Part shown: positions 1 through 64,000 of the stretch, in pieces
Position numbering within the stretch: the first letter of the stretch is position 1
Layout of the letters: the number at the start of each line of letters is the position of its first letter
IMG/VR virus record: IMGVR_UViG_3300005826_000294
Coordinates: 186,001 to 250,000 of that record
Direction: 5' to 3' (one strand)
Length of the DNA: 64,000 nt
The notes under the pieces: generated by a model
What the model saw: only the letters and a program-made list of their open reading frames with translations
The model's database searches: none
Told to the model about the DNA's origin: nothing
Position numbers and translations under genes: made by a program

Positions 1-590
1 TTTTTTGGATTAAAAGCCGCTTTAATATGATATACATTATTAAAATCAAAAGCGGATAAAGGAAAAATATGATCTATATTATAATTCTCAATATCCTTAG
101 GAAAAGGTTTTAAATATTCAATAATAGCATAATAATCTATTCCATACTCATCCGATTTTGTTTTTCCATTAGAATATGTTTTAAAAGCATAATATAACCT
201 TTGTCTTAGTTTTAATATAATAGAAAATATAGGATCATCTTTCCTTTTTTTCTTATTATAACAATTCCTACACATCTTTTTAGAACATATATTTCTATAT
301 TTGCCACAAATATAACAATATCCTTTATTATTATAACAATTTTTACATATCTGGGTTTTTCTTATATGTATCTCTTTTTCATTACCACAAATAGAACATA
401 TCTTTTTCTTATATGTATATGTTCTTTTATAACAAACATCACATAATTTACTTGTATGAAGTTCCTTTATTTTTCCACATTCTATACATTCTTTTTTTTT
501 TCTCTTATATTGTTTATTATAACATTTTTTACATAACATAGGGGATTTTTTTACAATCTTTTGGCCCCCGCAAACGGAACATTTTTTCAT
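1..590 (-). CDS. HNH-type endonuclease with N-terminal CxxC repeats (3' end runs off the window; missing from ORF track)
   Basis: ATG at 590 after AAAGGTG; hand translation MKKCSVCGGQ...CKKCY...CIECG...CDVCY... open to base 1, ending NIDHIFPLSAFDFNN..IKAAFNPK, matching IDHIKPISKFDFND..IKLAFAPEN of 20274..20918. Confidence 0.8.
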   Translation of the reverse strand, partial: MKKCSVCGGQKIVKKSPMLCKKCYNKQYKRKKKECIECGKIKELHTSKLCDVCYKRTYTYKKKICSICGNEKEIHIRKTQICKNCYNNKGYCYICGKYRNICSKKMCRNCYNKKKRKDDPIFSIILKLRQRLYYAFKTYSNGKTKSDEYGIDYYAIIEYLKPFPKDIENYNIDHIFPLSAFDFNNVYHIKAAFNPK

Positions 591-658
591 GAAAGCACCT
601 TTCAGGTTAGAGTCGTCGCGACGAAAATTGTCGACAAAAAAATGAATAAAAATTCTAA

Positions 659-1591
659 CTATTCAAAATTATTCAAATTTTTTATTATTGTGTCTCTAAT
701 GTTCGTATCTCTATAAGATATTATAATATAATTGAACTTATTATCATTATAATACTTTATTTTTTCATTATTATCATATGGGTATTTTCTGCTATTTTTC
801 ATTCCATCTACTTCAATCCAAATCCCATCTGTATAAAAATCACAAGTCCAAGACCTATTATTACAAACTCGCTTTTCATATTCGTAATTTTTTATTAATC
901 CTTTATTCTTTAAATCAAATAAAATATCTCCCGTTTTCTTTTCTATGGAAGATAAATATTTATTGCCATCATTACCCTTATGAATATGTCTTCCATAGAA
1001 AATATCTTTGGTTTTATAATTTTTATCAATTTTCTTCATAATATCTTCCCATAAAATATTATCAAATTTCTTTTTTATAGTATTACAACTATAAGGAAAC
1101 TTACCATTTTCTTTTGCCTTCCTTATACTCCAATACTCTAAACATCTAATATTATTATTTTCTCTATACCATTTTTTTAGAGCATTTATAATATCCTGTT
1201 TATCTATATTTTTGGCATTTATGACAGGAATTTCAGCCTCTAACAGTAGTTTAGTCCAAGACCCAAATATTTTTTTAATTGTTAAAGAAGTATATCTAAT
1301 ATTAGAATATGTAAAATATTCTTCCTGAGATGGAGTTTTACCTATTTTATTATATACATTTATTAAATCATCAATAATATTTTTTTTAGATTTATTTCTC
1401 ACCTGATTTGGCTTCATACCAGATGATAAAAGAGCAATCTCTAATGATCCAAATGCTCTTTTATAAGCATTAATACTATACTTACTACCATTCTTTAAAC
1501 TTAAATCTTCTTTCTTTGGTGTCCTTCCTAAACTATATTTTAAACTAATTAAATTATTAATTAAATCATCATCACTTATTTTATTAGACAC
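659..1591 (-). CDS. Free-standing putative homing endonuclease: homing-endonuclease-associated repeats plus C-terminal PD-(D/E)xK-like domain
   Basis: Repeats LGRTP...Y..AFGS..AL and IGKTPS...FGSW.K.L; C-terminal CDFY..GIWIEVDG; GTG start with GGAG RBS. Confidence 0.65.
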   Translation of the reverse strand: MSNKISDDDLINNLISLKYSLGRTPKKEDLSLKNGSKYSINAYKRAFGSLEIALLSSGMKPNQVRNKSKKNIIDDLINVYNKIGKTPSQEEYFTYSNIRYTSLTIKKIFGSWTKLLLEAEIPVINAKNIDKQDIINALKKWYRENNNIRCLEYWSIRKAKENGKFPYSCNTIKKKFDNILWEDIMKKIDKNYKTKDIFYGRHIHKGNDGNKYLSSIEKKTGDILFDLKNKGLIKNYEYEKRVCNNRSWTCDFYTDGIWIEVDGMKNSRKYPYDNNEKIKYYNDNKFNYIIISYRDTNIRDTIIKNLNNFE

Positions 1592-1604
1592 TTTTTCTCC
1601 AAAT

Positions 1605-1633
1605 AAAAAAGACCCGATTTCTCGGGTCTTTTT
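1605..1633 (-). terminator. Rho-independent terminator after the major capsid gene
   Basis: GACCCGA-GAAA-TCGGGTC stem-loop followed by T6 on minus strand. Confidence 0.85.
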
Positions 1634-1655
1634 AAATATTACTTATTTGGTTTTA

Positions 1656-2189
1656 TTAGCCTACGGCTACAGACTTACGACCAACAGCAACACCTCTTGG
1701 GTTAACAACACCAATTCCTATGATTTCCGATACAACCCATCCAAGCTTTAACTGTTTAGGTTCATCGGCTGGTAGTACCTCGATGTCCTGACGGACAGGC
1801 ATTACACCTACGAACTCTGGATCGGCAGCACCAAAAATAGTTCCAGGTGGAACAATCTTGGAAACGATGATATCCGCACCCCAGATATGAGCATATAGCC
1901 CGGTCTGAAGAACTTCTCTCATTGTTACTGGATCTACCTCACCACCAGTAGCGCCCTGACCACCACCAGTAGCCCAATTTAGAATATCATTAAACTCAAT
2001 AATATTCATGAGGAACTTTGTAGTTACAAGGTCCCAACGATCAATCTGAACCTTGATCTCGGAGAGATCGCGTTTCAGAAGACCAGCATCGGCAACATCC
2101 TGAGCAGTGTTTTCACCACCGAAGGTTGCGTCAGCAGAAAAGTCAAGAGCTGCGAAAATATTAGCATCTTCCTGTGCCTGAATCTCTTG
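1656..2189 (-). CDS. Major capsid protein exon 4 (177 aa + stop)
   Basis: Begins CAA GAG ATT directly after intron-terminal G at 2190. Confidence 0.85.
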   Translation of the reverse strand, partial: QEIQAQEDANIFAALDFSADATFGGENTAQDVADAGLLKRDLSEIKVQIDRWDLVTTKFLMNIIEFNDILNWATGGGQGATGGEVDPVTMREVLQTGLYAHIWGADIIVSKIVPPGTIFGAADPEFVGVMPVRQDIEVLPADEPKQLKLGWVVSEIIGIGVVNPRGVAVGRKSVAVG

Positions 2190-5100
2190 CAAATTGTTAA
2201 TAATTCTAAAGAATTATCCTAATTTCTTAGGTCTACATCTCTCAATGTAGTTCAGACTATATCATCATCCTTTTTCAAGGAGCTTGGCGTTTAGTCGTTG
2301 AGGAGCGAAAGTTTATAACCCATTGAAGGTATAATATAAGGTTTAATTAATTTAGAAAGTTTTATACTATTTTCTTTATTAAAAGTTAAGTAATAGTATT
2401 TCTTTTCCCTATTATTATATTTATAAACATTACAAATTATGTCAAATTTATCAAATATTTTAGTTAAAACTTCATTTTCTTCTTTTGTAAAACTTTCTGT
2501 ACAAAGTTTCATATTATATTTTCTTGTATTACCATCATCCATAAACCATATAGCAATTGAATAAGGTGTTATAAGATTAATTAGTTCTTCTTTGATTATT
2601 TTTTTGTCTTTATAAAATAAATTGTGGAAAAACTCAAAATCTTTATGTCCAATGGTAGTAATACTATATAATGTTGAATTTCTTGTTTTTTGTATTGTTT
2701 TATGAATATCTGTTGTGATAAAATTAGATAATAAATCTTTTTTATATTTAAGATAATCTAATTGTTTTTCACCATGACATACAGCAAATCTTTTTAACTT
2801 TCCTTTGCTAATATGCCCATCACCTAATAAAGATCCTATAACAAATTCTTTTTGTTTTTGTGTTAATGGAACTTGTCGCAAATGATAATATTTTCTTTCA
2901 ACACTGCGAATAGGTTTAATTTTATATTCCTTGAACCATCGGTTTATTGTTCTTTCTCCAACATTATATTGTTTTCCTAATAACTTTATACTTTTTATAG
3001 TTGTTATATATAAATCTAACAACTCTTCTTTTGATGGTTTTGACATAATTTCCTTTCCTGCTGATTGTCTGTTTCATTTTAACAATTTTAACTTTATTAT
3101 CTTTCTAAATTAGCTTCTGTGCTTAATTTATTTAATTAACAAAGTATGTTAAACCTTCAGATGTTCCAGCATACAGCCAAGTTTAAAGCCCGCCGTAGAG
3201 ATTAACGGGCTTTTTGCTGAGCTCTGTCGATAACATTAAACCGACGTCTTCTTACCTCAGCAATTCTTACAGTTGGGTTTGAAACAACTTCAAACTCAGG
3301 AACGGTGACTCTGTCACCGAAGACACGCGATTCAGGAGCAGAACCATTGCTGGAAACAACAACGGCCGCTACATCAATATCACGATCATAGACTGGGAGA
3401 GCACCTTGTGGTACAATATGTTACTCGTCAAAGACGGACCAAATATTTCTATTTGGTTCTTTATGTTTCCATAAAGTTCAGACTATATCATCACCTTATA
3501 AAGGGCTTAGCATTTAGTCGTTGAGGAACGGCAATTTATATTTCATTGAATCAATAATATATTCACTTATCAACTCACATAATTTAATGGAATTATTTTT
3601 ATTAAACGATAAGTAATAGTATTTTTTACCGCGTTTATTATATTCACAAACTTTACATCGTATTTTAAAATTTGTAAAAATTATATATTGAAGAATTTCA
3701 TTTTCTTTTTTAGTAAATCCCTCTGTACATATTTTCATACAATATGGTTTTGCACTTCCATCATCCATATACCATACTGCCAAAGCAAAGGGAGTAATAT
3801 AATGTATTAAATCATTTCTTATGATTTTTTTTCCATTATCATAAAACAATTTATAAAAAAAATTAAAATCTTGGTGTCCTATAGAAGAACAATGTATTAT
3901 AGTAGAGTTTCGAGAAGATTGTATTTGCTTATAAATATTATTTGATAAATTTCCAATAATATCTTTTTTCCAGAGCAGATAATCAAGTTGTTTAATACTA
4001 TGACCCATTCTTAATCTTTTAAACTTTCCTGATTTTGTTAATGAGCCATCACCGAGTAAAGTTCCTACAATGAACTCTCTTTGTTTTTTTGTTAAGGGAA
4101 TTTTTCTTAGAATATAATATTTTCTTTCTACGTTTGATATTTTTGAAATATTATATTCTTCTAACCAATTATTAACAACTTTTTTCCCTACTCCATAAAA
4201 ACTTCCTATTTGATTAATTGTTAATAATTCTTCGGTATATAGTTTTAAAAGTTCTTTTTTTTCAGGAATATATTTTTTTATATTTCCATCTTTTAAAATC
4301 TTACTAACTTTTTTTCTACTAATCCCAAGAATATTACCAATTTCTCGCATTGTTTTTCTTTCACTACAATACATAATTTTTATTTTTTCAAATAATTCCA
4401 TTTTTGCCTTTCCTGCTGATTGTCTGTTTCATTTTAACAATTTTAACTTTATTATCTTTCTAAATTAGCTTCTGTGCTTAATTTATTTAATTAACAAAGT
4501 ATGTTAAACCTTCAGAGTTTCCAGCATATAGCTAAGTTTTCATTTCTAAATCACTTTAGAAAGCCGCTACTCTTAACGGATCTACAACAAGAACTCTTCT
4601 TCCTACACCCTGATAATCAAGGTTTCTTCGAATTGGGTTTGCCCATTTATGTTACAGTTTTCTAATGAAAACGGCTAAAACATTTCTGTTTAGCTCCACA
4701 TTTTTCAACATGGATCGGACTATATCATCATCCAAAAAGGATGTTTGGCATATAGTCTCTGAGGATTTTGAGGTTATTCTTTTAAATTCAATTTGTATTT
4801 CATTGAATCAATAACATAATCATCTATTATATTCTTTAAAAGCCAAGAATTTCTTTTATTAAAGTTTATATAATAATATTTTTTATCATTCCTATTATAT
4901 GCTCCTATTTTAACATTTATATTAAAACAAATTTTTAAAGCATCTTTTAAAATGATATGATCTTTATAAGTAAAGTTTAAACTACATATTCTTAATCCAT
5001 AACCTTTTTCTTCACATGATTTACGATTTAAACTTCCATCATCCATAAACCATATAGCCATAGTAATTGGATTTAAAAAAAGAGCGATATTTTTAGGAAT

Positions 5101-6111
5101 AATTTTTACATTATTATCATAAAACATATCTGCATAAAATTTAAACTCTGAATGTGCTATCGATGTAGCTTTTAATTGATTATGGGTTTTTCCTAGAATA
5201 TTTGTTTCAGTTTCATAATATTTTGTAATAAAAGGTTTTAAGTTATTAAATTTCCATAAAAAATATTCTTTTTGTTTTTTTGAATGACTTAGATAGTATT
5301 TATACATATTATTTGTGTTTTTTCTTTGTTTATATATACATCCATCTCCAAGTAGAGTTCCAATTATTATGTTTTTATGATTTTCCGAAAAAGGTATTTT
5401 CCTAACTTTATCGAATTTTTTACTTGAATAGTTGCTTTTACGACCATATCTTTTTAAGATTTTACTTATTGTGTGTCTATCTACTCCAAAAATTTCTGCT
5501 ATTTTATAAACTTTTTCTCCATTATCACATAGTTTAATAATTTCATTAATTTGATGTTCAGAGAATTTTGTAAAAATAGATGTTTTAAATTTACCATAAT
5601 TTGATATACAAAATATTACTTCATCATAAGTTATGTTAAATTTTTCAGCAACTTGATGTGGAGTAAGACCTTTTGTAAAAGCATCCACTACTATTTTTTT
5701 ATCAACTTTCATAATAACCTCAATCTTTCCTGCTGATTGTCCGCGTTTTAAGCATTTTTACTTAAATTGTTTAGATGAACAGACGCTGTGTCTTGCCCGT
5801 ATGATATTTAAGTAGCTTAAACTTTCGGATGTCCCAGCATATAGCCAAATTATTCGATTGGGATTTCTCCCAAAAGCCACCGCTTAGTTAATGGCCTGAC
5901 CCAGGGCAATCTTACCTTCTTGCGTCATCATAGCTCGCTTAATGAGCTCATCTCTCTGCTGATCAGTATAACTGGGGCGCTGAGCTAAACCAGTATTAGC
6001 TGGCTGAAGCTCTTCTAGCACGCTAGCATACTTCACAATCTGTGAAAGAGCATCGCGGACATTACTACCATTAAGCTGTCCTTGCTGCCCATGAGTACTA
6101 AATAAAGACAT
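1656..6111 (-). CDS. Major capsid protein, spliced: join(6111..5891, 4643..4576, 3413..3205, 2189..1656) = 1032 nt, 343 aa
   Basis: Removing three introns at U|...G| boundaries gives one open frame: ...GKIALGQAM-ANPIRRNLDYQGVGRRVLVVDPL-PQGALPVYDRDID...AQQKAR-QEIQAQED...; exons visibly GC-richer; strong AAGGAGG RBS; follows protease/scaffold and decoration genes and is followed by a terminator. Confidence 0.85.
2190..3204 (-). mobile_element. Group I intron 3 of MCP (1015 nt)
   Basis: Exon ends AAAGCCCGU, P1 pairs with GCGGGCUUU (U-G at splice site); ATGCTGGAA, CAATCAGCAGG, TCAACGACTA and GATATAGTC core motifs; P3 CTTGGC/GCCAAG; terminal G. Confidence 0.92.
2291..3046 (-). CDS. Intron-encoded double-motif LAGLIDADG homing endonuclease
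   Basis: FVIGSLLGDG and IAIWFMDDG motifs; N-terminal HTH-like segment. Confidence 0.9.
   Translation of the reverse strand: MSKPSKEELLDLYITTIKSIKLLGKQYNVGERTINRWFKEYKIKPIRSVERKYYHLRQVPLTQKQKEFVIGSLLGDGHISKGKLKRFAVCHGEKQLDYLKYKKDLLSNFITTDIHKTIQKTRNSTLYSITTIGHKDFEFFHNLFYKDKKIIKEELINLITPYSIAIWFMDDGNTRKYNMKLCTESFTKEENEVLTKIFDKFDIICNVYKYNNREKKYYYLTFNKENSIKLSKLIKPYIIPSMGYKLSLLND
3205..3413 (-). CDS. Major capsid protein exon 3 (209 nt)
   Basis: (T)TA CCA CAA GGT ... GCC CGT in frame with exons 2 and 4. Confidence 0.85.
3414..4575 (-). mobile_element. Group I intron 2 of MCP (1162 nt)
   Basis: Exon ends CCGU, P1 pairs with GCGG; ATGCTGGAA, CAATCAGCAGG, TCAACGACTA, GATATAGTC motifs; terminal G at 3414. 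Confidence 0.92.
3514..4401 (-). CDS. Intron-encoded double-motif LAGLIDADG homing endonuclease
   Basis: FIVGTLLGDG and LAVWYMDDG; two N-terminal HTH-like segments. Confidence 0.9.
   Translation of the reverse strand: MELFEKIKIMYCSERKTMREIGNILGISRKKVSKILKDGNIKKYIPEKKELLKLYTEELLTINQIGSFYGVGKKVVNNWLEEYNISKISNVERKYYILRKIPLTKKQREFIVGTLLGDGSLTKSGKFKRLRMGHSIKQLDYLLWKKDIIGNLSNNIYKQIQSSRNSTIIHCSSIGHQDFNFFYKLFYDNGKKIIRNDLIHYITPFALAVWYMDDGSAKPYCMKICTEGFTKKENEILQYIIFTNFKIRCKVCEYNKRGKKYYYLSFNKNNSIKLCELISEYIIDSMKYKLPFLND
4576..4643 (-). CDS. Major capsid protein exon 2 (68 nt)
   Basis: G + 22 codons (ANPIRRNLDYQGVGRRVLVVDP) + T. Confidence 0.85.
4644..5890 (-). mobile_element. Group I intron 1 of MCP (1247 nt)
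   Basis: Exon ends GGCCAU, P1 pairs with GUGGCU; ATGCTGGGA, CAATCAGCAGG, TCAGAGACTA, GATATAGTCC motifs; terminal G at 4644. Confidence 0.92.
4774..5712 (-). CDS. Intron-encoded double-motif LAGLIDADG homing endonuclease
   Basis: IIIGTLLGDG and MAIWFMDDG; HTH-like N-terminus. Confidence 0.9.
   Translation of the reverse strand: MKVDKKIVVDAFTKGLTPHQVAEKFNITYDEVIFCISNYGKFKTSIFTKFSEHQINEIIKLCDNGEKVYKIAEIFGVDRHTISKILKRYGRKSNYSSKKFDKVRKIPFSENHKNIIIGTLLGDGCIYKQRKNTNNMYKYYLSHSKKQKEYFLWKFNNLKPFITKYYETETNILGKTHNQLKATSIAHSEFKFYADMFYDNNVKIIPKNIALFLNPITMAIWFMDDGSLNRKSCEEKGYGLRICSLNFTYKDHIILKDALKICFNINVKIGAYNRNDKKYYYINFNKRNSWLLKNIIDDYVIDSMKYKLNLKE
5891..6111 (-). CDS. Major capsid protein exon 1 (221 nt)
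   Basis: ATG with AAGGAGG RBS; ends GCC AT| so that the codon is completed to ATG by exon 2. Confidence 0.85.
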
Positions 6112-6143
6112 TTTATCTTTGTCCTCCTTGTTAATTTACTTCC

Positions 6144-6174
6144 AAAAAAGTCCCTCCCCAAAATGGAGAGGGAC
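6144..6174 (-). terminator. Terminator-like hairpin between decoration gene and MCP
   Basis: GTCCCTCTCCA-TTT-TGGGGAGGGAC followed by T6. Confidence 0.7.
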
Positions 6175-6191
6175 GAAAAACATAACTTTAA

Positions 6192-6860
6192 TTAACCTTC
6201 TACATTATACGAAAAAACTGCTCTCACTGCCGCCTCAGTTGCACCAACTAGCGAAGGTGGTGTAGTAACCAAGAATGGCGAAGTCTCGAACTCAAGAAAA
6301 CGGCCAACAAGCTCGGTGGTACTGCCACTTGCAGAACGAGCAGATGTTGGAGTTAATAGGCCAGCAGCAGTAGCATATAGAGCTGCACCTGGATCACAAC
6401 TAGCATTAGCCATTACAAGACCTAGAGTTGCATGAGTATCTACAGCGTCCATAGAAACAGCATAAAGACCTGGCTTATCCCAACAAGTCATCTTCCCACT
6501 TGCGGCTGCGGTGTGAGGACCAAGATTGGTCCCAGTTGTTGAAAGGCCAACAGGGGTCCCAATTACCTGACCAAATAGAGTTCCATATCCAGTTGTACCA
6601 TCATCAAGTAACCATAGTGGGCGAAGACCAGTTGAAATAGTAGTAGTTACAACAGTACGCTTCACATCAGTAAGATTGGTATAACCATCAAGAACATCAA
6701 AAGCTGCCTTTTCAGTTGTACTGTTTGTACGTGCCGCAGCAGTAACAGTACCAATTTCTCCACCCTTAACGGATGAAAGTTCAGTATCCAGCATATCAAA
6801 CTGTCCTAGGGGCTGGACTCCTGACTGATAAATATAAAGAGCCATTTTAATTTCCTCCAT
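6192..6860 (-). CDS. Putative capsid decoration/cement protein (likely start 6845, MALYIY)
   Basis: Immediately upstream of MCP, small, G/T/A-rich; GGAGG RBS before ATG 6845; paralog of 13957..14649. Confidence 0.55.
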   Translation of the reverse strand: MEEIKMALYIYQSGVQPLGQFDMLDTELSSVKGGEIGTVTAAARTNSTTEKAAFDVLDGYTNLTDVKRTVVTTTISTGLRPLWLLDDGTTGYGTLFGQVIGTPVGLSTTGTNLGPHTAAASGKMTCWDKPGLYAVSMDAVDTHATLGLVMANASCDPGAALYATAAGLLTPTSARSASGSTTELVGRFLEFETSPFLVTTPPSLVGATEAAVRAVFSYNVEG

Positions 6861-6961
6861 GAAATATTGTCTTTGATCTTATCCTCTTATGAGGGTTTTC
6901 AAATCTATATTTTATTATTAGTAGATTATATCATAAATTTTAATTAGTTAGATAGGTTGTC

Positions 6962-8197
6962 TTAACTAGACATATTTCTTTCAATAATATCAATTACTTC
7001 TCTTAATGTTTCTGGGCTACTTGTAAGTTTTCCATCCTGAATGATGTTTGACTCTATAGGTTTTTTAATTTTTCCCATCCTATGTAATTGTTGAAGAGCC
7101 TTATTTAAATCAATTTCTAATGCTTCTAAATCTGTATAATTCTTTCCTAAAAATGTAAAAGAATTTAGTTTAGATTCTATATCTAGTCTGTTTAAAACAT
7201 TCTGTTCAATTCTTTTTGCGTTAAAAACATACTTTTTTGCTTCTTTAAATGATTCTTCCAAATCTTCAAATTTTTCATCAATTAATTTATAATCTTCAAA
7301 TCCAAAAAAATCTTTTGTTTCTCCCCACATTTTTGAGAAAAAACCAGAACGCTGTTGAATGTCTTCACGAATAGACATAATAAGAAGCTTAATACGATTA
7401 AAAACAGGATCTAATTCTGAAATTGTTTGAGCATATTTGTCTGAACCTTCCTTGGTACTTAAGTCCATTTGATTTAATTTCGGTAAAAACGAAGCAATTA
7501 ATTTTGCTGCAGCATTTGCAGATTTAGAACGATTACTTTTATCTATTAATGCTTCATATAAATCTACCATATCTGTTTTTAAATTTTCTTGTTTGCTTGT
7601 AAGGTTTTTCCCAAACATTTTAACTCCAGCAAAACCTCCAGATAATAATATAAGATTTTTCCCAAACATTTTAGCTCCAGATAATAATAAAGGAAGTAAA
7701 AACCAACCAGATTGTTTGTGTAGATGGCCCTTAGAAAAAGGGTAAGATATTTTCTTAATTGCTTCATCAACTCTACTTGCTTCTTTTATTTTTCCTTCAT
7801 CTTCTAAAGAATTAGCAAGTTTAACAAGTTCTGATATGATATTCGCATGAACACCAATAAGAGTACCATGTGGCATTTTAGTAGCAATTTCAATATCTTT
7901 TTCTTGTTGTTCTTTAATATTTTCTACCAAACTTCCATTGCCCATACTATGTACGGGAGTACTTTCTTTGGCCATCCACGCCTGCTCTGGGTGAGCTTTT
8001 TCTACAATATCTTTTGGTTCAGTTTTTAATCCATATTCTTCTGTGGGTTCATTACGAGTATATCCCTTTACGGGAGTTTCTTTTGTAGGATTGCCCACGC
8101 CTTCTTCATGTTTTAAATCAGAGTTTATAAGGCCCGACTTTTCTGCAACTTTAAGAAACTCTGACATAACTTCACTGCCATTCCATTCTCTACTCAT
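6962..8197 (-). CDS. Putative virion protein with helical-hairpin tag and a hydrophobic segment
   Basis: LVKLANSLEDEGKIKEASRVD; GWFLLPLLLSG; shares HPE..MPH-type motifs with the next large gene. Confidence 0.6.
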   Translation of the reverse strand: MSREWNGSEVMSEFLKVAEKSGLINSDLKHEEGVGNPTKETPVKGYTRNEPTEEYGLKTEPKDIVEKAHPEQAWMAKESTPVHSMGNGSLVENIKEQQEKDIEIATKMPHGTLIGVHANIISELVKLANSLEDEGKIKEASRVDEAIKKISYPFSKGHLHKQSGWFLLPLLLSGAKMFGKNLILLSGGFAGVKMFGKNLTSKQENLKTDMVDLYEALIDKSNRSKSANAAAKLIASFLPKLNQMDLSTKEGSDKYAQTISELDPVFNRIKLLIMSIREDIQQRSGFFSKMWGETKDFFGFEDYKLIDEKFEDLEESFKEAKKYVFNAKRIEQNVLNRLDIESKLNSFTFLGKNYTDLEALEIDLNKALQQLHRMGKIKKPIESNIIQDGKLTSSPETLREVIDIIERNMSS

Positions 8198-9297
8198 ATG
8201 CGTGCCTCTCCTTGTAAAAGTTTTCTTAATCTTTCTTCATCATTTGGTTTAACATTTGATTTAATATTTGGTTTCGGCATCTTTGATAAAGGTTTTTTAG
8301 GTTCAATTTTATCAATTTTAATTCCATCAACCTTTACACTTTTTAATAGAAATTTAGCTACTTGCTGAACATTTGGAGCAACAAATGACTCAAGATTATT
8401 TACAACTTCAATTGGTGCCCAGTTTAATTTTGCTATATATTTTTCTAATAATGACCAACCTGGAGCATTCTCTAAGGAAATAGGAAGTTTATCTGGATTT
8501 GCTAACCGTTGAGATCGCATAAACCCAACAGAAAAATTGGCAATTGTAGCATTTAAAAATGATATTAATGTATCTTTTACATTTTTATTAACATTATTGT
8601 AATGCTTCATATTCGGACCAATTGTAGGTTTAACAGGTTTATCTTCTTTATGCTCTGTACGATGTGTTTTCCATCCCATAAATCCTGCAACTCCAGCTCC
8701 AATCCCTAATGCTCCCATACCTTTAAGAAATATCCATATTAATTTCATAAGTAATCCAGATATTATTGTTCCTTTAGTAGAACTTTTCCAAAAACTCATA
8801 AATTTTGATATATTAGGCTTAGCAATCTTTATAATAGAATTCCCATATAAAGATACATAAAATGCTGAACGAATATCATTATCATTAAGATTTCCCTTTA
8901 TTTTCTTAATATCCGTAATTGTAGAAGAAAATACAGATTTAGTCCAAAATGATAGTTTTGATGGTAAATCCTGAAATGTTTTTAATATTGTATCAGTAAC
9001 AGATTGGGCTGCTCCCTCAGAATTAGATTGAGATAAATTCATTTCATCAATACTTGTAGATCCATTTCTTTTAAAATAATCATCAATAAGTTTACCGATA
9101 TATCCCGGACCAAATCCCATAAGTTCTGAGGCAGTAACCAACATACCTATAATCCAACCAAATTTAAAAGCATAACCAGTTCCTAATGTACTAAAAATAG
9201 TTTCAAATGGTCTATTTTTAAAATCAAATTGATCTTTGACTTGTTCTAATATTGAAGAAACATTAGCTTGTTTTATAATAAGGTCATCATATTTCAT
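8194..9297 (-). CDS. Putative virion/ejection protein with hydrophobic Gly-rich segments
   Basis: FGWIIGMLV and LIWIFLKGMGALGIGAGVAGFMG segments; 4-nt overlaps with neighbours. Confidence 0.5.
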   Translation of the reverse strand: MKYDDLIIKQANVSSILEQVKDQFDFKNRPFETIFSTLGTGYAFKFGWIIGMLVTASELMGFGPGYIGKLIDDYFKRNGSTSIDEMNLSQSNSEGAAQSVTDTILKTFQDLPSKLSFWTKSVFSSTITDIKKIKGNLNDNDIRSAFYVSLYGNSIIKIAKPNISKFMSFWKSSTKGTIISGLLMKLIWIFLKGMGALGIGAGVAGFMGWKTHRTEHKEDKPVKPTIGPNMKHYNNVNKNVKDTLISFLNATIANFSVGFMRSQRLANPDKLPISLENAPGWSLLEKYIAKLNWAPIEVVNNLESFVAPNVQQVAKFLLKSVKVDGIKIDKIEPKKPLSKMPKPNIKSNVKPNDEERLRKLLQGEARI

Positions 9298-12200
9298 TCT
9301 ATAATTCCTAATTGTTGTCCCATAGATAAAAGTGCTCTATTAAACATAGAAAGAAATTCCTCAAGATCTTTTAAGGTTCCAGGATCTTTACGCCTAAGGT
9401 TTCCAGAAACTTTATTAAGACCAGCTAAAATCTCAGCTACTCTTCTCCTAAGACGATTAAAATAAATTTTTCCTGCTTCTTCATATGTATTCGGAAGTTT
9501 TCTTGGACCACCTTTTTGACTTAATTGAGAATAAGCAAATGTCTTAAAATTATCGACAGTACTAAACCAAGTTCCACTCGGTAAATAGTTTATAGCCTGT
9601 TTTATATCATCAAGATTATCTAAAGTTTTTGGATAAAATAACCCTTTAATCCCAATATTTTTTGAGCCTGCTTGAAAATCAGTTCTTTTTTGATATGGCT
9701 CCTCTGTAACATTTGTTTCCCTACCTGAAATATTTTTTTCCATGCCTGGAACATTAGACTTTTGCCAAGGATAAGAAAAATGTTTCTCTTCAGTAAATGG
9801 ATCTAATAGTTCATTTTTCTGTCCAGATGGAGATTTTTTTTCCTGTAATAAATATTTTTGAAATTGATTGGTCAAATAATCAATTTGTTTTCTCCATTTT
9901 TGAACATATTCTGGAGCTTTCTTCACTATATTATATTCCTTATCATATGTATAGTCTAAAAGTTCCTTTAAATATTGTAAAGCACTACTGGGAGGAAAAG
10001 GTCTAGATCCTAATTTACCTTGCATATAATTTACAAATACTCTTGGATTTAATAAAGCTTCTAATGGAACATTAATTCCAGATTCAAGAGGAATAAAAGA
10101 AGTTCCTTCATTTTTTTTTCTTGAAGATATATAATTTATAATTTTAGAAGCATAAGATATTGAATTAGGTCTATCTCCATGTCTTTGACCTTTTGGATTA
10201 ACAATAGGTTTCATATGTTTTACTACAACAACAGGTGCTCCAGACAAAAAATTATTCCAAGCAATAGCAGTTTTTGGCCCCCAATATCCATCTATTGTTC
10301 CAGGATCAAAACCAGCACCTTTAAGGGCTTCTTGTAACTTTATAACATTTTCATCATTTTCTGGTTTTATATATTTTTTCTTCTGTTTTGAAACAGGAGT
10401 TGTTGTATTTTCTTTTGTAGTTTCTAAACTAAAACTAGGAGCACCATTACCAGCATTTTTAATAGAAGATGATTTAGTTATACTCTTTAATTTATTAAAA
10501 TAATCAGTTAATTCCTTAATGCTTTCATCATTAAGTTCAACATGATATGATTTATTAGGAGTACTTGTTACATTATATTTTCGTTCGTCTAACCATTTTG
10601 CTAATTTATCAACTATTTCATTTCCTTTTATTCTATCTCCTTTACCTAATTTTTCTGATATGATTTGATGATTTTTAGTAATAAAATTACCAAAATTATT
10701 TAAAATTTCTACATATTTGTTAATTCTATTTTTTTTAAATTTAATTCTTTCTTGTTTAAGTCTCTCTATAACATTCGTTGGTTTTTTAGATTCAGTTTCT
10801 GGTTTTATTAATTCTAACTTACCATTAAGTAATTTAATATATACTAATAATGATACATGATTGTCCTGATCAGATGAACCTAAAGCCTCATACATATTTA
10901 TTCCAATAGTTTTTGTTATTATATAAACAATGGCTTTTTTTAATAAAGCAACATAATTAGGTTTATTTAATGCAGTTTTAAAAAAACTTAAAGCAGTAGA
11001 ATAAATATGTTTAAGTTTTTGTCCCTCAGTATTATTTTCAAACAAATCTCTATCAATTACCTCTTTAAGTTTATTAATTATATCATTAGTTTTATTATAT
11101 ATATGTTGTGGTATAACATTTGGACTTGCCATTTTAATAGAATCGTATTCTACGGTCTTAGTCGAGACTTTCAAATCTTTGGAGTTAGCCGTCTCGGGAA
11201 CTATACTCCTATTTCCGAAAGGGAGCAACTCCGCGATTGTTTTATCAACAATCTGAGCTGCCTTTACATTTCCCTCATTCTCTAACTTATTGGCTGTAGC
11301 AATTAATTTTCCAATTACTTCAGCGACTTTACCTGTAGGAGCCTTTGTTGCTTTATCAACAACTTTCTTGTGCTCTTCTACAATAGTTTCAACCTTTCCA
11401 CCTTCATCAGAGGCAGGAGCCAATGTTGGACCACCACCAGGATGTGCCTGATTAATTAAATCATCACCAGTTTCTCCAGTAATATCATATAATTTTCCCG
11501 CAGCCTCGGAATATAATTTTGTTTGCCTATCAACAGCAATAGCGGCCTTTTCATTTCCTAACTTATCTAAATCATTAGCAAGAGAAATAAGCTCATTTAC
11601 AACAGAAGCAGTAACATCATCGGCTTTTGCCCAATCGGGAATTTTAAGATCCATAGAAGGCTCTCTGGTTTCTTTTTGTTCTCTAATTTGTTTAAGAGCA
11701 TTCATATATTGACTTCTATCTTTAATAGGACCACGAAGACCTTCACGTCTTAATTGTCTCATAACTGCTAAATGTTCACCTTCAGTTACTCCCTCAGGAA
11801 TACCTTTTACTTTATACTTGGTTTTCCAGTTTGGAGAAACAACAATATCACCAGGTTGTTGGCCAGGAATTTTATTTAAGGTACGATTTATTGTATCTTC
11901 AGTCATTTTATTAACATCAACATTTATAGGTTGATCAAGTTTAGGCATAGATTCAGCCCAATCAGCATAAGGATCCTTTGCATCATTGCTCATCATTTCA
12001 ACATTTCTTTTTCCTTCTGGATGCGTTTTCCATAAATCCATATTAGGACCTTTATCTTTCATCTCTGGTTCCTTTGTTAAAATTTTTTCTAAAGTTTTCA
12101 AACCATCTTCCCAAAGAGAAGCACTTCCCTCTGGAGCATGAATTTTACTTCTAACATCACTAATTTGTGGAATAAATTTTGAATAAGAATTTACAAAGTT

Positions 12201-12458
12201 ATCATCCATTAATACATTTCGTATAGCATCTAATGCGTTTTTTGAATTTGTTCCAAAAATTCCATCAACTTCTATAGGAACAAGAAGATCCAAAACAGGA
12301 TTAAATGATTTTAGATATTCTCCAACACGATTAATTAATTTTTGAATACTTTCAGCAAGAGTTCCTTTAAACATGGCTTCCTTTAGGGTCCACCCCTTTT
12401 CTTTGGCTATTTTATAAAATTCATCCATCCAAGATCCACCAAGATTAATATTTCGCAT
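9294..12458 (-). CDS. Large virion protein with two peptidoglycan-binding-like motifs and two helical-hairpin tags
   Basis: VDGIFGTNSKNAL and VIKLQEALKGAGFDPGTIDGYWGPKT (PG_binding_1-like). Confidence 0.65.
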   Translation of the reverse strand: MRNINLGGSWMDEFYKIAKEKGWTLKEAMFKGTLAESIQKLINRVGEYLKSFNPVLDLLVPIEVDGIFGTNSKNALDAIRNVLMDDNFVNSYSKFIPQISDVRSKIHAPEGSASLWEDGLKTLEKILTKEPEMKDKGPNMDLWKTHPEGKRNVEMMSNDAKDPYADWAESMPKLDQPINVDVNKMTEDTINRTLNKIPGQQPGDIVVSPNWKTKYKVKGIPEGVTEGEHLAVMRQLRREGLRGPIKDRSQYMNALKQIREQKETREPSMDLKIPDWAKADDVTASVVNELISLANDLDKLGNEKAAIAVDRQTKLYSEAAGKLYDITGETGDDLINQAHPGGGPTLAPASDEGGKVETIVEEHKKVVDKATKAPTGKVAEVIGKLIATANKLENEGNVKAAQIVDKTIAELLPFGNRSIVPETANSKDLKVSTKTVEYDSIKMASPNVIPQHIYNKTNDIINKLKEVIDRDLFENNTEGQKLKHIYSTALSFFKTALNKPNYVALLKKAIVYIITKTIGINMYEALGSSDQDNHVSLLVYIKLLNGKLELIKPETESKKPTNVIERLKQERIKFKKNRINKYVEILNNFGNFITKNHQIISEKLGKGDRIKGNEIVDKLAKWLDERKYNVTSTPNKSYHVELNDESIKELTDYFNKLKSITKSSSIKNAGNGAPSFSLETTKENTTTPVSKQKKKYIKPENDENVIKLQEALKGAGFDPGTIDGYWGPKTAIAWNNFLSGAPVVVVKHMKPIVNPKGQRHGDRPNSISYASKIINYISSRKKNEGTSFIPLESGINVPLEALLNPRVFVNYMQGKLGSRPFPPSSALQYLKELLDYTYDKEYNIVKKAPEYVQKWRKQIDYLTNQFQKYLLQEKKSPSGQKNELLDPFTEEKHFSYPWQKSNVPGMEKNISGRETNVTEEPYQKRTDFQAGSKNIGIKGLFYPKTLDNLDDIKQAINYLPSGTWFSTVDNFKTFAYSQLSQKGGPRKLPNTYEEAGKIYFNRLRRRVAEILAGLNKVSGNLRRKDPGTLKDLEEFLSMFNRALLSMGQQLGIIE

Positions 12459-12818
12459 TTATTTTACCTCCAGCAATAAAGCTTTAAGTTCCTGTATTGT
12501 TCTCTCTACCCTATATGCGGCTTTAATATTAGATAAATCTGCTAATTGTTCAGCTATTTTTTCTAAACCATAAATAAGTCTATTATTATTAGCAACTATC
12601 ATTTCTTTTTCAAAAGAATTATCAAGCAATTCATCGGCCGCATCGACAAGTTTCTTTTCATCACTCCAATCCTCCTCTTCCCACTTATTTTCATCTGTGG
12701 TAATAGGTTGATATGCCTCTGCTGAAGGATTTAAAACGTCATCAGCAAATTTTTCAAGTTCTTGCATAACTTCGCTCTTTTCCCATATAGCTCGATCTTC
12801 TCTTGAAAAAGTCATCAT
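12459..12818 (-). CDS. Small acidic protein with helical-hairpin tag
   Basis: LEKIAEQLADLSNIKAAYRVERTI. Confidence 0.6.
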   Translation of the reverse strand: MMTFSREDRAIWEKSEVMQELEKFADDVLNPSAEAYQPITTDENKWEEEDWSDEKKLVDAADELLDNSFEKEMIVANNNRLIYGLEKIAEQLADLSNIKAAYRVERTIQELKALLLEVK

Positions 12819-13966
12819 GCCTCCAGTAAATTCTCAAATTTATCTATATATTTATATTCAATTCCAAATGTTTTCTTATGACATTTTATACATAAACATA
12901 TTCCATTATTTATATCATATTTCTCATCTTTATTACAATCTCTAAAAGGCTTTATATGATGTGCTTGTAGCTTAATTCCTGTATTGTCAATAAATCCGCA
13001 CTCTTTACAACAAAACCTATCTCTTTTTAATATCTTTGTTCTCCAAATACCTTTTTTATCTAATGCTTCAGGTAAAGAAAACTTAATATTAAAACATCTC
13101 TTAAAAGTATTTTCATCTTTTTTTAACTTTAAACATTTAGATTTATTAACTATTTGTTTTCTAGTTTTATTAGGAAATAATATTTCTAATTCATCTATAG
13201 TATTGGAACTATAATTATGTTTTAATAATGATATTTCTTTATTACTCCAAAGCAAACTTTGTTTCTTTAATCCAAGTTTTTTAGCCATTCTTCTTATTTG
13301 CCTTCTACTTCTATCAGGCAAATTTTTCATTAAAAAAATATAATGTTTATTACTATAATTATTCTTTAAAAAAATAATTTCTTTATTAGTCCAATTATTC
13401 CTTTTATTTCCAAATAATTTGTTTCTTTTGGTTTTTATAGCACAAACACTTCTATTTAACTTTTTAGAAATCTCTTTATCGGTGTATCCTTTTTTCAACA
13501 AATTCTGCAATAAGTTAATTTCATTTTCTTTCCAATTTCCCTTAGAAAATTTATAAATTTTTATTCTTTCTTTTATTGTTTTCTTTGTTCTTCCAAGATA
13601 CTTAGATATTTCATCAATAGAAATGTTTTTGTTATAAAGATGTTTTAATAATAATATTTCTCTATTTTCCCATTTTTTTAATTTCTTTAATCCTAATTGC
13701 TTTGCCTTAATTCTAATAGATGTAATACTACGATTTAAAATTGAAGATATTTCATTTCCAGTCATAGATAAATAATTTTTAACAAGAAAATCAATTTCTT
13801 CTTTATTCCATCTAGAGGATTTTGCTCTATTAGATAAATCATTATTTATTATTAGATTTAGTTCTTTAGCAATATTATAAAGTTTATATATTGAAATATT
13901 TAAATTATTTGATAATTCTTTTCTAGACATACTATTCCAATTAGACTTTATATAATCTATAACCAT
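12815..13966 (-). CDS. Free-standing HNH endonuclease with N-terminal Myb/SANT-like Trp repeats
   Basis: Repeats W(N/T/S)xxEIxxL; C-terminal CKECG...LQAHHIKPF...NGICLCIKCH. Confidence 0.8.
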   Translation of the reverse strand: MVIDYIKSNWNSMSRKELSNNLNISIYKLYNIAKELNLIINNDLSNRAKSSRWNKEEIDFLVKNYLSMTGNEISSILNRSITSIRIKAKQLGLKKLKKWENREILLLKHLYNKNISIDEISKYLGRTKKTIKERIKIYKFSKGNWKENEINLLQNLLKKGYTDKEISKKLNRSVCAIKTKRNKLFGNKRNNWTNKEIIFLKNNYSNKHYIFLMKNLPDRSRRQIRRMAKKLGLKKQSLLWSNKEISLLKHNYSSNTIDELEILFPNKTRKQIVNKSKCLKLKKDENTFKRCFNIKFSLPEALDKKGIWRTKILKRDRFCCKECGFIDNTGIKLQAHHIKPFRDCNKDEKYDINNGICLCIKCHKKTFGIEYKYIDKFENLLEA

Positions 13967-14649
13967 AAAAACTCAATAGAACCATCTAAAGCACTAGGAG
14001 GTCCTACTACCATAGCAATTCCTGGATGGTTTTCCGTTAGTTGTCTAGTAGTAAGTTTCCCTTCTTCATTAACAAAAAGTGTAGCATTTAACGGGTACCT
14101 CTGTAAGGGATCAAACTGATCTGTAGAAAAAATACCTCTTTGAAACCATATCGTAACTCTATTGCTACCTATAGTCGTATCATCACCTGGTAAATTAGGA
14201 ACTTGATAAACATAATTAATAATAGTTTTTACACTATCATATTGTCCATCACTATTTTCATCCCAGTTTAATTTGCTTCCAGCAGGAAGAGTAACAATTC
14301 CATTTATTGGATTAAGAATTAAACCTTCATAATCAGCAATAAAACTTGAAGGCATAAGCCCAGCATTATTTAGTTCTTGTTTAGCATCTTCACCAGTATA
14401 AAAATTATAACCATCTGTCTGAATATCTACACCACGAATAATAACTATTTCATTATAAATTGTTTGTGTAAATGAATGGGTACGAATATCATCAATTATT
14501 CCAATTGGAGCTTTCCCGTCTGAAAGTCCAACAACAATATCTTGTCCTATTAATTTCATCTGACCTATCTGACCAGGTTGAAACGTAGATGAAATATCAA
14601 CGGGATAGGAAATTGGAAGGCCATTACCAGACTGGATAATCTTAAGCAT
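13957..14649 (-). CDS. Putative capsid decoration/cement protein paralog
   Basis: Shares QSG, GxIG, G(L/I)(Y/F)..D and L(Y/F)....G.LT with 6192..6845. Confidence 0.5.
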   Translation of the reverse strand: MLKIIQSGNGLPISYPVDISSTFQPGQIGQMKLIGQDIVVGLSDGKAPIGIIDDIRTHSFTQTIYNEIVIIRGVDIQTDGYNFYTGEDAKQELNNAGLMPSSFIADYEGLILNPINGIVTLPAGSKLNWDENSDGQYDSVKTIINYVYQVPNLPGDDTTIGSNRVTIWFQRGIFSTDQFDPLQRYPLNATLFVNEEGKLTTRQLTENHPGIAMVVGPPSALDGSIEFLWL

Positions 14650-14658
14650 TTTTACTCC

Positions 14659-14862
14659 TTATTTATTAGGGCTTTTTGTCTTACCATAACGCTTATAAAT
14701 CTGAACACGTTTTTTATCACTTAATTCATTATCCCAAATATCCCCAACAATCTTATTAACTCTTTTCATAGAATAATCTGGGTTTTTCTTTTTTACTTCT
14801 TCTTTCATCTCATCAAACCATCCCTTTGGAGCTTTATGCTCAGCACCTACAGGACTTTTCTC
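14659..14862 (-). CDS. 67-codon -1-frame continuation of 14847..15557 (frameshift extension or homopolymer error)
   Basis: Open frame EKSPVGAEHKAPKGWFDEMKEEVKKKNPDYSMKRVNKIVGDIWDNELSDKKRVQIYKRYGKTKSPNK*; its TAA overlaps the GGAG RBS of the next gene. Confidence 0.65.
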   Translation of the reverse strand, partial: EKSPVGAEHKAPKGWFDEMKEEVKKKNPDYSMKRVNKIVGDIWDNELSDKKRVQIYKRYGKTKSPNK

Positions 14863-15557
14863 TTTTTTTTTTGAGCTAATTTTGTTAAAGCTTCATCAAT
14901 TAAATTAGCAATATCATTAAAACCTTTTCCATCAAGGATATCAGCTACTTTAACTAAATGATTCATAGCAAAATCGGCAGCAACCATAGACTTTGCATCC
15001 CATGCCATCTCTACGGGCTCTTCATCTTCATCCTTCTTTAATTGACCACAAAGAGCACAAGAATCATCAGCAGGAACTACGGTTCCAGGCATCCCGTGAC
15101 CTTTTAGTTCATTAAACTTAGAATTGGCAGCTTCTTCAGCAGATTCGGCCTGGGCATCAGACATTCCAGGTTTATATGTATTTAATAATTCCATTACTTG
15201 ATTAGCATCTTCAGCTCTCGACAATAAATCCATAAATTGAGAATATGGAGTCTGATCTGAAGCATCATTAGTCATAGGAATAGTAGTCCCTGGACCACCC
15301 TTTGCAGATTCTCTTATTCTTACAGCTTCTTCAATAGTTCCGGGAAAAGAATTTTCCTCAGCTTCTAATTTTGCTTGATATTTATTCCAAAACTCATCAG
15401 CTTTTCTTGGATTTGTTTCAATAACTCTTTTAAACTCAACTAATACAGGACCACCTGCTTTTTTATCAAAAGCCTGTTTTACAAAATCTGCTCCAAGAGC
15501 ATTAGCCATGGCTTCAGCAATTTCGTTTGCGTTTTCAATCTTAAGACTGGTAGACAT
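14847..15557 (-). CDS. Virion-associated protein with helical-hairpin tag; ends just after an A10 run
   Basis: LVKVADILDGKGFNDIANLIDE; CAA AAA AAA AAG near the stop. Confidence 0.65.
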   Translation of the reverse strand: MSTSLKIENANEIAEAMANALGADFVKQAFDKKAGGPVLVEFKRVIETNPRKADEFWNKYQAKLEAEENSFPGTIEEAVRIRESAKGGPGTTIPMTNDASDQTPYSQFMDLLSRAEDANQVMELLNTYKPGMSDAQAESAEEAANSKFNELKGHGMPGTVVPADDSCALCGQLKKDEDEEPVEMAWDAKSMVAADFAMNHLVKVADILDGKGFNDIANLIDEALTKLAQKKKRKVL

Positions 15558-15574
15558 TTATGCCTCCTATTTGT

Positions 15575-15964
15575 TTATTTGCAATCTTTACAATCTGTTA
15601 ATGTAGCAAATTTTTGAAGAGTTTTATCTAAAATATTGGCAACTTCTACAAAACCTTTTTGATCAAGATCATCGGCAATTTTTGCTATACATTGTATGGC
15701 GAATTCAATTCCAGCTGTTTTATCATCAGCTTGAGAACCACATTTTGATTTAACTACATAATCATAAATTTTCTTTTTCTGGAAATCTTCGACAGGAACC
15801 CTAGCAGCAGAAGGATCATGATTTTTTAATGTTTCACAATCTAATGTATCTAAAAAATTTTTATACTCATCTAAAGAAATATATGTAATTTTAGCAGTCT
15901 TTTCAAGACTTTTTTCCATATCATAAAGAAGTCCATCATAATTTTTAGAATATGTATTAACCAT
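15575..15964 (-). CDS. Small protein with helical-hairpin tag
   Basis: IAKIADDLDQKGFVEVANILDK. Confidence 0.6.
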   Translation of the reverse strand: MVNTYSKNYDGLLYDMEKSLEKTAKITYISLDEYKNFLDTLDCETLKNHDPSAARVPVEDFQKKKIYDYVVKSKCGSQADDKTAGIEFAIQCIAKIADDLDQKGFVEVANILDKTLQKFATLTDCKDCK

Positions 15965-16148
15965 CAGTTTTATCCGCCTTTTTTCTACTATTAATTATCA
16001 TAGTTTTTCTTTTGGGTCGCCCAGGAGACCATATTTTATCATAATAGTCAAAATATCCTTCAATCTCTTCTGGTAATAACCCAAAATCTTTCAAAGATAT
16101 TGCATCTAACGCTCTTTCTTTTTTTGTAAATCTCATATCAGTCCTCAT
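15957..16148 (-). CDS. Hypothetical small protein
   Basis: Fills gap in operon, AAGGA upstream, overlaps next gene. Confidence 0.45.
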   Translation of the reverse strand: MRTDMRFTKKERALDAISLKDFGLLPEEIEGYFDYYDKIWSPGRPKRKTMIINSRKKADKTDG

Positions 16149-16164
16149 TTTTTTATAAGGAAAT

Positions 16165-16194
16165 AACCTTGGGAGTTTTTACACTCCCAAGGTT
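16165..16194 (-). terminator. 12-bp hairpin after protease/scaffold gene (weak U-tract)
   Basis: AACCTTGGGAGT-GTAAAA-ACTCCCAAGGTT. Confidence 0.5.
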
Positions 16195-16201
16195 TTAGAT
16201 A

Positions 16202-19200
16202 TTAATCAAATAACTTATTAAGTTGCCCAGTTAAATCAACTGAATCACTTGATACTTCACTAAAATCTTCATTAATTCCAACATTTAATGCTGGAGAGGC
16301 AGTTTTAGTAGAAGTTGGTTTAGATACGCGAGCTAAGGCTCTCTTAAAAGATTCAAAACTCTTATCATCAAAATTCATAATCTCATCAACCTGAGCATGT
16401 AATGCAGAAACATCACTAGCAATAAGTTCTTTTTCCTGCATACTTAGAGCAATATCATAAGCTCTACGCATTCTAATCTTTTCTTCATCTAAACTTGCTT
16501 GAACCTTCTTTTTAGTAAACTCTTTAGTAAGTTCTCCACCAAATTCAGAACTCTTCTTATCTCCCTCTCCAAAATAACCTTTCCAATATTTTGCAGCCTC
16601 AGGATCAACAGCAAGTGCCTTTAGTTTTTCAACATTATCAAGTTCATTCATATTAAGTTTTCCAGACTTTAATAAATTACCGAGATGATTCATTGCTTCT
16701 CTTACTTTTGGAAGATTTTGAACCTGCTTTAAAATTTCTTCATGCATCTCTACAATTCCCTCAACAACAGCTTCATTACTATTTATATCAAGCTGTCCAA
16801 GTTGCTGACTTCTACCAATAGGCATATCAGTATCAACGGTTGTCTGAGAATCTAATGAAAGTTGATATTTTGCACCAACCTCAGATGCTACTTTTTCACG
16901 CCATGAACGACGAGCAGAAGCAGACTTACTACACATCTCTTCTTCTTCTTCATCATCAGCCTGAAAATCATCAGCCTGAAAATCATCAAGCATTTGGGCT
17001 AATTCCGCATCTAAAGCATCCATGTCCATATCTTCTGCTTTTTCTTGAAAGATCTCTTCTTCATCAACTTCAAGATTTCCAAGACCATGTTCTTCTTCTT
17101 CCTTTTCCTTAGCAACAAACTTTTCAATTCCACCAAATGGAGAGAAAATCTCATCTAATATTTTTTTAACTTCATCTTTTTTTACTTCATCAATACCAAG
17201 ATCCTCTTCTCCCATAGCTTCTTTAGCAAGTTTACGACGATTATCAGCACGAGCTTTTAAAAGATCTTCTACTAGTAATTCAGCTTTACTCTTCTTGCTC
17301 TTCTTTTCTTCTTTTACTTCTTCCTCATCTTTTTTACTCTTCTTCTTTGGAGGAAATGTTTTCTCTTCCTTATCACTCTTCTTGCTCTTCTTTTCCTCAT
17401 CCTTCTCACTCTTCTTGCTCTTCTTTTCCTCGTCCTTCTCGTCCTTCTCACTCTTCTTGCTCTTCTTTTCCTCGTCCTTTTCACTCTTCTTCTCTTCTTT
17501 ATCACTCTTCTTGGCTTTCTTTGCTTTTACAATTAAAGAAGCCTGACTACGAAGTTCTACACTTGTATCAATAGCTTCAGAGGTTAAACGAAGTAGTTCG
17601 GAAGTAATAGGATCATTAGCACTCTGGCCACTCTTTACACGACCCTCAAGAGACTCGGCAAGCATAGCAAGTTCATCTGCACTTTCATCAAGACCAGAAT
17701 AAAGATCCTTAACATCTTCTTCATCTTCATCATATTCTTCATCATCTGCTTCAGAAATACCAGAAGTATCAAGATCAGCATCCTCACTCTTCTTACCAGA
17801 AAGTTCTTCACAAGCTTTCTCTAGATCACCAAGAGCTTTCTCAACTTCCTCAAGATGCTCGCTGGCGGCACTTAAAGCTGCCTTTACTGGATCTTCATCC
17901 TTATCACTAGGCATTTCTTTTTCATCTTTTGGCTCTGGTAGAGGCATTGGTGCTTCTGCTCCAGGCATAGGTGCTTCTGCTCCAGGCATAGGTGGCATCT
18001 CAGGAGGTGGTTGTGCTTCTTTTGTTAAAGTAATACCTTTAAGATAATATGCTACTTTACCAATTCCATCCTCACGGATTGCACGAAGAACCTCACGACC
18101 CCACTTTTTACTGGCCAAAACTTCCCAATTCTCATTTAATTCATCCTCATAAATCTCTGCTCCAGTAGCCTCAAGAATCTTTTCTGGACCAGCATAAATC
18201 TCCCAACGAGAATTTGGCTTATCAATTATAGTTTTATCTTCATTTTTATAAGCAACAACAAATTTGGCACGAAGCTGAGCACGAAGTAGCTTTTGTTTAA
18301 GAGCTTCTTCATTTCCATAACTTTCATAGCCAGGATGCATACCATCACTTCCAGATTCCATTCCCTGACCTTCCATTTGCTTATCACCCTTAGTTTTCAA
18401 CTGATCATTAGTAGGATCAACTGAATAGGTTTGAGGCTCATTTACACCGCCTCCACCTTGCCAATATGCTTCTTTCTTTGTGGTTTTTCCAACCATCTTT
18501 ACAAGATCTCTCGCATGTTGAATAACAGCATCATCTACAGCCTGCCAAGTTCCATCATTACTTAATGAGATAACAGTACCATCAGGAAGTTTTGCTACAG
18601 TTTTAGCTCCAACTTGTTTTGACTCAAGTTTTTCAGCTTCTTCAGCATTCTTCATAAGAGAATGTCTTGCATTCTTACGTTCATCCAATTCTGCTCTTGA
18701 AAGCATTTTCTTTAGATTTTCCTCTGACTGACCGAAACTATCATACCCAGGGTGGAGGCCCTCGCTTCCAGGCTCCATTCCCTGACCTTCCATTTGTTTG
18801 TCGCCCTTTGTTTTCAGCTGATCATTAGTAGGATCAACTGGATAGGGAGTAGTGGCAGGATCATTTACTCCACCGCCGCCCAAATGATAGGCGCTCTTAA
18901 ACATAGCACGTCGGGCTGCAGCCCTTTCACGAAGCTCTTTTCCAGACATTGATTGCTCCTCCTTGTTTGTTGTAGCTTTCTGGGCACCTGTCGCCATATC
19001 CCGAAGTGCAGTCTCCATAGCGCCCAGTTTTTTATTAATATTTGTAATAGTATTTTCCAAACTCACATTAGCAAGTCTGTTTCCTTCCATAGACCACTCG
19101 GGTGGTCCCGTATCATTTCCCTGTCCTGTATAACCTTTGCCAGTATCTCCCATTTCTGTTGTGCTTTGAGTAGCACTGGCTGGCTCTACTTCAACAGGTT

Positions 19201-20263
19201 TTTCATCAGTTAATAATTTATCTAAAGCTTTAAGTAAATTGTTTCTCGCATCTTCAGATAAATCTGGATTTTGTAATAAAGTATTAACTCTTATTGCTTC
19301 ATCAAGATTTGTGCTATTAAATGAAGCGACTCTATTTATAGCACTATCAAAAGATCTTTTAAGATCTATAAATTCATTTTCTAACCGCTCAAGTTCACCA
19401 GGAGTGACACATCCGGCAGCTCTAAGCATTTGAATTCTATCATTCTTTTCTTCCGAATATTTATTTAAACTCGCAATAACATTTCTTAATTTCGCTTGAG
19501 GATCTGCTCCTGTCACTACCAAACTTAATTCAATAGGAGAGAGATCAATATTTATTTCTCCATAAGTAGTCCTATTACGAACATGATCACAATAATCAGA
19601 TTCTACTTTTGCTATATTACCACATTCATAACATATTGACTTACCAACTGCAGTACCCATAGAAACATTATTAGCATATCCAGAAGAAACTTTTCGTGCT
19701 AAATCAGGATAATTAATTTTATCTAAAGCACAAAGTCCAATTACTCTTTTATATTTATCATCATAATAAGTATCTACAATAATTCCTCTAATTCCATCAA
19801 CAGAAGAACTTTGATGATCTTTACATAAAGGACGACCAATCCATTTACGATATGCTTTTTTTAATTCTGCTTCTGGGAAAATATCCCCATTGTTATTTTT
19901 ATATGGTCTTAAATTTGGATCCGAACATTTCCATTTCCAAGAACCAGTTTTTTTATCTATGATCCATTCAGCTTGAACAGGATTTCCTGAAGCATCCTTT
20001 TTTATTTTACCATCAGAATCAACAAGAGAAGCTTCTGAACTATGAAGCATAATACAACTAAAATAAATAAAATCTTTAGCTCTTGGAGCTACTTTTTTGA
20101 GATTATTAGCAAATTTCTTAAATCTAATTTTAACTTCATTATCAAGATCCGAGATTTCTGGATTAAAAAGGCGATTTTTTAAATTATTTTTTTTATCCAA
20201 AAAACTACTAGAATAAACCTCTTGAAGTGTAAAATTAGATTCAGCAAATTTAATTATTGACAT
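16202..20263 (-). CDS. Prohead (maturation) protease fused to long scaffold-like region
   Basis: GDIF..EL...W...PL..DH, GIIVD, NVSMG, IELSLV..GADP.A motifs of HK97/herpes assemblin-like serine proteases; then low-complexity acidic, Pro-rich and Lys-rich coiled regions. Confidence 0.8.
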   Translation of the reverse strand: MSIIKFAESNFTLQEVYSSSFLDKKNNLKNRLFNPEISDLDNEVKIRFKKFANNLKKVAPRAKDFIYFSCIMLHSSEASLVDSDGKIKKDASGNPVQAEWIIDKKTGSWKWKCSDPNLRPYKNNNGDIFPEAELKKAYRKWIGRPLCKDHQSSSVDGIRGIIVDTYYDDKYKRVIGLCALDKINYPDLARKVSSGYANNVSMGTAVGKSICYECGNIAKVESDYCDHVRNRTTYGEINIDLSPIELSLVVTGADPQAKLRNVIASLNKYSEEKNDRIQMLRAAGCVTPGELERLENEFIDLKRSFDSAINRVASFNSTNLDEAIRVNTLLQNPDLSEDARNNLLKALDKLLTDEKPVEVEPASATQSTTEMGDTGKGYTGQGNDTGPPEWSMEGNRLANVSLENTITNINKKLGAMETALRDMATGAQKATTNKEEQSMSGKELRERAAARRAMFKSAYHLGGGGVNDPATTPYPVDPTNDQLKTKGDKQMEGQGMEPGSEGLHPGYDSFGQSEENLKKMLSRAELDERKNARHSLMKNAEEAEKLESKQVGAKTVAKLPDGTVISLSNDGTWQAVDDAVIQHARDLVKMVGKTTKKEAYWQGGGGVNEPQTYSVDPTNDQLKTKGDKQMEGQGMESGSDGMHPGYESYGNEEALKQKLLRAQLRAKFVVAYKNEDKTIIDKPNSRWEIYAGPEKILEATGAEIYEDELNENWEVLASKKWGREVLRAIREDGIGKVAYYLKGITLTKEAQPPPEMPPMPGAEAPMPGAEAPMPLPEPKDEKEMPSDKDEDPVKAALSAASEHLEEVEKALGDLEKACEELSGKKSEDADLDTSGISEADDEEYDEDEEDVKDLYSGLDESADELAMLAESLEGRVKSGQSANDPITSELLRLTSEAIDTSVELRSQASLIVKAKKAKKSDKEEKKSEKDEEKKSKKSEKDEKDEEKKSKKSEKDEEKKSKKSDKEEKTFPPKKKSKKDEEEVKEEKKSKKSKAELLVEDLLKARADNRRKLAKEAMGEEDLGIDEVKKDEVKKILDEIFSPFGGIEKFVAKEKEEEEHGLGNLEVDEEEIFQEKAEDMDMDALDAELAQMLDDFQADDFQADDEEEEEMCSKSASARRSWREKVASEVGAKYQLSLDSQTTVDTDMPIGRSQQLGQLDINSNEAVVEGIVEMHEEILKQVQNLPKVREAMNHLGNLLKSGKLNMNELDNVEKLKALAVDPEAAKYWKGYFGEGDKKSSEFGGELTKEFTKKKVQASLDEEKIRMRRAYDIALSMQEKELIASDVSALHAQVDEIMNFDDKSFESFKRALARVSKPTSTKTASPALNVGINEDFSEVSSDSVDLTGQLNKLFD
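17330..17520. repeat. Coding tandem repeats (KKSKKSEKDEE-type) in scaffold
   Basis: Repeated tcactcttcttgctcttcttttcctc units. Confidence 0.8.
18330..18895. repeat. Two ~55-aa internal repeats in scaffold
   Basis: AY..GGGGVN.P...Y.VDPTNDQLKTKGDKQMEGQGME.GS.G.HPGY.S.G twice. Confidence 0.85.
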
Positions 20264-20273
20264 TTAAAATCTC

Positions 20274-20918
20274 CTACTTATTAGACTTCTTCAAATTTTC
20301 TTCTTTTGTGAGCCATTGATGATTTTCAGGTGCAAAAGCAAGTTTAATTTGCTCTGGATCATTAAAATCAAATTTGCTTATCGGTTTAATATGATCAATA
20401 TGATAATCACATAAATTTCCTGGGCAGTTTCCTAAATAAGCAATAATTTCTTTATAATTTATTTCATACTCATCAGTTTTACGAATTTTGCCTGTTTTTA
20501 AATAACTCTTAAAAGCATCTCGAACTCGCCATCTTAATCTTCTAATAATAGAAAATTCTTCATCTTTATTTGATCTCCAAGAACTATAACAATCTTTACA
20601 AACAACTTCTTTTTTTATATGAACGGATTTAAGTTTATTACAAACGGAACATATTTTCTTTTTTGTTTTATAGCATTTTTTACATAATCCATTAGAGTTT
20701 ATTAGAGACATTATATTACAACTTTTACATATTTTCTTTTGTCTATAATAAGAATTATAACATGATCTACAAACTGGATTATCTTTTCTATAAACAATAG
20801 ATTTTAATTCTCCACATTTATAACAAACATCTTTTGGTCTTTTATATCCTTTACATTTTTGACATATAGAACCACTATATGTTATATTTCCACACGAACA
20901 AAATCTTTTATATTTCAA
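20274..20918 (-). CDS. Free-standing HNH-type endonuclease with CxxC repeats
   Basis: Six CxxC pairs then IDHIKPIS...ENHQWL...EN..KSNK. Confidence 0.75.
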   Translation of the reverse strand: MKYKRFCSCGNITYSGSICQKCKGYKRPKDVCYKCGELKSIVYRKDNPVCRSCYNSYYRQKKICKSCNIMSLINSNGLCKKCYKTKKKICSVCNKLKSVHIKKEVVCKDCYSSWRSNKDEEFSIIRRLRWRVRDAFKSYLKTGKIRKTDEYEINYKEIIAYLGNCPGNLCDYHIDHIKPISKFDFNDPEQIKLAFAPENHQWLTKEENLKKSNK

Positions 20919-21750
20919 TAGTTTTTAGAAATCCTTCTATTTCCAACATAGATATTTTATTAACATTTGAAAAATCATTTATCTTTATTTTATTAACAAT
21001 ATGTAATTTCTTATCTTTTGACAAATTTTTTATTCCATCCCATATAGGAAATATTTTATTTGTTTTAGAAGAATTACATGATCTACAAGCCGGAATAAGA
21101 TTATCAAAACAATGCTTTCCACCTTTGCTAATAGGAATTATATGATCTAATGTATAATTATTATTTAATATCAAATCACAATAAAAACATTTAAAATCAT
21201 ATAAAAACATTATTTCAAACCATTCATCTTTCGTAATTCTATCATTTATTTTATTTTGTCTTTTAATTCTGGCGTTTGTTATTATATGAGGATTTTGTTT
21301 ATTATACTTTTTAATATAATCTTTATTTTCTTCTCGCCAGTTTTTTTGATATTCTTTTAAATGGTTTCTATTTTCTTCTGCCCATTGTTTATGATATGCT
21401 TTTAAATATTCTTTATTTTCATTTTTCCATTTATTATAATTTTGTTTTATTTTGTCTTTATTTTCTTCCGCCCAGAGTTTCTTTTTCAATTTAATATGAT
21501 GTTTATTTTCATCACGCCATTTTTTCTTCTGGGTTTTAATTTTATCAATATTATCTATTCTATATTGTTTTCTTTTTTCTATATTTTCCTTAGATGTTTG
21601 TTTTAGACAGTTTTTACAATAACTTGAAAATCTGCCTTTATTTTCATAAAACTCATTAGAGTTTTTTACATCATTACATTTAGGACACTTTTTCTTCTTT
21701 TTCTTTAACATCTTCTTCAATTTTTTCTTCCTTTTCTTCTTTATCATCAA
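20908..21750 (-). CDS. Free-standing HNH endonuclease (likely start 21711)
   Basis: CPKC Zn finger, W.EEN helical repeats, CFYC...TLDHIIPISKGG...NLIPACRSCNSSK. Confidence 0.85.
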   Translation of the reverse strand: MMIKKKRKKKLKKMLKKKKKKCPKCNDVKNSNEFYENKGRFSSYCKNCLKQTSKENIEKRKQYRIDNIDKIKTQKKKWRDENKHHIKLKKKLWAEENKDKIKQNYNKWKNENKEYLKAYHKQWAEENRNHLKEYQKNWREENKDYIKKYNKQNPHIITNARIKRQNKINDRITKDEWFEIMFLYDFKCFYCDLILNNNYTLDHIIPISKGGKHCFDNLIPACRSCNSSKTNKIFPIWDGIKNLSKDKKLHIVNKIKINDFSNVNKISMLEIEGFLKTIEI

Positions 21751-21814
21751 CTTTTTTCCATTTATTATCTATATAAATGGAGTCAATACGACCTTGGGAA
21801 TGTTTAATAATCAT
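21680..21814 (-). CDS. Unannotated 44-aa acidic protein
   Basis: GGAG RBS then ATG; MIIKHSQGRIDSIYIDNKWKKVDDKEEKEEKIEEDVKEKEEKVS*. Confidence 0.65.
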   Translation of the reverse strand: MIIKHSQGRIDSIYIDNKWKKVDDKEEKEEKIEEDVKEKEEKVS

Positions 21815-21816
21815 TT

Positions 21817-22440
21817 TTATGCTCCTAGCATTTCAATAAGGCGAGCACGACGCTTAATACAACTTACCAGTTCGCTCAATTTTTTATGACCCAAAATGTT
21901 TTTTTCAAAATGGACCCTCATTTGATATTCGATAATATTTTCAATACTTTGAATAATTTTCTCTGCTTTTTTAGCTGTAAGTTTAATATCTTTAACTTGA
22001 TCTTTTGAATTAAAATCTTCAAATGTTTCTAGGAACTCTTCCATAAATTCAGCCAATTGTTGCATCGCATCTTGAAGAGCAATTTTAATTTGTCTTGTAG
22101 TAGTATCTTTTTCTAATGGATTAAGAAGACTTATAACTCCAGGGGAAATTGTTTCAAGATTTTCATCTTTTTTTCCTGCAAACATTATAATAAGATGAGT
22201 ATATTTATCTTTTGTCTCTTTTTGAAATTTGCGTAATAAATGCCTTATCTCAAAAAGAGCGGTTGGATCTATATTATCAGCTTTTTCAAGAACGTTCAAA
22301 AGACGTTCATCATGCTGACGAGCAGACCATAACTCTTTTAGAAATTTATCAAACCCTTTAATAGCATTCTTAGCCGCCTCTCGCTCTTCATCAGAAATTT
22401 CGGATGTGCGTTTAGAAAGGTTTGCAGTTTTTTTAACCAT
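21817..22440 (-). CDS. Hypothetical helical protein
   Basis: GGAG RBS; starts MVKKTANLSKRTS. Confidence 0.65.
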   Translation of the reverse strand: MVKKTANLSKRTSEISDEEREAAKNAIKGFDKFLKELWSARQHDERLLNVLEKADNIDPTALFEIRHLLRKFQKETKDKYTHLIIMFAGKKDENLETISPGVISLLNPLEKDTTTRQIKIALQDAMQQLAEFMEEFLETFEDFNSKDQVKDIKLTAKKAEKIIQSIENIIEYQMRVHFEKNILGHKKLSELVSCIKRRARLIEMLGA

Positions 22441-22486
22441 TTTTCTCCTATTAAAAAAAGATTTTGCGTCGTAAAGTATGGGATTT

Positions 22487-22495
22487 TATTAATAG
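22487..22495 (-). promoter_or_regulatory. Candidate late-promoter motif CTA(T/C)(T/C)AATA
   Basis: Also at 6917..6925, 29454..29462 and 57986..57994, each in an intergenic gap upstream of a structural-region gene. Confidence 0.3.
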
Positions 22496-22520
22496 ATTTA
22501 GGATATTTTGTATGATTTTG

Positions 22521-22751
22521 CTAGAAAGGATCGCCTGTATCAAAAAAGAATGGACTAACAGTCATACCGCCTATTGGTTCCTCTGGCTTTGTATCTCCAC
22601 GTAATCCAACAATATTTACAACGGAACTTACATCGCATTCCTCATTTTCTTCATCTTCGAGTTCAGATAGAATTTGATACACATCCATTGCTGAATGTAT
22701 AAATCCATGACTAATTAACTCATTAAAAAGATTGGAAATTATCTTTTTCAT
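22521..22751 (-). CDS. Hypothetical small protein
   Basis: ATGA overlap with upstream gene; degenerate hairpin tag. Confidence 0.55.
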   Translation of the reverse strand: MKKIISNLFNELISHGFIHSAMDVYQILSELEDEENEECDVSSVVNIVGLRGDTKPEEPIGGMTVSPFFFDTGDPF

Positions 22752-25700
22752 CCAACACCTCCAAATGGTGGAGTCATACTCATAATTGGATTAACATTTC
22801 TAGCAGTATCTAACCATGTTTCATATCTAGGAAAAATATCTTGGAATCCTCTTAATGGTTGATCAGTAGGAGTTGGAACAAAAGCATCTTGTTCTATAAT
22901 TTCAGGGTTTTTATATGGACAATTTTCTATTTCTTCAATTATTTTACGAATTTGTTTTGTATCTACTGGTGTTGGATCTTTTCCCATTTCACTAAACCAT
23001 TCAATTAAATTAACAAAAAAATCCTTAAAACCATATGCCTTTGCTTCTAAATAAGCATCTTTATTGCTCCATCCACCTTCTGTTCTAAAACGGGCTATAA
23101 CCCCTCCTGTTCTATCTGCTCCAAACCAACAATGAATATAAGTAGGTTTTTCTAATAATAATTCAGATATTCTATCTCCAAGTATCTTTCTTCCATAATC
23201 CTCTGATGATCCAGTTTCTATTGGAGCAGGAATATGATCCATGCCTATTTCTCCACACATTCTTCCAATTTCAGGATTATTATGTAAAGAAATAACACGC
23301 TCTACCCCCATATCTTTAAGGGTCTGTAATTGTTCTAAATTATCAATCATTCCACCACGGTATAATTTTTTAGGAACCACAATTCCAAAATTTCTTGGAA
23401 GTTTGTCAAATTTTCCTAATTTTGATAATGTTTTTCTATCTAATTTTCCGGTAGGTTTTAATCCATTAATAACCTGTAAGCAAGCAAGATTGAGAACTTC
23501 ATCCTCAGATATACATTTTGAATTTAACATTCCAATTAATTTAATAGCTTTTGTATCATTTATAGCTTTTTTATTAAACTTTATCGCATCTTTAATTTCT
23601 AAAATAACGGGATGAATTACAGGATCCATAAAAAGATCTATTCCTTTTTTTACTATATCATATTTTTTATTTAAAGCACAATATGTTGTAAATTCTAAAT
23701 CTGGTTCCGTCATTGATTCAGCAGGAAAATATTTATTTCTAATTTCATCTAATTTAAGACTAGCATCAATAGCCATATTTGGGAAAAGACCAGTCATATG
23801 TCTTTTAGTTTCTGCTTCTGTTTCAGATTCTCCTTTAAATCTATGACTAGGATTAATAATTTGTTCTGGATTTTTTTCTGGACCAATATGAACTCCCTCA
23901 TGAATTAAAGTTTCTACTAATGCTTTTTCTGTAGCTTGTTCTAATTGTTGAGCATTTGGTTGAGTAGATCCAAACATTCTCTTTACTTGTTCATTAATAC
24001 GATTTTTAAATATATGAACTTCTCTAGGATCTTTTCCAGGACCCATTTCTACATGCCCGAGTTGTCCAGGGCCTCCTTCAGGATGAACAATTATCTTTAT
24101 AATATTATTTTTTATATGAGGTGGAAGTTTAGCCAAAGCTTTTGCTACAGCAGTATCATATGGTTCTATAAGTATTTGAGCCCCTGGTGTTTTTACTTCT
24201 AAATCTTGAGCATCTTTGATAAAATACTTATTTATCCATTCAGCTCTTTCTTCAGGATCCATTTCTTCCATAATATCAATCTCATACAAAGTCATTTCAG
24301 ATCTTTTACGCTTTGGTTTGTTCTTTTTTTCTTTTTCTATTTGTTTTGCTAAATTGTCCCAATATTCTTCAAAGCCTTTCATCTCTTCATCATTGAAACC
24401 CTCAAATACTTCATCATGATCTTCATTAGCTCGTTTTGATAATTTAAAATTTGCTTGTTTTTTACCAAGATCAATCTCAGCAATTTTATCACCGCCAGCA
24501 AAAAATACTACATTTTTTGCCTTCCATTTTGGTAATTTTTCTAATGAAGGTAGTTCGACATTATAATCATCAATATAACCAATAGTTATATGAGGAACCC
24601 ATCCATGTTCCGATGGTAAATCAATAATATTACTAATAGCATCTTGAAGATCATTCTGTAAAGCATTTAATCCAACAGAATTAGGAATAAAAAATATTGG
24701 AACTCCATCATCTCCCTTAGAAAACATTCCTGTTCCCGCTATATACATAGATAATGGTTTATGATGAGAACATACTTTTTCAACAGATTTTATTATTGCT
24801 TTTCTTGTTATATTATCAATATCTTTTGCTTTTCCAAGATAAATAAGAGTTATATGTAATCCATCAGAACTTACACCTTCACCAATAAATTTATTTAACT
24901 TTTTAGGAACCATAATAGCAATCATAGCACCAGTATGTTTTTCTTTTGCTATTTTCAATAACTCTTCTTCATTATATCTATTTTTCCAAAATGAAAGTTT
25001 ATGCTCATCTTCTTCGTTTCCCCATAACAGAAGTTCTTCTTTAAGAGATGCTACTTTTCCAGATGATAAATATGTTTCTATTGTATTAGGAAGAATGTAT
25101 TGATTTTTTAGAGTACTTGGTTGGTGCCCTAGGTCTTTTGAAACATTTTCCAAAGCATTATTAAGTTCTTCCTTTAATTTTTTCTCCTTTTCTTTTTCTT
25201 CTTTTGGAAGAGTTCCTTTTCTTTGCTTTTTTAATTCTTTTTTTAACAAACTATTTGCCTCAGCACCACGAATATCTTTTGCAGTAATCTTAAATTTTTT
25301 CAAATACTTATTAACCATTTTTGGTGTAATTGTAAAAACTTTATCACCCTTTTTTTTATCTTTTATTAACTCTTTTAAAGCACTAACAGTTTCTTTATTA
25401 TTAACAATTTTTTCCTGATCTACACCAGATTTGCCGACATACTTAATTTTCGCTTTTCCACCAGAAAAAGTTATATGCTTAACTAACCAAGTTGTCACAC
25501 CATAATGTTTTCTTTCATCAGCAGAAAATTCATTACCAATTCTTTCTTTTGTATCATAAATTAAAGAAACAGCAATAGCAATCTGCTTGATTTCATCATC
25601 ATCAGATTTTAAATCTTCTTTAATCTTTTTAAGCAAATCAGAAACATTTTCTTCTAACTGTTTTATTTTCTTTTCTTTTTTCTTCCAACGCCTTTTTACC

Positions 25701-25801
25701 CACTTTTCATCATAAATATATGTAATGTTTCCACTTTCTTCTTCTCTTTTTTCAACATAATTTTTTGCTCGTTTTGAAAGATAAAACATATTAATCTCCA
25801 A
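22748..25801 (-). CDS. Multi-domain enzyme: topoisomerase IB core + 2H phosphoesterase + HExxH + PG-binding + Cys-dependent (Tyr/dual-specificity) phosphatase (likely start 25789)
   Basis: RIGN, YVGK, AKDIR, LGH, QY (TopIB catalytic set); HITL and HITI; LIHEGVH; GLKPTGKLDRKT; HCWFGADRTG. Confidence 0.85.
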   Translation of the reverse strand: MEINMFYLSKRAKNYVEKREEESGNITYIYDEKWVKRRWKKKEKKIKQLEENVSDLLKKIKEDLKSDDDEIKQIAIAVSLIYDTKERIGNEFSADERKHYGVTTWLVKHITFSGGKAKIKYVGKSGVDQEKIVNNKETVSALKELIKDKKKGDKVFTITPKMVNKYLKKFKITAKDIRGAEANSLLKKELKKQRKGTLPKEEKEKEKKLKEELNNALENVSKDLGHQPSTLKNQYILPNTIETYLSSGKVASLKEELLLWGNEEDEHKLSFWKNRYNEEELLKIAKEKHTGAMIAIMVPKKLNKFIGEGVSSDGLHITLIYLGKAKDIDNITRKAIIKSVEKVCSHHKPLSMYIAGTGMFSKGDDGVPIFFIPNSVGLNALQNDLQDAISNIIDLPSEHGWVPHITIGYIDDYNVELPSLEKLPKWKAKNVVFFAGGDKIAEIDLGKKQANFKLSKRANEDHDEVFEGFNDEEMKGFEEYWDNLAKQIEKEKKNKPKRKRSEMTLYEIDIMEEMDPEERAEWINKYFIKDAQDLEVKTPGAQILIEPYDTAVAKALAKLPPHIKNNIIKIIVHPEGGPGQLGHVEMGPGKDPREVHIFKNRINEQVKRMFGSTQPNAQQLEQATEKALVETLIHEGVHIGPEKNPEQIINPSHRFKGESETEAETKRHMTGLFPNMAIDASLKLDEIRNKYFPAESMTEPDLEFTTYCALNKKYDIVKKGIDLFMDPVIHPVILEIKDAIKFNKKAINDTKAIKLIGMLNSKCISEDEVLNLACLQVINGLKPTGKLDRKTLSKLGKFDKLPRNFGIVVPKKLYRGGMIDNLEQLQTLKDMGVERVISLHNNPEIGRMCGEIGMDHIPAPIETGSSEDYGRKILGDRISELLLEKPTYIHCWFGADRTGGVIARFRTEGGWSNKDAYLEAKAYGFKDFFVNLIEWFSEMGKDPTPVDTKQIRKIIEEIENCPYKNPEIIEQDAFVPTPTDQPLRGFQDIFPRYETWLDTARNVNPIMSMTPPFGGVG

Positions 25802-27233
25802 TAGAAACTAACAACTCAAAAATATTTTCTTTCTTATTATTTATAAAAATATCATAAGCACATTTTAAAATAATATCTTTATTAAGATTAATGAATTTAT
25901 ATTCATATTCTTTATTTAAACCTTCCCATTTATATATAATATTATAACCATTAATAGAACAATTATTTAATTTCTTAATAGTCTTATATAATAATTTAAA
26001 AAAACTACTTTTAGTTTTTTTATTAATTTTATTTGGATTAAAAAATACTGGATTGCCGTGATAAAAATCACCTAAAAATTCATAAATAGTATTTGTTGAT
26101 TTAACAAATCCATCAGCATAATAATTTATATTACTAATTTTTATATGCTTTTCTCTATTTTCTATGTTTAATTTATCTAACCAAACTTTACAACCTTTTG
26201 AAATTCTTTTAGCACATTTAGGACATCCATTTTTATTATTTCTATGATGAACATCAGAAATCCATTCATGACCTTTTTCACAAATCCACCACACTTTTTT
26301 CGTACTATTTAAAAACACATCATAAGGAGTTAAATCTCCATTTTTTTCATAATTCCATTCTTTTGATAATTCTGGATTTAGAGTTGCTAAACAATTATCT
26401 TTACAGAGTTTTCTATTACTACAATAGGGACATGAACCTTTATTTTTATAAATAATAGAACATTCCCATTCATGACCTTTTTCACAAATCCACCAGACTT
26501 TTTTTCCAGAACATATTCCAAACATTTTTGGTGTTAAGCTTTTATTTTTTTCGTAATTCCATTCTTTTGCTAATTCTGGATTTAAAGTTGCTAAACAATT
26601 GTCTTTACATACTTTTTTATTAGAACAAAAAGGACAATTCACTCCCAAATTTCTACTACTTATAAGAGCATTCCATTCATGTCCTTTTTTACATTTCCAC
26701 CAAACTTTTTTTCCAGAACATATCCCAACCATTTTTGGTGTTAAGTTTTTATTTTTTTCATAATTCCATTCTTTTGCTAATTCTGGATTTAAGGTTTCTA
26801 AACAATTATCTTTACAAATTTTCATATTAGAACAATATGGACAATCATTATAATTTCTATTATTTGGACTTTGTTTCCACTCATGACCTTTTTTACATAT
26901 CCACCAAACTTTTTTTGGAGAGTGTAAAAATACATCATAAGGAGTTAAATTTCTATTTTTTTCATAATTCCATTCTTTTACTAATCTTGGATTTTTAGTT
27001 GCTAAACAATTATCTTTATAAACCTTTCTATTACTACAATAAGGACATCCACAATTATTTGTTCTTGATTTTATTATTGCTTTCCATTTATGTCCTTTTT
27101 TACAAATCCAATATGCTTTTTTATGAGAGTGTGGAGTATAATTTTCAGGATTAAATTTATTCTTTTCATAATCCCATTCTTTACACAATTTTGGATTTAT
27201 TACTAATAGATTATATTCTTTACTTAATTTCAT
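25791..27233 (-). CDS. Free-standing putative endonuclease: five treble-clef zinc (DUF4379-like) repeats + Vsr/EDxHD-like nuclease
   Basis: KEWNYEKN...KKVWW.C.KGHEW...CP.C repeats; ADGF....NTIYEFLGDFYHG. Confidence 0.75.
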   Translation of the reverse strand: MKLSKEYNLLVINPKLCKEWDYEKNKFNPENYTPHSHKKAYWICKKGHKWKAIIKSRTNNCGCPYCSNRKVYKDNCLATKNPRLVKEWNYEKNRNLTPYDVFLHSPKKVWWICKKGHEWKQSPNNRNYNDCPYCSNMKICKDNCLETLNPELAKEWNYEKNKNLTPKMVGICSGKKVWWKCKKGHEWNALISSRNLGVNCPFCSNKKVCKDNCLATLNPELAKEWNYEKNKSLTPKMFGICSGKKVWWICEKGHEWECSIIYKNKGSCPYCSNRKLCKDNCLATLNPELSKEWNYEKNGDLTPYDVFLNSTKKVWWICEKGHEWISDVHHRNNKNGCPKCAKRISKGCKVWLDKLNIENREKHIKISNINYYADGFVKSTNTIYEFLGDFYHGNPVFFNPNKINKKTKSSFFKLLYKTIKKLNNCSINGYNIIYKWEGLNKEYEYKFINLNKDIILKCAYDIFINNKKENIFELLVSIGD

Positions 27234-27256
27234 TACTTCCCTTTATTTTACTATTT

Positions 27257-27649
27257 TTATTTAGGTTTTTTCATTTCTTCTGGAATAGATACTATTTGTT
27301 GTTGAGTTGTAGTAAGAAGTTTTGATAATTCTACAATAACCTGACTAGTAAATGCTGGATTAAGTCCTGATAATAGATTTTTTGTAATTGAAATTGCTTG
27401 TCCTATTGAAGCTGAAGGGGGAATTTTTTTAAGTCCCAATACTCCTGGATGTATTCGAATGATTTTTCCACGTAATTTTCCCATAAATCTACTTCTTTGT
27501 TTTTCAGGAACACGATAAAATATAAACTTAATAATTTTAAACAAAGAGTCAGCGGTAAGTTTTGTAGGATCTTGAGCTTGTTTTATATGTCTTTTAGATA
27601 ATTTAATCATTTTTTTTCTCAAAATGGTCCCACCAATTATTAGCATCAA
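27257..27649 (-). CDS. Hypothetical protein (likely start 27610, MIKLSKRHIKQA)
   Basis: ORF track; K-x-A/LSKR motif at start. Confidence 0.6.
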   Translation of the reverse strand: MMLIIGGTILRKKMIKLSKRHIKQAQDPTKLTADSLFKIIKFIFYRVPEKQRSRFMGKLRGKIIRIHPGVLGLKKIPPSASIGQAISITKNLLSGLNPAFTSQVIVELSKLLTTTQQQIVSIPEEMKKPK

Positions 27650-28277
27650 TGGGCAAACGATTATATTTTTTTGGAGTTGGTAATATAAATCCTGTTTTTA
27701 AAAGAGTTTCAAGTTCTTTCATTTTAGAATATTCAAAATCTGAACTATGAAGCATTCCAGAATTATATTTATTTCTTAACAGTTTAGCAATATTATAAGC
27801 TCTTAGTGCCGAAATTCCTGTTTTTAATTCCGATTCATTTACTTCAATTAACTTATCAATATCAATGTTCCTAAAAGAAAGAATATCTGGTAATAAAGCA
27901 TCCAAACGCTCTGATAAATTACTTTCTCCTTTTTTTTGAAGCAATGTTATAATTTTTCCCAATCTAATAGCATTTTCATCTTGGGAACAATTTCTAACTA
28001 CAGAAGAAATACAATTTGTGACTGCATCTGCTATATGAATTATTCCTTTACTACGAAGATCACTAGATACCTTATGCATCTCTGCAACAATATTTTCAAC
28101 GGCATGTTTAAAATATTGTATTCTTTTTTCTTCCTCATGGATTCTTTCCTTTGATGGTTTTTTTCCTCCAAACCATCTAAGAACTCTATGAGGCTTTGAT
28201 TTACTAATAAGAGCCCATTCAGTTTTTTTCGTATTTTTATTATATCTTTGAACCAACATAGAAAATTTTTCAAGCAT
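27603..28277 (-). CDS. Hypothetical protein with degenerate helical-hairpin tag
   Basis: MHKVSSDLRSKGIIHIADAV after FKHA. Confidence 0.6.
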   Translation of the reverse strand: MLEKFSMLVQRYNKNTKKTEWALISKSKPHRVLRWFGGKKPSKERIHEEEKRIQYFKHAVENIVAEMHKVSSDLRSKGIIHIADAVTNCISSVVRNCSQDENAIRLGKIITLLQKKGESNLSERLDALLPDILSFRNIDIDKLIEVNESELKTGISALRAYNIAKLLRNKYNSGMLHSSDFEYSKMKELETLLKTGFILPTPKKYNRLPIDANNWWDHFEKKND

Positions 28278-29133
28278 TTAAAGCTCCAAGATTAAAATCA
28301 ATTATAATATTTATCCAATTATTCCAGATATTTATTTCCATATTATTTTTACCAATATTACAAGTTTTACAACAAGAAACACAATTATTTATAATATAAC
28401 CAATATTATTATCTACTCTATCTAAACCTATGATACCTTCTGTAATAGTTCCACAATAATTACATGGTATTTCAAAAAATAATTTAAATTCATCAAAGGA
28501 TAAAGAAAACCTCTTTTTCCTTCTTTTAGCACTCCGACAATAATTTTTATACTGCGATAAAATAGAAAATTTATGTTTCACTTCCCTATTAATTATACGA
28601 GTATTGTTATATTTATTATATATAATTATTTGATATAAATATTTATACCATTCATTTAATGACATGGTTTGTTTTGTTTTATTACATATTTTACAACAAG
28701 AAACACAATTATCTATAAAGTATCCGTAATTATTATCTATTCTATCAATTCCTTTAGATTTAGATCCACAATAATTACAAGGTTTTTGATATAAATCATT
28801 AAATTCATTATGAGATAAAGAAAACTCTAAAGATTTTCTTTTAGCACTTGATTTATATATACTATATCTTCGGTTTTTATTGTCTTTTTGTTTTAGATAA
28901 TATTCTTTACTATATTTTTTTCTATTAGAATTTATATATTGTTTATTCTTATTGTAATATAACATATTTGATTTTAAAATATTATCTTTATGTTTTATAT
29001 AAGTTTCATGTCTTTTTTCACTTAATCTAGTTTTACATAAATTACATTGGGAACATAAACCATCAGGATTATATTTATCTTCCCAAAAATTATTATATTC
29101 CTTATATTCTAAACAATTACTACATTTCTTCAT
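28270..29133 (-). CDS. Free-standing endonuclease with two tandem HNH/His-Cys-like domains
   Basis: C.YCG...G(I/L)DR.DNN.GY...NCVSCC..CN..K twice; N-terminal CxxC finger. Confidence 0.75.
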   Translation of the reverse strand: MKKCSNCLEYKEYNNFWEDKYNPDGLCSQCNLCKTRLSEKRHETYIKHKDNILKSNMLYYNKNKQYINSNRKKYSKEYYLKQKDNKNRRYSIYKSSAKRKSLEFSLSHNEFNDLYQKPCNYCGSKSKGIDRIDNNYGYFIDNCVSCCKICNKTKQTMSLNEWYKYLYQIIIYNKYNNTRIINREVKHKFSILSQYKNYCRSAKRRKKRFSLSFDEFKLFFEIPCNYCGTITEGIIGLDRVDNNIGYIINNCVSCCKTCNIGKNNMEINIWNNWINIIIDFNLGALNA

Positions 29134-29420
29134 TTTCTATAACCAGTAGCTCTTCTTGTTAGTGATGTTCTAACAGATTTTTGATAATCTAATCCAGGCT
29201 CCCAGAAACATACAATATTATCACAATTTATATAAATTATTCCATTTTCTGGTACTTCTAAACTAATTACATTATTATTAACATCTAATACAACACCATA
29301 TAAAAATTCTTTATTAGCACTCCAAGCTTGATTGTATGTTATTGTCTCTGATATTTCTCCACAAGAAATATATAATTCTTTATCAATAAATCTGTTTTTT
29401 ATGAATTCAGCAACACCCAT
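29130..29420 (-). CDS. Hypothetical small beta-rich (Sm/LSm-like?) protein
   Basis: GGAG RBS; YGVVLDV...GIIYINCDNI pattern. Confidence 0.5.
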   Translation of the reverse strand: MGVAEFIKNRFIDKELYISCGEISETITYNQAWSANKEFLYGVVLDVNNNVISLEVPENGIIYINCDNIVCFWEPGLDYQKSVRTSLTRRATGYRK

Positions 29421-29463
29421 AATTTATCTCCATTATTTATTTTGATAATACTTTATTAATAGT

Positions 29464-32400
29464 CTATTCCAGATCTTTTCTGCGTTCTTTATCTATTCTA
29501 GAAGCATCCATTTGTTTTTTATTTAAAATAATTGCTTTAATATTTTTTTTATTTTGAAAAACAGCCTTAGATAATCTATGATAACCATCAATTAATTTAC
29601 CTTTATATAATAATATTGGATAATTAAGAGAGACTTCTTTAATTCTTTTGAACTCTTCTTTATATTTCTTTGGATTATCTAATACAATTTTAGGAGTTAT
29701 ATTTTTACCCCAAGCATTATGATCCATATTCCATTCTAATGAATTAACAGACACATCTTCAGGTTTAATATTTTCAGTCAGTTCAATTAACATATCAACA
29801 GACCATTCTCCACTATCACTAGTATATGTTTGACCTGCTCTTTTAGATAATTTAAAATCAGCATTAGATTCTTTATATTCCATAATCATCCATTTATTTC
29901 CATCTGTTTTAAATAAATTATAAGTTCCTTTTTCTTTTTTACCATTTAATTTAAATACTATTTTGTTTTTAGTTGAACTTATCTCTTCATATGTGCCAGA
30001 ATCATGAATTTTTACATCACCTGATCCATAATTTCCTTTTTCTATTTTCCCTTCAAATTTATTATATGAAATAGGATGATTTTCAGTTTTCACAGCGAGC
30101 AATCTTTCTTTTCCATTTGGCAATTTATGTTTAGGAACAGCCCAAGAAGACATAGATCCTTCATCATTTTCCAAACGCAAATCATAATGATTTCCAGCCT
30201 TTAAAGCCTTATGATTTTGAATTACAAAACGATGTTTGTTTTTTTCTTCAAGTTTTCCTTCAGGTTCAGGTGTTTCATCAAAATTTCTTTTTTTCTTATA
30301 TTTTGATAGTGAATCAGCTCTTTTACTTAATTTAAAAGAAGACTTTTTCTTTAATTCTTCAAATCCTCTAACTAAATCTTCCATATATATTAACATTTCT
30401 TCTGGATCATCACCATAATTTTGAATATCCTCAAAGAACTCTCTAAGAAGTGCCTCGGACTCTGGATCTATATCTTTCTGATTCATAAGAGCACCGACCT
30501 TAGAAAAAATTTGATGATGCGTATCACTCTTATTTCTAATATTTCTAATATTAACAACAGGTTCTGGATTATATTTCCCAGGCATAATAAGAGCTTGAAC
30601 TAAAGCATATTCTCCAATTCCAAAAGAAGTATCATCATTATTAAGAGCAACATGATAAAAATCACTATACATAATCTCACCAGAAAGATTTTCATTAGGA
30701 TTTCTTTTAGCATATTCAACAAGTTTATTATTTAATGGAACAGGAGCAGTCCCATTTACCCAATTTGGATTGGTAATAAACTTCATATATCCAGGTGGTA
30801 TTTTCCAAAGACCAATAAATTTAAGAACTTTTGGTCTTATAGACGTATGAGATCTTAATGGTTGTTTTTTAGGATTACTTCTAGGAAGAGAAAAATCACT
30901 TCCACTTGGTGGTTTATAACTTCTATATGGATTATAAGAAGTAGATTCATGATGAGCTGGAACTAAATTACATTTAAAACCAAATGAAAGATCATCCTCA
31001 GAAATTTGATCTCCAATCTTAGTAATAAAGAAAGTTCCTGGACCATTTCCATAAATCCCATCTATTTTTTGATCAGATAAAATATCTTCCATATGATAAT
31101 ATTCAAACCAATCATCACGAGATTCCATCATCTTAGAAACCCAAGAATGAAGAGCTGGAATATAAACATTATCTACTTTATCTTTTGTTGTAATTTTTTC
31201 TGTAATATTCTTTTGTTCTATATTTCCATCTTTATCTGCTATAAAACCACTATTTATATTTATATCACCTAACCATGATATAAACATACCTGGATCTAAA
31301 TGAGATGTTTCTCCTAATGTCTCATACATAGAAAGAACACGTTGTTTTGATCCATTAATTTTTGATTTTTCTATTTTTTTAACAATTTCAGTAATTGGTT
31401 TCCCAAAATTTCTTTGAATATCAATTTGTTTAGAAAACCAATCATTATAGGAATTAATAGCAATTTTATGCTGATCATTAAATATTTTTGCCCCTAAGAC
31501 AGATAAATACATCATTGTTTTTTGTGTTAAGTTCTGTCTCATATTCGCTTCTTGATCAGCTTCAATTCCTCCTAATCCTTCTTCTTCTTCTACACCAAAT
31601 TCTTCTTTTCCTACTTGGTCCCACTTCATATGTTGCCAAGGTTCCCAAAAATATCCACCTTTTCTATTTAATCCTTTTCCTCTAGCACTTCTTAATGTAA
31701 ATTTTACATAATCATGCGGACAAATAAAAGGAACATCTAATAATTCATCAGGAGGAATTCGTTGAGGTAAAATGTTAGGTAAAGATTCATCTTCAGCACT
31801 CTGAGATGAACCTACAACAATACCAAATCTTTTTTGTAAAACTACTATTGCTTTCGCACCAGCTTCTGTTTTCCAAAATTCATGATTACGATCTAAAGCG
31901 GTCATTGGAACTCTATTTCCTGGGCATCCTGAATTCGGACACCAAGTGTGCCAATATGGAACTGGTTCAGACTGAACTTGTAAACTATATTGTTTTTTTT
32001 CTAAATTATTAAGATCAAGTTTTGAATGCCTAATATCAGTACTAAGAGATATAATAGATTGTTCATATTTTCTCTTTTTATCTTCAAGTTCTGGAGTTTG
32101 ATTTTCTCCTAATTGTTCTATAACTTCATTTAATTTTTCTTGTAATTTAAAAACATCATTCTGTTTTCTAGACACATAATTTTCAAGTTTGGTAATTTTA
32201 TCTTTATTTTCTTCATATACTCTTTTACAATCTTCACAATACCAACGTTTTACAGGACCTTTTTCTTTAGAAGGGACCATAGCATTATAAAAAACATCCT
32301 TACTTTGTCTTTTTTGTTTTCTTGATTTACAATAAGCACAAACAGGAATTCTTACTTCTTTATATCCCTTATCTTGTGCTATAATTTTAGATATTCTTCG

Positions 32401-35400
32401 TGATAATGATTTATATATATATCCACCAAGTGGAACACTCCCGCGAGGAGGATCAACTCTATATCCAAATGAAAAATAAGTATTTGCGAGGTCTGTGATT
32501 GCTTCATTAATTAAAGAGATATATGCTTTTGAACTTGGAAGATCTGTTATAGGAATACCTTTTATCAATAAATCAATATCTCCTTGATCAAACATGCCGA
32601 AAGGCATACTACCGACATCTCCTTTTCTACCAAGTTTTAATTGAGAACTATTATTATCAAACCATTTCTTTCCAACACCCATAATAATTGCTGGAAGAAC
32701 CCATTTTTGTGCTATTTCAGGATTTTTTTTTAATTCTTCCCAAGCATACGGATCTTGGAAAAGTTTTGTTAAAGAAGGTCCATCTTTCATATTATCTGGA
32801 GAAAATAAATCTTTGGCATTAGCAGACATAACTGGACGCTTAATTTCCTCAGAATTAAACCATCTACTTAATACTACTCCATCTTTATCTCTAGGAGGTT
32901 CTAACTTTTCTCCAAAAATGGGAATTTTTTCTTTTGTATCTTCTTCTTCGTCTTCTTCCTCTTCTTTATATTCAGAAAGAGCTTCTCCCCATAAATCTTC
33001 CTTTTCTTCATCTCCAAGGAGATCAGAAAAATCAACATCTTTTTTTTCTTCAACTTCTTCAATTTCTTCTGGTTTTACAACTTGTTTAAATCCAAAATAT
33101 TCAGGTCTCTTTTTTTTTAAAACTTCTTCCTGTTTTTTTTCAACTTCTTCCTGTTTTTTTTCAACTTCTTCCTGTTTTTTTTCAGGAACACTTTCTATAA
33201 ATTTATCAAGTTTTTCCTGCTCAGTTTCAATCTCTTCTGGTTCTTCCTCTTGAAACTCAGGATTTTGTTCTAAAAATTTCTTAACTTCTTCATCATCCTG
33301 ACTCTCAGCTATTTTCCATAATTGTTCAAGATTAATTGGACTTTTTTTTACAGATGTTTTTAATAAATTGTTTGAAATTATATGTATTAAATTTTCTGTT
33401 TGATCTTTAATAGATGTAAATATATTTCCAGATTTTTCTACTGGCAATCCTGTCCAAATTCCATTTGCCCTTTTAACTTTACCCACAACGTCTGGATTTC
33501 CTGTAATTTTTAATCCAGAAATTATATTTGATTCTGCACCTAATAAAACAGCATTATTAATCATACCTATTGGTTTGTTTTGTTTAACAAAACTTTTTAA
33601 TAAATCTTTGACTTCTTTGTTTTTAGAAAAATTACAAACATCTTCCCCGCCACATACAATAAGGGCATCATATTGTTTAGTATTAATATCTTTTATTTTT
33701 TTCGAATTTATTAATGTTCCTTCAACACCCTCAACAACATTAAAAGTAGATATAATATGTGATTTAAACCCATATTTATTTATAAATATATTTTGTGTAA
33801 TTAAGTATTCTTTTTCAGAACACCCTGTTGGAGGAACCAAAATTGCTATTTGAGCAAATTTAGCATTAAGCATTTCGATAAATTCTGGATCAGGTTCATC
33901 AAAACCCATCCATCTTCTTTTCTCCATATGCTTTTCTAATTGACGTTCTTTTTCATTTGACTTCCAGGCATCGGCTTTCCATTCGGAAGATGGCCAATCA
34001 ATTTGTTCAAACTGAAAATTTTTTATTTCATTTTCTTGAAGTATATTATTAAATCCTTTTTTTACAACATTAGGCAAATCTTGTAGATTTTTTTCACCAT
34101 AAAATTGTATATCTGCTGGTTCATCACCTTTATATATAAATATTCTTCCCCGCCATCCTTCATTAGTTATTTGTTTTATATTATTATGTTGTGCTAATTC
34201 AATATGACCAAAATATTGTTTCTCACGCTTTCCATTGTTTATATTAAGATGATATGTAAATTTATTATTAATTTCATCCCATAACCATATATATTCTTTA
34301 TTTATTTTAGACGCTTTTAAATAAGCTTTCTTTGAAATAAAATCATCTGCCGCATTATATGCTCCTTGCTGACTATATGGTTCTTGACCTTGAGATGGAG
34401 CAACTTGTATAATATTTCCCTCTGGAAATGGAATATCTCCATAATCATATTTATTTTCATGTAAAGGTGCATTATTATAATTGTTTTCTGCTGTGTCTTG
34501 TTCTCCACCTAAAATTTTTTTAATGTTCCCATTGTTTTCTCCAAATGACTCAGGAACACGAATACTACCTTTATTATGTAGAGTGCTCACATCAGATCTC
34601 ATTCCACTTCCTTTAACAACACCAGTAGTCACATCTTCCCATTTTTCATTTAAATTTGTTAAAAGATCTTTTAATTCTTCACGCAATTTATCTATGGATA
34701 TTTCACTCTTCAATTTAAACTCTACATGAATACCAGATCCTCCACTTTGAAAAATTGTAGGAGTAGTCCCATATTTCTCTTTTAATTTTGAAGATAATTC
34801 TCTAGCATATTTTTTAGCTTTTTCTAATGGATAATTACCATGAATATCTAAATCCACGAAACCAAGATCTGTTTTGTTTCCAAATACCTGGTGAAAAGAC
34901 AAAAGACGCCGTTTAACCCAATAAAAATAATTATTAGGGTTTTCATCATTATTAGGATTATCATTAGTTATTACTATTTCTTTATCATTATGATTTCTTT
35001 TTAATATGGTTTTATTTTTCCCAACTCCAAGATAAATTAATACAGGCTTCCCTTTAATACGAGACATTATTTTCTTTCTTACTTCTGGTTTTTCATAATG
35101 TTTCCTAATTTCTCCACGAGTTAGTTTTTTGTCTTTATCAATTAAAACTTCCGACATTTTTTCTTTATCATCATCGGCAGAACTTATATTAATTGGTTCA
35201 AATTCAATAATGACAAATCTTTTATCTGGACCAAAACGATCTTCTAAAGATTTAGCCATTCTTTCACCATATGCTTTATTTATTCTTGTGATACTCATAA
35301 CTCTTTTAGTAATTATCTTAATATCAGCAATATTAGCTCCAGAATAACTTTTACATTTAACTTTATCATCAGGATTTACATTAACATCTCCTGGCCTAAT

Positions 35401-38019
35401 CGTATATGTTCTTTTTCCACTTTTAATATCTTCAGCATATTGATCAGGAAAATATATTGTTCCATTTTCAGTATATTGAGCACATTTTACAAGAATATTC
35501 CTTAATTTAGCTTCGGAAGCAAGATTTTTATATTTATTTATAATTGTATTTGTAATTGCTTTAACAACCTCTTCTTCTGTAAAATCTTTTTCATATCTAG
35601 TTTTAAAATCTTCAATAATTTCATTCAAATGTTCTTTATACCATTCGAATTCTTTTAACATTTGAGGTAAATATTTAGCATTAAATCCTTTTAATGGATC
35701 TGCTTGGGTTGGTTCTTCTTCTGGAAAACTTTCAGCATTAATTAAAAACGCATATCGCTTATCCTGAAATCCTGCTAATCCACCTTCAATGATATTTGTA
35801 GGCAATCCAGTCATTTTTTGAATAACTCCATTTGCCCTTTGTAAATAATGAACATGTGCTGGACCAAAAGGTTTTCTACTACTCAAAAATCTTCTAACTC
35901 TATATGGACCACTACCATTAGCAATAGCCATAAGTTGATACATATTATAGGCACCAGGAACATTTGGATTGTATTCATATTTAATAACATCACTAACAAG
36001 CATTCTCATTTTGTTCATAAAATCTGATTTTGAAACCCAATCAGACAAGTTCTTTAAAGAACTATTATTTCTAACACTTTTACTAGAAAAAGATCTATAA
36101 AATTTAGCTGATGTATCTGGATGTTCCATAGAAGTTATTAGTTGAGCTAAAGCACTTTTAGCTACACTTGGTGTAATATAGGTATCAGCAACATTTTGAA
36201 GTCTTAATAAATTATTAGGAGTCGGTTTAAACCCATATTTATTCTCAAGTAAATCAATATCAAATTCTTTTCCAATATATCTATTACCAATTTTTTTTAC
36301 AATCCCAGGGACATTACCTCTTGGGTTCATTTTAATTGAAGTGCCCTCTCTTCTTTTTACAACTTTATTGGGATTTTGTTTTATAAACTCTTCCACAGAA
36401 TTTTTATCGACAGGGACATTTTTCCATATATTTTCTTTGCGTATATTACGCATATTTTTCTTCCACTCATTTGAAAGTTCCTCTAACTTTTTAGGATCTA
36501 TGCCAGTTGCCTGTTCAAGTTTTGGATTTTTAGAAAGCCATTTCATAAAATATGGACCATGAACTTGAGTCAAACCAAATGAATTTCCTGAATCTCCACG
36601 AATCCAACTTTTATTATTACTTTCAAGTTTAGACATAATTTTAAATCCAAGTTCTGGATCAAAATTTAAACTTGCAGGCACCTTTGGTTCTCTAACATGA
36701 ATTGGATTAACTTTTACTTGTGATTTTAATTCTATAAGCAATTTATCAGGAGTTAAAGCTTCCGCTCTTTTTGAAAGTTTAAAAGAATTCATAGCTTTAA
36801 CCACCTTAAAATTATCAATATTTTTAGAATGAAATTCATTCATCGTAGCATCTTGGGGTTTTTTATCATCACGAAATCTTACAAACTTTTGATGCCTTAA
36901 TCCTCCAGGAACTCTTTCCTGAAATCCAATTTCAATTACAAATTTTCCTTTTTTTAATTTATCTTTTATAATTTTCTCATTTTCTTCAGAAAAATTTCCT
37001 ATATCACTAATATGATATAATTTTCCTTCATAATATTGTCCAAATAATGCTTTTAAATTACCTTTATCTGTAGTTTCACAATCATAAACTACATAATCAT
37101 CACTATCAGATTTACCAACTCCACCCTTATATTTAAACATAATTCCAGATGGTTTTGGTTCATTTTCACCCTTTTCTTTATATTCATATGGTTGATCTTT
37201 TAATTTTAATACAATTCCTTCTCCACCAGATTTAACAGCATTATTCATTACATTTTCCCATTTAGAAAATGGATATTGTTTTGTTATTAATATAGTATCA
37301 GTAGGTTTTATAATATTTTGTAATATTTTTCTTCTTTCTGAAAAAGGTTTTTTAGTTATATTATTACCTTTATACCATAAAATATCATAAAGATGTAATT
37401 TAATTTTTCCAGGTAATTCTTTCATTTTTTCTATTGCTTTATCAGAATTACTACCAGCAATTGATGTAACTTTTCCAATATCTTGTTTATTATTATTCCA
37501 ATAAACTAATTCACCTTCTACTAATGTTCCATCTGGAAGAGATTTAAGACCCCCTATTAATTCTGGAAAATTATCTGTTTTTTCATCACCACGGCGACTA
37601 TATAATTTAACTTCTCCATTTGATTTTATAGCTTGAGCTTTCCATCCATCAAGTTTATCTTCTATAATTATATTGTCTTTATTATAATCTTTTAATAATT
37701 CATCTGGATCATTAATTTGCGATAAACGCATAAGTGCCTTTGGAGATACTGAATCTGATGCTTCATTTATAGAGATATTTTCTAATTCTTTAAGACGATT
37801 TTCCATTTTTTCTATTTTTTCAGTTATAAGTGATGAAAGAACTTCATTGCCTTCAGCTTTTTCCAATCTCTCTTTTGTTTTAGGCAATTCATTTTTTAAT
37901 AAATCTTTCTCACATTTTTCGCACATTCCATGCGTTTTAGTATCTTCACTGAAATCGTCTCTTTCTTCTGAAAATTGAAATTCCTTGCACCATGAACAAT
38001 AATGATCTATTTTTACCAT
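29464..38019 (-). CDS. 2851-aa polyprotein-like multi-enzyme: Zn finger, ATP-dependent DNA ligase, lytic transglycosylase-like, ASCH, LigD-type primase-polymerase, DJ-1/PfpI, sigma70-region-2-like + Zn ribbons, LigD 3'-phosphoesterase, ParB/Srx-like
   Basis: EDKLDG, EGELV, EGIVLK, RHQKFVRFRDDK; LES...GDSGNSFGLTQ; IKSGKRTYTIR; VDLD and SGGSGIH; YDALIVCGG; Y.KKRNF..TPEP, FVIQ.H.A...HYDLRLE, SWAVPK, G.YGSG; IDGYHRL. Confidence 0.85.
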   Translation of the reverse strand: MVKIDHYCSWCKEFQFSEERDDFSEDTKTHGMCEKCEKDLLKNELPKTKERLEKAEGNEVLSSLITEKIEKMENRLKELENISINEASDSVSPKALMRLSQINDPDELLKDYNKDNIIIEDKLDGWKAQAIKSNGEVKLYSRRGDEKTDNFPELIGGLKSLPDGTLVEGELVYWNNNKQDIGKVTSIAGSNSDKAIEKMKELPGKIKLHLYDILWYKGNNITKKPFSERRKILQNIIKPTDTILITKQYPFSKWENVMNNAVKSGGEGIVLKLKDQPYEYKEKGENEPKPSGIMFKYKGGVGKSDSDDYVVYDCETTDKGNLKALFGQYYEGKLYHISDIGNFSEENEKIIKDKLKKGKFVIEIGFQERVPGGLRHQKFVRFRDDKKPQDATMNEFHSKNIDNFKVVKAMNSFKLSKRAEALTPDKLLIELKSQVKVNPIHVREPKVPASLNFDPELGFKIMSKLESNNKSWIRGDSGNSFGLTQVHGPYFMKWLSKNPKLEQATGIDPKKLEELSNEWKKNMRNIRKENIWKNVPVDKNSVEEFIKQNPNKVVKRREGTSIKMNPRGNVPGIVKKIGNRYIGKEFDIDLLENKYGFKPTPNNLLRLQNVADTYITPSVAKSALAQLITSMEHPDTSAKFYRSFSSKSVRNNSSLKNLSDWVSKSDFMNKMRMLVSDVIKYEYNPNVPGAYNMYQLMAIANGSGPYRVRRFLSSRKPFGPAHVHYLQRANGVIQKMTGLPTNIIEGGLAGFQDKRYAFLINAESFPEEEPTQADPLKGFNAKYLPQMLKEFEWYKEHLNEIIEDFKTRYEKDFTEEEVVKAITNTIINKYKNLASEAKLRNILVKCAQYTENGTIYFPDQYAEDIKSGKRTYTIRPGDVNVNPDDKVKCKSYSGANIADIKIITKRVMSITRINKAYGERMAKSLEDRFGPDKRFVIIEFEPINISSADDDKEKMSEVLIDKDKKLTRGEIRKHYEKPEVRKKIMSRIKGKPVLIYLGVGKNKTILKRNHNDKEIVITNDNPNNDENPNNYFYWVKRRLLSFHQVFGNKTDLGFVDLDIHGNYPLEKAKKYARELSSKLKEKYGTTPTIFQSGGSGIHVEFKLKSEISIDKLREELKDLLTNLNEKWEDVTTGVVKGSGMRSDVSTLHNKGSIRVPESFGENNGNIKKILGGEQDTAENNYNNAPLHENKYDYGDIPFPEGNIIQVAPSQGQEPYSQQGAYNAADDFISKKAYLKASKINKEYIWLWDEINNKFTYHLNINNGKREKQYFGHIELAQHNNIKQITNEGWRGRIFIYKGDEPADIQFYGEKNLQDLPNVVKKGFNNILQENEIKNFQFEQIDWPSSEWKADAWKSNEKERQLEKHMEKRRWMGFDEPDPEFIEMLNAKFAQIAILVPPTGCSEKEYLITQNIFINKYGFKSHIISTFNVVEGVEGTLINSKKIKDINTKQYDALIVCGGEDVCNFSKNKEVKDLLKSFVKQNKPIGMINNAVLLGAESNIISGLKITGNPDVVGKVKRANGIWTGLPVEKSGNIFTSIKDQTENLIHIISNNLLKTSVKKSPINLEQLWKIAESQDDEEVKKFLEQNPEFQEEEPEEIETEQEKLDKFIESVPEKKQEEVEKKQEEVEKKQEEVLKKKRPEYFGFKQVVKPEEIEEVEEKKDVDFSDLLGDEEKEDLWGEALSEYKEEEEDEEEDTKEKIPIFGEKLEPPRDKDGVVLSRWFNSEEIKRPVMSANAKDLFSPDNMKDGPSLTKLFQDPYAWEELKKNPEIAQKWVLPAIIMGVGKKWFDNNSSQLKLGRKGDVGSMPFGMFDQGDIDLLIKGIPITDLPSSKAYISLINEAITDLANTYFSFGYRVDPPRGSVPLGGYIYKSLSRRISKIIAQDKGYKEVRIPVCAYCKSRKQKRQSKDVFYNAMVPSKEKGPVKRWYCEDCKRVYEENKDKITKLENYVSRKQNDVFKLQEKLNEVIEQLGENQTPELEDKKRKYEQSIISLSTDIRHSKLDLNNLEKKQYSLQVQSEPVPYWHTWCPNSGCPGNRVPMTALDRNHEFWKTEAGAKAIVVLQKRFGIVVGSSQSAEDESLPNILPQRIPPDELLDVPFICPHDYVKFTLRSARGKGLNRKGGYFWEPWQHMKWDQVGKEEFGVEEEEGLGGIEADQEANMRQNLTQKTMMYLSVLGAKIFNDQHKIAINSYNDWFSKQIDIQRNFGKPITEIVKKIEKSKINGSKQRVLSMYETLGETSHLDPGMFISWLGDININSGFIADKDGNIEQKNITEKITTKDKVDNVYIPALHSWVSKMMESRDDWFEYYHMEDILSDQKIDGIYGNGPGTFFITKIGDQISEDDLSFGFKCNLVPAHHESTSYNPYRSYKPPSGSDFSLPRSNPKKQPLRSHTSIRPKVLKFIGLWKIPPGYMKFITNPNWVNGTAPVPLNNKLVEYAKRNPNENLSGEIMYSDFYHVALNNDDTSFGIGEYALVQALIMPGKYNPEPVVNIRNIRNKSDTHHQIFSKVGALMNQKDIDPESEALLREFFEDIQNYGDDPEEMLIYMEDLVRGFEELKKKSSFKLSKRADSLSKYKKKRNFDETPEPEGKLEEKNKHRFVIQNHKALKAGNHYDLRLENDEGSMSSWAVPKHKLPNGKERLLAVKTENHPISYNKFEGKIEKGNYGSGDVKIHDSGTYEEISSTKNKIVFKLNGKKEKGTYNLFKTDGNKWMIMEYKESNADFKLSKRAGQTYTSDSGEWSVDMLIELTENIKPEDVSVNSLEWNMDHNAWGKNITPKIVLDNPKKYKEEFKRIKEVSLNYPILLYKGKLIDGYHRLSKAVFQNKKNIKAIILNKKQMDASRIDKERRKDLE

Positions 38020-38054
38020 CTCTCCCTCGCAGAAAGTTATATAATTATTTTAAT

Positions 38055-39581
38055 TTATTCACCTGTCTTCTCTGCTTCATTCCATGTTTTTTTCCAATGT
38101 TCAATAGTTTTATTTCTCAGGTCAGAGTTTAATGGAAGCCAAATTTTGGAAGAGCCAGCATTGTGTCCTGGAAAAGGATTGTTTGTATTTCTTGGAAATC
38201 CATGAGGAATTGCTTGATTAAGAAACTTAATAAGTTCTGGATCTTTAATAATATTAGCTCTTTTCTTTGCTATATTCTTTTTAGCAGATGTTTCATACAT
38301 TAATACAAAACGAGACCACATATTTCCATCTTTATCTTCTCTACTAAGTGCTGGTCCTAACTCGACCCAAACACGATTTCTTGTAGATTTAGGTTGAATA
38401 AACTCTGGAGTTTTTTCTTGTCCTTCTTCAGTTTCCTCAGGAGTTTTTTCTTGTCCTTCTTCAGTTTCCTCAGGAGTTTTTTCTTGTCCTTTTTCAGTTT
38501 CCTCAGGAGTTTCAGTTTCCTCAGGAGTTTCAGTTTCCTCAGGAGTTTCAGTTTCCTCAGGAGTTTTAGTTTCCTCAGGAGTTTTAGTTTTAGTTTCCTC
38601 AGGAGTTTTAGTTTCTTTAGGGACTTTAGTTTCAAGTCCTTCTTCTTTTGGTAATTCTGGAGATTGAAATTCTTCTTTACTTTTATCTTTTTCTACTGGA
38701 GTTTGTACTGGAGGAGAGCCAACATCAGATCCTCTAGTTTTTGGAGATAAATATACATAATTTTTATCACCACTCATTTCCCAAATATCATCTCCCATTA
38801 TTTCTTTAAGTTTTCCTTTCATTGGTGGGTTTTGATTATCATAGGCACTCCAATATTTTACACCATTAGCGCCATCCGTAGATAAATGTTTTCCTAAAAG
38901 ATAATCAAAATATTTTTTATTAAATCTTAATGAACCTTTTGACGGACTAAATGCTACACTTCTTGCTAATTCATTCCATCCTTCAGAAGCTCCAGGGGTT
39001 TGCCTATCCCAAAATCCAGCCTCAGGTGCTTTTGGAACTTCAGGTGTATTTTCAATATCGGGGAGTTTTTCGAGTTGAGATTTTTCAGATTTCGGAGAAA
39101 CCTCTTCTTTATTTTTTTCACTCTCTCCTGTTAAACCAAGATACTGAACAAGTTTTCCATATGCTATATCAAAATCTCCCATAATTTCTTTTGAATCAGA
39201 TAAATTCATAGCATAAATTCCACCTCTCCATCCTTCAAGATCATGATATTTTAAATCTTTTTTAAGATTTATATATTGTTTATTTATTTCATCTATTCTT
39301 TCATCAAGACGCTCTTGAGCTTCCTGAGCTTTAGAATAAAGTTCTCTATATACTTTAAAAAATACTCTTTTTCCAAATCCAACAAGTTTTTTAAGCAAAT
39401 TACGAAAAAGGCCAGCCTGTTTAATTAAATCTCCATCGGCTTCTGACATTTTACGAATATATTCATCCATCATATTAGCATTATGATATTCACCAAGTCT
39501 ATCAAAAATATTAGCAAACATCGCCGCTTCTTTTATATTAAGAATTCCTATCTCATTCCTAGTCATTTTCGCTATGGTCAT
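38055..39581 (-). CDS. Virion-associated protein with helical-hairpin tag and TPEET repeats
   Basis: AMFANIFDRLGEYHNANMMD; LIKQA; repeats. Confidence 0.65.
   Translation of the reverse strand: MTIAKMTRNEIGILNIKEAAMFANIFDRLGEYHNANMMDEYIRKMSEADGDLIKQAGLFRNLLKKLVGFGKRVFFKVYRELYSKAQEAQERLDERIDEINKQYINLKKDLKYHDLEGWRGGIYAMNLSDSKEIMGDFDIAYGKLVQYLGLTGESEKNKEEVSPKSEKSQLEKLPDIENTPEVPKAPEAGFWDRQTPGASEGWNELARSVAFSPSKGSLRFNKKYFDYLLGKHLSTDGANGVKYWSAYDNQNPPMKGKLKEIMGDDIWEMSGDKNYVYLSPKTRGSDVGSPPVQTPVEKDKSKEEFQSPELPKEEGLETKVPKETKTPEETKTKTPEETKTPEETETPEETETPEETETPEETEKGQEKTPEETEEGQEKTPEETEEGQEKTPEFIQPKSTRNRVWVELGPALSREDKDGNMWSRFVLMYETSAKKNIAKKRANIIKDPELIKFLNQAIPHGFPRNTNNPFPGHNAGSSKIWLPLNSDLRNKTIEHWKKTWNEAEKTGE
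38407..38620. repeat. Coding tandem repeats: 33-nt x3 and 18-nt x5 (TPEETE / TPEETEEGQEK)
   Basis: ggagttttttcttgtccttcttcagtttcctca and ggagtttcagtttcctca units. Confidence 0.9.
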
Positions 39582-39831
39582 TATCTTTGTGCCTCCGATC
39601 TAATTTATAACTGGCTCGTTTTTCGTTTATAATTATATCGTTATAAATACCTCTTAATAATTGAACCATTGATCTATCTGATTTTAATTTATCTTCCCAA
39701 ATATATAATGATTTTTTAACTTCATTAATTAATTCTTTGGCTTTTTGAATTTCTCCATTTTTAAGTAATCTTTTTATATTAGTATGATATAATTGGCAGT
39801 TTTTGCGAAACTCAATATATGAACGATCCAT
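39559..39831 (-). CDS. Hypothetical protein
   Basis: In operon between portal and 508-aa gene. Confidence 0.5.
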   Translation of the reverse strand: MDRSYIEFRKNCQLYHTNIKRLLKNGEIQKAKELINEVKKSLYIWEDKLKSDRSMVQLLRGIYNDIIINEKRASYKLDRRHKDNDHSEND

Positions 39832-39833
39832 TA

Positions 39834-42800
39834 TTATACTCCTGCTCCAGGTCCAAGAGGTGGTGGAGTCATTCCGCCACCTTCAGCACCACCACCGCCT
39901 ACCATTTCACCAGGTGGTGGTGCTAGTTCAGGAAGACCACCAGGAGCCACTCCACCCATTCCTCCCGTTCCTCCCATTCCTAAATCTCCACCAGCTTCAG
40001 GAGGTGTCATTTGACTCCTTTCTTTACTATCAATTGGTTCCATAATAGGCTTCTCAGGATCAAGAGATCTTAATTCTGTTAAACTCATTCCAGATAAAGA
40101 GTTTTCTTCTCTCATTTTTATTGCCTTATCAATTGCTTCTCTTCTCATTTTTATTTTTTCATCTTCATAAGATATTCCCAAACTCTTATAAAGAGATTGA
40201 ACAGAAGCCTGCCCAGCACTAACCATTCCTGTTATATTACTAATATAATCCTGTAAATCATATAAATTCATTTGGTTCCATTCAATTTCTGGAACAATTA
40301 AATGTTTTTCTTTATTCCTGTATTCATAGAAACCTTGAATTTCACTAATGGGAGCAAATATCTTATTTATAAGCCATCTAGCAATCATATTACGAAAATT
40401 AAAATATCTTTGTCTTAAAACTTCTAATCCAATTGATGCTGAAGAGTATACAGCACTTTCAGTATCTATAACTGCAGGGGGAACCATTAATCCTGTATAA
40501 ATATTTTTAGTAATAAATTCAAGATCACTAGCAATATCTAATACTTGACCAGAAAATCCTACCCTCTCTACAGTTACACCAGCATGAGTTATAATTTTAG
40601 CATCTTTATCATATTGCGCTTCTTCAAACATTTGTCTATAAAACTCTAAATCTTCTTGAGTTGCCCTATATTCTCCTTCAGTATTTCCACCAACTTTAAT
40701 TAGTGTAACAGGATTAATCATACCATCTGCTTGAGCAAATTTGCTATTTCCCTGGATAGTCATTAATCCATTATTTCTAGTGATAAAAAGACCATTTGAA
40801 ACTTCAAAACAAAATACCCTTCCATTATAAGGAATTTTTTCAATTGAAGCTCCATTGTAATTATTATTTCCATAAATTACTGGTTCTTTTCCATAATTTG
40901 AATCAGACCAAGTAATTAAATAAAATTCTTTACCATATCCATTTTTATCTACTATTAAATGAGGAGCATATCCACACTTAAATACTATCTCTTGAATATC
41001 ATCAGCAAGCCTCTTTGAAATAGTATTATAACGATATGCTGTTGATCCATTTTTATATTTACTTTCAATCTCAGAACCATCCCCTTTAACCAAAGCATTT
41101 AATAATATTTTTAACAATCTTGGAGACAATTGCTTCGTCCAAAAAGGAACATGTTTATTTCCAGAACCATATCCTATTTCATTCATAAAATGTTCAGCAA
41201 TTATTTTTCTAGAAATAGACCAAGTTGTAATATCATTGTTAGATGAATATCCTTGTTTATTTGCCGAAACATATTCTCCACAATGTAAATTAAGCATATC
41301 TGCTATTTTTATTATAGATTTTTTAATATACTTATAATCCTTAGAGTTGTTATTTTGGCATATACTAATTTTATAATTTTGAGTTTTATTATTATAATGA
41401 ATACAACCTTCAGAAATCATATATCCAAGAAATTCTAAATAGTCTTCTATAGGAATTTTTTGATCAAATAAATTAATATTAGATATTTCTTTTCCCACAT
41501 ATTTATCAATAGAGGCTTTTGATTTATAAAAACATCCTTTTTTAACATCCTCAGCTCTTACAAACTGAAAATCATTATATCCATTATAATGTGTCTTTTT
41601 CTTCGCTAACCACATTCTATGATTTGGAGTAACCATAATATCTATTTTTTTTCCATAGAAATGATATAATTCTCCATTAAATTCATAATCCGTACGATTA
41701 ATATATTTTTGAAACTCTAATTCTCCAGTTTCTTGATTCATTGTTGCTATTTCATCGTTTTTAGAAATATCATCATAAAACTTAAAACCATCTTTTGTCA
41801 ATACCTCAGTAGATACCGGGAAACATTCTCTTAACTTATCATAAAGCATTAGGTCTTTAAAAACGCTAACAATAATACTTGTTCCTCTTACATCATATGG
41901 ACTTGATAATATTTTTAAATGGGAAATGTTAAAATTATCTAATGGAATATCTTGTCCTGCTCTAATATGATATAAAATTTTCTCTGGGATTTGTTTTCTA
42001 AGTTGAGAATCAGCAGGATTATTGCTAAACACTAATCGTTGAAGAACAGCATCAGGTTTTAATGTAATAATAGGATCACCAGAGAGAACCGTCTTTTTAA
42101 CATGAACATAATCAGGATTTTGTATTACAATTTTTGACCATTTTCCTGTATTTTCATTAAGTTCGGCAAATGGAAAACAATTATGTACTGCCACTCCATT
42201 TGCCACATATGAATGATCATCTTCAACTTCAATATCATACATAAAGTTTTCATTAAATTTATTAGTTATATCTTCAACTTTCTTTATACTTAACATTTGC
42301 CAATTTTTATAAAGACTAGAATTAGGAGAACACCATTTTGTCTCTCTTAATAAATCATTCTTATTAGTTTTTAAATATGTTTTAAATTTATATGATTCAT
42401 TCGCAACTATCTTAATTCTATATTTATCAGATATATTATCTTTAGCATTAATTTTTGAACAAGTTGGATGAATACCTAATCTTCTTAACATAAGTGTAAA
42501 CTGATTAGCAAGATTTTTGGAAGAAGTAGAAATAATAATATGACCATTGCTTTGATCAATACAACCATCACCATCTATAAAACCAGCTAATAAATGTTTT
42601 TGTAATTCAATAGGCAAAGACATTATTGTCTCGCTTAATTGTTTTTCTTTACTATATTCTCCACAATGCTCCATAAAAAACTCTGCTATTTTATGACCAT
42701 TGCGTTTTTTACTTCTTAATAAATGATCACATTTATTAGAGTTTCTACTCACATATGTTGTTCCAGAAAATCCAAAACATTTTTTTAATAAAGGAGAAAG

Positions 42801-44042
42801 ATTATCATCTATAAATTTTTTATCATAACTTGTAAATTTTATTCCATCATAATCTTTTTTAGATTTACAATAACACCCCTCAGCAAGCCAAAATCCCATA
42901 ATATAACATAATTCTGAATTAAAATTATCTTCTTCATCAGAATTAAATGGAGAATATACTATATCATTAATTTTAATATTATTTGTTTCAATAAATTCTG
43001 GACTAATATCTCTATTATGTATTTTTCTACAATTACTACATTGTTTTCTTCTTGGAAGAATTCTAATTTTTTTATTATTACATGAAGGAGTATCACATTT
43101 AATATTATCTAAACTAGTATGTAAAATTGGATGTTTTCCACTTATAATTAATGATTCAGGAAGACCAACAACAGAAATTTTATAAACTTTTAAATGTTCT
43201 TCTTTAACAACATTTGTAGGTTTGATAAATTTATTAATTACTTTCTTTTTATTTCCTAAATGGGTTAGAACAATATCACCTATTTCTATTTCAGCTATAG
43301 GCTTTACAGATCCATCCGCCATAGTAATTAAAGAAGATCCTTTTATTTTTTCACCTAACTTCCAATATTCTAAAGAAATATCCGAAAGAGCACTGACTAA
43401 GTCCATTTCTTCAATCATAGTTTCAAAAAAATCTAAAACTCTCTTATCTTGACATTTTAAATTCAATTTACTAATTGGATATGTTGAATGAAGAGTAATG
43501 GCATTTCTAACTATAGGATGAAGTTGAAAAAAGTTTCTGCACCAAGCATTAATTGTTAATTTATCTCTAGGCAAATTAAGATTTGCCATAGTAAATAAAG
43601 GACTATATACTTCTGGAGCCAAACGTTCATATGAAGACCCTGCTGAGGTCCCAACACCAACAGAACCAACTCCCGAAGATCCTAATGTGGATTGTTTAAT
43701 TAAAGTACTTGCTTTTAAAACTTCTTTTTCTATATGAGAGGCACTATGAACAATAGCACCAACAGCATTAGAGGTTTCTCGTGAAGAATAACTCCTACCA
43801 TCGGATCCTGGAAGCCAAGCACTCCTTTTTAATCCTTCATCATCCAAAGAAGCATTATGAATATTTTGAGGCATCTTGTTTAATCTACTACTTTCATAAC
43901 TTAACCCTTCCTTAATTAAACCTCTCTCAATATCACTTTCAATACTTGCTTTACGATATTCGGTCAGTCCAGATGCTCTCTTTGGATTTATTCTTAATTG
44001 CTCTTCTGAAGTTTTTGGTCTAGAACCTCTTTTAACTATCAT
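39834..44042 (-). CDS. Portal protein with two inteins (652 aa after splicing)
   Basis: Directly downstream of terminase; exteins HPIVRNAITLH, EYWKLGE|CFPFAEL, IQNPDYV, RGTSII..VFKDL, LRE|SKFAQADG..NP. Confidence 0.8.
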   Translation of the reverse strand: MIVKRGSRPKTSEEQLRINPKRASGLTEYRKASIESDIERGLIKEGLSYESSRLNKMPQNIHNASLDDEGLKRSAWLPGSDGRSYSSRETSNAVGAIVHSASHIEKEVLKASTLIKQSTLGSSGVGSVGVGTSAGSSYERLAPEVYSPLFTMANLNLPRDKLTINAWCRNFFQLHPIVRNAITLHSTYPISKLNLKCQDKRVLDFFETMIEEMDLVSALSDISLEYWKLGEKIKGSSLITMADGSVKPIAEIEIGDIVLTHLGNKKKVINKFIKPTNVVKEEHLKVYKISVVGLPESLIISGKHPILHTSLDNIKCDTPSCNNKKIRILPRRKQCSNCRKIHNRDISPEFIETNNIKINDIVYSPFNSDEEDNFNSELCYIMGFWLAEGCYCKSKKDYDGIKFTSYDKKFIDDNLSPLLKKCFGFSGTTYVSRNSNKCDHLLRSKKRNGHKIAEFFMEHCGEYSKEKQLSETIMSLPIELQKHLLAGFIDGDGCIDQSNGHIIISTSSKNLANQFTLMLRRLGIHPTCSKINAKDNISDKYRIKIVANESYKFKTYLKTNKNDLLRETKWCSPNSSLYKNWQMLSIKKVEDITNKFNENFMYDIEVEDDHSYVANGVAVHNCFPFAELNENTGKWSKIVIQNPDYVHVKKTVLSGDPIITLKPDAVLQRLVFSNNPADSQLRKQIPEKILYHIRAGQDIPLDNFNISHLKILSSPYDVRGTSIIVSVFKDLMLYDKLRECFPVSTEVLTKDGFKFYDDISKNDEIATMNQETGELEFQKYINRTDYEFNGELYHFYGKKIDIMVTPNHRMWLAKKKTHYNGYNDFQFVRAEDVKKGCFYKSKASIDKYVGKEISNINLFDQKIPIEDYLEFLGYMISEGCIHYNNKTQNYKISICQNNNSKDYKYIKKSIIKIADMLNLHCGEYVSANKQGYSSNNDITTWSISRKIIAEHFMNEIGYGSGNKHVPFWTKQLSPRLLKILLNALVKGDGSEIESKYKNGSTAYRYNTISKRLADDIQEIVFKCGYAPHLIVDKNGYGKEFYLITWSDSNYGKEPVIYGNNNYNGASIEKIPYNGRVFCFEVSNGLFITRNNGLMTIQGNSKFAQADGMINPVTLIKVGGNTEGEYRATQEDLEFYRQMFEEAQYDKDAKIITHAGVTVERVGFSGQVLDIASDLEFITKNIYTGLMVPPAVIDTESAVYSSASIGLEVLRQRYFNFRNMIARWLINKIFAPISEIQGFYEYRNKEKHLIVPEIEWNQMNLYDLQDYISNITGMVSAGQASVQSLYKSLGISYEDEKIKMRREAIDKAIKMREENSLSGMSLTELRSLDPEKPIMEPIDSKERSQMTPPEAGGDLGMGGTGGMGGVAPGGLPELAPPPGEMVGGGGAEGGGMTPPPLGPGAGV
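40746..41825 (-). mobile_element. Intein 2 of portal (360 aa) with LAGLIDADG
   Basis: CFPVSTEVLTKDG ... TPNH ... LGYMISEG ... LVKGDG ... VFCFEV ... QGN|S. Confidence 0.9.
42180..43349 (-). mobile_element. Intein 1 of portal (390 aa) with LAGLIDADG; first residue Lys
   Basis: KIKGSSLITMADG ... SGKH ... GFWLAEG ... AGFIDGDG ... MYDIEV.DDHSYVANGVAVHN|C. Confidence 0.85.
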
Positions 44043-44053
44043 ACTATACTCCT

Positions 44054-45892
44054 TTAAAAATTCTTAGGTATATAAGCCAATACTGGTTTTGGAAATACTG
44101 AATTACTAGGTGTTTCTACATTAACTTTAAATCCTCTTGTTTTATCAAACTTATATGCTAAATATGCATACATTAAAGCCATAAGTCCATCATTCTGTAT
44201 TTTTCCTTTAATATATGTTTGATGAGGTTGCCCATGTCTCATAACAACTTTGCTCTCCATAGAACAACAATGAGCAACTAACCAAGAAATAGATTCATAA
44301 CTCGCCCAAGGAAAACGAAATCTACCTTTCCTTAATAATTCAAACATTTCTCCAATTATTTTATCTTTATCAATAACAACTTCTAATAAATCTCTATCAT
44401 ATTTTTGTCCGCCAGAAACCATACCAGAACTTCTAACAGATTTATATCTATCACCATAAATCCTTTTTAGCTCAATTGTAATATCATCGGCAAAACCAAT
44501 ATCGCCCATAGCACTTCTTACACCATATAAACGAAACATATTATCTACAAAAGACATTTTGCCTTGAATATCAAGTACTTTTAATTTTTTAGCAAATTCA
44601 ATTACAAATCTTTCATCATGTTCAACAGATAATATAACTCCACATGAAAATGATTGACCACGTTTAATTCCATCTATATCTGGTTTTCCTCCCCAGTCAC
44701 ATCCTAAATATACAACTTTTGACTCTCTATCTATATATTTAGACATAAATCTAGTAACATCTCTACTTGTTTGATATATTTCTTCTCTGGAAATCGGCAT
44801 TCCAGCTCCAGAATGAAACTCTCCTAAAACTTCATTATTATAAATCATTTCAGAATTTCTTGGATTATTTTCAGGTTTTTCTTTTAATATTATTTCTTTA
44901 GTAAAATTTGGAATAAGTAGTTGATTAAAATGAAATCCAACATAATCACAATCTTCTCTTCCAGGAGTTACTATCCATTTTCCTCGTTCAACAGCATGAA
45001 CTTTCTCTTGTTCACAGTTACAACTTGGACATTTCACAATATTCTCATATAACCATATATCTTTTTCCCACTTATCTGATCCAGGTGTATATAAAAGAAA
45101 ATATTTTCCGCAATCTTGACAACCTAAATAATAACGCCTCTGATCAGATGATTCCCAAAGTCTATGAAAAAATGTGCCTTTTTGTCTTGGAGTCCCAAAA
45201 TATACCTGAGTTCCACCAGGTTGAGGACCATATTGAGCATGAGTTAAACACTTAATAGTCTTGGCAATCGCAACTTCAGACATGTCTTGAACCTCATCAA
45301 AAAAACATACATCAAAAGTACGACCCAGAACTCTTGTCCCTTCATTTCCAATAGATTCACACCATAAAACATTTCCATGTTTAAATTGCTTATAATATAA
45401 ACTATCTGTTGAATCACGAAGACTATTCTTTTGAGCCTGTATATATGGTTTAAGTTTTCCAGGATGACGTGTATCATTGAAATCTTGTATTGGAGAAGAC
45501 TCCATAATCATTTTTTCTAATTTATCTTTAGAAAAGCCATGCATCATGTCTAAATGTGGAAAAGCATGTGTAACCCTTACAGGAGGAGTTCCACTAACAC
45601 CAAACATTCCACTCGCTACCATATATAATTCTAAAGCTGAAGCCATTACTGTTGCACCAACCTGCCTACCTTTTACAATAACAATAGGTTTTCCTTTTGA
45701 AGACATTGCTACTGTAACAATATGACGATATATATCAGCAATAAATTTCCAACCATTATTTGTTAATCTAAATGGTTTTCCATCTAAAGTTAAAAATGAC
45801 TCCGCAAAAGAAACGGGATCTACTTTTAAAAATTCCCGTTTTAAAGATATGAAACTATTTTCTGGAGTCCAATCTGAAAGATCACTCGCCAT
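44054..45892 (-). CDS. terL: Terminase large subunit (gpA-like); start at 45892 (TAATG overlap)
   Basis: KGRQVGAT Walker A, CFFDEVQD Walker B, FGTP, CQDC/CPSC Zn finger, YLGCDWGG and QNDGLMA nuclease motifs. Confidence 0.9.
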   Translation of the reverse strand: MASDLSDWTPENSFISLKREFLKVDPVSFAESFLTLDGKPFRLTNNGWKFIADIYRHIVTVAMSSKGKPIVIVKGRQVGATVMASALELYMVASGMFGVSGTPPVRVTHAFPHLDMMHGFSKDKLEKMIMESSPIQDFNDTRHPGKLKPYIQAQKNSLRDSTDSLYYKQFKHGNVLWCESIGNEGTRVLGRTFDVCFFDEVQDMSEVAIAKTIKCLTHAQYGPQPGGTQVYFGTPRQKGTFFHRLWESSDQRRYYLGCQDCGKYFLLYTPGSDKWEKDIWLYENIVKCPSCNCEQEKVHAVERGKWIVTPGREDCDYVGFHFNQLLIPNFTKEIILKEKPENNPRNSEMIYNNEVLGEFHSGAGMPISREEIYQTSRDVTRFMSKYIDRESKVVYLGCDWGGKPDIDGIKRGQSFSCGVILSVEHDERFVIEFAKKLKVLDIQGKMSFVDNMFRLYGVRSAMGDIGFADDITIELKRIYGDRYKSVRSSGMVSGGQKYDRDLLEVVIDKDKIIGEMFELLRKGRFRFPWASYESISWLVAHCCSMESKVVMRHGQPHQTYIKGKIQNDGLMALMYAYLAYKFDKTRGFKVNVETPSNSVFPKPVLAYIPKNF

Positions 45893-46767
45893 TATTTTCC
45901 CCATTTATATACAACTTTAAATCCAGCGTCTTCAAAAATTTTAAGCTTTTTTATAGTATTGTCATATAATTCTCCAAAAGTTTTTCCAATTATAGGATGT
46001 TTATCATTTCTATTGTATTTATCTGGATGTCCATGCCAAAAGTATCCAAAATATTCATAAATAATATTGTTTGTTTTATCAAACCCATCAACAAAAAATT
46101 TTTTATTGTTAATATTAATATAAACTTCTGTTTGAATAATTCCAATACTTTCAATCCATTTTTTACCTGATTTTGATATTCTTTTAGAACATAAAGAACA
46201 TCCTCTTCCACGAACTCTATCTTTTATTTTCGCTATCCATTTATGATTATTTTTACATTTCCAATGGACTACTTTATGACTTCCAGGTCTTACAGAATCA
46301 GGTTTAAAATTTTTTTCATCCCATTCTTTTGATAAAGTAGGATATAAATCTTTTAAAGAATTCCCATATCCTACTTTTCTACCATTACAATAAGGACAAT
46401 TACTATTTTTTCTATGTTTTACAGATTTTTCCCAAGAATGCCCAAATTTACATTTCCACCATACTTTTTTATAACTTCCTGAACTAATACATTCAGGATC
46501 AATAATATTTTTATCATAATCCCACTCTTTTAATAAATTACTATAAATTATTGAATCTTCTTTGGAAATTTTTACTCTAGTACAGTATGGACAACCATGG
46601 CCTTTGATTCTACTATAAACAATTGCTTCCCATTTATGATTGTTTTTACAAATCCATTTAATTCTTGATCTACTAACTAAAGATGTTATATCATAATTAT
46701 TACTTAAATCATATTCTTTTAATAGTTCAGGATATTCATTTAAGTTTATCATTAATTCTTTGAACAT
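45892..46767 (-). CDS. Free-standing putative endonuclease: three DUF4379-like repeats + Vsr/EDxHD-like nuclease
   Basis: KEWD...W.C...H.W...CP.C; VDGFD....IYEYFGYFWHG. Confidence 0.75.
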   Translation of the reverse strand: MFKELMINLNEYPELLKEYDLSNNYDITSLVSRSRIKWICKNNHKWEAIVYSRIKGHGCPYCTRVKISKEDSIIYSNLLKEWDYDKNIIDPECISSGSYKKVWWKCKFGHSWEKSVKHRKNSNCPYCNGRKVGYGNSLKDLYPTLSKEWDEKNFKPDSVRPGSHKVVHWKCKNNHKWIAKIKDRVRGRGCSLCSKRISKSGKKWIESIGIIQTEVYININNKKFFVDGFDKTNNIIYEYFGYFWHGHPDKYNRNDKHPIIGKTFGELYDNTIKKLKIFEDAGFKVVYKWGK

Positions 46768-48020
46768 TCATCAAATACTTTACTATTTCCATCATCATCT
46801 TCAGTAACAATAATAGTTATATATTCTCCTGCATGATTATCATATTCTTCACCAAGATCTTCTTTATTTGATTTTAAACAATATTTAATATAAGATTCTA
46901 AATCTTTATTTTTTACATCTAATTCATCATTAAATTCTTTACGAAGCCTATCCTGAATTGCTGGAAGAGAAGCAAATCCTCCACTAGTTCTACAAGCATT
47001 TTGAATAAATTCATCCAATCCTTCATATTTTTTAAATTTTTCTGGAAGTTTTTTTACTTCTTTATCTTTCGCCATTTGTAAAGATTTAATTTGCTCATTA
47101 ATAATATCAGCCTCTTTTAACATTCCTTCATTTATCAATGATTTAGAAAAAGCAACAAGTCTAACAATTTTTTGAGCGTTTTTCTCTGCTTTTTCAGCAT
47201 CTTCTTTTGTTTTATGAATTGTCCCTGGTGGATGATTTGGAGGACTATAAATGGTATAAAGTTTTAAGGGTTCTGTGTCTGAAGCATTAATAACATTGTG
47301 TTCTGTTCCAGATGGAATAATCAATGCTCCTCCAGCTTTAATACGTTTCTTTTTACCATTTAAAACAAATATAGCTTCTCCAGCCTCAATACGAAAGAAC
47401 TGATCAACAAATTTATGAACCTCAATTCCAAGATCTTCATTTGCTTTCACACTCATTAAAACTAATTGAGAATGTTCCCCAGTAAATAAAACTTTACGAA
47501 AATATTTATTTTTTAAAGTTTGCTCTTCTAATGGCCCAGAATATCCATTAATTTTTTTAGCAATCCTTCTAATATTAGCAGACGCTTTTTTTGTTTCTTT
47601 TTCTATTTCTTTTTCACTATCTTCTAACTTATCATAATATTTTCCACCATTTCCATTTTTGAAATCTTTTGATTCCTCTAAATGATCTTTTGCTATTTCT
47701 TTTGAAAGATCTTTATCAGTGGTATGTTCCATTTCTACTTTAATACCTTTTCCTAATTGATCTTTATCATATCTACTATCAGGTTGGTTATCAGCATTTC
47801 CACCAGGTATTTGATCTTTTGCCGTTTTTTCAATATTATCAAGACCAACTCGTTTTCTTAATTCTTCAACACGAGCTTCAACAGCCTCTCCATCATTTCT
47901 TAATTTAAACATTTCACGAATATCATCAAAAGGATTTCCCTCTTTTTGTAATTCATTGTCAGCAAAAGACTTTAACCAATTAGGTAAAGCACTTGGTTTA
48001 GCATATTCTCTATCAGACAT
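46752..48020 (-). CDS. Virion protein with DUF5661-like domain, cupin domain and helical-hairpin tag
   Basis: GIKVEMEHT..KEIAKDHL..YY; FRKVLFTG..SQLVLM...EVH..DQFF...G.EHNVIN...LKLYTIYSPP.H. Confidence 0.8.
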   Translation of the reverse strand: MSDREYAKPSALPNWLKSFADNELQKEGNPFDDIREMFKLRNDGEAVEARVEELRKRVGLDNIEKTAKDQIPGGNADNQPDSRYDKDQLGKGIKVEMEHTTDKDLSKEIAKDHLEESKDFKNGNGGKYYDKLEDSEKEIEKETKKASANIRRIAKKINGYSGPLEEQTLKNKYFRKVLFTGEHSQLVLMSVKANEDLGIEVHKFVDQFFRIEAGEAIFVLNGKKKRIKAGGALIIPSGTEHNVINASDTEPLKLYTIYSPPNHPPGTIHKTKEDAEKAEKNAQKIVRLVAFSKSLINEGMLKEADIINEQIKSLQMAKDKEVKKLPEKFKKYEGLDEFIQNACRTSGGFASLPAIQDRLRKEFNDELDVKNKDLESYIKYCLKSNKEDLGEEYDNHAGEYITIIVTEDDDGNSKVFDECSKN

Positions 48021-48032
48021 AATTATCTCCTA

Positions 48033-48824
48033 TTAGGCATAATAATTAGAAGCCCACTCTCCAAATTCGTCTTTACGAGATGGATCTTCATTATCACCAA
48101 GTCTTAATCTATCTTTAAACTCTGGATACCCCATATCAGCTAAAATCTGTAGAATTTCAAGCTCTTCTCGATCATCCATCTTATATTTATCTTTTGCTTC
48201 AACCCAAAGTTCATCAATATTCCTTCCACCTGATACTTTACCATTAATAAGAGCACCAGCAATAGCTCTTTGAAATGGAGTAATAACCATTTGAAAACCA
48301 TTGAAATGTGGAGCTGTTGCTTCTTTCATCATTGTCTCATCAAAATCTTCATCTGCTCGGCGTCTTTGACGCCTTTGATTACGCCTTGTTTGCTTCATAG
48401 CATGTAATCCATCAATAGCATCTTGAAGAGCATCCATATTATATTCAACTTGCTGACGCTTTTTATCAATTTCATCACTATCTAAAGACCCCATAAAATC
48501 GCTTCTTAATGCCTCGGAACAATAATTATTTAACTTCTTCCATCTTGCCGCGGCATTTTCCATTTTTGATAAATTTCCACTAGCATGTTGAACAGTTGGG
48601 ATTTGAGCCATTTGCTCATCTAAAAATTGAACAAAATGTTCAACCTTTTTAGATTGTAACCAATTTTTTGGTTCTTCTTTTTCTTTTGGAGCCTCTTGTA
48701 AATCTTGCTCTCCAGAAATACTTGAATAATCCATTGTATATTCTGGATCTTCAGCAACACTAATAAGTTCTTTCTCTAATTTTTCATCTTCAGCTACAGT
48801 AAAAAGCCCTTCTTCTTTAGCCAT
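48033..48824 (-). CDS. Conserved-looking hypothetical head-cluster protein
   Basis: GGAG RBS; MMKEA motif before C-terminal domain. Confidence 0.6.
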   Translation of the reverse strand: MAKEEGLFTVAEDEKLEKELISVAEDPEYTMDYSSISGEQDLQEAPKEKEEPKNWLQSKKVEHFVQFLDEQMAQIPTVQHASGNLSKMENAAARWKKLNNYCSEALRSDFMGSLDSDEIDKKRQQVEYNMDALQDAIDGLHAMKQTRRNQRRQRRRADEDFDETMMKEATAPHFNGFQMVITPFQRAIAGALINGKVSGGRNIDELWVEAKDKYKMDDREELEILQILADMGYPEFKDRLRLGDNEDPSRKDEFGEWASNYYA

Positions 48825-49045
48825 TATTCTAAACCTCCATTGAAAGGTCTTGTCTTTAGATCTTTAATAATTTCATCTAATAAACTTAATGTGGAACTTT
48901 GTAATTCTACTAATTTTTTTATTTCATTACTAAGAGAATTGTTTAAAAAATAAATATTAAAATCATTTTTAATATTATGATATGATGCTGTCTTTATTAT
49001 TATATCTTCAATATTTTCTAATTTCTTTGCTGTATTAGACATCAC
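48824..49045 (-). CDS. Hypothetical small protein
   Basis: IIKTA motif; fits operon. Confidence 0.5.
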   Translation of the reverse strand: MMSNTAKKLENIEDIIIKTASYHNIKNDFNIYFLNNSLSNEIKKLVELQSSTLSLLDEIIKDLKTRPFNGGLE

Positions 49046-49054
49046 ACTCTCCCA

Positions 49055-49558
49055 CTAATTATTTCCCTTCATCACCTTTGACCATAGAGTAATAAGATCT
49101 CCTAACCTCTCTGTAACCAACTTCTGGGAATTAATTAACTCAGATATTTTTTCAACTGAAATAGACTGACCTGCATTAAGTTTCCCTAATTCATCTTTTA
49201 GATCATCTGTCATTAAATCAATATTATGATGTATTGATCTTACAGTAAGCATCATTTCTCCTGGAACATACCATTTTGGAACGTGATTATTATCATATAC
49301 AGAATGTAACTCATCTAAACGTTTAACCAACTTTTCAATAACCGATAATGAATTTATTTGAGATTGTGTTAAAACACCAAAACGACCACAAGACATACAT
49401 TGCTTATGTATATCATCTAACTTTTTTGCCTGTCCGTTAACTAACTCAGCTTTATCCGTCGTTTTTCCATACTTTTTAATAAAGAACTCCACTGTTTTAA
49501 TTAATGCCCAGGCCATTGCTATAAACAGTCCTGTTAAAGCTGCTCCACCTAGTTCCAT
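49055..49558 (-). CDS. Single-TM membrane protein (possible holin-like)
   Basis: N-terminal hydrophobic helix AALTGLFIAMAWALI. Confidence 0.4.
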   Translation of the reverse strand: MELGGAALTGLFIAMAWALIKTVEFFIKKYGKTTDKAELVNGQAKKLDDIHKQCMSCGRFGVLTQSQINSLSVIEKLVKRLDELHSVYDNNHVPKWYVPGEMMLTVRSIHHNIDLMTDDLKDELGKLNAGQSISVEKISELINSQKLVTERLGDLITLWSKVMKGNN

Positions 49559-49581
49559 AGTTTTCCCCCTATTGTGGGATT

Positions 49582-50073
49582 TTAATACTTAACTATTTTT
49601 TCTAAAACTTTTATAGAAGTTTCTTTTATTAATTCATATACTTTATATCCAACTAAAGAAAATAAACCTAGAAAAAGATTTCTACTAGCATCATTATCAC
49701 TATAAAATCCTAAAGGAAAAGCATATAATCCAGAAAGCCCTAATCCAGAAAAACTTTGAGGATAAAGAGGACTTCCAGAAAAAGTTGGGGATTTCATTCC
49801 AGCACCAGTATCACCAAAATCACAATTCACTACTTTTTGATCATCCATAATGTCTGAAGCATATAAGCATCTATTATCTGTTTTATAATAAATATATACT
49901 CTTTTATTAGCTTTTTCAACAGCTCCTCTTTTATCCTTAGATATAGATTCTAATGGACACATATGAGTAATAGAATCTCCAGCATGATGACAGGCCTCAA
50001 TAATAGGCAAACCAAAAGGACATTTCCCATCACCCTTATCTATATCTGATCTGATCCAAGAAAATTTTTTCAT
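49582..50073 (-). CDS. Cys-rich hypothetical protein (start 50073 by ATGA overlap)
   Basis: CPFGLPI..AC..AG...C. Confidence 0.55.
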   Translation of the reverse strand: MKKFSWIRSDIDKGDGKCPFGLPIIEACHHAGDSITHMCPLESISKDKRGAVEKANKRVYIYYKTDNRCLYASDIMDDQKVVNCDFGDTGAGMKSPTFSGSPLYPQSFSGLGLSGLYAFPLGFYSDNDASRNLFLGLFSLVGYKVYELIKETSIKVLEKIVKY

Positions 50074-50780
50074 TTCTTTTCCTTTAACGATTTCCAATAT
50101 TTTATAAAATCTATTACTGCTTTACTAGAAGCATCTGAATCATTAGCATTCTGAGATTTTATAAATTGTAAAATAGATTTAAAAGAATCATCACAAGACC
50201 ATATATGTTTTTCTAAATTAGCAGTTTTAGGAAATTTTACAGGTTTAGATGGAAATTCCTTATAATCTATTCTATTTTTTATATCTATATCACTTGGAGA
50301 ATTTTGAATAGATCTTCTCCATTTAATCCAATCTGGTATTCCGCCTGGAAATCTTTCCATAAACTCTCTCATATTCCCTAAAAATGGAGAATATTTATGA
50401 ATATCATAATTTATATTAGGTTCCCATATCGGAGGCCCAGGCCCCCAATGAGCCTGCTTTTTTATACATTTATGAAAATCACTCCATTTAGTATTATGAT
50501 CTTTTTTAATTTTTCTTCTCCATTCAATCCAATCTTTAATACCACCAGGAAACTTCTTCATAAATTCTGATACACTGCCAAAATAAGGAGAATTTTCCCA
50601 TTCAGCATAATCCATATTCTTTCGCCATGGATTAGGAGTTTTTCCATCATTATCTGGAACATAATGAGAATGCTTTATAATAAAAGAATTATAATATACA
50701 CAAAGACGATTTAATCCTTCTATATCATTAACTTTATCTAATTGCTCAGCAAGTTTAAGAAATCTTAATAATCTTCTCAT
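50070..50780 (-). CDS. Hypothetical protein with two ~45-aa repeats
   Basis: SP..G...EFM..FPGGI.DWI.WRR twice. Confidence 0.65.
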   Translation of the reverse strand: MRRLLRFLKLAEQLDKVNDIEGLNRLCVYYNSFIIKHSHYVPDNDGKTPNPWRKNMDYAEWENSPYFGSVSEFMKKFPGGIKDWIEWRRKIKKDHNTKWSDFHKCIKKQAHWGPGPPIWEPNINYDIHKYSPFLGNMREFMERFPGGIPDWIKWRRSIQNSPSDIDIKNRIDYKEFPSKPVKFPKTANLEKHIWSCDDSFKSILQFIKSQNANDSDASSKAVIDFIKYWKSLKEKK

Positions 50781-50789
50781 TGTAATCTC

Positions 50790-51557
50790 CTATCCATCAA
50801 GTAGATTTTGAACCATGCGGTTTTTTGCTAATTCAAGAGTCATCATCCTACTTAAAGGAATAATTGGAAGTAATTTGTATTTTATTAATAAATTCAAAGC
50901 TTTTTTAGAATCCATATCAAGCATTTGATTTATTTGTTTTTTTACATGATTTGTTGATAAATTTGAAATGCTTCCTCTAAACTTTATTAGAGCATCTTCT
51001 AAATCTGGTTTTGGAGTTAAATCAAATTTTAAAATCATCTTTAAAGCTCTTAATATTCTTCTTGGGTCATAACCAATCGTGAACTCAGGATCTACTGGAG
51101 TTCTTAAAACTTTATTTTTTATATCTTTAAAAGCTTTCCCTGTAATATCATATGGTTCTTGTTTAAGATCCATAGGTTGTAATAATGTATTTATAGTAAA
51201 ATCTCTACTATATATTTCTTTTTCTAAATCAGATGGGTCTTTAATATTCATTTTTTTTAAAACATCTTCTATATTCGGCAAATTAAAATTATTTGAAAAA
51301 TCTAATCTAATATTTTTAAAATCTATAGAAGAATGTCCATCATCATATGATCTAAAAGAAGCATCATTCCAAACTCTACTTGCCGACATTGCTAAAGCAA
51401 ATGAACCTTTATCACCTGTTGTAATATCAATATCTTTAATACTATTAATAACATTAAAAGCTTTATCTCTGGGCAAACCTCCAACAATATATGGTTTAGA
51501 AATATCATAATCTTTTGATATTTTATCTAATGTTTGAAGCAACTCAGATAATTTCAT
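50790..51557 (-). CDS. CCA-adding enzyme / poly(A) polymerase-family nucleotidyltransferase
   Basis: YIVGGLPRD, DIDI, RDFTINTL, DPRRILRA. Confidence 0.85.
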   Translation of the reverse strand: MKLSELLQTLDKISKDYDISKPYIVGGLPRDKAFNVINSIKDIDITTGDKGSFALAMSASRVWNDASFRSYDDGHSSIDFKNIRLDFSNNFNLPNIEDVLKKMNIKDPSDLEKEIYSRDFTINTLLQPMDLKQEPYDITGKAFKDIKNKVLRTPVDPEFTIGYDPRRILRALKMILKFDLTPKPDLEDALIKFRGSISNLSTNHVKKQINQMLDMDSKKALNLLIKYKLLPIIPLSRMMTLELAKNRMVQNLLDG

Positions 51558-53158
51558 TATCCCTCCGGAGTTTTTGGAACTTCTGGTGTTGGGGTTTCAG
51601 GTGTAGGAGTTTCTGGAGTTTTAGAAATTCGAGGAAATATTGGTGCTTCTTCTTCAGTTACTTCAAAAGCAGTTTCCTCTGGCCCTTTACCTTCAAGTTC
51701 TCCCATTTCTATATTTGGAGGATTAGTTTTACTTTCTTCTTCATCCTCCTTTAATCCACCTTTTAATTTGTTAATAACCTTCTCAATTCTCGAACCAACA
51801 TAAATATTTAATTCCAAAGCTTTAGCCTGTGCTTCTCCCAATTCTGGAAAATGAGATGCTATATTCAATGCATCAAGCATCATATCTGCTTTTGATAATC
51901 CACGAATAAATTCTCTTTCACGAAATTTTTGTGATAATGGATTTAAAATATCTAATACATCTTGTACTGTTGCTGAAGAAAATGGATTTTCTTGTGAAAC
52001 TTTTTCTGGTTCAGGATTTGGTAATGGTTCTTCTGGAGGTAAAGGTTCTTCAACACCAGCTGGAGGAGCACCTAGTTCTTCTGAAGATGGGCCAATTTCA
52101 GGCATCTCAGCCATTTCAGTATTAGGCATTTCATTTGTATCTGTAGATGGAGGCATCATTTCTGATGATACATCCCCTTTCGGAACATCCTCAGATACAG
52201 GTTTATCATAATCTTCAAACTCTCTACCAGTAAGCGCTTTTTCAATTTCCGAGGTTATATCTCCTGGAGGTGCAGCGATTTTTCTTAACTCATTAGCACC
52301 TTCAATAAATCCATTATATTCCCATATAGATGCTGTTCGTATAATAACATCCTGCATCGAAGCAGTTGTTCTCATCATTGTTATTTCTCGTTTTAAATCC
52401 GATAATCCTTGATGAAGTCTATTATATACTTGATCAGGCCAAACATGAACAAAATTATAAAGCAATCTCTCTGCCGAATTTAATCTACTTAATAAAGTTT
52501 TTTTATAATCATCCAAAGTTTTCTCTTTTTTAATAATTGGAGGATCTGGTTGTTCAATTTCTTCCTGATTATCATTTAGAAGTTGTTGAAGATCTAAATA
52601 AGAAGCATTCTTAATATTATATTTTTCATAATCACCTTTTTCATAATATCGTGCCCATGCTTCAAAATCATTTTTTTCCATAGGACTCCATTCCTCCGTT
52701 ATTCGTTCAACAGCATTTTTACGATTTTCTCCACTTTTAGTTGCTATATATATCTGGGCAAGTGCTTGAACCCACTTTGAAATATCTCTTTTTGGTTTTA
52801 AGTTACTTTCCCCAACCCCTGATATATTTGGATAAGCGACCTTTTTCCTGTTCAATTCTCTCAAAGATTTAAGAACGGCCGCACGAATTTTAGTTAAATC
52901 AATATCATCTAAACCTTTTAAATAATTAAAAGATTTTACTATAACTGGTTTTTTATCTTTAATGTTATACCCAAATTCCTTACATATATCATCACAAAAA
53001 TGATCAAGATAAAATGCAAGATTTCGTTCTTGATCATTACTAACATTAAGATCAGATAAAAATTGAGTATCATTATCAAGTAAATCTTTTAATTCTTGAG
53101 TAAAACCATTATCGGATAAGTCCTGTATTAAATCATCTACATAATTAATCTCACTCAT
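51557..53158 (-). CDS. Acidic head-cluster protein (likely start 53158, MSEINY)
   Basis: Upstream part of track ORF overlaps previous gene; Pro/Glu-rich linker; degenerate hairpin tag. Confidence 0.6.
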   Translation of the reverse strand: MSEINYVDDLIQDLSDNGFTQELKDLLDNDTQFLSDLNVSNDQERNLAFYLDHFCDDICKEFGYNIKDKKPVIVKSFNYLKGLDDIDLTKIRAAVLKSLRELNRKKVAYPNISGVGESNLKPKRDISKWVQALAQIYIATKSGENRKNAVERITEEWSPMEKNDFEAWARYYEKGDYEKYNIKNASYLDLQQLLNDNQEEIEQPDPPIIKKEKTLDDYKKTLLSRLNSAERLLYNFVHVWPDQVYNRLHQGLSDLKREITMMRTTASMQDVIIRTASIWEYNGFIEGANELRKIAAPPGDITSEIEKALTGREFEDYDKPVSEDVPKGDVSSEMMPPSTDTNEMPNTEMAEMPEIGPSSEELGAPPAGVEEPLPPEEPLPNPEPEKVSQENPFSSATVQDVLDILNPLSQKFREREFIRGLSKADMMLDALNIASHFPELGEAQAKALELNIYVGSRIEKVINKLKGGLKEDEEESKTNPPNIEMGELEGKGPEETAFEVTEEEAPIFPRISKTPETPTPETPTPEVPKTPEG

Positions 53159-53912
53159 CTTCTGCCTCAACATCTTGTATTTTTTCTGCCAATGCCTGAG
53201 TATTGTTATGCATCTCAGATATACTCTCATGATTTTTCTTTCTATATGATAATTCAGCAATTTTATTACTTAATCTATGCATGAATCTAGTTGCTGTTTC
53301 ATGGTCCATTTCTTCTTCTATAGTTTCCCTTACAGCACTACGTATTGCGGCCATTTGATCTTCAATTATGGTAATATTAACATTTGTTTCTATTGTTTTA
53401 TCAGCAATCTTATCAACATATTTTGCCCATTGTTGTATTGTTGTTGTCCATCCAGCAAAATATTTATGTAAATTTGCTTCTTCATTTACAGAAAGTGTTC
53501 CCTCTGCTGCTCTGTCAAATAGATCTTCAACTCTCATTTTCACTGTTACTAAAAGTTCTTGTAATTCTTGGCGAATATCTACATGAAGATTTGCCGCCTT
53601 TTCAACAGCTTGACGAAAAGCAGGAATTCTACGTAATTTGCTTTCTTCTTTCTTTTTATCTTTAATTTCTTTTTTCTCTCTTGTTGCTTGCTTTACAGAA
53701 TCTAAAACATCTCCTTCTAAATTTAAATGCTGTTTTCTAAATTTTTGTAAAGTTGTTGGAGTAACATGTAATTTTTTATCTTTGGGATGTAGATTTTTAA
53801 GTTCTTTAGCTACAGCTCTAACCCCATGCCCATTTGTAAGCATGCGAACAATAAGATTTTTATTTGGATGACCTAAAATTTTAGAAAAAGATGACATAAT
53901 TCTCCATTTCAT
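53151..53912 (-). CDS. HTH protein, possible terminase small subunit (likely start 53897)
   Basis: N-terminal HTH-like GHGVRAVAKEL, helical body, TNVNITI tail; position upstream of terL cluster. Confidence 0.35.
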   Translation of the reverse strand: MKWRIMSSFSKILGHPNKNLIVRMLTNGHGVRAVAKELKNLHPKDKKLHVTPTTLQKFRKQHLNLEGDVLDSVKQATREKKEIKDKKKEESKLRRIPAFRQAVEKAANLHVDIRQELQELLVTVKMRVEDLFDRAAEGTLSVNEEANLHKYFAGWTTTIQQWAKYVDKIADKTIETNVNITIIEDQMAAIRSAVRETIEEEMDHETATRFMHRLSNKIAELSYRKKNHESISEMHNNTQALAEKIQDVEAEDE

Positions 53913-53964
53913 AAAAAACGCCCAATAGTGGCTCGTCTAGAATAAATACGAGTTCTATCGGGCG
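53913..53964 (-). terminator. Two-stem hairpin followed by T6
   Basis: CGCCCGATAG..CTCGT-11nt-ACGAG..CTATTGGGCG TTTTTT. Confidence 0.55.
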
Positions 53965-53972
53965 AGAATGAC

Positions 53973-54848
53973 TTAATTAATTCTATTTAATATACTTTGA
54001 CGACTATCATAAACTCTCATAGGAATACCACCATAATTACTAGTTGTTGGTGTTTGTGCCGATATACTCCCGCCAGGAACTCTCTGTCCTTGATAATTTT
54101 TATAACCTATTTCATAATTATAAACTTTTCCATCTATTGGACATTGATATATTCTTTCAGAAACTCTTGTAGCTTGTGTTCCATTATGATCTGGACAATA
54201 TCTTGTAGATAAATGCCCTTCATTAGGAGGTTGAATCGGATTACTATTTAATTCTTCTTCTGCTATAATATCTAATTCATTAGCTAAAAGATGAGCCCCT
54301 AATGTATCTGAAAATTCAGCTAATTTTATAATATCCATAATACGTTCTGACTTTTTTTGCTGAATTTGCTCCATTCTATTTGTTCTTTCAATAAGTCCAA
54401 ATACTAATTTTCTTAAATCCATTAATTCTGCGTTTAATCCCTCAAGAGTTAATTCAGAAGCATTCTTTAGAAAATTATCAATCTTATTTGCAAGACCTTT
54501 ATAACCTTGTTTATCTAAAGCATCAGCTAATTTAATAAGATCATTAGTTAAAATTTGAGCTTTTGCCCGTGTTGGATAAGATTGTAATTGAGCAATAAAT
54601 TTTGGTCCTATTTGCTTATTAAACTTATTTACAAAATTTCCAAAATAAGTATTATAATTAATAAGATCTTCAAATAAGTTATATATTTGTGATTTTATCG
54701 CAAAATACTCATCTTTAGTTATTCTTCCATTTACCATACTAGAATATAAACCAGATAATTTACGTGTATATTGTTGATAAGAATAAGCAGCCTGAGATAA
54801 TGTATTAAATACATTTTCCATTTCATTAACTAATTGAGTATTAACCAT
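53973..54848 (-). CDS. Protein with two helical-hairpin tags and C-terminal Zn ribbon
   Basis: LIKLADALDKQGYKGLANKID; IIKLAEFSDTLGAHLLANELD; CPDH...CPID. Confidence 0.65.
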   Translation of the reverse strand: MVNTQLVNEMENVFNTLSQAAYSYQQYTRKLSGLYSSMVNGRITKDEYFAIKSQIYNLFEDLINYNTYFGNFVNKFNKQIGPKFIAQLQSYPTRAKAQILTNDLIKLADALDKQGYKGLANKIDNFLKNASELTLEGLNAELMDLRKLVFGLIERTNRMEQIQQKKSERIMDIIKLAEFSDTLGAHLLANELDIIAEEELNSNPIQPPNEGHLSTRYCPDHNGTQATRVSERIYQCPIDGKVYNYEIGYKNYQGQRVPGGSISAQTPTTSNYGGIPMRVYDSRQSILNRIN

Positions 54849-54850
54849 AA

Positions 54851-56524
54851 TTAATCACCTACTAATACTTTTGCTGTACTAAAAAATGCTTCGATATGTT
54901 TCTTAGCATCTTGAGCAGCATACGTTGATCGCTTATGCCAAATACCATTATCATCTCTAATTAATTCATGAGCAGGCAAACCAAGTTTTTTATGAATTGG
55001 ATACATTGAATTTGGAGTTTTAACAAACTGATCACTATCTTCATATGCCTGAACCATTATATCTTTAGCAGATCCCAATTTAGATAAAAATCCATGATAA
55101 TCTGCTACAACAGAACGATATGTATTTTCATCATATTGTTGAGAAATAATCTCTAAAACTTCATCACAAGTATCAAAATCCCCTTTGGCAGCTGATTTAC
55201 TCATAATATCTCTAAGATTACCTAAATTCATAGAATATAATTGATTGTCTAATCTTATTGCTCCATCTGTTTTTCCGGCCTCTTTCATCGCGAGTGCCTG
55301 AAGATTTGGTGCAGTAAAATCAGCAATATAATCATTTTTAGCAAATACAGAAGGAAGTAATGGGGAATTTCCATTCATTTCAATTGGAACTTCAATTTTT
55401 AATTTTCCTTGTGGAGTATTAAGAATTGCTTCACAAATAAAACCATCATTAGTAGAAGAAGAAATTCTAACCTGAGAATTCTTAAAACCCATTGAACCAA
55501 GTTCAGAAATAATCATACGCTTTGCCATTCTAACAGATGCTTGTGGATAACCAACAGATGCTTCTAATACACTTTCTTCAATATCTGTTGCTAAAGTTTT
55601 TAATTCTGATGGGACTGGAGTTTTTGGAATTTCGACATCTTTAAGAATATTATAATCTTTTAATTCAGCAAAAGATCCTGGAGCAGATAATCCTTCACTA
55701 CCATTTGATTGTGGAAGACTATTAAATAGTTGAGCAAATTCTTCTTTTGCTGTTAACTTTGGAGCAGCCCCAAGTGCGTGATCTAATGTGTTAAGAATAT
55801 TAGAAACTTCTGGAAGATGTCCCCTATTATTAGAAGCGGAATTTAAATATTCAGATAATTTAGCAGTAGTTAATTGTTCAAAAGTATTTGACCCAACAAA
55901 AACACTTGGAAGTTTGTCTCCATTTGATTCCGCAGGAATATAAACTGGAATAGAACCACGATTAGTATCTAAATTGGTAGCAAAAACTAAAAATCTTGAA
56001 TTTCCTCCTGCTAAACGAACACGAGGATTTGTGAAACCCATTGACCTTAATTCTAATTCTACTTTTTCTTTTGCTTTAGAAGCATTCTGTGGATCATATC
56101 TATTAGATGCTTGACTAAAAAGATTATCAAACCCATCTTTGACTTTATTATCAACATCATACTCTAGAAAACCTTCTACTGGATCTCTCATTGATTCAAT
56201 ATAATTATTATTTTCAGAGTTTTTAATGTTTTTATCAGAAATTAACAGATCTCCTAAAACTTCTCTAAATCGTGTATTTGTATTTAATCCTACAAGTTGT
56301 TGATATATTTCTTCTAATTGCCCTTGAGTTATTAACCCTTGTGGATCTTTAGAACATAATTTTTCGACAACACTTGCTACAGATTTAATTACAATGTCGC
56401 CAGGATTTTCATCCGCCGCTTGACGTAGTCTTTGACTTAAATCACCAATATGAAATCCCTTTCCATGCTCAAGTTTGGCCAGCAAGTATTCTGCTTGATT
56501 TTTCAGAGCATTAAAATTAGCCAT
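54851..56524 (-). CDS. Putative structural protein with internal domain duplication (start 56524)
   Basis: EL.SMGF.N..VR.....G...(V/I).IP.E.NG...LPSVF twice; GGAGG RBS. Confidence 0.65.
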   Translation of the reverse strand: MANFNALKNQAEYLLAKLEHGKGFHIGDLSQRLRQAADENPGDIVIKSVASVVEKLCSKDPQGLITQGQLEEIYQQLVGLNTNTRFREVLGDLLISDKNIKNSENNNYIESMRDPVEGFLEYDVDNKVKDGFDNLFSQASNRYDPQNASKAKEKVELELRSMGFTNPRVRLAGGNSRFLVFATNLDTNRGSIPVYIPAESNGDKLPSVFVGSNTFEQLTTAKLSEYLNSASNNRGHLPEVSNILNTLDHALGAAPKLTAKEEFAQLFNSLPQSNGSEGLSAPGSFAELKDYNILKDVEIPKTPVPSELKTLATDIEESVLEASVGYPQASVRMAKRMIISELGSMGFKNSQVRISSSTNDGFICEAILNTPQGKLKIEVPIEMNGNSPLLPSVFAKNDYIADFTAPNLQALAMKEAGKTDGAIRLDNQLYSMNLGNLRDIMSKSAAKGDFDTCDEVLEIISQQYDENTYRSVVADYHGFLSKLGSAKDIMVQAYEDSDQFVKTPNSMYPIHKKLGLPAHELIRDDNGIWHKRSTYAAQDAKKHIEAFFSTAKVLVGD

Positions 56525-57938
56525 TTGTTTTTGCCTCCAAATAATTTTCAAGCGCCTGCTGATCTACTGGCGCCAATGTTTTTATATCTTTAAGAATTCT
56601 TTTCAATTCTTCAGGACTTACCAATTTAGTACCTAATTCTTCTATGTCTGAATCTGTTAATTCTATTTCTTCTGGAGCCCATTGACCTTCATCAGAATTA
56701 ACATCAGTAAAATCAAATTTATCTTCATTATCTTGCTCTGCGTATTTATTTTCAATATCAAAAATAAGTTTTTCAAGTTCATCACCACTATCCATCTCTG
56801 GATATTTTTCATTCTGTAAATCAGAAATCAATGTTTCAACTTTTTCAATTTCATCTAAATCTAATGGATATTCACTTATTAAATTTTCTGCTTTATCTAT
56901 TAAATATTCTCTATCTGCTTCAACACCTTCCGATGATTGAGAACCAGGACCATAGGTTTCCATTCCGGAATCCCAAAAAGCCTTATCTTCTTCATCTAAT
57001 TCAGCACGAACCATAAGTTTCATTTCTAAAGCTGCTAAAGCATCATTTTCATAAGGCCATGCTTCTTCTAACTCTTTAAATAGTTTAGAAATTTCTTTTT
57101 TTGGAAGATCCCCAATTGTTTCAACATTATTTTTCTCAAGATATTTTGAACGAATTTCATCAAAAACTTTATTATATTTTACACCATTATTATTTGAATC
57201 ATATTCATCTCCAAACATATCTTTTACATCATTTATACCACATTTTCCACAATGAGCTTCTTTATTCAGGTGAAGATTAAAAAATGCCAAACTCCATTCT
57301 TTATCATTATTAGCAAGATTACCAAATGGAACGGCTGGTTCTTTTTTTAAATCAACTGCTTCCTGCTCATCTTCAGTCTCTTCAATTTCAGAATCATTTT
57401 TATCAACAATTTCTTTGATCTCTTCAATAATTGGATCAGTAATATCTTTAGCTGTAATCCAATTTTTTATATCTTCTAATAAACCAGATTGCTTTATAGC
57501 AACAAATTTTTCACTAGGAAGTTCAGATAATAGTTTTAAAGCAAATTTTCCATCTGAAGATAATTTTTTATACACAACTCCTTGAAGAGATTTTCCATCA
57601 TATGGAGTTTCAGCTCCAAAATCTTTACTAGCAAGACGTATTAGCGGAACATTATTAAAAGAAATTGTAAGATTAGCATACTTTTTATCAGCCATTACTG
57701 ACCAATTAGATGCCTCTACTTTATCTTCATCTAAAGAATATGTGCGAACTAAAAATTCATTCCCATCATCATCCGCTTGTAATTGCCATAAATCATCTGA
57801 TTCATCTCCATCTATACGAAACATATCAAATGCGACTTTAACAAGTCTATGCTCATTTCCCTTTAAAGGAATTCGATTCGAATCAAGCATTTTTGCTATT
57901 TTTGTAAAGTCCACGTGGTACTTTTCCATTAATTTCAC
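56517..57938 (-). CDS. Acidic hypothetical protein, first gene of the structural region (likely start 57929)
   Basis: GGAGG RBS before ATG 57929. Confidence 0.65.
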   Translation of the reverse strand: MKLMEKYHVDFTKIAKMLDSNRIPLKGNEHRLVKVAFDMFRIDGDESDDLWQLQADDDGNEFLVRTYSLDEDKVEASNWSVMADKKYANLTISFNNVPLIRLASKDFGAETPYDGKSLQGVVYKKLSSDGKFALKLLSELPSEKFVAIKQSGLLEDIKNWITAKDITDPIIEEIKEIVDKNDSEIEETEDEQEAVDLKKEPAVPFGNLANNDKEWSLAFFNLHLNKEAHCGKCGINDVKDMFGDEYDSNNNGVKYNKVFDEIRSKYLEKNNVETIGDLPKKEISKLFKELEEAWPYENDALAALEMKLMVRAELDEEDKAFWDSGMETYGPGSQSSEGVEADREYLIDKAENLISEYPLDLDEIEKVETLISDLQNEKYPEMDSGDELEKLIFDIENKYAEQDNEDKFDFTDVNSDEGQWAPEEIELTDSDIEELGTKLVSPEELKRILKDIKTLAPVDQQALENYLEAKTNG

Positions 57939-58276
57939 CCTCCAACTATGTGTATAAAAAATAGTTTCTCTCTGTAATATCTGTGTATTGATAGAAACTT
58001 ACAAGTGAAATGTGGACAAGTTATAACGAAATATAATCTAAGTTTAACAAAATAGCATTATATTTTAATCAATATATAACATTTTTAATATATAATTATT
58101 ATAAGTTCTTAAAATTATTGTAAAAAAATAAATATATACTATTAATAAATAAATCTAAAAACCTCCAACAACCTAATTATATTGATGAAAAATATTTTTC
58201 CTAATTATAGAAATTTGACGCATTGAGTCGTCCTAAAATCTAGACGCACTACTCCTTCGATTTTTATAATACAAAT

Positions 58277-58305
58277 AAAAAAAGGGCCGGAGAAATCTCC
58301 GGCCC
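58277..58305 (-). terminator. Rho-independent terminator closing the right-arm operon
   Basis: GGGCCGGAG-ATTT-CTCCGGCCC followed by T7. Confidence 0.9.
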
Positions 58306-58313
58306 AAAAAAAA

Positions 58314-58622
58314 CTAAAACTTAATTCCTTCTTCTTTTATATAAAAATCTATTGCTTCTGTCAACTCTTCCATAGGATTATGAGAAATAAAATAATAATA
58401 AAATTCCATTGAATCAATAGACTCTTTTGTTAAAGAAATTGTAATGCTAAGAAAATCAGGATCCCTAGACTTAATACTTATCCACATTTCTTTATTACCT
58501 TTCCAACAAGCAAAATAATGATTTTTCTTATTTATGATTTCCAATGGAAGTTTTGTAGTAAAATTTTTAACAACATTATTAGTTAATGATTTTAGCAAAT
58601 GTCTATGATTTAATAGTTTCAT
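58314..58622 (-). CDS. Hypothetical protein
   Basis: Operon position. Confidence 0.5.
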   Translation of the reverse strand: MKLLNHRHLLKSLTNNVVKNFTTKLPLEIINKKNHYFACWKGNKEMWISIKSRDPDFLSITISLTKESIDSMEFYYYFISHNPMEELTEAIDFYIKEEGIKF

Positions 58623-59130
58623 TTTTTATTATAAACTCCTCTAGTATATTAGAAGCCTCTTCTATAGTTAAATTCTCAGTATTAATAATCAAATCTGGAG
58701 CTGAAGGTTCCTCAAAAGGATCTGAAATTCCTGTAAAATTAGAAATATGATTAATATGATCTTCAGGAAGTAATGCTCTATAATAAAGACCCTTCGGGTC
58801 TCTGTTTTTCAATACGGATAAAGGACATTGAATATAAACTAACTTTGTACAATCATATGAATTTAATTCGTTTCTTATATCATCATAAGGATTAATAGCA
58901 GACATTATACTAATTATACCATTTCTAGCTAATATTCTTCCAACAAAACCTAAACGACGAACATTTGTATTTCTATCTTTTTTTGAAAATCCTAAATCAT
59001 TACATAAGTTTAAACGATATTCATCTCCATCGATAATCTCAACTTTAAATTTTGTTCTTAATTTTTGAGAAACAAAATTAGCAATAGTACTTTTTCCAGC
59101 CCCACTCATACCAGTTAATTGATAAAACAT
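58603..59130 (-). CDS. cysC: Adenylyl-sulfate (APS) kinase
   Basis: TGMSGAGKST, DGD..R..L...LGFS..DR..N.RR, DPKGLY, FTGISDPFEEP. Confidence 0.92.
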   Translation of the reverse strand: MFYQLTGMSGAGKSTIANFVSQKLRTKFKVEIIDGDEYRLNLCNDLGFSKKDRNTNVRRLGFVGRILARNGIISIMSAINPYDDIRNELNSYDCTKLVYIQCPLSVLKNRDPKGLYYRALLPEDHINHISNFTGISDPFEEPSAPDLIINTENLTIEEASNILEEFIIKNETIKS

Positions 59131-59396
59131 TATATTTTTCTAGTATCAACATATACACCTTCTATAGATGAATATGCCCATCTTTCTCCATTATTTAATT
59201 TAACAACTGATATTAGTTTTTCATCATAACCATATATATCAGGATTCCATAAATGTAAGATTGTAGCATTTTCCTTTATTTCTAAAGTATAATCGTTTGA
59301 TTTTCCTGGGTGTAAAAGAGTTCCATGGAAAAATATTAAATGAGGACAATCAATCATATCCGAAGGAACAATACAACTATAATAAGATTTCTTCAT
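59130..59396 (-). CDS. Hypothetical protein
   Basis: Stop/start overlaps with both neighbours. Confidence 0.5.
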   Translation of the reverse strand: MKKSYYSCIVPSDMIDCPHLIFFHGTLLHPGKSNDYTLEIKENATILHLWNPDIYGYDEKLISVVKLNNGERWAYSSIEGVYVDTRKI

Positions 59397-60679
59397 TACC
59401 CATCTCCATATGTATATATAATAAAATATCCACTATTAATTATTGCTTCTCTTCTCTTTAAAGTTCTTTCATATAATTTTTTATACTTTATCCCACTTAT
59501 AGGATGCTTTTTATTTAAATCCATATCATCTTTACCATGCCAAAAAAAATGGTCATATTCATAAACAATTTTTTTCTTCTTATCTAGAGCATCAACTCTG
59601 ACCATTTTTCCATTTTTTAATCTTATTGATTTTTCCCTATATTCTTTTGGAACTCCAAGCATATCTAACCATTCTTGACTTGCTTTAGAAACCGTATGAT
59701 TACATTTAACACATCCTCTTCCAATTAAATGATCATGAGGGGCTTGAGAAAATTCCCCATGTTTCTCACATATTATAATAACTTCAATTCTATTATTCTT
59801 ATATTCTACTTTTGAATAATCATATTTATTACCATGAATTTTCCTAGATTTTTTAATAAATTCTTTTGTGTTAGATTTCTTGGTTCCCTTACATTCAAAA
59901 CATTCATGTCCATTAAAATGATTCTTTGCGTTTTGTTCAAATTCTCCATGAATAGGACATATTATAATAACCTTTAATTCACCATTAATATATTTTACTT
60001 TCGAATAATCATATTTATCACCATGTGCTTCTCGTGATCTTCTAATAAATTCATCTTTTCCTATTCTTTTTTTACGATTTCTGGATGTTTTTCCACATTT
60101 AGGACAACCACTACCATTTAAATGACTTTTAAAATTTTGAGAAAACTCTCCATGATTCCTACATATAATAGTTATTTTAGATTTATTACAATCTGTTTTA
60201 GAATAATCATATCTATTTTTATGAACCTTTCTTGCTTCTTTTATAAACATATCATTATCTATTTTTATCTTACCATGTTTTCTAGAATATATATTAAGTT
60301 TTCTCATACACATAGGGCAACCATGATTCCCAAGATGATTTTCCGCTTTTTGAGAAAATTCTCCATGTTCTCTACATATAATAGTTATTTTTGTTTTATT
60401 ATTCTTATATTCTATTTTTGAATAATCATATTTATTACCATGGATTTTTATAGCATCTTGTATAAACTCTTTATTTGTTTTTCTTTTATTACCAAAACAC
60501 TTAAAACATCCATGACCATATAAATGACTTTTAGGATTCTGAAAAAACTCTCCATGTTCACTACATATGATGATTATTTTTGTTTTATTATTTTTATATT
60601 TTGTTTTTGAATAATCATATCTATTACCATGAACTTGTTTTGCTTGAAATATAAATTCATCTATAGTTTTTCTAACCAT
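59396..60679 (-). CDS. Free-standing putative endonuclease: five HG.KYDYS/C..HG.F Zn repeats (DUF723-like) + Vsr/EDxHD-like nuclease
   Basis: HGNKYDYSK..Y....IIIC..HGEF.Q....H..G.GC..C x5; VDALD...IVYEYD..FWHG. Confidence 0.75.
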   Translation of the reverse strand: MVRKTIDEFIFQAKQVHGNRYDYSKTKYKNNKTKIIIICSEHGEFFQNPKSHLYGHGCFKCFGNKRKTNKEFIQDAIKIHGNKYDYSKIEYKNNKTKITIICREHGEFSQKAENHLGNHGCPMCMRKLNIYSRKHGKIKIDNDMFIKEARKVHKNRYDYSKTDCNKSKITIICRNHGEFSQNFKSHLNGSGCPKCGKTSRNRKKRIGKDEFIRRSREAHGDKYDYSKVKYINGELKVIIICPIHGEFEQNAKNHFNGHECFECKGTKKSNTKEFIKKSRKIHGNKYDYSKVEYKNNRIEVIIICEKHGEFSQAPHDHLIGRGCVKCNHTVSKASQEWLDMLGVPKEYREKSIRLKNGKMVRVDALDKKKKIVYEYDHFFWHGKDDMDLNKKHPISGIKYKKLYERTLKRREAIINSGYFIIYTYGDG

Positions 60680-61127
60680 CTTCTTCGCCAGATAATTTAT
60701 TTCTCAAAAGATCCATTTTTTGTAATATCTCTAAAACATTTTCATCCTTAAAACATATTTTCTTCATTTTTTTTAATAACCCACCATATCTCTTTTTTTT
60801 ATTGTTATAGTCAATATTTCCGCGAAAAAGTTTATGAACCGTAGTTTGATGAATACCCAATTCTTTTCCTATCTCAATCTGAGTTTTTCCTTCTAAATAT
60901 AAAGTAGCAACTTCACATTGTCTTTTAGTTAATTGAGTATTTATTATTCTAACAACCTCAACCATAAGTTGTCTTTGTAATTCATAGAATTCCTCAGAAT
61001 ACTTAGATAAATTTAGTTGAGATCCAAGTCCATTGGCAGCAGAAACATCATTTAAAACATTTGGATCTACTGCTATTTCAACTATTTTATATTGATATGA
61101 GTCTGATTTATTTTTTTTACGAGCCAT
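60672..61127 (-). CDS. Sigma70 region 4 / LuxR-like HTH protein
   Basis: LTKRQCEVATLYLEGKTQIEIGKELGIHQTTVHK. Confidence 0.75.
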   Translation of the reverse strand: MARKKNKSDSYQYKIVEIAVDPNVLNDVSAANGLGSQLNLSKYSEEFYELQRQLMVEVVRIINTQLTKRQCEVATLYLEGKTQIEIGKELGIHQTTVHKLFRGNIDYNNKKKRYGGLLKKMKKICFKDENVLEILQKMDLLRNKLSGEEDG

Positions 61128-61128
61128 A

Positions 61129-61881
61129 TTACCTCGAATTTAAGGTTTTAGATATGTGGGTTTTTAAAATAGATACAAAATCTTTTATTGTATATTTAGA
61201 TAAAAATTCATCTACATCTTTCGAATCTGTATTTTTTAAAGGATTTGCAGCAATAATTTTAACATTTTCATATTGTTTTTTCAATGCGATTTGATTTGCT
61301 CTAAATTGAGCATCTTCTTCATTATCAAATAATAATACTATTCTATTTGTATATCTTGCTAATAATGCTATATGTCTTATAGATAAATATTTTCCACAGA
61401 CTGCTACTACATTATCTAAACCTTTTTGGTGTGGAGTAATAACATCAAAATATCCTTCAACCACAAACACTATATTTTTTTTCAAAATACTTCGTTTTGC
61501 GTAATTCAATCCAAAAAGGTGTTTGCTTTTTGAATATTTTGAATTCATATATTTTAATATTCTATTTTTATTTCTTTCTTTCTCTGATAACCGAGTTCTT
61601 CCAGCAATAGCAATATAATTATTATATACATCTTTAATTGGAAAAATTAAATCTTGGTTTTTAAATTTACTATAAGAAGCATTTTGTATAATATCTGCTT
61701 CTCTTAGATCTTTAGGATTTAAAGTAAATAAATCTCTTAAATCTTGAGGGAAAATTCCTATTTCAAACTTTGTAATAGATTCATCTGTCAAACCTCTATT
61801 TTTAAGATATGTAATAACTTCTTGGTCTTTCAGTAGCCTTTTATGACAGAACTTAGCTACTTTACTATATACATTACTCAC
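61129..61881 (-). CDS. dnaG: DNA primase catalytic core (Toprim_N + TOPRIM), no zinc-binding domain
   Basis: YL..RGL, IFPI.D.....IAGR, KY.NS, LFGL, VVEGYFDV, FDNE, KDVDE. Confidence 0.85.
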   Translation of the reverse strand: MSNVYSKVAKFCHKRLLKDQEVITYLKNRGLTDESITKFEIGIFPQDLRDLFTLNPKDLREADIIQNASYSKFKNQDLIFPIKDVYNNYIAIAGRTRLSEKERNKNRILKYMNSKYSKSKHLFGLNYAKRSILKKNIVFVVEGYFDVITPHQKGLDNVVAVCGKYLSIRHIALLARYTNRIVLLFDNEEDAQFRANQIALKKQYENVKIIAANPLKNTDSKDVDEFLSKYTIKDFVSILKTHISKTLNSR

Positions 61882-62212
61882 TCTTTTCCTTTTCCTGTCT
61901 TTCTAGATGTAATGCCAATCCATGAAGAAATGCTGGTGCTACTGGAACATGAGAACCACACTTTTCACAATAAGCCTTATTATCTTTTATAAATAATGAT
62001 CTATGAGTATTACATGTATTACAATGGGCCTGAAAAGGTTTTTTCTCAACATTTCTAAGGACTTGTCCTATACTATTAAGTGCTTTTTTTGTAAATTGTG
62101 TAATATTTAGGATAGGATTCCCACAATTATCACAAATAACTTCTCCTGATATTCTATTTAATTTTGCTTCAGTTTGCTGTAAACAACCTTTTGTGGTACA
62201 AGAAATAAGCAT
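61874..62212 (-). CDS. Double zinc-ribbon protein
   Basis: CTTKGC, CDNC, CNTC, CEKC. Confidence 0.6.
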   Translation of the reverse strand: MLISCTTKGCLQQTEAKLNRISGEVICDNCGNPILNITQFTKKALNSIGQVLRNVEKKPFQAHCNTCNTHRSLFIKDNKAYCEKCGSHVPVAPAFLHGLALHLERQEKEKSE

Positions 62213-62224
62213 TTTAAAAACCTC

Positions 62225-63325
62225 CTAGTTTTCATCAATATCTGCTTCATCAATAATAACTTCTTCTACTCCTCGACTTTTAGCTTCTTTTATTTTTTCT
62301 AACAATTCTTTTTGTGGAATTTTATTATTTAATACTGCTTCATAATAATTTTCTTTTCCAGAAATTTTTTCTTCATTATAAATATATGATCTATTATTTG
62401 GTCTCTCAACAACTCCATATTTAGTTGCTAAATTCGCTATTTCAACATGTTGATTCGCTATTCCTTCTACATATTTAATATCAAATTCACATATTCTTTT
62501 AGGAGGACCAATTCTATTTTTATCTATTCTTGCTCTTAAAGAATGACCTATTTGCTCTCCATTATCATTAAATATCTTACTATCTTTACTTTCAGACATA
62601 AGGAAATGAACCATAATCGAACAAAAATGCTTCCAAGCTGATCCACCAGGTGTAGAAGTAGGGTCTCCATACATTTTACCAGGATCAGTTCTAACTTGAT
62701 TAATAGCAATAAACATTACACATGTTTGGCTAAGTAATGGTGTTAATTTTCTAAGTTCTGGTGGTAAAAATCTTGCTATTAAAGCCATATTACTTTTACC
62801 CGATTCGCTAGATATTTCTAATGGAGGTGCTATTGCTGCAACACTATCAAGAACAATAACTCCTAATCCTGAGGTATCAGAACCTCCTGCTTCTTTAACA
62901 AGATCTAATAAACCCTTCTTTGATTTTGCTTTTTTTGGATCTTTATTAGGAACACCACATAGTTTTTCAAATATTTCTGCTCCATTATTAGATCTCAATA
63001 TCTTAATTCTACTTAAATCTAAACCAAGTGTTTTTGCCCAATCAAGATTAAAACCACATTCAGCATCAATAAAATATGCCCAATTATGAGAAGCTAAATT
63101 TTGCCAATGTTTAATTGCCATTAGACTCATAAATGTTTTTCCGCTACTTTCTCTTCCAGCATATTGAATAATTCTTCCTCTTGGATTCCCCCAAGGACCA
63201 ATAGCATCATCTAAAGCATAACTTCCAGTTGATAATGTCTCAACTTCTTTTACACCATCAAGACCATCATCTCCATATAATTTCTCCATTTGGTCCCATA
63301 TTTGTACCATACTTGGTTTAGTCAT
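62225..63325 (-). CDS. recA: RecA/UvsX recombinase
   Basis: LSTGS..LD..IG, GRESSGKT, VIVLDSVAA, FIAINQVR, TPGG.A. Confidence 0.92.
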   Translation of the reverse strand: MTKPSMVQIWDQMEKLYGDDGLDGVKEVETLSTGSYALDDAIGPWGNPRGRIIQYAGRESSGKTFMSLMAIKHWQNLASHNWAYFIDAECGFNLDWAKTLGLDLSRIKILRSNNGAEIFEKLCGVPNKDPKKAKSKKGLLDLVKEAGGSDTSGLGVIVLDSVAAIAPPLEISSESGKSNMALIARFLPPELRKLTPLLSQTCVMFIAINQVRTDPGKMYGDPTSTPGGSAWKHFCSIMVHFLMSESKDSKIFNDNGEQIGHSLRARIDKNRIGPPKRICEFDIKYVEGIANQHVEIANLATKYGVVERPNNRSYIYNEEKISGKENYYEAVLNNKIPQKELLEKIKEAKSRGVEEVIIDEADIDEN

Positions 63326-64000
63326 TCTTTTCCTCCAGATTCTGTATCTTTTGTAATAAACCCTTTTGCTCTTCTGTAAGACTTGTTGGTAGTTTTACTT
63401 TTACCTGTAATAAATGATCTCCATATCTTTCACTTAATCTCATTCCAGCTTCTTTAATTCTTAATATAGTTTCTGGCTGACAACTTGCTGGAATTTTTAC
63501 TTTTTTAACTCCTCCTAATGTATTAACAGAAATACTTCCACCCAATAATGCTGTAAATAAATCTATTTCTTTTTGACTAATAATATTTAAAGAATTTTGG
63601 ATTGTTTTATATTCTTTATGAGGAGCATATAATATTTGAATTTGTAAATTATTAGATGGCTTCAGTTTCGCACCATTCAGTATTCCTGGTGGAATGTTAA
63701 TGGTAATCTCTTCATTTGACTCTTTTTTTCCTTTACCATTACATTCTTTACATCTATTACCTATTTGTTTTCCTAAACCCTTACAACTATTACAGGAAGA
63801 AATCATAGATATAGCTCCCTGAGAAACTCGTCGTTGCCCAGTTCCACCACAAGTAGAACAATTTTTATCACTAAGATTGTATCCTAATCCTTTACAAGAA
63901 TTACAATTTTCGGTCTCTCCAACATTAATTTTTTTCGTACATCCATTATATGCTTCTTCAAGAGTAATAGACATTCTTCCTTTTTTTACTCTGTTTGCAT
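63318..64000 (-). CDS. dnaJ: DnaJ (Zn-finger + C-terminal domains); frame open to the window edge, J-domain probably outside
   Basis: ITLEEAY.G, four CxxCxGxG repeats, IPPG, ALLGG.I.V.TL, GDH. Confidence 0.85.
   Translation of the reverse strand, partial: ANRVKKGRMSITLEEAYNGCTKKINVGETENCNSCKGLGYNLSDKNCSTCGGTGQRRVSQGAISMISSCNSCKGLGKQIGNRCKECNGKGKKESNEEITINIPPGILNGAKLKPSNNLQIQILYAPHKEYKTIQNSLNIISQKEIDLFTALLGGSISVNTLGGVKKVKIPASCQPETILRIKEAGMRLSERYGDHLLQVKVKLPTSLTEEQKGLLQKIQNLEEKND

What the first reader, a model, noticed from the sequence alone, without database searches (positions are those of the whole stretch)
22748..25789. Topoisomerase IB - 2H phosphoesterase - HExxH - PG-binding - phosphatase fusion in the head cluster
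Seen: full TopIB catalytic set (R, K, R, H, Y; ~25070-25600), two HxT motifs (~24578-24865), HEGVH (23888..23902), PG-binding-like motif (~23400-23490), HCWFGADRTG P-loop (23105..23134). No single pathway uses all five; with the K-x-A boundaries it looks like a second cargo polyprotein (DNA relaxation on entry, nucleotide/RNA end processing, proteolysis, dephosphorylation).
Basis: partly seen in the sequence, partly recalled or inferred. Interest (0 to 1): 0.7.

Follow-up and report, generated by a model that had tools for sequence, protein, structure and literature searches.

The report
Phage head-module multi-enzyme polyprotein
A 1013-residue gene in the head-gene block of a roughly 300-kb phage strings together a DNA topoisomerase IB, a 2H phosphoesterase, a small zinc protease and a tyrosine-type phosphatase, joined by a conserved short peptide (F-x-L-S-K-R-A) that marks module borders in related phages, so it is most likely a cut-apart enzyme package delivered with the phage DNA.

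Summary
One ORF (22748-25789, minus strand) encodes four well-supported domains. TopIB: Pfam E 4e-29, catalytic R87/K124/R178/H226/Y235, invariant in 44 relatives. 2H phosphoesterase: E 6e-12, two HxT motifs. Zincin-fold HExxH domain: AlphaFold model, Z 10.2 to PDB 3e11. Dual-specificity phosphatase: HCx5RT, profile E 6.5e-7 to TpbA. The peptidoglycan-binding call is weak and below threshold.

In relatives, 77 instances all lie between modules, which are reshuffled. Eleven related loci show the same gene order.

I read it as a phage "polyvalent protein" (Iyer 2017): a head-module multi-enzyme polyprotein, probably packaged and cut at the junction peptide. Packaging, cleavage and the responsible protease are inferred, not shown. 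It is a new variant of a known kind, because TopIB, the phosphatase and the junction peptide are not in that survey.

The parts
22748..25789 (-). Whole gene, 1013 aa from ATG 25789 (115.6 kDa); stop codon at 22748-22750
   Evidence: P0002, 100% identity, 1013 aa; GGAG before the ATG
25766..25786 (-). N-terminal junction peptide F-Y-L-S-K-R-A (residues 6-12 of P0001, 2-8 from the ATG)
   Evidence: (PSSM 24.7 bits). Fifteen homologues start with the same peptide.
25037..25765 (-). Topoisomerase IB module (residues 13-255): catalytic R87, K124, R178, H226, Y235. Most of the N-terminal DNA-binding domain of bacterial and poxviral TopIB is absent.
24950..25036 (-). 29-residue linker between TopIB and 2H. 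No junction peptide here; relatives P0011, P0010 and P0014 have one directly before the 2H module, and in P0011 it separates TopIB from 2H.
24449..24949 (-). 2H phosphoesterase module (residues 285-451): H316-I-T318 and H404-I-T406
24428..24448 (-). Internal junction peptide F-K-L-S-K-R-A (residues 452-458)
   Evidence: (23.9 bits)
24188..24427 (-). Acidic-then-basic helical module of unknown function (residues 459-538), shared with P0004-6, P0008, P0015, P0017 and P0020. It ends in F-I-K-D-A, a decayed junction.
23732..24187 (-). Minimal zincin-fold metallopeptidase module (residues 539-690): H634-E635-x-x-H638, with invariant downstream E658 and E662; the third metal ligand is not assigned.
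   Evidence: Z 10.2 to 3e11; pLDDT 88
23402..23731 (-). Helical module (residues 691-800). Its last helix-loop-helix resembles the second half of PG_binding_1; this is weak.
22967..23401 (-). Dual-specificity (cysteine) phosphatase module (residues 801-945): P-loop H890-C891-x5-R897-T898
22751..22966 (-). Conserved C-terminal tail (residues 946-1017) of the form P-T-D-x-P ... W-x-D-T ... N-P-x-M-S-x-T-P-P. It is present in relatives with or without the phosphatase and is unique in this genome.
29464..38019 (-). Neighbouring 2851-aa polyprotein: ATP-dependent DNA ligase (101-286), weak LigD primase-polymerase (1049-1132), DJ-1/PfpI (1390-1538), LigD 3'-phosphoesterase (2601-2704), ParB-like end module (2727-2838). 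It has three F-K-L-S-K-R-A junctions at 36763-36783, 30316-30336 and 29836-29856.
16202..20263 (-). 1353-aa conserved neighbour with a prohead-protease-like stretch (residues about 123-233). It is a candidate for the cutting enzyme and carries no junction peptide itself.
   Evidence: (PHROG head maturation protease, E 1.9e-13)
39834..45904 (-). Portal gene (39834-44042, with two inteins) and large terminase gene (44054-45904). These define the head-gene block.

Best explanation
The gene encodes a phage 'polyvalent protein': several unrelated enzymes made as one chain from the head-gene block.

Most likely course of events (inferred):
- The chain is made late and loaded into the capsid.
- It is cut at the junction peptide F-x-[LI]-S-K-R-A.
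- It is released into the host cell together with the roughly 300-kb DNA.

In this phage two junctions are intact. One sits at the very N-terminus, like the short T4 capsid-targeting propeptides. The other follows the 2H domain. Cutting there would give a basic TopIB+2H fragment (about 51 kDa, pI 9.4) and an acidic fragment of about 64 kDa holding the zincin, helical module, phosphatase and tail.

Proposed roles (inferred):
- TopIB relaxes or unlinks the incoming genome without ATP, as the packaged poxvirus enzyme supports early transcription.
- 2H plus the cysteine phosphatase open 2',3'-cyclic phosphates and remove end phosphates on damaged nucleic acids, or destroy nucleotide alarm signals. 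They would work beside the ligase and 3'-phosphoesterase of the neighbouring polyprotein.
- The zincin is the processing protease. My split is zincin about 0.45, the prohead protease in the 1353-aa neighbour about 0.35, and no cutting (the peptide is only a docking signal) about 0.2.

Shown: the domains and their catalytic residues, the junction peptide and its restriction to module borders, module shuffling, and conserved gene order.
Inferred: packaging, cleavage, timing and substrates.
For: Domains.

Junction peptide:
- The five strongest PSSM hits in the genome (23-26 bits) all lie in this ORF and the 2851-aa neighbour. Six hits reach 12 bits, against 0.6 in shuffled proteins.
- The serine and leucine codons differ between copies, so selection acts on the peptide, not on a DNA repeat.
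- In 36 homologues, 0 of 77 instances fall inside module cores, although the cores cover 58% of residues. Fifteen instances are at N-termini.
- The peptide region is flexible in the model: block-mean pLDDT 55 for residues 1-10 and 71 for residues 11-20, against above 90 for most of the domain.

Shuffling: TopIB, 2H, ParB-like, zincin, CCA-adding enzyme, SET and other modules appear in different orders between junctions.

Base form: proteins of about 500 aa holding only zincin+helical+phosphatase+tail; four of the six examined begin with [LI]-S-K-R-A within their first few residues and a fifth has a degraded form.

Context:
- The order giant polyprotein, small ORFs (a DUF6897 gene where Pfam calls exist), this gene, about 1 kb of small ORFs, then a 1310-1416-aa (or end-truncated) protein recurs in ten related loci besides the window.
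- TerL and the portal lie just upstream.
- In another huge phage (LR745208) a HAD+TopIB fusion sits directly after the portal gene.
- The nearest cultured-phage relatives of the 2H module sit inside a large head-module protein between the portal and the major head protein.

Precedent: polyvalent proteins with a zincin hub, 2H and ParB domains in phages with portal-terminase packaging (PMC5512222); T4 targeting propeptides and giant-phage ejection-protein processing (PMC5694885); vaccinia virions contain TOP1 and DNA ligase, and the same paper's reference list includes work on VH1 release from lateral bodies (PMC6336343).
Against: - There are no proteomic or expression data, so packaging and cleavage are inferred from context only.
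- The junction peptide is absent from every other ORF of the genome, including the putative protease-bearing ORF; the capsid gene could not be identified. A general prohead-protease site would be expected on more head proteins.
- Two relatives (P0020, P0028) sit in a different neighbourhood beside thymidylate kinase, ThyX and an amidase, with no recognisable head genes within 10 kb.
- Junctions can decay without the gene being lost: here F-I-K-D-A before the zincin, where relatives have LSKRM, LSIRH or LSKKA.
- In several relatives only 1-2 residues separate the peptide from the first strand of the zincin. That makes self-cutting in cis unlikely there.
- The complex prediction of zincin with the junction peptide gave no answer.
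- The TopIB module lacks most of the N-terminal DNA-binding domain, so its activity may differ from known enzymes.
Confidence: 0.55

Rival explanations
1. It is an intracellular repair and anti-defence polyprotein that is never packaged. The chain is made during infection and cut into separate enzymes that work in the producing cell: TopIB in replication or recombination of the huge genome, and 2H with the phosphatase in RNA repair. The position among head genes is incidental.
For: TopIB is described as a stand-alone replication-type enzyme in some jumbo phages such as PaBG (PMC7824862). The PaBG gene lies beside thymidylate kinase. Relatives P0020 and P0028 also lie beside nucleotide-metabolism genes. 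The 2H, HAD and phosphatase 'Swiss-army-knife' Pfam families come from RNA-repair systems.
Against: Gene order within the head block between the portal and the protease-like ORF is conserved in ten related loci besides the window, and a TopIB fusion follows the portal directly in LR745208. The short conserved N-terminal peptide resembles capsid-targeting propeptides. The 2H relatives in Gordonia phages sit inside head-module proteins.
Confidence: 0.2
2. It is packaged but not cut. The F-x-L-S-K-R-A peptide is a docking or capsid-targeting signal that each once-separate gene carried at its N-terminus. Internal copies are what remains after gene fusions.
For: Fifteen instances sit at N-termini, where there is almost nothing to cut off. 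Some ORFs end just after the peptide, as in P0029 and P0030, as expected if genes fuse and split at these points. Some internal copies have decayed. N4 virion RNA polymerase is packaged unprocessed although it contains a zincin domain (PMC5512222).
Against: Internal copies are as strictly conserved as N-terminal ones: four of the five copies here read F-K-L-S-K-R-A with different codons. That argues for continuing selection on internal sites. A protease domain is the most constant module of the family.
Confidence: 0.15
3. It is a polymorphic toxin or effector of the MuF type, used against competing bacteria or phages rather than for the phage's own infection.
For: A constant part with variable enzymatic modules is the pattern of polymorphic toxins. 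One weak Pfam hit is to a polymorphic-toxin phosphatase family (Tc-R-P, E 8e-4).
Against: No MuF, portal-fusion, immunity-gene or secretion-related domain was found. The modules (TopIB, ligase, CCA-adding enzyme, superoxide dismutase) are repair or housekeeping enzymes, not typical toxins. The genome is a lytic-style huge phage with no toxin-immunity pairs next to the gene.
Confidence: 0.05
4. It is an assembly or gene-calling artefact: separate genes joined by a sequencing error or a lost stop codon.
For: The genome is a metagenomic record estimated at about 75% complete. Homing endonuclease genes interrupt the region.
Against: The frame is open for 1013 codons. An identical protein is on record. 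Independent contigs carry the same or similar fusions, for example P0009 with TopIB-2H-zincin-phosphatase-tail and P0011.
Confidence: 0.02

Closest known systems
Polyvalent proteins of phages and conjugative elements (Iyer, Burroughs, Anand, de Souza, Aravind 2017, PMC5512222)
   Same: Both have many unrelated domains in one chain and are encoded beside portal-terminase packaging genes. In both, a zincin-like metallopeptidase is the recurrent hub, proposed to process the chain. 2H and ParB-like domains occur in the phage type.
   Different: The paper mentions a topoisomerase only in its reference list and has no occurrence of the word 'phosphatase'. It has no occurrence of 'linker' and a single, unread occurrence of 'cleavage site'; none of the passages shown describes a junction peptide. 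This zincin matches no Pfam family. Here the borders are written in a defined seven-residue peptide.
T4 internal proteins and Alt with capsid-targeting propeptides; phiKZ and SPN3US ejection proteins cut by the prohead protease (PMC5694885)
   Same: Both have short conserved N-terminal peptides on head-internal proteins, multiple cuts within one chain, a protease gene in the same block, and products ejected with the DNA.
   Different: Their sites end in glutamate ([LI]-x-E or [SAG]-x-E) and also occur on the capsid and portal proteins. Here the peptide is basic (S-K-R-A) and limited to two ORFs. Cleavage is proven there and not here.
Poxvirus virion enzymes: type IB topoisomerase (H6R), VH1 dual-specificity phosphatase, DNA ligase (PMC6336343, PMC11980589)
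   Same: The same three enzyme types travel with a large dsDNA genome. The TopIB catalytic pentad is the same, including the H-x8-Y spacing.
   Different: In poxviruses they are separate gene products, and TopIB has its full N-terminal domain. Similarity to variola and vaccinia TopIB is low (E 3.6e-6 and 1.2e-4). Any functional parallel is an analogy.
Bacterial TopIB (Deinococcus radiodurans, PDB 2f4q)
   Same: It is the best solved-structure match (E 2.6e-11 over residues 7-250), with all five catalytic positions aligned.
   Different: The alignment starts at residue 55 of the bacterial enzyme, so most of the N-terminal domain is missing. The phage module is always embedded in larger fusions.
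RNA-repair 'Swiss-army-knife' proteins (Pfam 2H-SAK, PTP-SAK, HAD_SAK_1; mentioned for jumbo phages in PMC7824862)
   Same: Both combine a 2H phosphoesterase with a cysteine phosphatase. HAD_SAK_1 is fused to TopIB in the second clade.
   Different: The matches to the SAK models are below cut-off here (E 0.065 and 0.0021). No kinase or RNA ligase lies in the same chain.
Minimal zincins: Zincin_1 (PDB 3e11), selecase, Wss1/SprT, YbeY
   Same: The compact fold is the same: helix, three-stranded sheet, an HExxH helix and a Glu-bearing helix.
   Different: Sequence identity to these structural matches is low, at most about 21% (3e11), and Foldseek E-values are weak. The extra conserved motif G-Q-L-G-H-V-E is specific to this clade.

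Membership tests
Type IB topoisomerase (Pfam PF01028) | Profile match above the curated cut-off | tested here: met
   101.9 bits against a cut-off of 23.7, E 4.4e-29
Type IB topoisomerase (Pfam PF01028) | Catalytic pentad Arg-Lys-Arg-His/Asn-Tyr in order | tested here: met
   R87, K124, R178, H226 and Y235 align with 2f4q and are invariant in 44 homologues
Type IB topoisomerase (Pfam PF01028) | N-terminal beta-sheet DNA-binding domain of bacterial and poxviral enzymes | tested here: not met
   The alignment begins at residue 55 of 2f4q and residue 64 of 2h7f. Only about 30 residues precede the catalytic domain.
Type IB topoisomerase (Pfam PF01028) | Relaxation of supercoiled DNA through a 3'-phosphotyrosyl intermediate | not testable with these tools
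   Needs an enzyme assay
2H phosphoesterase superfamily | Two H-x-T/S motifs in a duplicated fold, with a profile match | tested here: met
   H316-I-T318 and H404-I-T406. 2_5_RNA_ligase2 scores 46.2 bits against a cut-off of 27.
Zincin-like metallopeptidase (the polyvalent-protein 'MPTase') | HExxH on a helix plus a downstream Glu-bearing helix | tested here: met
   H634-E635-G-V-H638. E658 and E662 are invariant in the family (columns E120 and E124 of A1).
Zincin-like metallopeptidase (the polyvalent-protein 'MPTase') | Fold: N-terminal helix, three-stranded sheet, two C-terminal helices | tested here: met
   Models at pLDDT 81 and 88. Z 10.2 and rmsd 2.6 A to 3e11; the following rows are YbeY, Wss1, selecase and aminopeptidase N catalytic domains.
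Zincin-like metallopeptidase (the polyvalent-protein 'MPTase') | Match to a curated sequence family | tested here: not met
   No Pfam zincin family at E up to 1 in any of 13 members. The PDB profile search found none.
PG_binding_1 (Pfam PF01471) | Profile match above the cut-off over the three-helix domain | tested here: not met
   12.5-14.4 bits against a cut-off of 23, covering only profile positions 38-57. hhalign probability is 5%.
Dual-specificity / cysteine phosphatase | P-loop H-C-x5-R-S/T | tested here: met
   H890-C891-W-F-G-A-D-R897-T898. C, R and T are invariant in 14 homologues.
Dual-specificity / cysteine phosphatase | Profile similarity to solved members | tested here: met
   The family profile matches TpbA (2m3v E 6.5e-7; 4r0s E 1.2e-6), At1g05000, Siw14 and DUSP23. 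Y_phosphatase3 is just over its cut-off.
Dual-specificity / cysteine phosphatase | General-acid Asp on an upstream loop | tested here: inconclusive
   No invariant Asp could be assigned from alignment A2. No structure model was made for this module.
Polyvalent proteins (Iyer 2017) | Two to fifteen functionally disparate domains in one polypeptide | tested here: met
   Four enzymatic domains plus three other modules
Polyvalent proteins (Iyer 2017) | Encoded among late or packaging genes of a phage with a portal-terminase system | tested here: met
   TerL and the portal lie 14-20 kb upstream on the same strand, and a protease-like ORF lies 2.5 kb downstream. The same order recurs in ten related loci besides the window.
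Polyvalent proteins (Iyer 2017) | Delivered into the host with the DNA | not testable with these tools
   Needs virion proteomics or infection assays
Prohead-protease-processed head proteins (T4 / phiKZ type) | The same cleavage motif is shared with other processed head proteins (major capsid; portal in giant phages) | tested here: not met
   The motif is found only in this ORF and the 2851-aa ORF. It never occurs in the 1310-1416-aa neighbour in ten loci.
MuF / SPP1 gp7 head-morphogenesis fusions | MuF domain in the same chain | tested here: not met
   No MuF-type family appears in the Pfam or PHROG scans

The most novel reading that the evidence does not exclude
Huge phages of this clade use a short peptide 'punctuation mark' (F-x-[LI]-S-K-R-A; a second clade uses S-R-V-A-A-K/R-Y) to build interchangeable enzyme cassettes. 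The cassettes are loaded into the capsid as polyproteins, cut apart by a dedicated minimal zincin carried in the same chain, and injected with the genome. TopIB is the commonest passenger, so these phages bring their own DNA-relaxing, end-healing and ligating kit into the cell, much as poxvirus cores do. The peptide would then be a transferable loading and processing tag.
Probability: 0.3. Interest if true: 0.8.

Novelty: new variant of a known kind. Interest (0 to 1): 0.6.

Why it matters
If the reading is right, three things follow.

- It gives a concrete, sequence-readable rule for where phage polyvalent proteins are divided. The 2017 survey proposed processing by the zincin domain but, as far as I searched it, gave no such site.
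- It adds topoisomerase IB and a cysteine phosphatase to the enzymes that phages may carry in the particle. TopIB appears here as a hub fused to more than a dozen partner enzymes: SET, CCA-adding enzyme, superoxide dismutase, phosphoribosyltransferase, PAPS reductase, HAD and others.
- It makes the first minutes of a huge-phage infection testable. Does the incoming 300-kb DNA need relaxing, end repair and ligation by proteins brought along?

A short loading-and-cutting tag would also be useful for packing foreign proteins into capsids, as the T4 targeting sequence has been.

Tried and rejected
- megablast of the gene against 50,697 phage records found no match.
- Pfam prohead proteases S77 and S78 and the HK97 capsid family gave no match in the genome. 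The capsid gene and the protease type stay unidentified apart from a PHROG hit and a language-model lead.
- PDB sequence-profile search with the zincin+helical alignment gave only chance-level hits. The fold search was needed.
- Foldseek against PDB and AlphaFold DB clusters gave only weak E-values (0.16 and 1.9e-3), although the names were consistently zincins.
- Complex prediction of the zincin module with the 25-residue junction segment returned 'no answer' (score 0.02). It is not evidence either way.
- I modelled the junction peptide together with the zincin (P0010:187-352) to see whether it docks in the active site. The tool returns confidence and secondary structure but no coordinates, so the test shows only that the peptide region is flexible.
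- A literature search for the string LSKRA with 'phage' found nothing relevant.
- PG_binding_1 was tested three ways and stays below threshold.
- A link between the Wss1/SprT-like fold and removal of trapped TopIB from DNA was considered. I did not adopt it, because the zincin occurs in base-form proteins without TopIB and the Wss1 similarity is generic to small zincins.
- A DNA-level repeat or recombination site at the junctions was rejected, because the codons differ between copies.

Full report
**1. What is in the sequence**

The window comes from a 301,683-bp virus record with about 29% G+C. CheckV estimates it at about 75% complete. All long ORFs lie on the minus strand.

The finding is one uninterrupted ORF. 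The ORF listing starts it at a TTG at 25801. The ATG at 25789 has GGAG seven bases upstream and follows the stop of the preceding gene by one base. The database copy of the protein also starts there and has 1013 aa (P0002). Residue numbers below are those of P0001, the TTG version; subtract 4 for the ATG version.

**2. The five domain calls**

- **TopIB.** Pfam Topoisom_I scores 101.9 bits, E 4.4e-29, over residues 40-234. The best solved relative is Deinococcus radiodurans TopIB (2f4q, E 2.6e-11), followed by an entry titled 'DNA topoisomerase I' (6z01), a topoisomerase I-like protein (2b9s) and the DNA topoisomerase 1 entries 2h7f and 1a41. R87, K124, R178, H226 and Y235 occupy the catalytic positions and are invariant in 44 aligned homologues. 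The module is short at its N-terminus: the alignment begins at residue 55 of the bacterial enzyme and residue 64 of 2h7f. Most of the N-terminal DNA-binding domain is therefore missing. This holds for the whole family, where the module always starts right after a junction.
- **2H phosphoesterase.** 2_5_RNA_ligase2 gives E 6.2e-12. The H-I-T motifs are at 316-318 and 404-406.
- **HExxH.** No sequence family matches. Two AlphaFold models built on family alignments (pLDDT 81 and 88, pTM 0.82 for the second) give a helix, a three-stranded sheet, a helix carrying H634-E-x-x-H638 and a helix carrying invariant glutamates. An exhaustive structural alignment puts a predicted zincin-like metalloprotease first (3e11, Z 10.2, rmsd 2.6 A over 95 of 114 residues). 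YbeY, Wss1, selecase, deuterolysin and aminopeptidase catalytic domains follow. The ESM Atlas and AlphaFold DB searches return Zincin_1, DUF4344, ImmA/IrrE, M48, WLM and SprT types at modest scores. It is a zincin fold of a clade of its own.
- **Phosphatase.** H-C891-W-F-G-A-D-R897-T is a canonical cysteine-phosphatase loop. The family profile hits the Pseudomonas dual-specificity phosphatase TpbA (E 6.5e-7), then plant and yeast atypical DSPs and DUSP23. More than a thousand cellular DSP-like proteins match this part at E of 0.001 or better.
- **PG-binding.** Only the last 20 positions of the 57-position Pfam profile match. Scores are 12-14 bits against a cut-off of 23. Seven of 13 relatives hit, best E 0.0023. 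The region is helical and confidently modelled, but the call is not established.

**3. The junction peptide**

- In the whole genome the exact string L-S-K-R-A occurs five times. Two copies are in this ORF (F-Y-L-S-K-R-A at residues 6-12 and F-K-L-S-K-R-A at 452-458). Three are in the 2851-aa ORF 3.7 kb upstream, all reading F-K-L-S-K-R-A.
- A position matrix built only from other phages' copies scores these five at 23-26 bits. The next hit in the genome scores 13.5. Shuffled proteins give 0.6 hits at 12 bits or more, against six observed.
- The copies use different codons, with Ser as TCA, AGT or TCT and Leu as CTT or TTA. The peptide, not the DNA, is conserved.
- In 36 homologues, none of 77 instances lies inside a recognised module core, although those cores cover 58% of the residues. 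Fifteen instances lie within the first 15 residues and one at the extreme C-terminus.
- In the model that includes a junction in front of the zincin, the block holding most of the peptide has mean pLDDT 55 and the next 71, with no secondary structure. Most of the domain is above 90.

**4. Module shuffling and the constant core**

An architecture table shows the same modules in different orders between junctions. They include TopIB, 2H, an acidic module, a ParB-like module, a large module with the motif T-G-R-G-W, the zincin, a second zincin type, a CCA-adding enzyme with HD domain, and SET. TopIB is also found fused to superoxide dismutase, a phosphoribosyltransferase, a PAPS-reductase-like domain and HAD phosphatases.

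A search of 1.8 billion representatives with the C-terminal half (zincin to tail) finds only 34 clusters at E below 1e-30. Several are proteins of about 500 aa consisting of just zincin, helical module, phosphatase and tail; four of the six examined begin with [LI]-S-K-R-A within their first few residues. That is the constant core of the gene. TopIB, 2H and the acidic module are additions at its N-terminus in this phage.

The C-terminal tail (P-T-D-x-P ... W-x-D-T ... N-P-x-M-S-x-T-P-P) is kept even in relatives that lack the phosphatase (P0011, P0016, P0023-25). It is unique in this genome. Its role is unknown; a capsid-anchoring or loading peptide is my speculation.

In the closest relatives the junction just before the zincin forms a decay series: LSKRM, LSIRH, LSKKA, LKKGA, LVKSA, and here F-I-K-D-A. 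Sites are evidently gained and lost.

**5. Context**

On the coding strand the order is as follows:
- large terminase (44054-45904)
- portal (39834-44042, interrupted by two inteins)
- a 508-aa ORF
- the 2851-aa polyprotein (DNA ligase, weak LigD primase-polymerase, DJ-1/PfpI, LigD 3'-phosphoesterase, ParB-like end module)
- a DUF6897 protein
- homing-endonuclease genes
- this gene
- 76-aa and 207-aa ORFs
- two more endonuclease genes
- a 1353-aa ORF

Residues 123-233 of the 1353-aa ORF match PHROG 'head maturation protease' (E 1.9e-13). Its nearest named neighbours by language-model features are S78, S77 and S80 prohead proteases, at scores of 0.86-0.88, which is only a lead.

The same order, without the endonucleases, recurs in a 460-kb contig (L001), a 54-kb contig (L005) and seven IMG/VR contigs of 23-442 kb. 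It runs giant polyprotein, small ORFs (including a DUF6897 gene in L001 and L005, where Pfam calls exist), this gene, about 1 kb of small ORFs, then a 1310-1416-aa protein (cut off by the contig end in L005). In those loci the junction peptide occurs in the giant ORF, in this gene, and at the N-termini of a few small ORFs beside them. It never occurs in the 1310-1416-aa protein.

Other context points:
- In an unrelated 485-kb uncultured phage (LR745208) a HAD+TopIB fusion lies directly after the portal gene and before an acidic, scaffold-like ORF. Its border peptide is of a second type, S-A-R-N-V-A-A-K-Y, seen throughout a second clade as S-R-V-A-A-K/R-Y.
- The closest cultured-phage relatives of the 2H module lie inside an 859-aa head-module protein of Gordonia phages, between the portal, a head-morphogenesis gene and the major head protein.
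- Two relatives (P0020, P0028) sit elsewhere, beside thymidylate kinase, ThyX and an amidase.

**6. Interpretation**

The features match the 'polyvalent proteins' described by Iyer and colleagues. These are large phage or plasmid proteins that combine many conflict-related domains and are encoded beside packaging genes. A zincin-like peptidase is the commonest hub and is proposed to divide the chain, and 2H and ParB-like domains occur in the phage type (PMC5512222). In that paper the word 'topoisomerase' occurs only in the reference list and 'phosphatase' does not occur at all.

The short conserved N-terminal peptide, together with identical internal copies, recalls two known systems. One is the T4 capsid-targeting propeptides that end in the gp21 cleavage motif. 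The other is the multiple cuts in phiKZ and SPN3US ejection proteins (PMC5694885).

I therefore think the chain is loaded into the prohead, cut at the junctions and ejected with the DNA. The enzymes then act on the incoming genome and on host countermeasures:
- TopIB relaxes DNA.
- 2H and the phosphatase resolve cyclic and terminal phosphates or degrade nucleotide signals.
- They work beside the ligase and 3'-phosphoesterase of the neighbouring polyprotein.

Vaccinia cores offer a parallel. They contain a type IB topoisomerase and a DNA ligase, the VH1 dual-specificity phosphatase is reported to be released from the lateral bodies, and VH1 is needed for early transcription (PMC6336343; PMC11980589). 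This is an analogy, not homology of the systems.

**7. What remains open**

Nothing here shows packaging or cleavage directly.

The cutting enzyme is undecided. The zincin is the only protease domain in motif-bearing proteins and the most constant module. However, in some relatives it starts only 1-2 residues after the peptide, which argues against cutting in cis. The prohead-protease-like ORF is always nearby, but the motif is absent from other ORFs. The complex prediction was uninformative.

The peptide could also be a docking signal without cleavage. The acidic module, the helical module and the tail have no assigned function. The truncated N-terminal domain leaves the DNA-binding mode of this TopIB uncertain.

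**8. Verdict**

The gene is a new variant of a known kind, the phage polyvalent protein. Its distinguishing features are TopIB as the hub passenger, a cysteine phosphatase, a private clade of minimal zincins, and a defined junction peptide that makes the polyprotein idea directly testable.

Noticed in passing
window 39834-44042 (-): The portal gene (1402 aa) appears to carry two inteins. One has a LAGLIDADG homing endonuclease (Intein_splicing and LAGLIDADG_3, residues about 236-640). The other is a Hint-only mini-intein (residues about 724-860). The portal-like ORF of L005 also has a LAGLIDADG hit.
   Followed up: partly
window 25791-27233, 28270-29133, 20908-21750, 20274-20918, 12815-13966, 4774-5712, 45892-46767 (all -): The head-gene block is peppered with free-standing homing-endonuclease genes: HNH, endonuclease VII-like, five DUF4379 treble-clef fingers, and LAGLIDADG. 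The syntenic loci L001 and L005 lack them, so they are recent insertions.
   Followed up: partly
window 29464-38019 (-): The 2851-aa neighbour combines an ATP-dependent DNA ligase, a weak LigD primase-polymerase match, DJ-1/PfpI, a LigD 3'-phosphoesterase and a ParB-like module. That is most of a bacterial NHEJ LigD kit inside a head-module polyprotein. About 2100 residues between junctions 415 and 2564 are largely unassigned.
   Followed up: partly
P0038-P0050; L006; L008 5464-6990: A second clade of TopIB fusions uses a different border peptide, S-R-V-A-A-K/R-Y, sometimes in runs of three. It fuses TopIB to HAD_SAK_1, superoxide dismutase, a phosphoribosyltransferase and another HExxH type (I-H-E-L-x-H-R-Y). 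L006 has two TopIB-containing ORFs in tandem and a Trypsin_2 gene nearby.
   Followed up: partly
window 28270-29133 (-): This 287-aa ORF joins an endonuclease VII / HNH-like N-terminal part to a C-terminal stretch (186-269) that matches PHROGs annotated as Srd anti-sigma factor and 'decoy of host sigma70'.
   Followed up: no
window 9294-12458 (-): This 1054-aa ORF has a genuine PG_binding_1 match (E 5e-7, residues 702-731) and endolysin-type PHROG hits (596-738). It may be a virion-associated lysin.
   Followed up: no
P0029 and P0030 C-termini; L005 9663-10001 and 14695-15840; L014 8143-8526: Some ORFs stop two residues after a junction peptide (…L-S-K-R-E-Q stop, …L-S-K-R-M-I stop). Small neighbouring ORFs begin with the peptide. 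Genes therefore seem to split and fuse at these points.
   Followed up: partly
L001 9980-10001: The called start of P0013 (653 aa) is probably too far downstream. The open frame continues upstream to M-F-Y-I-S-K-R-A, the same N-terminal peptide as in the window's gene.
   Followed up: yes
window 22751-22966 (-): The conserved C-terminal tail is kept across relatives regardless of the enzyme modules and is unique in the genome. It has no match to any known family. It might be a loading or anchoring peptide.
   Followed up: partly

Follow-up and report, generated by a model that had tools for sequence, protein, structure and literature searches.

Several viruses process proteins of the capsid interior at short peptide signals. 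In phage T4, a capsid-targeting sequence (CTS) at the extreme N-terminus is shared by otherwise unrelated proteins of the head interior, many of them anti-host enzymes, and is removed by the prohead protease gp21. The peptide ends in the cleavage pattern of the protease, and the tagged cargo is diverse and turns over quickly while the tag stays constant (PMC3012670). The T4 peptide ends in L/I-x-E. In giant phages, the proteases phiKZ gp175 and SPN3US gp245 cut many head-internal proteins at a three-residue pattern (small residue, any residue, Glu), in some cases several times, removing both short and long N-terminal propeptides (PMC10052503). Herpesvirus assemblin is a protease fused to the scaffold, with a maturation site near the scaffold C-terminus that reads (V/L/I)-x-Ala followed by Ser. 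In Staphylococcus phage 80alpha, a short N-terminal motif shared by several head proteins and by the ribosomal protein L27 is removed by the host protease Prp. Polyvalent proteins of phages and conjugative elements join many unrelated enzymatic domains, are encoded beside head genes and are predicted to be delivered with the DNA. Proteolytic release of their domains by an embedded zincin-like metallopeptidase was proposed, while no shared delimiter peptide is described in the retrieved passages of that work (Iyer, Burroughs, Anand, de Souza and Aravind 2017, PMC5512222).

The locus considered here lies in a 64-kb stretch of DNA (the window), which represents the head-morphogenesis module of an uncultivated, AT-rich jumbo phage (30% G+C, 11% Lys). 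Its giant proteins carry a reiterated seven-residue peptide, F-x-L-S-K-R-A, which most likely, although cleavage is only inferred, tells the capsid-maturation protease where to cut. As in T4, a short N-terminal peptide is shared by otherwise unrelated head-module proteins and the protease is predicted to have the same fold. The sequence differs from that of the T4 peptide, however, the putative P1 residue is Ala or Arg rather than Glu, and the tag is also reiterated inside giant fusion proteins, with up to 11 copies in one 2959-aa relative; both targeting and cleavage remain inferences here. The substrates of the phiKZ and SPN3US enzymes are single proteins that lose propeptides, not chains of enzymes separated at linkers, and the motif and phage lineage also differ, as the protease of this locus is nearest to phage G gp19. 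With herpesvirus assemblin, the locus shares the protease-scaffold fusion, the predicted fold and a conserved hydrophobic-x-K-x-Ala-Ser site 30-50 residues from the scaffold C-terminus, but P3 is Lys rather than hydrophobic, this is a bacterial virus, and assemblin does not process packaged enzyme cargo. The polyvalent proteins of PMC5512222 resemble the giant proteins in domain content (ligase, ParB-like, DJ-1, 2H, phosphatase, ASCH-like) and gene position, but here a conserved tag marks each module and resembles the putative sites of the prohead protease. In contrast to the motif cut by Prp, the tag resembles sites in the phage's own capsid and scaffold proteins.

The FKLSKRA tag in head-module proteins

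The first-pass annotation had reported four exact copies of FKLSKRA at domain boundaries of two giant ORFs, encoded by different synonymous codons, and this observation was confirmed. The copies lie at aa 413, 2562 and 2722 of the 2851-aa ORF and at aa 452 of the 1017-aa ORF (22748-25801), which also carries YLSKRA (25766-25783) near its start. The codons differ (Leu CTT/TTA, Ser TCA/AGT/TCT/TCA, Arg AGA/CGA, Ala GCG/GCT/GCA/GCT) and the flanks are unrelated, so that conservation acts at the protein level. From the amino-acid composition, a given heptapeptide is expected about 1e-4 times in the 20,579 aa of called ORFs. The core LSKR occurs 7 times in the window, compared with a shuffled mean of 0.5 and a maximum of 3, and all 7 copies lie in four proteins encoded between the portal and the prohead protease. 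One of them (ANLSKRT, ORF 21817-22440) is doubtful, because homologues read NLPQRS at this position. Of the 12 KRA tripeptides in the window, 11 are found in head-module proteins.

The proposed location at domain boundaries holds where it could be tested. The ligase (Pfam 101-286, PHROG 97-408) ends just before site 413, the LigD phosphoesterase (2601-2704) is flanked by sites 2562 and 2722, a ParB/Srx-fold domain starts right after 2728, and the 2H domain (313-423) precedes site 452. The domain labels 'sigma-like' and 'transglycosylase' of the first-pass annotation were not confirmed by Pfam. The shorter K-x-A sites LVKCA, IKDA, AKFA and WKIA, which it had placed before other domains, are junctions that keep K-x-A in relatives, and at LVKCA and IKDA relatives carry the full LSKRA tag. 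In an AlphaFold model, the only two low-confidence segments each end at the Ala of a tag and are flanked by the LigD phosphoesterase and the ParB/Srx fold. A DNA-level repeat or slippery site was excluded, since the codons differ, relatives vary the second residue and the TTT-AAA reading frame does not form a canonical slip site. Internal translation starts were also rejected, because three of the four internal copies have no nearby Met.

The annotation had noted YLSKRA at the start of the 1017-aa ORF, but not that the tag is above all an N-terminal tag of autonomous modules, which is what makes it resemble the T4 CTS rather than a plain linker site. Examples are MFYLSKRA, MIKLSKRH, MEISKRA, MFPISKRA, MYISKRA and MKKFYLSKRA. 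N-terminal tags are present in 20 of 21 homologues of a 120-aa head-module protein, on the HExxH-phosphatase protein in 8 or more loci, and on topoisomerase and NUDIX proteins.

Table. Features of the head module, with coordinates in the window (strand in brackets; L numbers denote related loci)
Coordinates	Feature	Observations
29464..38019 (-)	2851-aa polyvalent ORF, putative cargo: ATP-dependent ligase, PrimPol-like, DJ-1, LigD 3'-phosphoesterase and ParB/Srx-fold domains, plus domains not identified	36 homologues in jumbo-phage contigs of up to 468 kb
36763..36783 (-)	Tag copy FKLSKRA, aa 413-419, directly after the ligase	Full tag at this position in most homologues that align across it
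35731..35754 (-)	Decayed tag position YAFLINAE, aa 756-763	Relatives read YAFLSKRG or F-x-LSKRA; many alignments end here
35479..35493 (-)	Degenerate tag LVKCA, aa 843-847, before the ASCH-like module	Relatives read LSKRA-x-Y-T-E; alignments start here
34324..34341 (-)	Degenerate tag FISKKA, aa 1227-1232, after the PrimPol-like region	Relatives read F-A-LSKR-[HDEYQ]
33853..33864 (-)	Conserved K-F-A junction (AKFA, aa 1386-1389) before DJ-1	K-F-A kept in most homologues; several alignments start or end within 5 residues
33307..33318 (-)	Conserved W-K-x-A junction (WKIA, aa 1568-1571) before the acidic linker	I-W-K-x-A kept in most homologues
30316..30336 (-)	Tag copy FKLSKRA, aa 2562-2568, before the LigD phosphoesterase	In an AlphaFold segment with pLDDT below 50 that ends at the Ala; relatives read LS[VI]REA or LK[LI]A
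29836..29856 (-)	Tag copy FKLSKRA, aa 2722-2728, between the phosphoesterase and the ParB/Srx-fold domain	In the only internal low-pLDDT segment, which ends at the Ala; in 21 of the alignments to homologues similarity stops a few residues upstream, and many of these homologues end there, so the last domain was appended through the tag
22748..25789 (-)	Second polyvalent ORF, putative cargo (about 1013 aa from the ATG at 25787-25789): topoisomerase IB, 2H phosphoesterase, HExxH domain, tyrosine-phosphatase-like domain	GGAG sequence 7 nt before this ATG
25766..25786 (-)	N-terminal tag M-FYLSKRA of the topoisomerase module	Relatives start MEISKRA (L005) and MFPISKRA (L006)
24428..24448 (-)	Tag copy FKLSKRA after the 2H domain	
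24209..24226 (-)	Degenerate tag YFIKDA before the HExxH domain	Aligns with the N-terminal MKKFYLSKRA of the stand-alone 514-aa protein of L003; eight or more relatives start this protein with the tag
23888..23902 (-)	HEGVH motif of the HExxH domain, a rival candidate protease	No Pfam peptidase family matches
27257..27610 (-)	117-aa head-module protein starting M-IKLSKRH (tag at 27587-27607)	20 of 21 homologues start M-x-[DN]-F-x-LSKR
16202..20263 (-)	Protease-scaffold fusion; protease domain about aa 60-260 (19484-20083)	Invariant D149-H150 (CKDHQSS at 19805-19825) and S201 (VSMGT at 19652-19666)
18887..18904 (-)	MFKSA-Y site before scaffold repeat 1; matching TKKEA-Y site at 18464-18481	K-x-A-Y-x-Q-G conserved before both repeats in the family: 141 copies in 150 proteins
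16295..16348 (-)	Scaffold C-terminal sites SFKRA-L (16334-16348) and TKTA-S (16295-16309), 48 and 35 residues from the end	[LIV]-x-K-[TQ]-A-S in the last 60 aa of 85 of 137 relatives; shuffled mean 9, maximum 20
5884..6111 (-)	First coding piece of the major capsid protein, with IVKYAS (6022-6039) and ELIKRA (LIKRA at 5932-5946) just before the conserved core	Matches phage G gp27, annotated as major capsid; sites conserved in 24 relatives; ELIKRA is the best non-tag hit of the tag HMM in the window
39834..44042 (-)	Portal protein (1402 aa, with inserted elements), with N-terminal INPKRA-S at 43974-43988	Two relatives show an equivalent site, V-T-P-R-R-A and I-S-P-K-I-A

Conservation among relatives, the predicted prohead protease and candidate maturation sites

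The 36 giant homologues vary in domain order and content but keep the tag at about six fixed junctions, with 57 LSKR copies in total. Homology breaks at these junctions: 57 of 59 internal tag copies have at least 3 BLAST alignment ends within 12 aa (null mean 19%, maximum 35%). Extra C-terminal domains are attached through a tag, and gene fission falls exactly at the tag. One relative (P0033) uses a different repeated delimiter, A-S-R-F-D-x-I-N-K-x-A, which still ends in K-x-A. The gene order terminase, portal, cargo, protease is conserved in 6 loci. No cultured relative was found: a megablast search returned nothing, and tblastn of the giant ORF matched only ligase domains of SPbeta-like phages. 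Phage G, the closest cultured phage by its protease, has no tags in its head module, and its proteome paper gives no cleavage data. A literature search for the motif string returned only German words.

The 1353-aa ORF 16202-20263 begins with a predicted prohead protease of the gp21/assemblin fold, followed by a repeat-rich, charged C-terminal part, and the capsid gene lies downstream. T4 gp21 and then the EBV, HCMV, PRV and HSV proteases are the top PDB matches of the AlphaFold model (pLDDT 73), although these matches are weak (E 0.01-0.2, best about 0.01; TM 0.3-0.45). In BFVD, the model matches phage G gp19 at E 2e-17, with 95 matches at E<=0.001, among them several annotated prohead proteases, and PHROG 18299 matches at E 2e-13. 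By sequence alignment alone, D149-H150 and S201, which contain the candidate catalytic His and Ser about 50 residues apart, are invariant in 30 sequences, and H227 is nearly invariant. Sequence searches of the protease, of a 411-aa protein and of the HExxH region against PDB gave nothing useful. The 411-aa protein (ORF 6962-8197) had been considered as the capsid protein, but was given up once phage G gp27 identified the real, split capsid gene. An Rfam search for introns in this split gene gave no hit at gathering thresholds.

A pattern ending in K-x-A recurs at the two classical positions of maturation, although cleavage at these sites is likewise inferred. In the capsid protein N-terminus, IVKYAS is invariant (24 of 24 relatives) and is accompanied by E-L-I-[KS]-R-A, and the scaffold C-terminus carries the same [LIV]-x-K-x-A pattern, in the form listed in the Table. 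The best sub-threshold hits of the tag HMM are the capsid protein (ELIKRA) and a portal-adjacent 90-aa protein, but the capsid match is not significant on its own (E 0.46). Bare [KR]-x-A is neither enriched nor depleted in the giant ORFs (14 observed, 16.6 expected), and six copies lie away from the identified junctions, at least two of them (aa 1070, 1516) inside Pfam-matched domains, so that it was dropped as stand-alone evidence. In addition, a second helix motif common in head proteins contains K-x-A by construction and inflates K-x-A counts.

The full tag itself gave only 1 hit in 150 protease-scaffold proteins. A scan of 80 loci of the wider protease family for [LI]SKR yielded an overall rate equal to background, showing that the tag is restricted to one subclade. 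About 50 related phages encode a similar protease (about 55-65% identity) without any tag, indicating that the protease does not need the tag. HExxH domains are carried by 7 of 8 tag-positive loci, but by only 2 of 51 tag-negative loci.

Maturation tag, docking signal or target of another protease

The interpretation given in the first-pass annotation, that the assemblin-like protease cuts the giant ORFs after K-x-A to release separate enzymes inside the head, is partly supported. The extended motif is non-random, is selected at the protein level and sits at module boundaries of proteins encoded in the head module, whereas bare [KR]-x-A is not enriched in the giant ORFs. The explanation favoured here, with moderate confidence, is a T4-CTS-like maturation tag on packaged polyvalent cargo. 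Each module begins with the consensus (K-K-x-S)-F-x-[LI]-S-K-R-A, at the extreme N-terminus when it is its own gene and in a flexible linker when modules are fused. In this view, the tag is a strong version of the cleavage pattern [LIV]-x-K-x-A used by the phage's own prohead protease. Inside the prohead, the protease would cut after the tag, separating the fused enzymes and trimming the short N-terminal tags, as T4 gp21 removes the CTS of internal proteins. Because stand-alone proteins keep the tag, it probably also acts before cleavage, for example in recruitment to the scaffold core, which is again an inference. The analysis itself establishes the motif, its conservation and position, the fold of the protease (as predicted) and the presence of strings of DNA/RNA-repair and other enzymes encoded between portal and protease, while packaging into the capsid, delivery into the host with the DNA, cleavage, the scissile bond and the responsible enzyme are deduced. 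The scissile bond may lie after A or after K-R, since the residue following K-R in the 120-aa family is H, Q, Y, F, S or D (mostly H or Q) more often than A, and some junction variants (LS[VI]REA) shift the register.

The tag could instead be an uncut docking or sorting signal that recruits modules to the scaffold core, portal or DNA, or orders their ejection, with internal copies being retained N-terminal tags of fused genes that serve as extra docking points. This possible but less likely reading would account for the N-terminal tags of stand-alone proteins, where removing 7-10 residues achieves little by itself, for gene fission and fusion exactly at the tag, for the dispensable Ala in one family, and for the decay of several internal copies (YAFLINAE, LVKCA, FISKKA, YFIKDA), as expected of relics. 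However, the internal copy at aa 415 is kept in full form in most homologues that align across it although its flanks diverge, one tag per protein would be enough for docking, and a separate helix-hairpin motif is a better candidate for this role. The location in disordered linkers ending at the Ala and the pattern shared with the capsid and scaffold sites also speak against it. Cleavage by a different protease is likewise considered unlikely. One candidate is the HExxH (zincin-like) domain of the cargo, acting in the head or after ejection, as proposed for the metallopeptidase domains of polyvalent proteins (PMC5512222), and another is a host protease comparable to Prp. The HExxH protein itself starts with the tag, the more distant tag users L005, L006 and L007 carry other HExxH motifs inside their polyproteins (HEL[VT]H and HEITH occur in relatives), and the same prohead protease family works without tags in about 50 relatives. 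The association of HExxH domains with the tag is real, but it comes from one clade and counts as roughly one evolutionary event, so it is not decisive, and HExxH may simply be one more cargo domain. Furthermore, no Pfam peptidase family, including the polyvalent-protein metallopeptidase, matches these regions, the HExxH families differ between lineages sharing the same tag, L013 and L014 have the HExxH domain but almost no tags, and the tag pattern matches the conserved capsid and scaffold sites, regarded as prohead-protease substrates.

A function unrelated to proteolysis or packaging, such as covalent modification of Ser or Lys, a basic DNA contact between repair enzymes, or a degradation signal removing unpackaged toxic enzymes, is very unlikely. 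The S-K-R core is basic, its Ser is invariant, the cargo consists largely of nucleic-acid enzymes and a phosphatase-like domain is encoded in the module, but nothing points specifically to any of these functions. The tag also sits on non-DNA enzymes (NUDIX, DUF5661, phosphatase), and its strict placement at the N-terminus or in a linker and its restriction to the head module are what a packaging or maturation signal predicts. A chance or compositional artefact of a Lys-rich proteome is refuted by the observed counts, the differing codons and the copies in homologues.

A bolder and more tentative reading, considered somewhat less likely than not, is that a large uncultivated jumbo-phage lineage has a portable cargo tag, such that any enzyme acquiring F-x-[LI]-S-K-R-A at its N-terminus becomes a head-packaged module that the protease can release. 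Modules could then be strung into polyproteins of 2000-3800 aa or split apart again without losing function. This would be a natural plug-and-play system for loading a capsid with a DNA/RNA-repair and anti-defence toolkit (ligase, PrimPol-like, 3'-phosphoesterase, topoisomerase IB, 2H, NUDIX and poly(A)-polymerase-like domains). It would show that polyvalent proteins are processed by the capsid protease rather than by their own metallopeptidase, and would provide a defined tag for packaging designer proteins.

Polyvalent proteins are widespread in phages and plasmids, and how they are packaged, and whether they act as one chain or as released enzymes, is unresolved. A conserved delimiter that looks like the capsid protease's own putative sites gives this question a concrete, testable answer for one large lineage, whose protease family has over 1700 representatives at 50% identity. 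The tag also marks module borders and true start codons in otherwise unannotatable giant ORFs, and it offers a short sequence that could be used to load proteins into capsids. On the favoured reading, it extends the T4 capsid-targeting principle to a distant jumbo-phage group and to fused cargo, and it suggests that these phages inject a complete end-repair kit, which bears on how they survive host nucleases.

Gene content of the head module

All substantial ORFs lie on the minus strand of a sequence with a G+C content of 30%, which derives from an uncultivated jumbo phage on a contig of about 300 kb. No cultured phage is close. PHROG and Pfam scans identified, in transcription order, a large terminase, a portal protein with inserted elements, a 508-aa protein, a 2851-aa ORF (ATP-dependent ligase, weak LigD PrimPol, DJ-1 and LigD 3'-phosphoesterase), several HNH endonuclease genes, a small protein, a 1017-aa ORF (topoisomerase IB, 2H phosphoesterase and a tyrosine-phosphatase-like domain) and a 1353-aa protein, whose N-terminus matches 'head maturation protease' families. 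The same gene order recurs in six related metagenomic loci.

Coordinates of features in the window and in related loci (L001, L003, L006 and L007, related metagenomic loci)
Position	Feature
44054-45904	Large terminase
39834-44042	Portal, 1402 aa
27257-27610	Small protein starting M-IKLSKRH
21817-22440	207-aa protein upstream of the protease, with the ANLSKRT copy
L001:22180-22803	Homologue of the 207-aa protein
L003:21341-21964	Homologue of the 207-aa protein
18300-18904	Two repeats in the protease-scaffold ORF (aa 454-650)
1686-2210, 3205-3414, 4574-4642, 5884-6111 (minus strand)	Coding pieces of the major capsid protein gene
2291-3046, 3514-4401, 4774-5712	Three ORFs of 251-312 aa between the capsid pieces
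6962-8197	411-aa protein; second peptide module (aa 124)
9294-12458	1054-aa protein; second peptide module (aa 290)
12459-12818	119-aa protein
14847-15557	ORF with second peptide module (aa 201)
15575-15964	ORF with second peptide module (aa 93)
53973-54848	ORF with second peptide module (aa 104)
12815-13966, 20274-20918, 20908-21750, 25791-27233, 28270-29133, 45892-46767, 59396-60679	Seven HNH or endonuclease-VII-type homing endonuclease genes
L007:4604-16078	P0033, a 3824-aa relative with a different delimiter
L006:13102-13812	Trypsin-family serine protease

The homing endonuclease genes are scattered through the head module, and the one at 28270-29133 also matches Srd/sigma-70-decoy families in its C-terminal part. 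The portal is much longer than the 617-673 aa found in L001 and L003 and matches the phage G portal in three separated blocks, with endonuclease-like and intein-like matches in between. The portal of another related locus, L002, carries intein and LAGLIDADG Pfam hits. This suggests inteins or other insertions inside the portal gene. The major capsid protein gene was located through phage G gp27, to which its last piece is 47% identical, and is split into at least four coding pieces. The position alone of the three intervening ORFs suggests endonuclease-bearing introns, but Rfam finds no intron at gathering thresholds, and relatives have the pieces joined (loci L091-L099).

Occurrence and conservation of the tag

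The first-pass annotation had reported four copies of FKLSKRA and a YLSKRA at the start of the 1017-aa ORF, and this observation was confirmed at exactly the positions it gave. The codons for Leu, Ser, Arg and Ala differ between copies and the flanks are unrelated. Composition predicts about 1e-4 copies of any given heptapeptide, and the core LSKR occurs 7 times against 0.5 in shuffles. All seven copies are in four proteins between the portal and the protease, although the ANLSKRT copy is doubtful, because homologues read NLPQRS there. The 207-aa protein that contains it has a conserved N-terminus, A-N-L-[SP]-[KQ]-R-[STV]-S-E-I-S-x-E-E, which resembles the tag only in this window.

The tag is N-terminal as well as internal. 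The 1017-aa ORF almost certainly starts at the ATG preceded by GGAG, which gives M-FYLSKRA, and among 21 full-length homologues of the small protein, 20 begin M-x-[DN]-F-x-L-S-K-R. In relatives, the HExxH-phosphatase protein, a topoisomerase IB protein, a NUDIX protein and others begin with M-(0-4 residues)-h-x-[LI]-S-K-R-A.

Thirty-six homologous giant proteins, sharing 33-64% identity in their best local alignment, carry 57 LSKR copies, with the logo K-K-[AS]-S-F-x-L-S-K-R-A-x-[YF]-[AT]-[DE]. Mapped onto the 2851-aa protein, these copies fall at about six fixed places, three of which are full tags here (aa 415, 2564 and 2724), while three have decayed here (YAFLINAE, LVKCA and FISKKA) but are full tags elsewhere. 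Many homologues end a few residues before site 2724, indicating that the ParB/Srx-fold domain was appended through a tag. The YFIKDA sequence of the window aligns with the N-terminal MKKFYLSKRA of a stand-alone relative, so a gene boundary falls exactly at the tag. Of 59 internal tags, 57 have at least three local-alignment ends within 12 residues, compared with 19% for random positions (maximum 35%). The AKFA and WKIA sites, which the first-pass annotation had listed as shorter K-x-A sites, are also conserved K-x-A junctions. More distant relatives use [LI]-S-K-R-A up to 11 times in one 2959-aa protein. Variants of the tag include F-x-LSKRA, P-[LI]SKRA and ISKRA. In contrast, P0033 has almost no LSKRA and repeats a different delimiter, [AT]-S-R-F-D-x-I-[ND]-K-x-A, four times, which still ends in K-x-A, so the tag appears to have been replaced within one lineage.

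An AlphaFold model of aa 2540-2851, built from a 23-sequence alignment (mean pLDDT 78), has only two segments below pLDDT 50, local residues 1-29 and 179-189, and both end at the Ala of a tag. They are flanked by a predicted LigD phosphoesterase (E 1e-12 to solved structures) and a predicted ParB/sulfiredoxin fold.

Across relatives (L005, L006 and the window), the tagged cargo adds up to an end-repair and RNA-repair kit, comprising ATP ligase, PrimPol-like, 3'-phosphoesterase, topoisomerase IB, 2H phosphoesterase, poly(A)-polymerase/CCA-adding-like, NUDIX, DJ-1 and ParB-like domains. The same domains are distributed differently between one giant ORF and several smaller ones.

The predicted protease and its putative sites

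The N-terminal 260 residues of the 1353-aa protein have 1767 relatives in the representative library, and the best 150 of these are mostly proteins of about 1000-1600 aa, the length of a protease-scaffold fusion. D149-H150 and S201 are invariant. The best PDB matches of the predicted structure are T4 gp21 and then five herpesvirus proteases, albeit with weak scores. Against predicted viral structures it matches phage G gp19 at 2e-17, and 95 matches reach E<=0.001, among them several annotated prohead proteases. Many protease-scaffold relatives (P0045, P0049, P0054 and about 25 other proteins) match the query in two stretches, with several hundred (about 110-360) extra residues inserted after query residue about 122, which suggests inteins inside the protease domain.

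The full tag is absent from the protease-scaffold proteins (1 hit in 150). However, the pattern [LIV]-x-K-x-A, to which L-S-K-R-A conforms, is conserved where capsid proteases classically cut. K-x-A-Y-x-Q-G precedes both scaffold repeats, which are about 60 residues long (G-G-G-G-V-N-x-P ... V-D-P-T-N-D-Q-L-K-T-K-G-D-K-Q-M-E-G-Q-G-M-E) and conserved in outline across the family. [LIV]-x-K-[TQ]-A-S lies 30-50 residues from the scaffold C-terminus in 85 of 137 relatives (shuffled mean 9, maximum 20). The N-terminus of the capsid protein carries I-V-K-Y-A-S, invariant in 24 relatives, and E-L-I-[KS]-R-A directly before the conserved core. ELIKRA was also the best non-tag hit of the tag HMM in the whole window, and eleven of the twelve KRA tripeptides in the window are in head-module proteins.

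The tripeptide pattern alone carries little weight. Bare [KR]-x-A is at the chance level in the giant ORFs, and six copies lie away from the junctions identified here, at least two of them (aa 1070 and 1516) within Pfam-matched domains. In addition, a second recurrent module of 20-25 residues, with the consensus L-[VI]-K-[LI]-A-[ND]-x-L-D-x-x-G-[LF]-x-x-x-A-[DN], contains K-x-A by construction. It is found at N-termini, at C-termini and inside many head-module proteins (39 pattern hits in 7 loci), including five ORFs of the window and many proteins in L005, L006 and L007. It looks like a helix-turn-helix docking hairpin and may be the real capsid- or scaffold-binding element. One protein with this module, the 411-aa protein, belongs to a family with a nearly invariant N-terminus, M-S-x-E-W-x-x-S-x-V-M-x-E-F-x-K-[IV]-A-x-E-x-G-L-I, in 29 of 31 database matches, and its 1054-aa and 119-aa neighbours share a weaker version.

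Interpretation of the tag

The first-pass annotation had inferred that the assemblin-like protease cuts the giant ORFs after K-x-A, and this interpretation is partly supported. The Ala is often replaced in the small-protein family, and among 80 loci of the wider protease family the tag is confined to the closest subclade, which also has giant cargo ORFs and an HExxH domain fused to the phosphatase (aa 529-800 of the 1017-aa ORF for the HExxH domain in the window). Other tag users carry different HExxH motifs in their polyproteins, but none of these regions matches a Pfam peptidase model. A cargo-borne metallopeptidase, as proposed for polyvalent proteins (PMC5512222), therefore remains a live rival to the prohead protease, as does a host protease. 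A trypsin-family serine protease with a lipoprotein-like N-terminus is encoded inside the head module of L006, a tag-using relative, but no counterpart was seen in the window.

The principle of such a signal is known from T4, from phiKZ-like phages and from the polyvalent-protein concept. In the papers searched and read, no description was found of this conserved tag, its reiteration inside fusion proteins, its role as the breakpoint for domain shuffling, or its resemblance to the capsid and scaffold sites. While the tag, its conservation and its position were observed directly in the sequences, packaging, cleavage, the scissile bond and the responsible enzyme are inferred.

The tag is kept on stand-alone proteins, so it belongs to the downstream module and must act in that context, which argues for a recruitment or maturation signal rather than a mere linker. 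Internal copies are kept under selection while their flanks diverge, so they act at junctions, which argues for cleavage. This combination is what the T4 capsid-targeting sequence does with gp21 (PMC3012670), and giant phages such as SPN3US cut several head proteins at a short motif (PMC10052503). The tag is therefore read as a maturation signal, and probably also a targeting signal, on packaged polyvalent cargo, which would be cut by the gp21/assemblin-fold protease, most likely after the Ala.

Follow-up and report, generated by a model that had tools for sequence, protein, structure and literature searches.

A 2851-residue protein encoded just after the portal gene of an uncultured 312-kb phage carries an ATP-dependent DNA ligase, a LigD-type primase-polymerase (AEP) and a LigD-type 3'-phosphoesterase (PE) among several other domains, and a conserved heptapeptide motif, F-x-[L/I]-S-K-R-A, at its domain borders suggests that it is cut into separate enzymes, probably as capsid cargo, although cleavage and packaging are inferred from sequence and context alone. 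The analyzed window is a 64-kb stretch (about positions 186,002-250,001) of JGI contig Ga0074477_1264118 (312,596 bp), on which the ORF is called as one gene with an ATG start. The preliminary description of three LigD-type end-joining activities dispersed among unrelated domains of a single ORF was confirmed, as all three domains lie where it had placed them.

Domain content of the 2851-residue protein

The features of the ORF and of the surrounding head-morphogenesis block are compiled in the table.

Features of the ORF and its neighborhood (window coordinates; residues refer to the 2851-aa protein)
Position	Strand	Residues	Feature	Basis
29464..38019	-		Whole 2851-aa polyvalent ORF	ORF call; 35 full-length homologues
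37735..38019	-	1-95	N-terminal CxxC...CxxC zinc ribbon plus coiled-coil linker	Sequence; present in a subset of relatives
36781..37734	-	96-413	ATP-dependent DNA ligase (nucleotidyltransferase + OB domains)	Pfam PF01068; PDB alignments; NCBIfam
36763..36783	-	413-419	FKLSKRA, motif site 1, ligase/B border	Motif; split point in a relative
35470..36780	-	414-850	Region B, possible SLT-like lytic transglycosylase (lead only)	Invariant columns; atlas search
35155..35469	-	851-955	ASCH domain (YqfB-like)	Pfam; Foldseek
34450..35139	-	961-1190	AEP primase-polymerase of the NHEJ (LigD-Pol / Prim-PolC) type	Invariant motifs; AlphaFold model and Foldseek
34324..34344	-	1226-1232	DFISKKA, degenerate motif site at the end of a disordered linker between AEP and X1	pLDDT <50 at model residues 322-384; relatives have F-A-LSKR here
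33865..34323	-	1233-1385	X1, confidently modeled alpha/beta domain of unknown function	No match among the 50 Foldseek hits listed
33385..33864	-	1386-1545	DJ-1/PfpI domain lacking the catalytic Cys-His	Pfam 5.5e-18; alignment
32920..33339	-	1561-1700	Acidic low-complexity linker rich in E and K	Sequence
30334..32919	-	1701-2562	Region E, conserved core with invariant Cys pairs (Zn ribbons) and a long coiled-coil hairpin	Alignment; AF2 model
30316..30336	-	2562-2568	FKLSKRA, E/PE border	Motif
29854..30333	-	2563-2722	LigD-type 3'-phosphoesterase	Pfam PF13298; NCBIfam; PDB alignments
29836..29856	-	2722-2728	FKLSKRA, PE/ParB-like border	Motif
29467..29853	-	2723-2851	ParB/Srx-like module (invariant DGxHR), at different positions in relatives	phrog_17560 3.9e-11; alignment
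28270-29133			Gene with an endonuclease VII/HNH-like hit	phrog_1035 2.4e-29
22748..25801	-		Neighboring polyvalent protein, TopoIB + 2H phosphoesterase + PTP-like phosphatase	Same motif at its N-terminus (MFYLSKRA) and internally (nt 24448)
16202..20263	-		1353-aa protein; conserved N-terminal ~260 aa is the candidate prohead protease	phrog_18299; atlas search; conserved block
39834..45904	-		Portal (with two inteins) and large terminase, immediately upstream, anchoring the head module	Gene neighborhood

The ligase domain matched Pfam DNA_ligase_A_M above the gathering score (2.6e-31), and motifs I-VI are present, including KLDG (aa 122-125), EGELV, LYDIL, EGIVLK, FKYK and motif VI, LRHQKFVRFRDDK. 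It does not, however, group with the LigD/NHEJ ligases as judged from scores rather than from a phylogeny: the best PDB matches are archaeal/Lig1-type ligases (2hiv, 1.2e-20; 2cfm aligned through motif VI) compared with 2.7e-5 for Mtb LigD (1vs0), and TIGR02779 scored 77 bits against a cut-off of 227.75.

The PE domain was recognized by Pfam LigD_N (3e-27) and aligned at residue level to 3p43 (1.4e-31) and to Pae LigD PE (2lj6, 1.1e-25; 2lj6/3n9b), with the KRNFDETPEP leader and the metal and phosphate ligands of the QxH, HxDxR and ExHxxxY motifs in register; TIGR02777 scored 138.5 bits, just under its cut-off of 144.

For the AEP domain, Pfam LigD_Prim-Pol (PF21686) reached only 19-24 bits against a cut-off of 27.4, and a profile search against PDB sequences returned only PriS at E=0.11, so that structure prediction was needed. 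The AlphaFold model (pLDDT 80.7) matched Mtb LigD PolDom (2r9l) at E=4.2e-10, and also 6sa0 (Prim-PolC; 7e-9, rmsd 3.4 A), 2fao (1.3e-8) and 5dmu (1e-7), and all of the top 16 PDB matches were NHEJ-type polymerases (LigD PolDom, Prim-PolC and an archaeal NHEJ polymerase). In line with this assignment, GFVDLDIHG (aa 1053-1061), SGGSGIH (aa 1092-1098) and RSD (aa 1141-1143), which comprise the catalytic DxD (1056/1058), H1060 and D1143, are invariant in 30 relatives.

The ASCH domain, of a family of PUA-like beta-barrels, just passed the Pfam threshold (PF04266; 21.3 bits against 21.2), with 25 of 27 relatives giving a hit, and Foldseek matched it to YqfB (9kyf, E=5e-6, TMt 0.74). The DJ-1/PfpI domain has MINNAV at the nucleophile elbow where most relatives have MICHGP or MICHAP; we thus rejected it as the self-processing protease of this protein, also because many relatives lack the domain. 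Region B shows invariant residues (E466-S, GLTQ, AYN) reminiscent of the catalytic Glu-Ser, GLxQ and AYNxG motifs that SLT lytic transglycosylases carry in a lysozyme-like fold, and the atlas search gave SLT/Destabilase look-alikes at 0.90-0.92; Pfam on 27 members, a PDB profile search and hhalign against the T7 gp16 N-terminus were all negative, such that this reading, which would have supported an ejection role, is kept only as a lead. For the ParB-like module, a PDB profile search gave only a weak SbnI hit (E=0.6).

Region E, although well modeled (AF2 pLDDT 79.6, pTM 0.79), had no Foldseek hit at E<=0.001 in PDB or BFVD, and its profile search against PDB sequences yielded only coiled-coil noise. 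Atlas scores of 0.5-0.63 with stray Pol-beta/NTase names were rejected as below any useful level and unsupported by Foldseek. Only 87 relatives were found among 1.84 billion representatives. Proteins of ~640 aa related to the first part of region E lie next to trigger-factor-like, sigma-70-like and PD-(D/E)XK genes, a context that did not clarify what region E does.

Relatives, gene neighborhood and the F-x-[L/I]-S-K-R-A motif

About 35 full-length relatives exist, all in metagenomes on contigs of up to 468 kb, and they share the order LIG-B-ASCH-AEP-(X1)-(DJ1)-E-PE-(ParB). Megablast of the gene against 50,697 phage records gave no match, and tblastn found only ligase-domain hits to SPbeta-like ligases, with no cultured relative. 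The gene always sits two to three genes after the portal, inside the head-morphogenesis block, and the arrangement TerL-portal-small ORF-(~500 aa)-megaprotein-DUF6897...protease-like ~1300-aa protein recurs in four loci. The order AEP | E | PE-2H is kept even where these are separate genes, and distant relatives show the architectures DJ1-E-PE-2H and E-PE. No Ku or Gam was detected among the ORFs scanned in the window, which covers 64 of 312 kb, or in four related loci, consistent with the preliminary description, which had seen no Ku in the window; this does not establish absence of Ku from the genome.

The heptapeptide motif has not come up in the preliminary description. The window contains 7 LSKR[A/T/H] sites against 0.03 expected, all within 22.4-36.8 kb, and the family has 73 [LI]SKRA sites against 0.23 in shuffles, of which 49 are at module starts or N-termini and 18 in linkers. 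The motif is shared with the N-termini of neighboring head-module enzymes and is kept across 33-60% identity. Codons differ between copies, which rules out a DNA-level repeat and indicates that selection acts on the peptide. The motif also marks points where relatives split the protein into separate genes: in one related locus (L003) the ligase is a separate gene starting MTFNLSKRA, the split falls exactly at motif site 1, and the remainder starts MKINNISFKLSKRA. A distant megaprotein (P0035) has about 10 such sites, and a NUDIX gene nearby starts MYISKRA. In another lineage (L006), by contrast, the split genes lack the motif.

A candidate prohead protease lies in the same block. Its assignment rests on one PHROG hit (phrog_18299 'head maturation protease', 1.9e-13) and weak atlas leads (S78/S77/S80 look-alikes at 0.86-0.88), whereas Pfam and PDB profile searches were negative.

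Proposed processing, packaging and joint action of the repair domains

We favor, with moderate confidence, the view that the ORF encodes a polyvalent polyprotein of the head-morphogenesis module that is most likely cut at the F-x-[L/I]-S-K-R-A sites by the phage's prohead protease, for which a motif-bearing stretch such as KKSSFKLSKRAD would be a substrate. The expected pieces are Zn-ribbon plus DNA ligase, region B plus ASCH plus LigD-type polymerase, X1 plus inactive DJ-1 plus region E, the LigD-type 3'-phosphoesterase, and the ParB-like module. These would be carried in the capsid together with neighboring enzymes bearing the same tag (the TopoIB/2H/PTP protein and others) and would enter the cell with the DNA. 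There, the phosphoesterase would clean 3'-phosphate or 3'-ribonucleotide ends, the AEP polymerase would fill or extend them (LigD-type polymerases prefer rNTPs) and the ligase would seal them, amounting to a LigD-like, Ku-independent healing and sealing pathway acting on nicks, gaps, cohesive ends or breaks made by host nucleases in the incoming genome. Our analysis establishes what the domains are, that their catalytic motifs are present (apart from DJ-1), that the gene position is conserved, and that the motif is non-random and matches fusion/fission points; cleavage, packaging, ejection, the substrate and the cooperation of the three enzymes without Ku are inferred, and early action and escape from restriction or CRISPR cuts are conjecture.

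The preliminary interpretation, a virion-delivered double-strand-break repair kit that could circularize the injected genome or reseal cuts from restriction/CRISPR nucleases, is partly supported. The three enzyme types of LigD are present with intact catalytic motifs, and the polymerase and phosphoesterase are specifically LigD-like, but virion delivery is supported by context alone, namely the gene position and the peptide tag shared with neighboring enzymes. As no Ku was found in the window, canonical NHEJ is not shown, and a Ku-independent gap or nick repair role, as for Prim-PolC, fits equally well. If the fragments are indeed capsid cargo, this phage would bring its own DNA end-repair chemistry (clean, fill, seal) into the cell and could close or mend its genome before any gene is expressed, independently of host ligase or NHEJ, which would be a direct answer to nucleases that cut incoming DNA. 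The motif further offers a compact, testable candidate peptide code for polyprotein processing in huge phages, region E is a large conserved region without known fold that is tied to end-processing enzymes, and the new, naturally separable LigD-like modules could be useful as enzymes. At a considerably more speculative level, and unlikely on present evidence, region E, which is always kept between the LigD-type polymerase and the phosphoesterase even when these are separate genes, might be a new DNA-end-binding or bridging factor replacing Ku in a self-sufficient end-joining machine packaged by a clade of uncultured huge phages; the motif would then be a previously undescribed processing and targeting code of the prohead protease, making fused and split gene forms equivalent and explaining how these polyproteins are shuffled during evolution.

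It cannot be ruled out that the protein acts without ejection, as a late intracellular DNA-maturation polyprotein that repairs nicks, gaps and damaged ends in replicated concatemers so that they can be packaged, and that it is made with the head and packaging genes because it is needed at that time. This possible, though less favored, alternative would be in line with the location of the gene between terminase/portal and the gene with the endonuclease VII/HNH-like hit, with the structural match to the Ku-independent gap-filling enzyme Prim-PolC being as good as that to LigD PolDom, and with the lack of a detected Ku in the window; in T4, endonuclease VII and ligase are needed to make DNA packageable. 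However, it does not explain why a short shared tag marks just these enzymes and their borders or why the tag is confined to the head block, the phage has a separate recombinase and a DnaG primase elsewhere in the window, and the precedent for post-portal polyvalent proteins is injection (PMC5512222).

More doubtful is a loose accretion of independent counter-defense and repair domains in which the LigD-like trio is coincidental and the motif only a packaging tag or a linker signature inherited through gene fusions. The modules do shuffle, as ParB moves, the ligase is sometimes a separate gene or absent, and DJ-1 (catalytically dead here) and X1 are optional, and described polyvalent proteins combine unrelated activities (PMC5512222). 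Yet ASCH-AEP, E and PE are kept in nearly all relatives in the same order, even when split into genes, a ligase gene is fused or close by in every locus examined where the 5' side is present, and the motif is conserved with differing codons. An RNA (for example tRNA) repair kit healing RNAs cut by host anticodon nucleases or other RNases is unlikely, since the ligase has the DNA-ligase OB domain with motif VI and matches DNA ligases at 1e-20, the polymerase is an NHEJ-type DNA repair AEP, and TopoIB and ParB-like modules act on DNA, even though ASCH relatives act on RNA or nucleosides (YqfB and ZmASCH being the top ASCH matches), neighboring or fused partners include 2H phosphoesterase, a PTP-like phosphatase and PolyA_pol/CCA-type nucleotidyltransferase, and weak PF09414 RNA_ligase hits occur on some relatives' ligases.

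Comparison with known systems

Bacterial LigD, which acts in NHEJ with Ku, usually encoded by an adjacent gene, combines the same three enzyme types on one polypeptide. Here, they are spread over 2851 aa with at least six other modules between them, scores fall far below the NCBIfam LigD cut-offs, and the protein is encoded in a phage head module and probably cut into separate proteins.

With the phage-type polyvalent proteins surveyed by Iyer, Burroughs, Anand, de Souza and Aravind in 2017 (PMC5512222), our protein shares its giant multi-enzyme architecture in the late/virion gene block next to the portal and a ParB-like module, with 2H in the neighbor; members of that class lie next to portal/MuF and were proposed to be processed into units and injected with the DNA. 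That survey reports no DNA ligase, LigD PE, DJ-1 or ASCH domains and found Primpol only in conjugative-element proteins, and neither it nor a systematic survey of jumbo phages describes the present architecture. Of the signature domains of that class (MuF, Zn-metallopeptidase, DdrB-type ParB and others), we found no MuF and no Zn-metallopeptidase domain, although both are common in described polyvalent proteins, and the ParB-like module, with its invariant DGxHR, has only a weak PDB hit. Processing seems to be directed by a short repeated peptide motif rather than by an in-built peptidase.

The tag resembles the capsid-targeting and cleavage peptides of T4, where internal proteins and Alt carry a short N-terminal peptide that targets them to the prohead core and is removed by gp21 before they are ejected (PMC7411985); giant-phage ejection proteins (SPN3US) are a related case. 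As there, several head-module proteins share a short N-terminal peptide whose consensus also occurs as an internal site, with a (here candidate) prohead protease gene in the same block. The motif described here is basic (LSKRA), whereas T4-type sites are L/I-x-E, and it punctuates multi-enzyme polyproteins.

Mycobacteriophages Omega and Corndog encode Ku and borrow the host's LigD to join their cos ends (Pitcher et al. 2006, as cited in PMC12848934), likewise end-joining chemistry on phage genome ends, whereas the present phage encodes the LigD-like enzymes and no Ku was seen in the window. The mycobacterial Prim-PolC/LigC gap-repair pair, which works without Ku, is matched by the AEP model about as well as LigD PolDom; there is no evidence here for a base-excision context, and the PE domain is a LigD feature.

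Domain composition of the 2851-codon frame

The minus-strand ORF is an uninterrupted frame of 2851 codons in a region of 29% G+C, and it is called as a single gene on JGI metagenome contig Ga0074477_1264118 (312,596 bp). The preliminary description had placed the three activities combined in LigD, an ATP-dependent ligase, a primase/polymerase and a 3'-phosphoesterase, in this one protein; this observation held, with coordinates and motifs all correct.

Features of the 2851-codon ORF, its neighbors and related loci (window positions unless a locus is named)
Feature	Position (strand)	Residues	Profile match
2851-codon ORF	29464-38019 (-)		
DNA_ligase_A_M		101-286	Pfam, 2.6e-31
Region B		414-850	
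Decayed motif copy, ILVKCAQ	35476-35496 (-)	842-848	
LigD_Prim-Pol		1049-1132	Pfam, sub-threshold, 19.3 bits against 27.4
ASCH			Pfam, sub-threshold
X1		1233-1385	
DJ-1_PfpI		1390-1538	Pfam, 5.5e-18
DJ-1/PfpI nucleophile elbow	33547-33564 (-)	1486-1491	
Acidic linker	32920-33339 (-)	1561-1700	
Region E		1701-2562	
LigD_N (3'-phosphoesterase)		2601-2704	Pfam, 3e-27
TopoIB/2H/PTP-like polyvalent protein	22748-25801 (-)		TopoIB, 4.4e-29
Endonuclease VII/HNH-like protein with Srd-like C-terminus	28270-29133 (-)		2.4e-29 (endonuclease VII/HNH-like), 6e-12 (Srd)
Candidate protease protein	16202-20263 (-)		PHROG 'head maturation protease', 1.9e-13
Portal gene	39834-44042 (-)		
RecA/UvsX	62225-63325 (-)		
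Homing-endonuclease-type genes (examples)	659-1591, 12815-13966, 25791-27233, 59396-60679		
Proteins sharing the first part of region E	L007 4872-6878; L008 2073-3995; L009 1152-3065		

For the phosphoesterase (PE), the best PDB sequence matches are stand-alone archaeal PE proteins and the P. aeruginosa LigD PE (1.4e-31 to 1.1e-25), and the alignments carry the KR(N)F..TPEP leader as well as Q-x-H, H-x-D-x-R and E-x-H-x-x-x-Y, which are the metal and phosphate ligands of the Pseudomonas enzyme. One leader residue is Asn where Pseudomonas has Asp15. In the ligase, motifs I, III, IIIa, IV, V and VI are present, and the alignment to archaeal ligases runs through the OB domain. However, archaeal/Lig1 ligases match far better (1e-20) than the Mtb LigD ligase (2.7e-5), and no NCBIfam ligase model reaches its cut-off. 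The domain is therefore a minimal ATP-dependent DNA ligase, but not demonstrably one of the LigD clade.

For the AEP polymerase, thirty relatives share invariant GFxDxDxH, SGGxGxH and RxDxxT(L/F)H motifs, and all 30 hit PF21686 individually, with a best E-value of 1e-7, whereas a sequence profile found nothing useful in PDB. An AlphaFold model of residues 851-1385 (pLDDT 80.7) settled the question: the 16 best Foldseek matches are the Mtb and Pae LigD polymerase domains, M. smegmatis Prim-PolC and the Methanocella NHEJ polymerase (E from 4e-10 to 1e-7, TM about 0.5-0.6), with CAPP, S-2L PrimPol, human PrimPol and PriS well behind. The same model shows that the ASCH domain is nearest to E. coli YqfB.

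Region B has invariant E-S, GLTQ and AYN residues reminiscent of SLT transglycosylases, and there is an atlas lead in the same direction, but Pfam, a PDB profile search and hhalign against T7 gp16 were all negative, such that this assignment remains unproven. X1 is a confidently modelled domain with no match among the 50 Foldseek hits listed. The DJ-1/PfpI domain has lost its Cys-His in this genome, the nucleophile elbow reading MINNAV as opposed to MICHGP/MICHAP in most relatives, and is probably catalytically dead here. It is separated from region E by an acidic linker with 44 Glu in 140 residues and short tandem EKKQEEV repeats. Region E is the most conserved unknown, with invariant Cys pairs, a long helical hairpin and a good model (pLDDT 79.6, pTM 0.79). 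No structural relative was found in PDB or BFVD, and only 87 relatives exist among 1.84 billion representative proteins. About 35 proteins of roughly 600-690 aa share the first part of region E; in loci such as L007, L008 and L009 they sit in a conserved context beside a trigger-factor-like gene, a sigma-70-like gene and often a PD-(D/E)XK/Cas4-like nuclease. The C-terminus of the ORF product is ParB/Srx-like, with invariant DGxHR.

Relatives and genomic context

Thirty-five full-length relatives (33-64% identity) come only from metagenomes, on contigs up to 468 kb. No deposited phage has the protein, and the terminase is at most 25% identical to that of any deposited phage. NCBI labels two of the relatives (P0021 and P0036, on contigs of 243 kb and 246 kb) as 'MAG: Patescibacteria group bacterium'; these are either mis-binned phage contigs or a hint about the host. 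The module order LIG-B-ASCH-AEP-(X1)-(DJ1)-E-PE-(ParB) is conserved, although ParB moves about and the ligase is sometimes absent from the polypeptide.

In four loci the gene lies just after terminase and portal and before a DUF6897 gene and a protein of about 1300 aa. The N-terminus of the latter hits a 'head maturation protease' PHROG and has atlas look-alikes in the prohead protease families S78, S77 and S80, which Pfam and PDB do not confirm. In the window this protein has 1353 aa, and its N-terminal ~260 aa are highly conserved across three loci, the conserved block including KDH, VSMGTAVG, a CxxC...C insertion and IELSLVVxGAD; it may be a protease fused to a long scaffold-like tail. The portal gene (1402 aa) appears to hold two inteins, one with a LAGLIDADG homing endonuclease (aa ~240-620) and a second Hint module (aa ~736-857), whereas the portal of the relative L002 has only 673 aa.

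A second polyvalent protein in the window (1017 aa; 1013 aa from the ATG) combines a eukaryotic/poxvirus-type topoisomerase IB with a 2H/LigT phosphoesterase and a PTP-like phosphatase. In P0035, a distant relative, TopoIB, 2H, AEP, PolyA_pol and PE are fused into one post-portal protein. Directly downstream of the large ORF lies a gene for a 287-aa protein that combines endonuclease VII/HNH-like hits with a C-terminal part resembling T4 Srd, an anti-sigma factor or 'decoy of sigma70'. The density of homing-endonuclease-type genes across the window is unusually high, comprising HNH, HNH_repeat, DUF4379 treble-clef and three LAGLIDADG_2. Among the ORFs scanned, the window also encodes a UvsX/RecA recombinase, a DnaG/Toprim primase, an APS kinase, a DnaJ-like protein, a PolyA_pol-type nucleotidyltransferase and sigma-70 region-4-like proteins.

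Proposed role of the encoded enzymes

We propose a processed, capsid-carried set of enzymes whose core (PE, LigD-type polymerase and ligase) would heal and seal DNA ends, nicks or gaps on the incoming genome. The domain assignments, the locus arrangement and the motif statistics described below rest on the analysis itself, whereas processing, carriage in the capsid, ejection, the substrate and cooperation of the three enzymes without Ku are inferred. In the LigD pathway, the polymerase adds ribonucleotides, the PE trims them and removes 3'-phosphates, and the ligase seals; by analogy, this would suit a moment when only host rNTPs and ATP are available. No Ku or Gam was found in the window or in the related loci. 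Canonical NHEJ is therefore not shown, and Ku-independent repair of the Prim-PolC kind fits equally well. The preliminary interpretation, a virion-delivered double-strand-break repair kit, is supported only in part. Since the window also encodes the recombinase and DnaG primase, the AEP is unlikely to be the replicative primase. Competing readings are an intracellular DNA-maturation role coupled to packaging, a functionally unlinked assortment of domains, and an RNA-repair kit.

In its predicted enzymology the protein works like LigD, but it differs from LigD in ligase clade, architecture and the lack of a detected Ku partner. It fits the concept of phage polyvalent proteins. However, the defining survey lists no DNA ligase, LigD PE, DJ-1 or ASCH, and it found Primpol only in conjugative elements (PMC5512222). 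The jumbo-phage survey does not mention end-joining at all (PMC7824862), and literature searches for LigD together with huge or jumbo phages found nothing relevant. We therefore regard the protein as belonging with this established concept but departing from its described examples in domain content, and as adding two unexplained novelties, namely the motif code and region E.

A recurrent peptide motif at domain borders

FKLSKRA occurs three times in the protein, exactly at the ligase/B, E/PE and PE/ParB borders, and a degenerate copy (DFISKKA) lies at the end of the disordered AEP/X1 linker. Further copies lie in the 1017-aa neighbor, internally at about aa 451 and right after its start codon as MFYLSKRA, and near the N-termini of two small neighboring ORFs. 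The statistics are clear: the window has seven sites against 0.03 expected, all within 22.4-36.8 kb, and the 36 family proteins have 73 [LI]SKRA sites against 0.23 in shuffles, 49 of them at module starts or N-termini. The consensus is KK[AS]S-F-x-[LI]-S-K-R-A-x-[YF]. The codons differ between copies, so the peptide is what is selected.

The simplest reading is a protease site, a capsid-targeting tag, or both. The motif would then work like the short N-terminal peptides of the T4 internal proteins and Alt, which target cargo to the prohead and are removed by gp21 (PMC7411985).

The motif coincides with gene fission points. In the related locus L003, the ligase is its own gene starting MTFNLSKRA, and the downstream protein starts MKINNISFKLSKRA. 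P0035 has about ten sites, and a nearby NUDIX gene starts MYISKRA. In the lineage L006, AEP, E and PE-2H are separate genes in the same order, and that lineage lacks the motif. In the present genome, a decayed copy (ILVKCAQ) lies where most relatives have LSKRA just before the ASCH domain, and this border site seems to have been lost.
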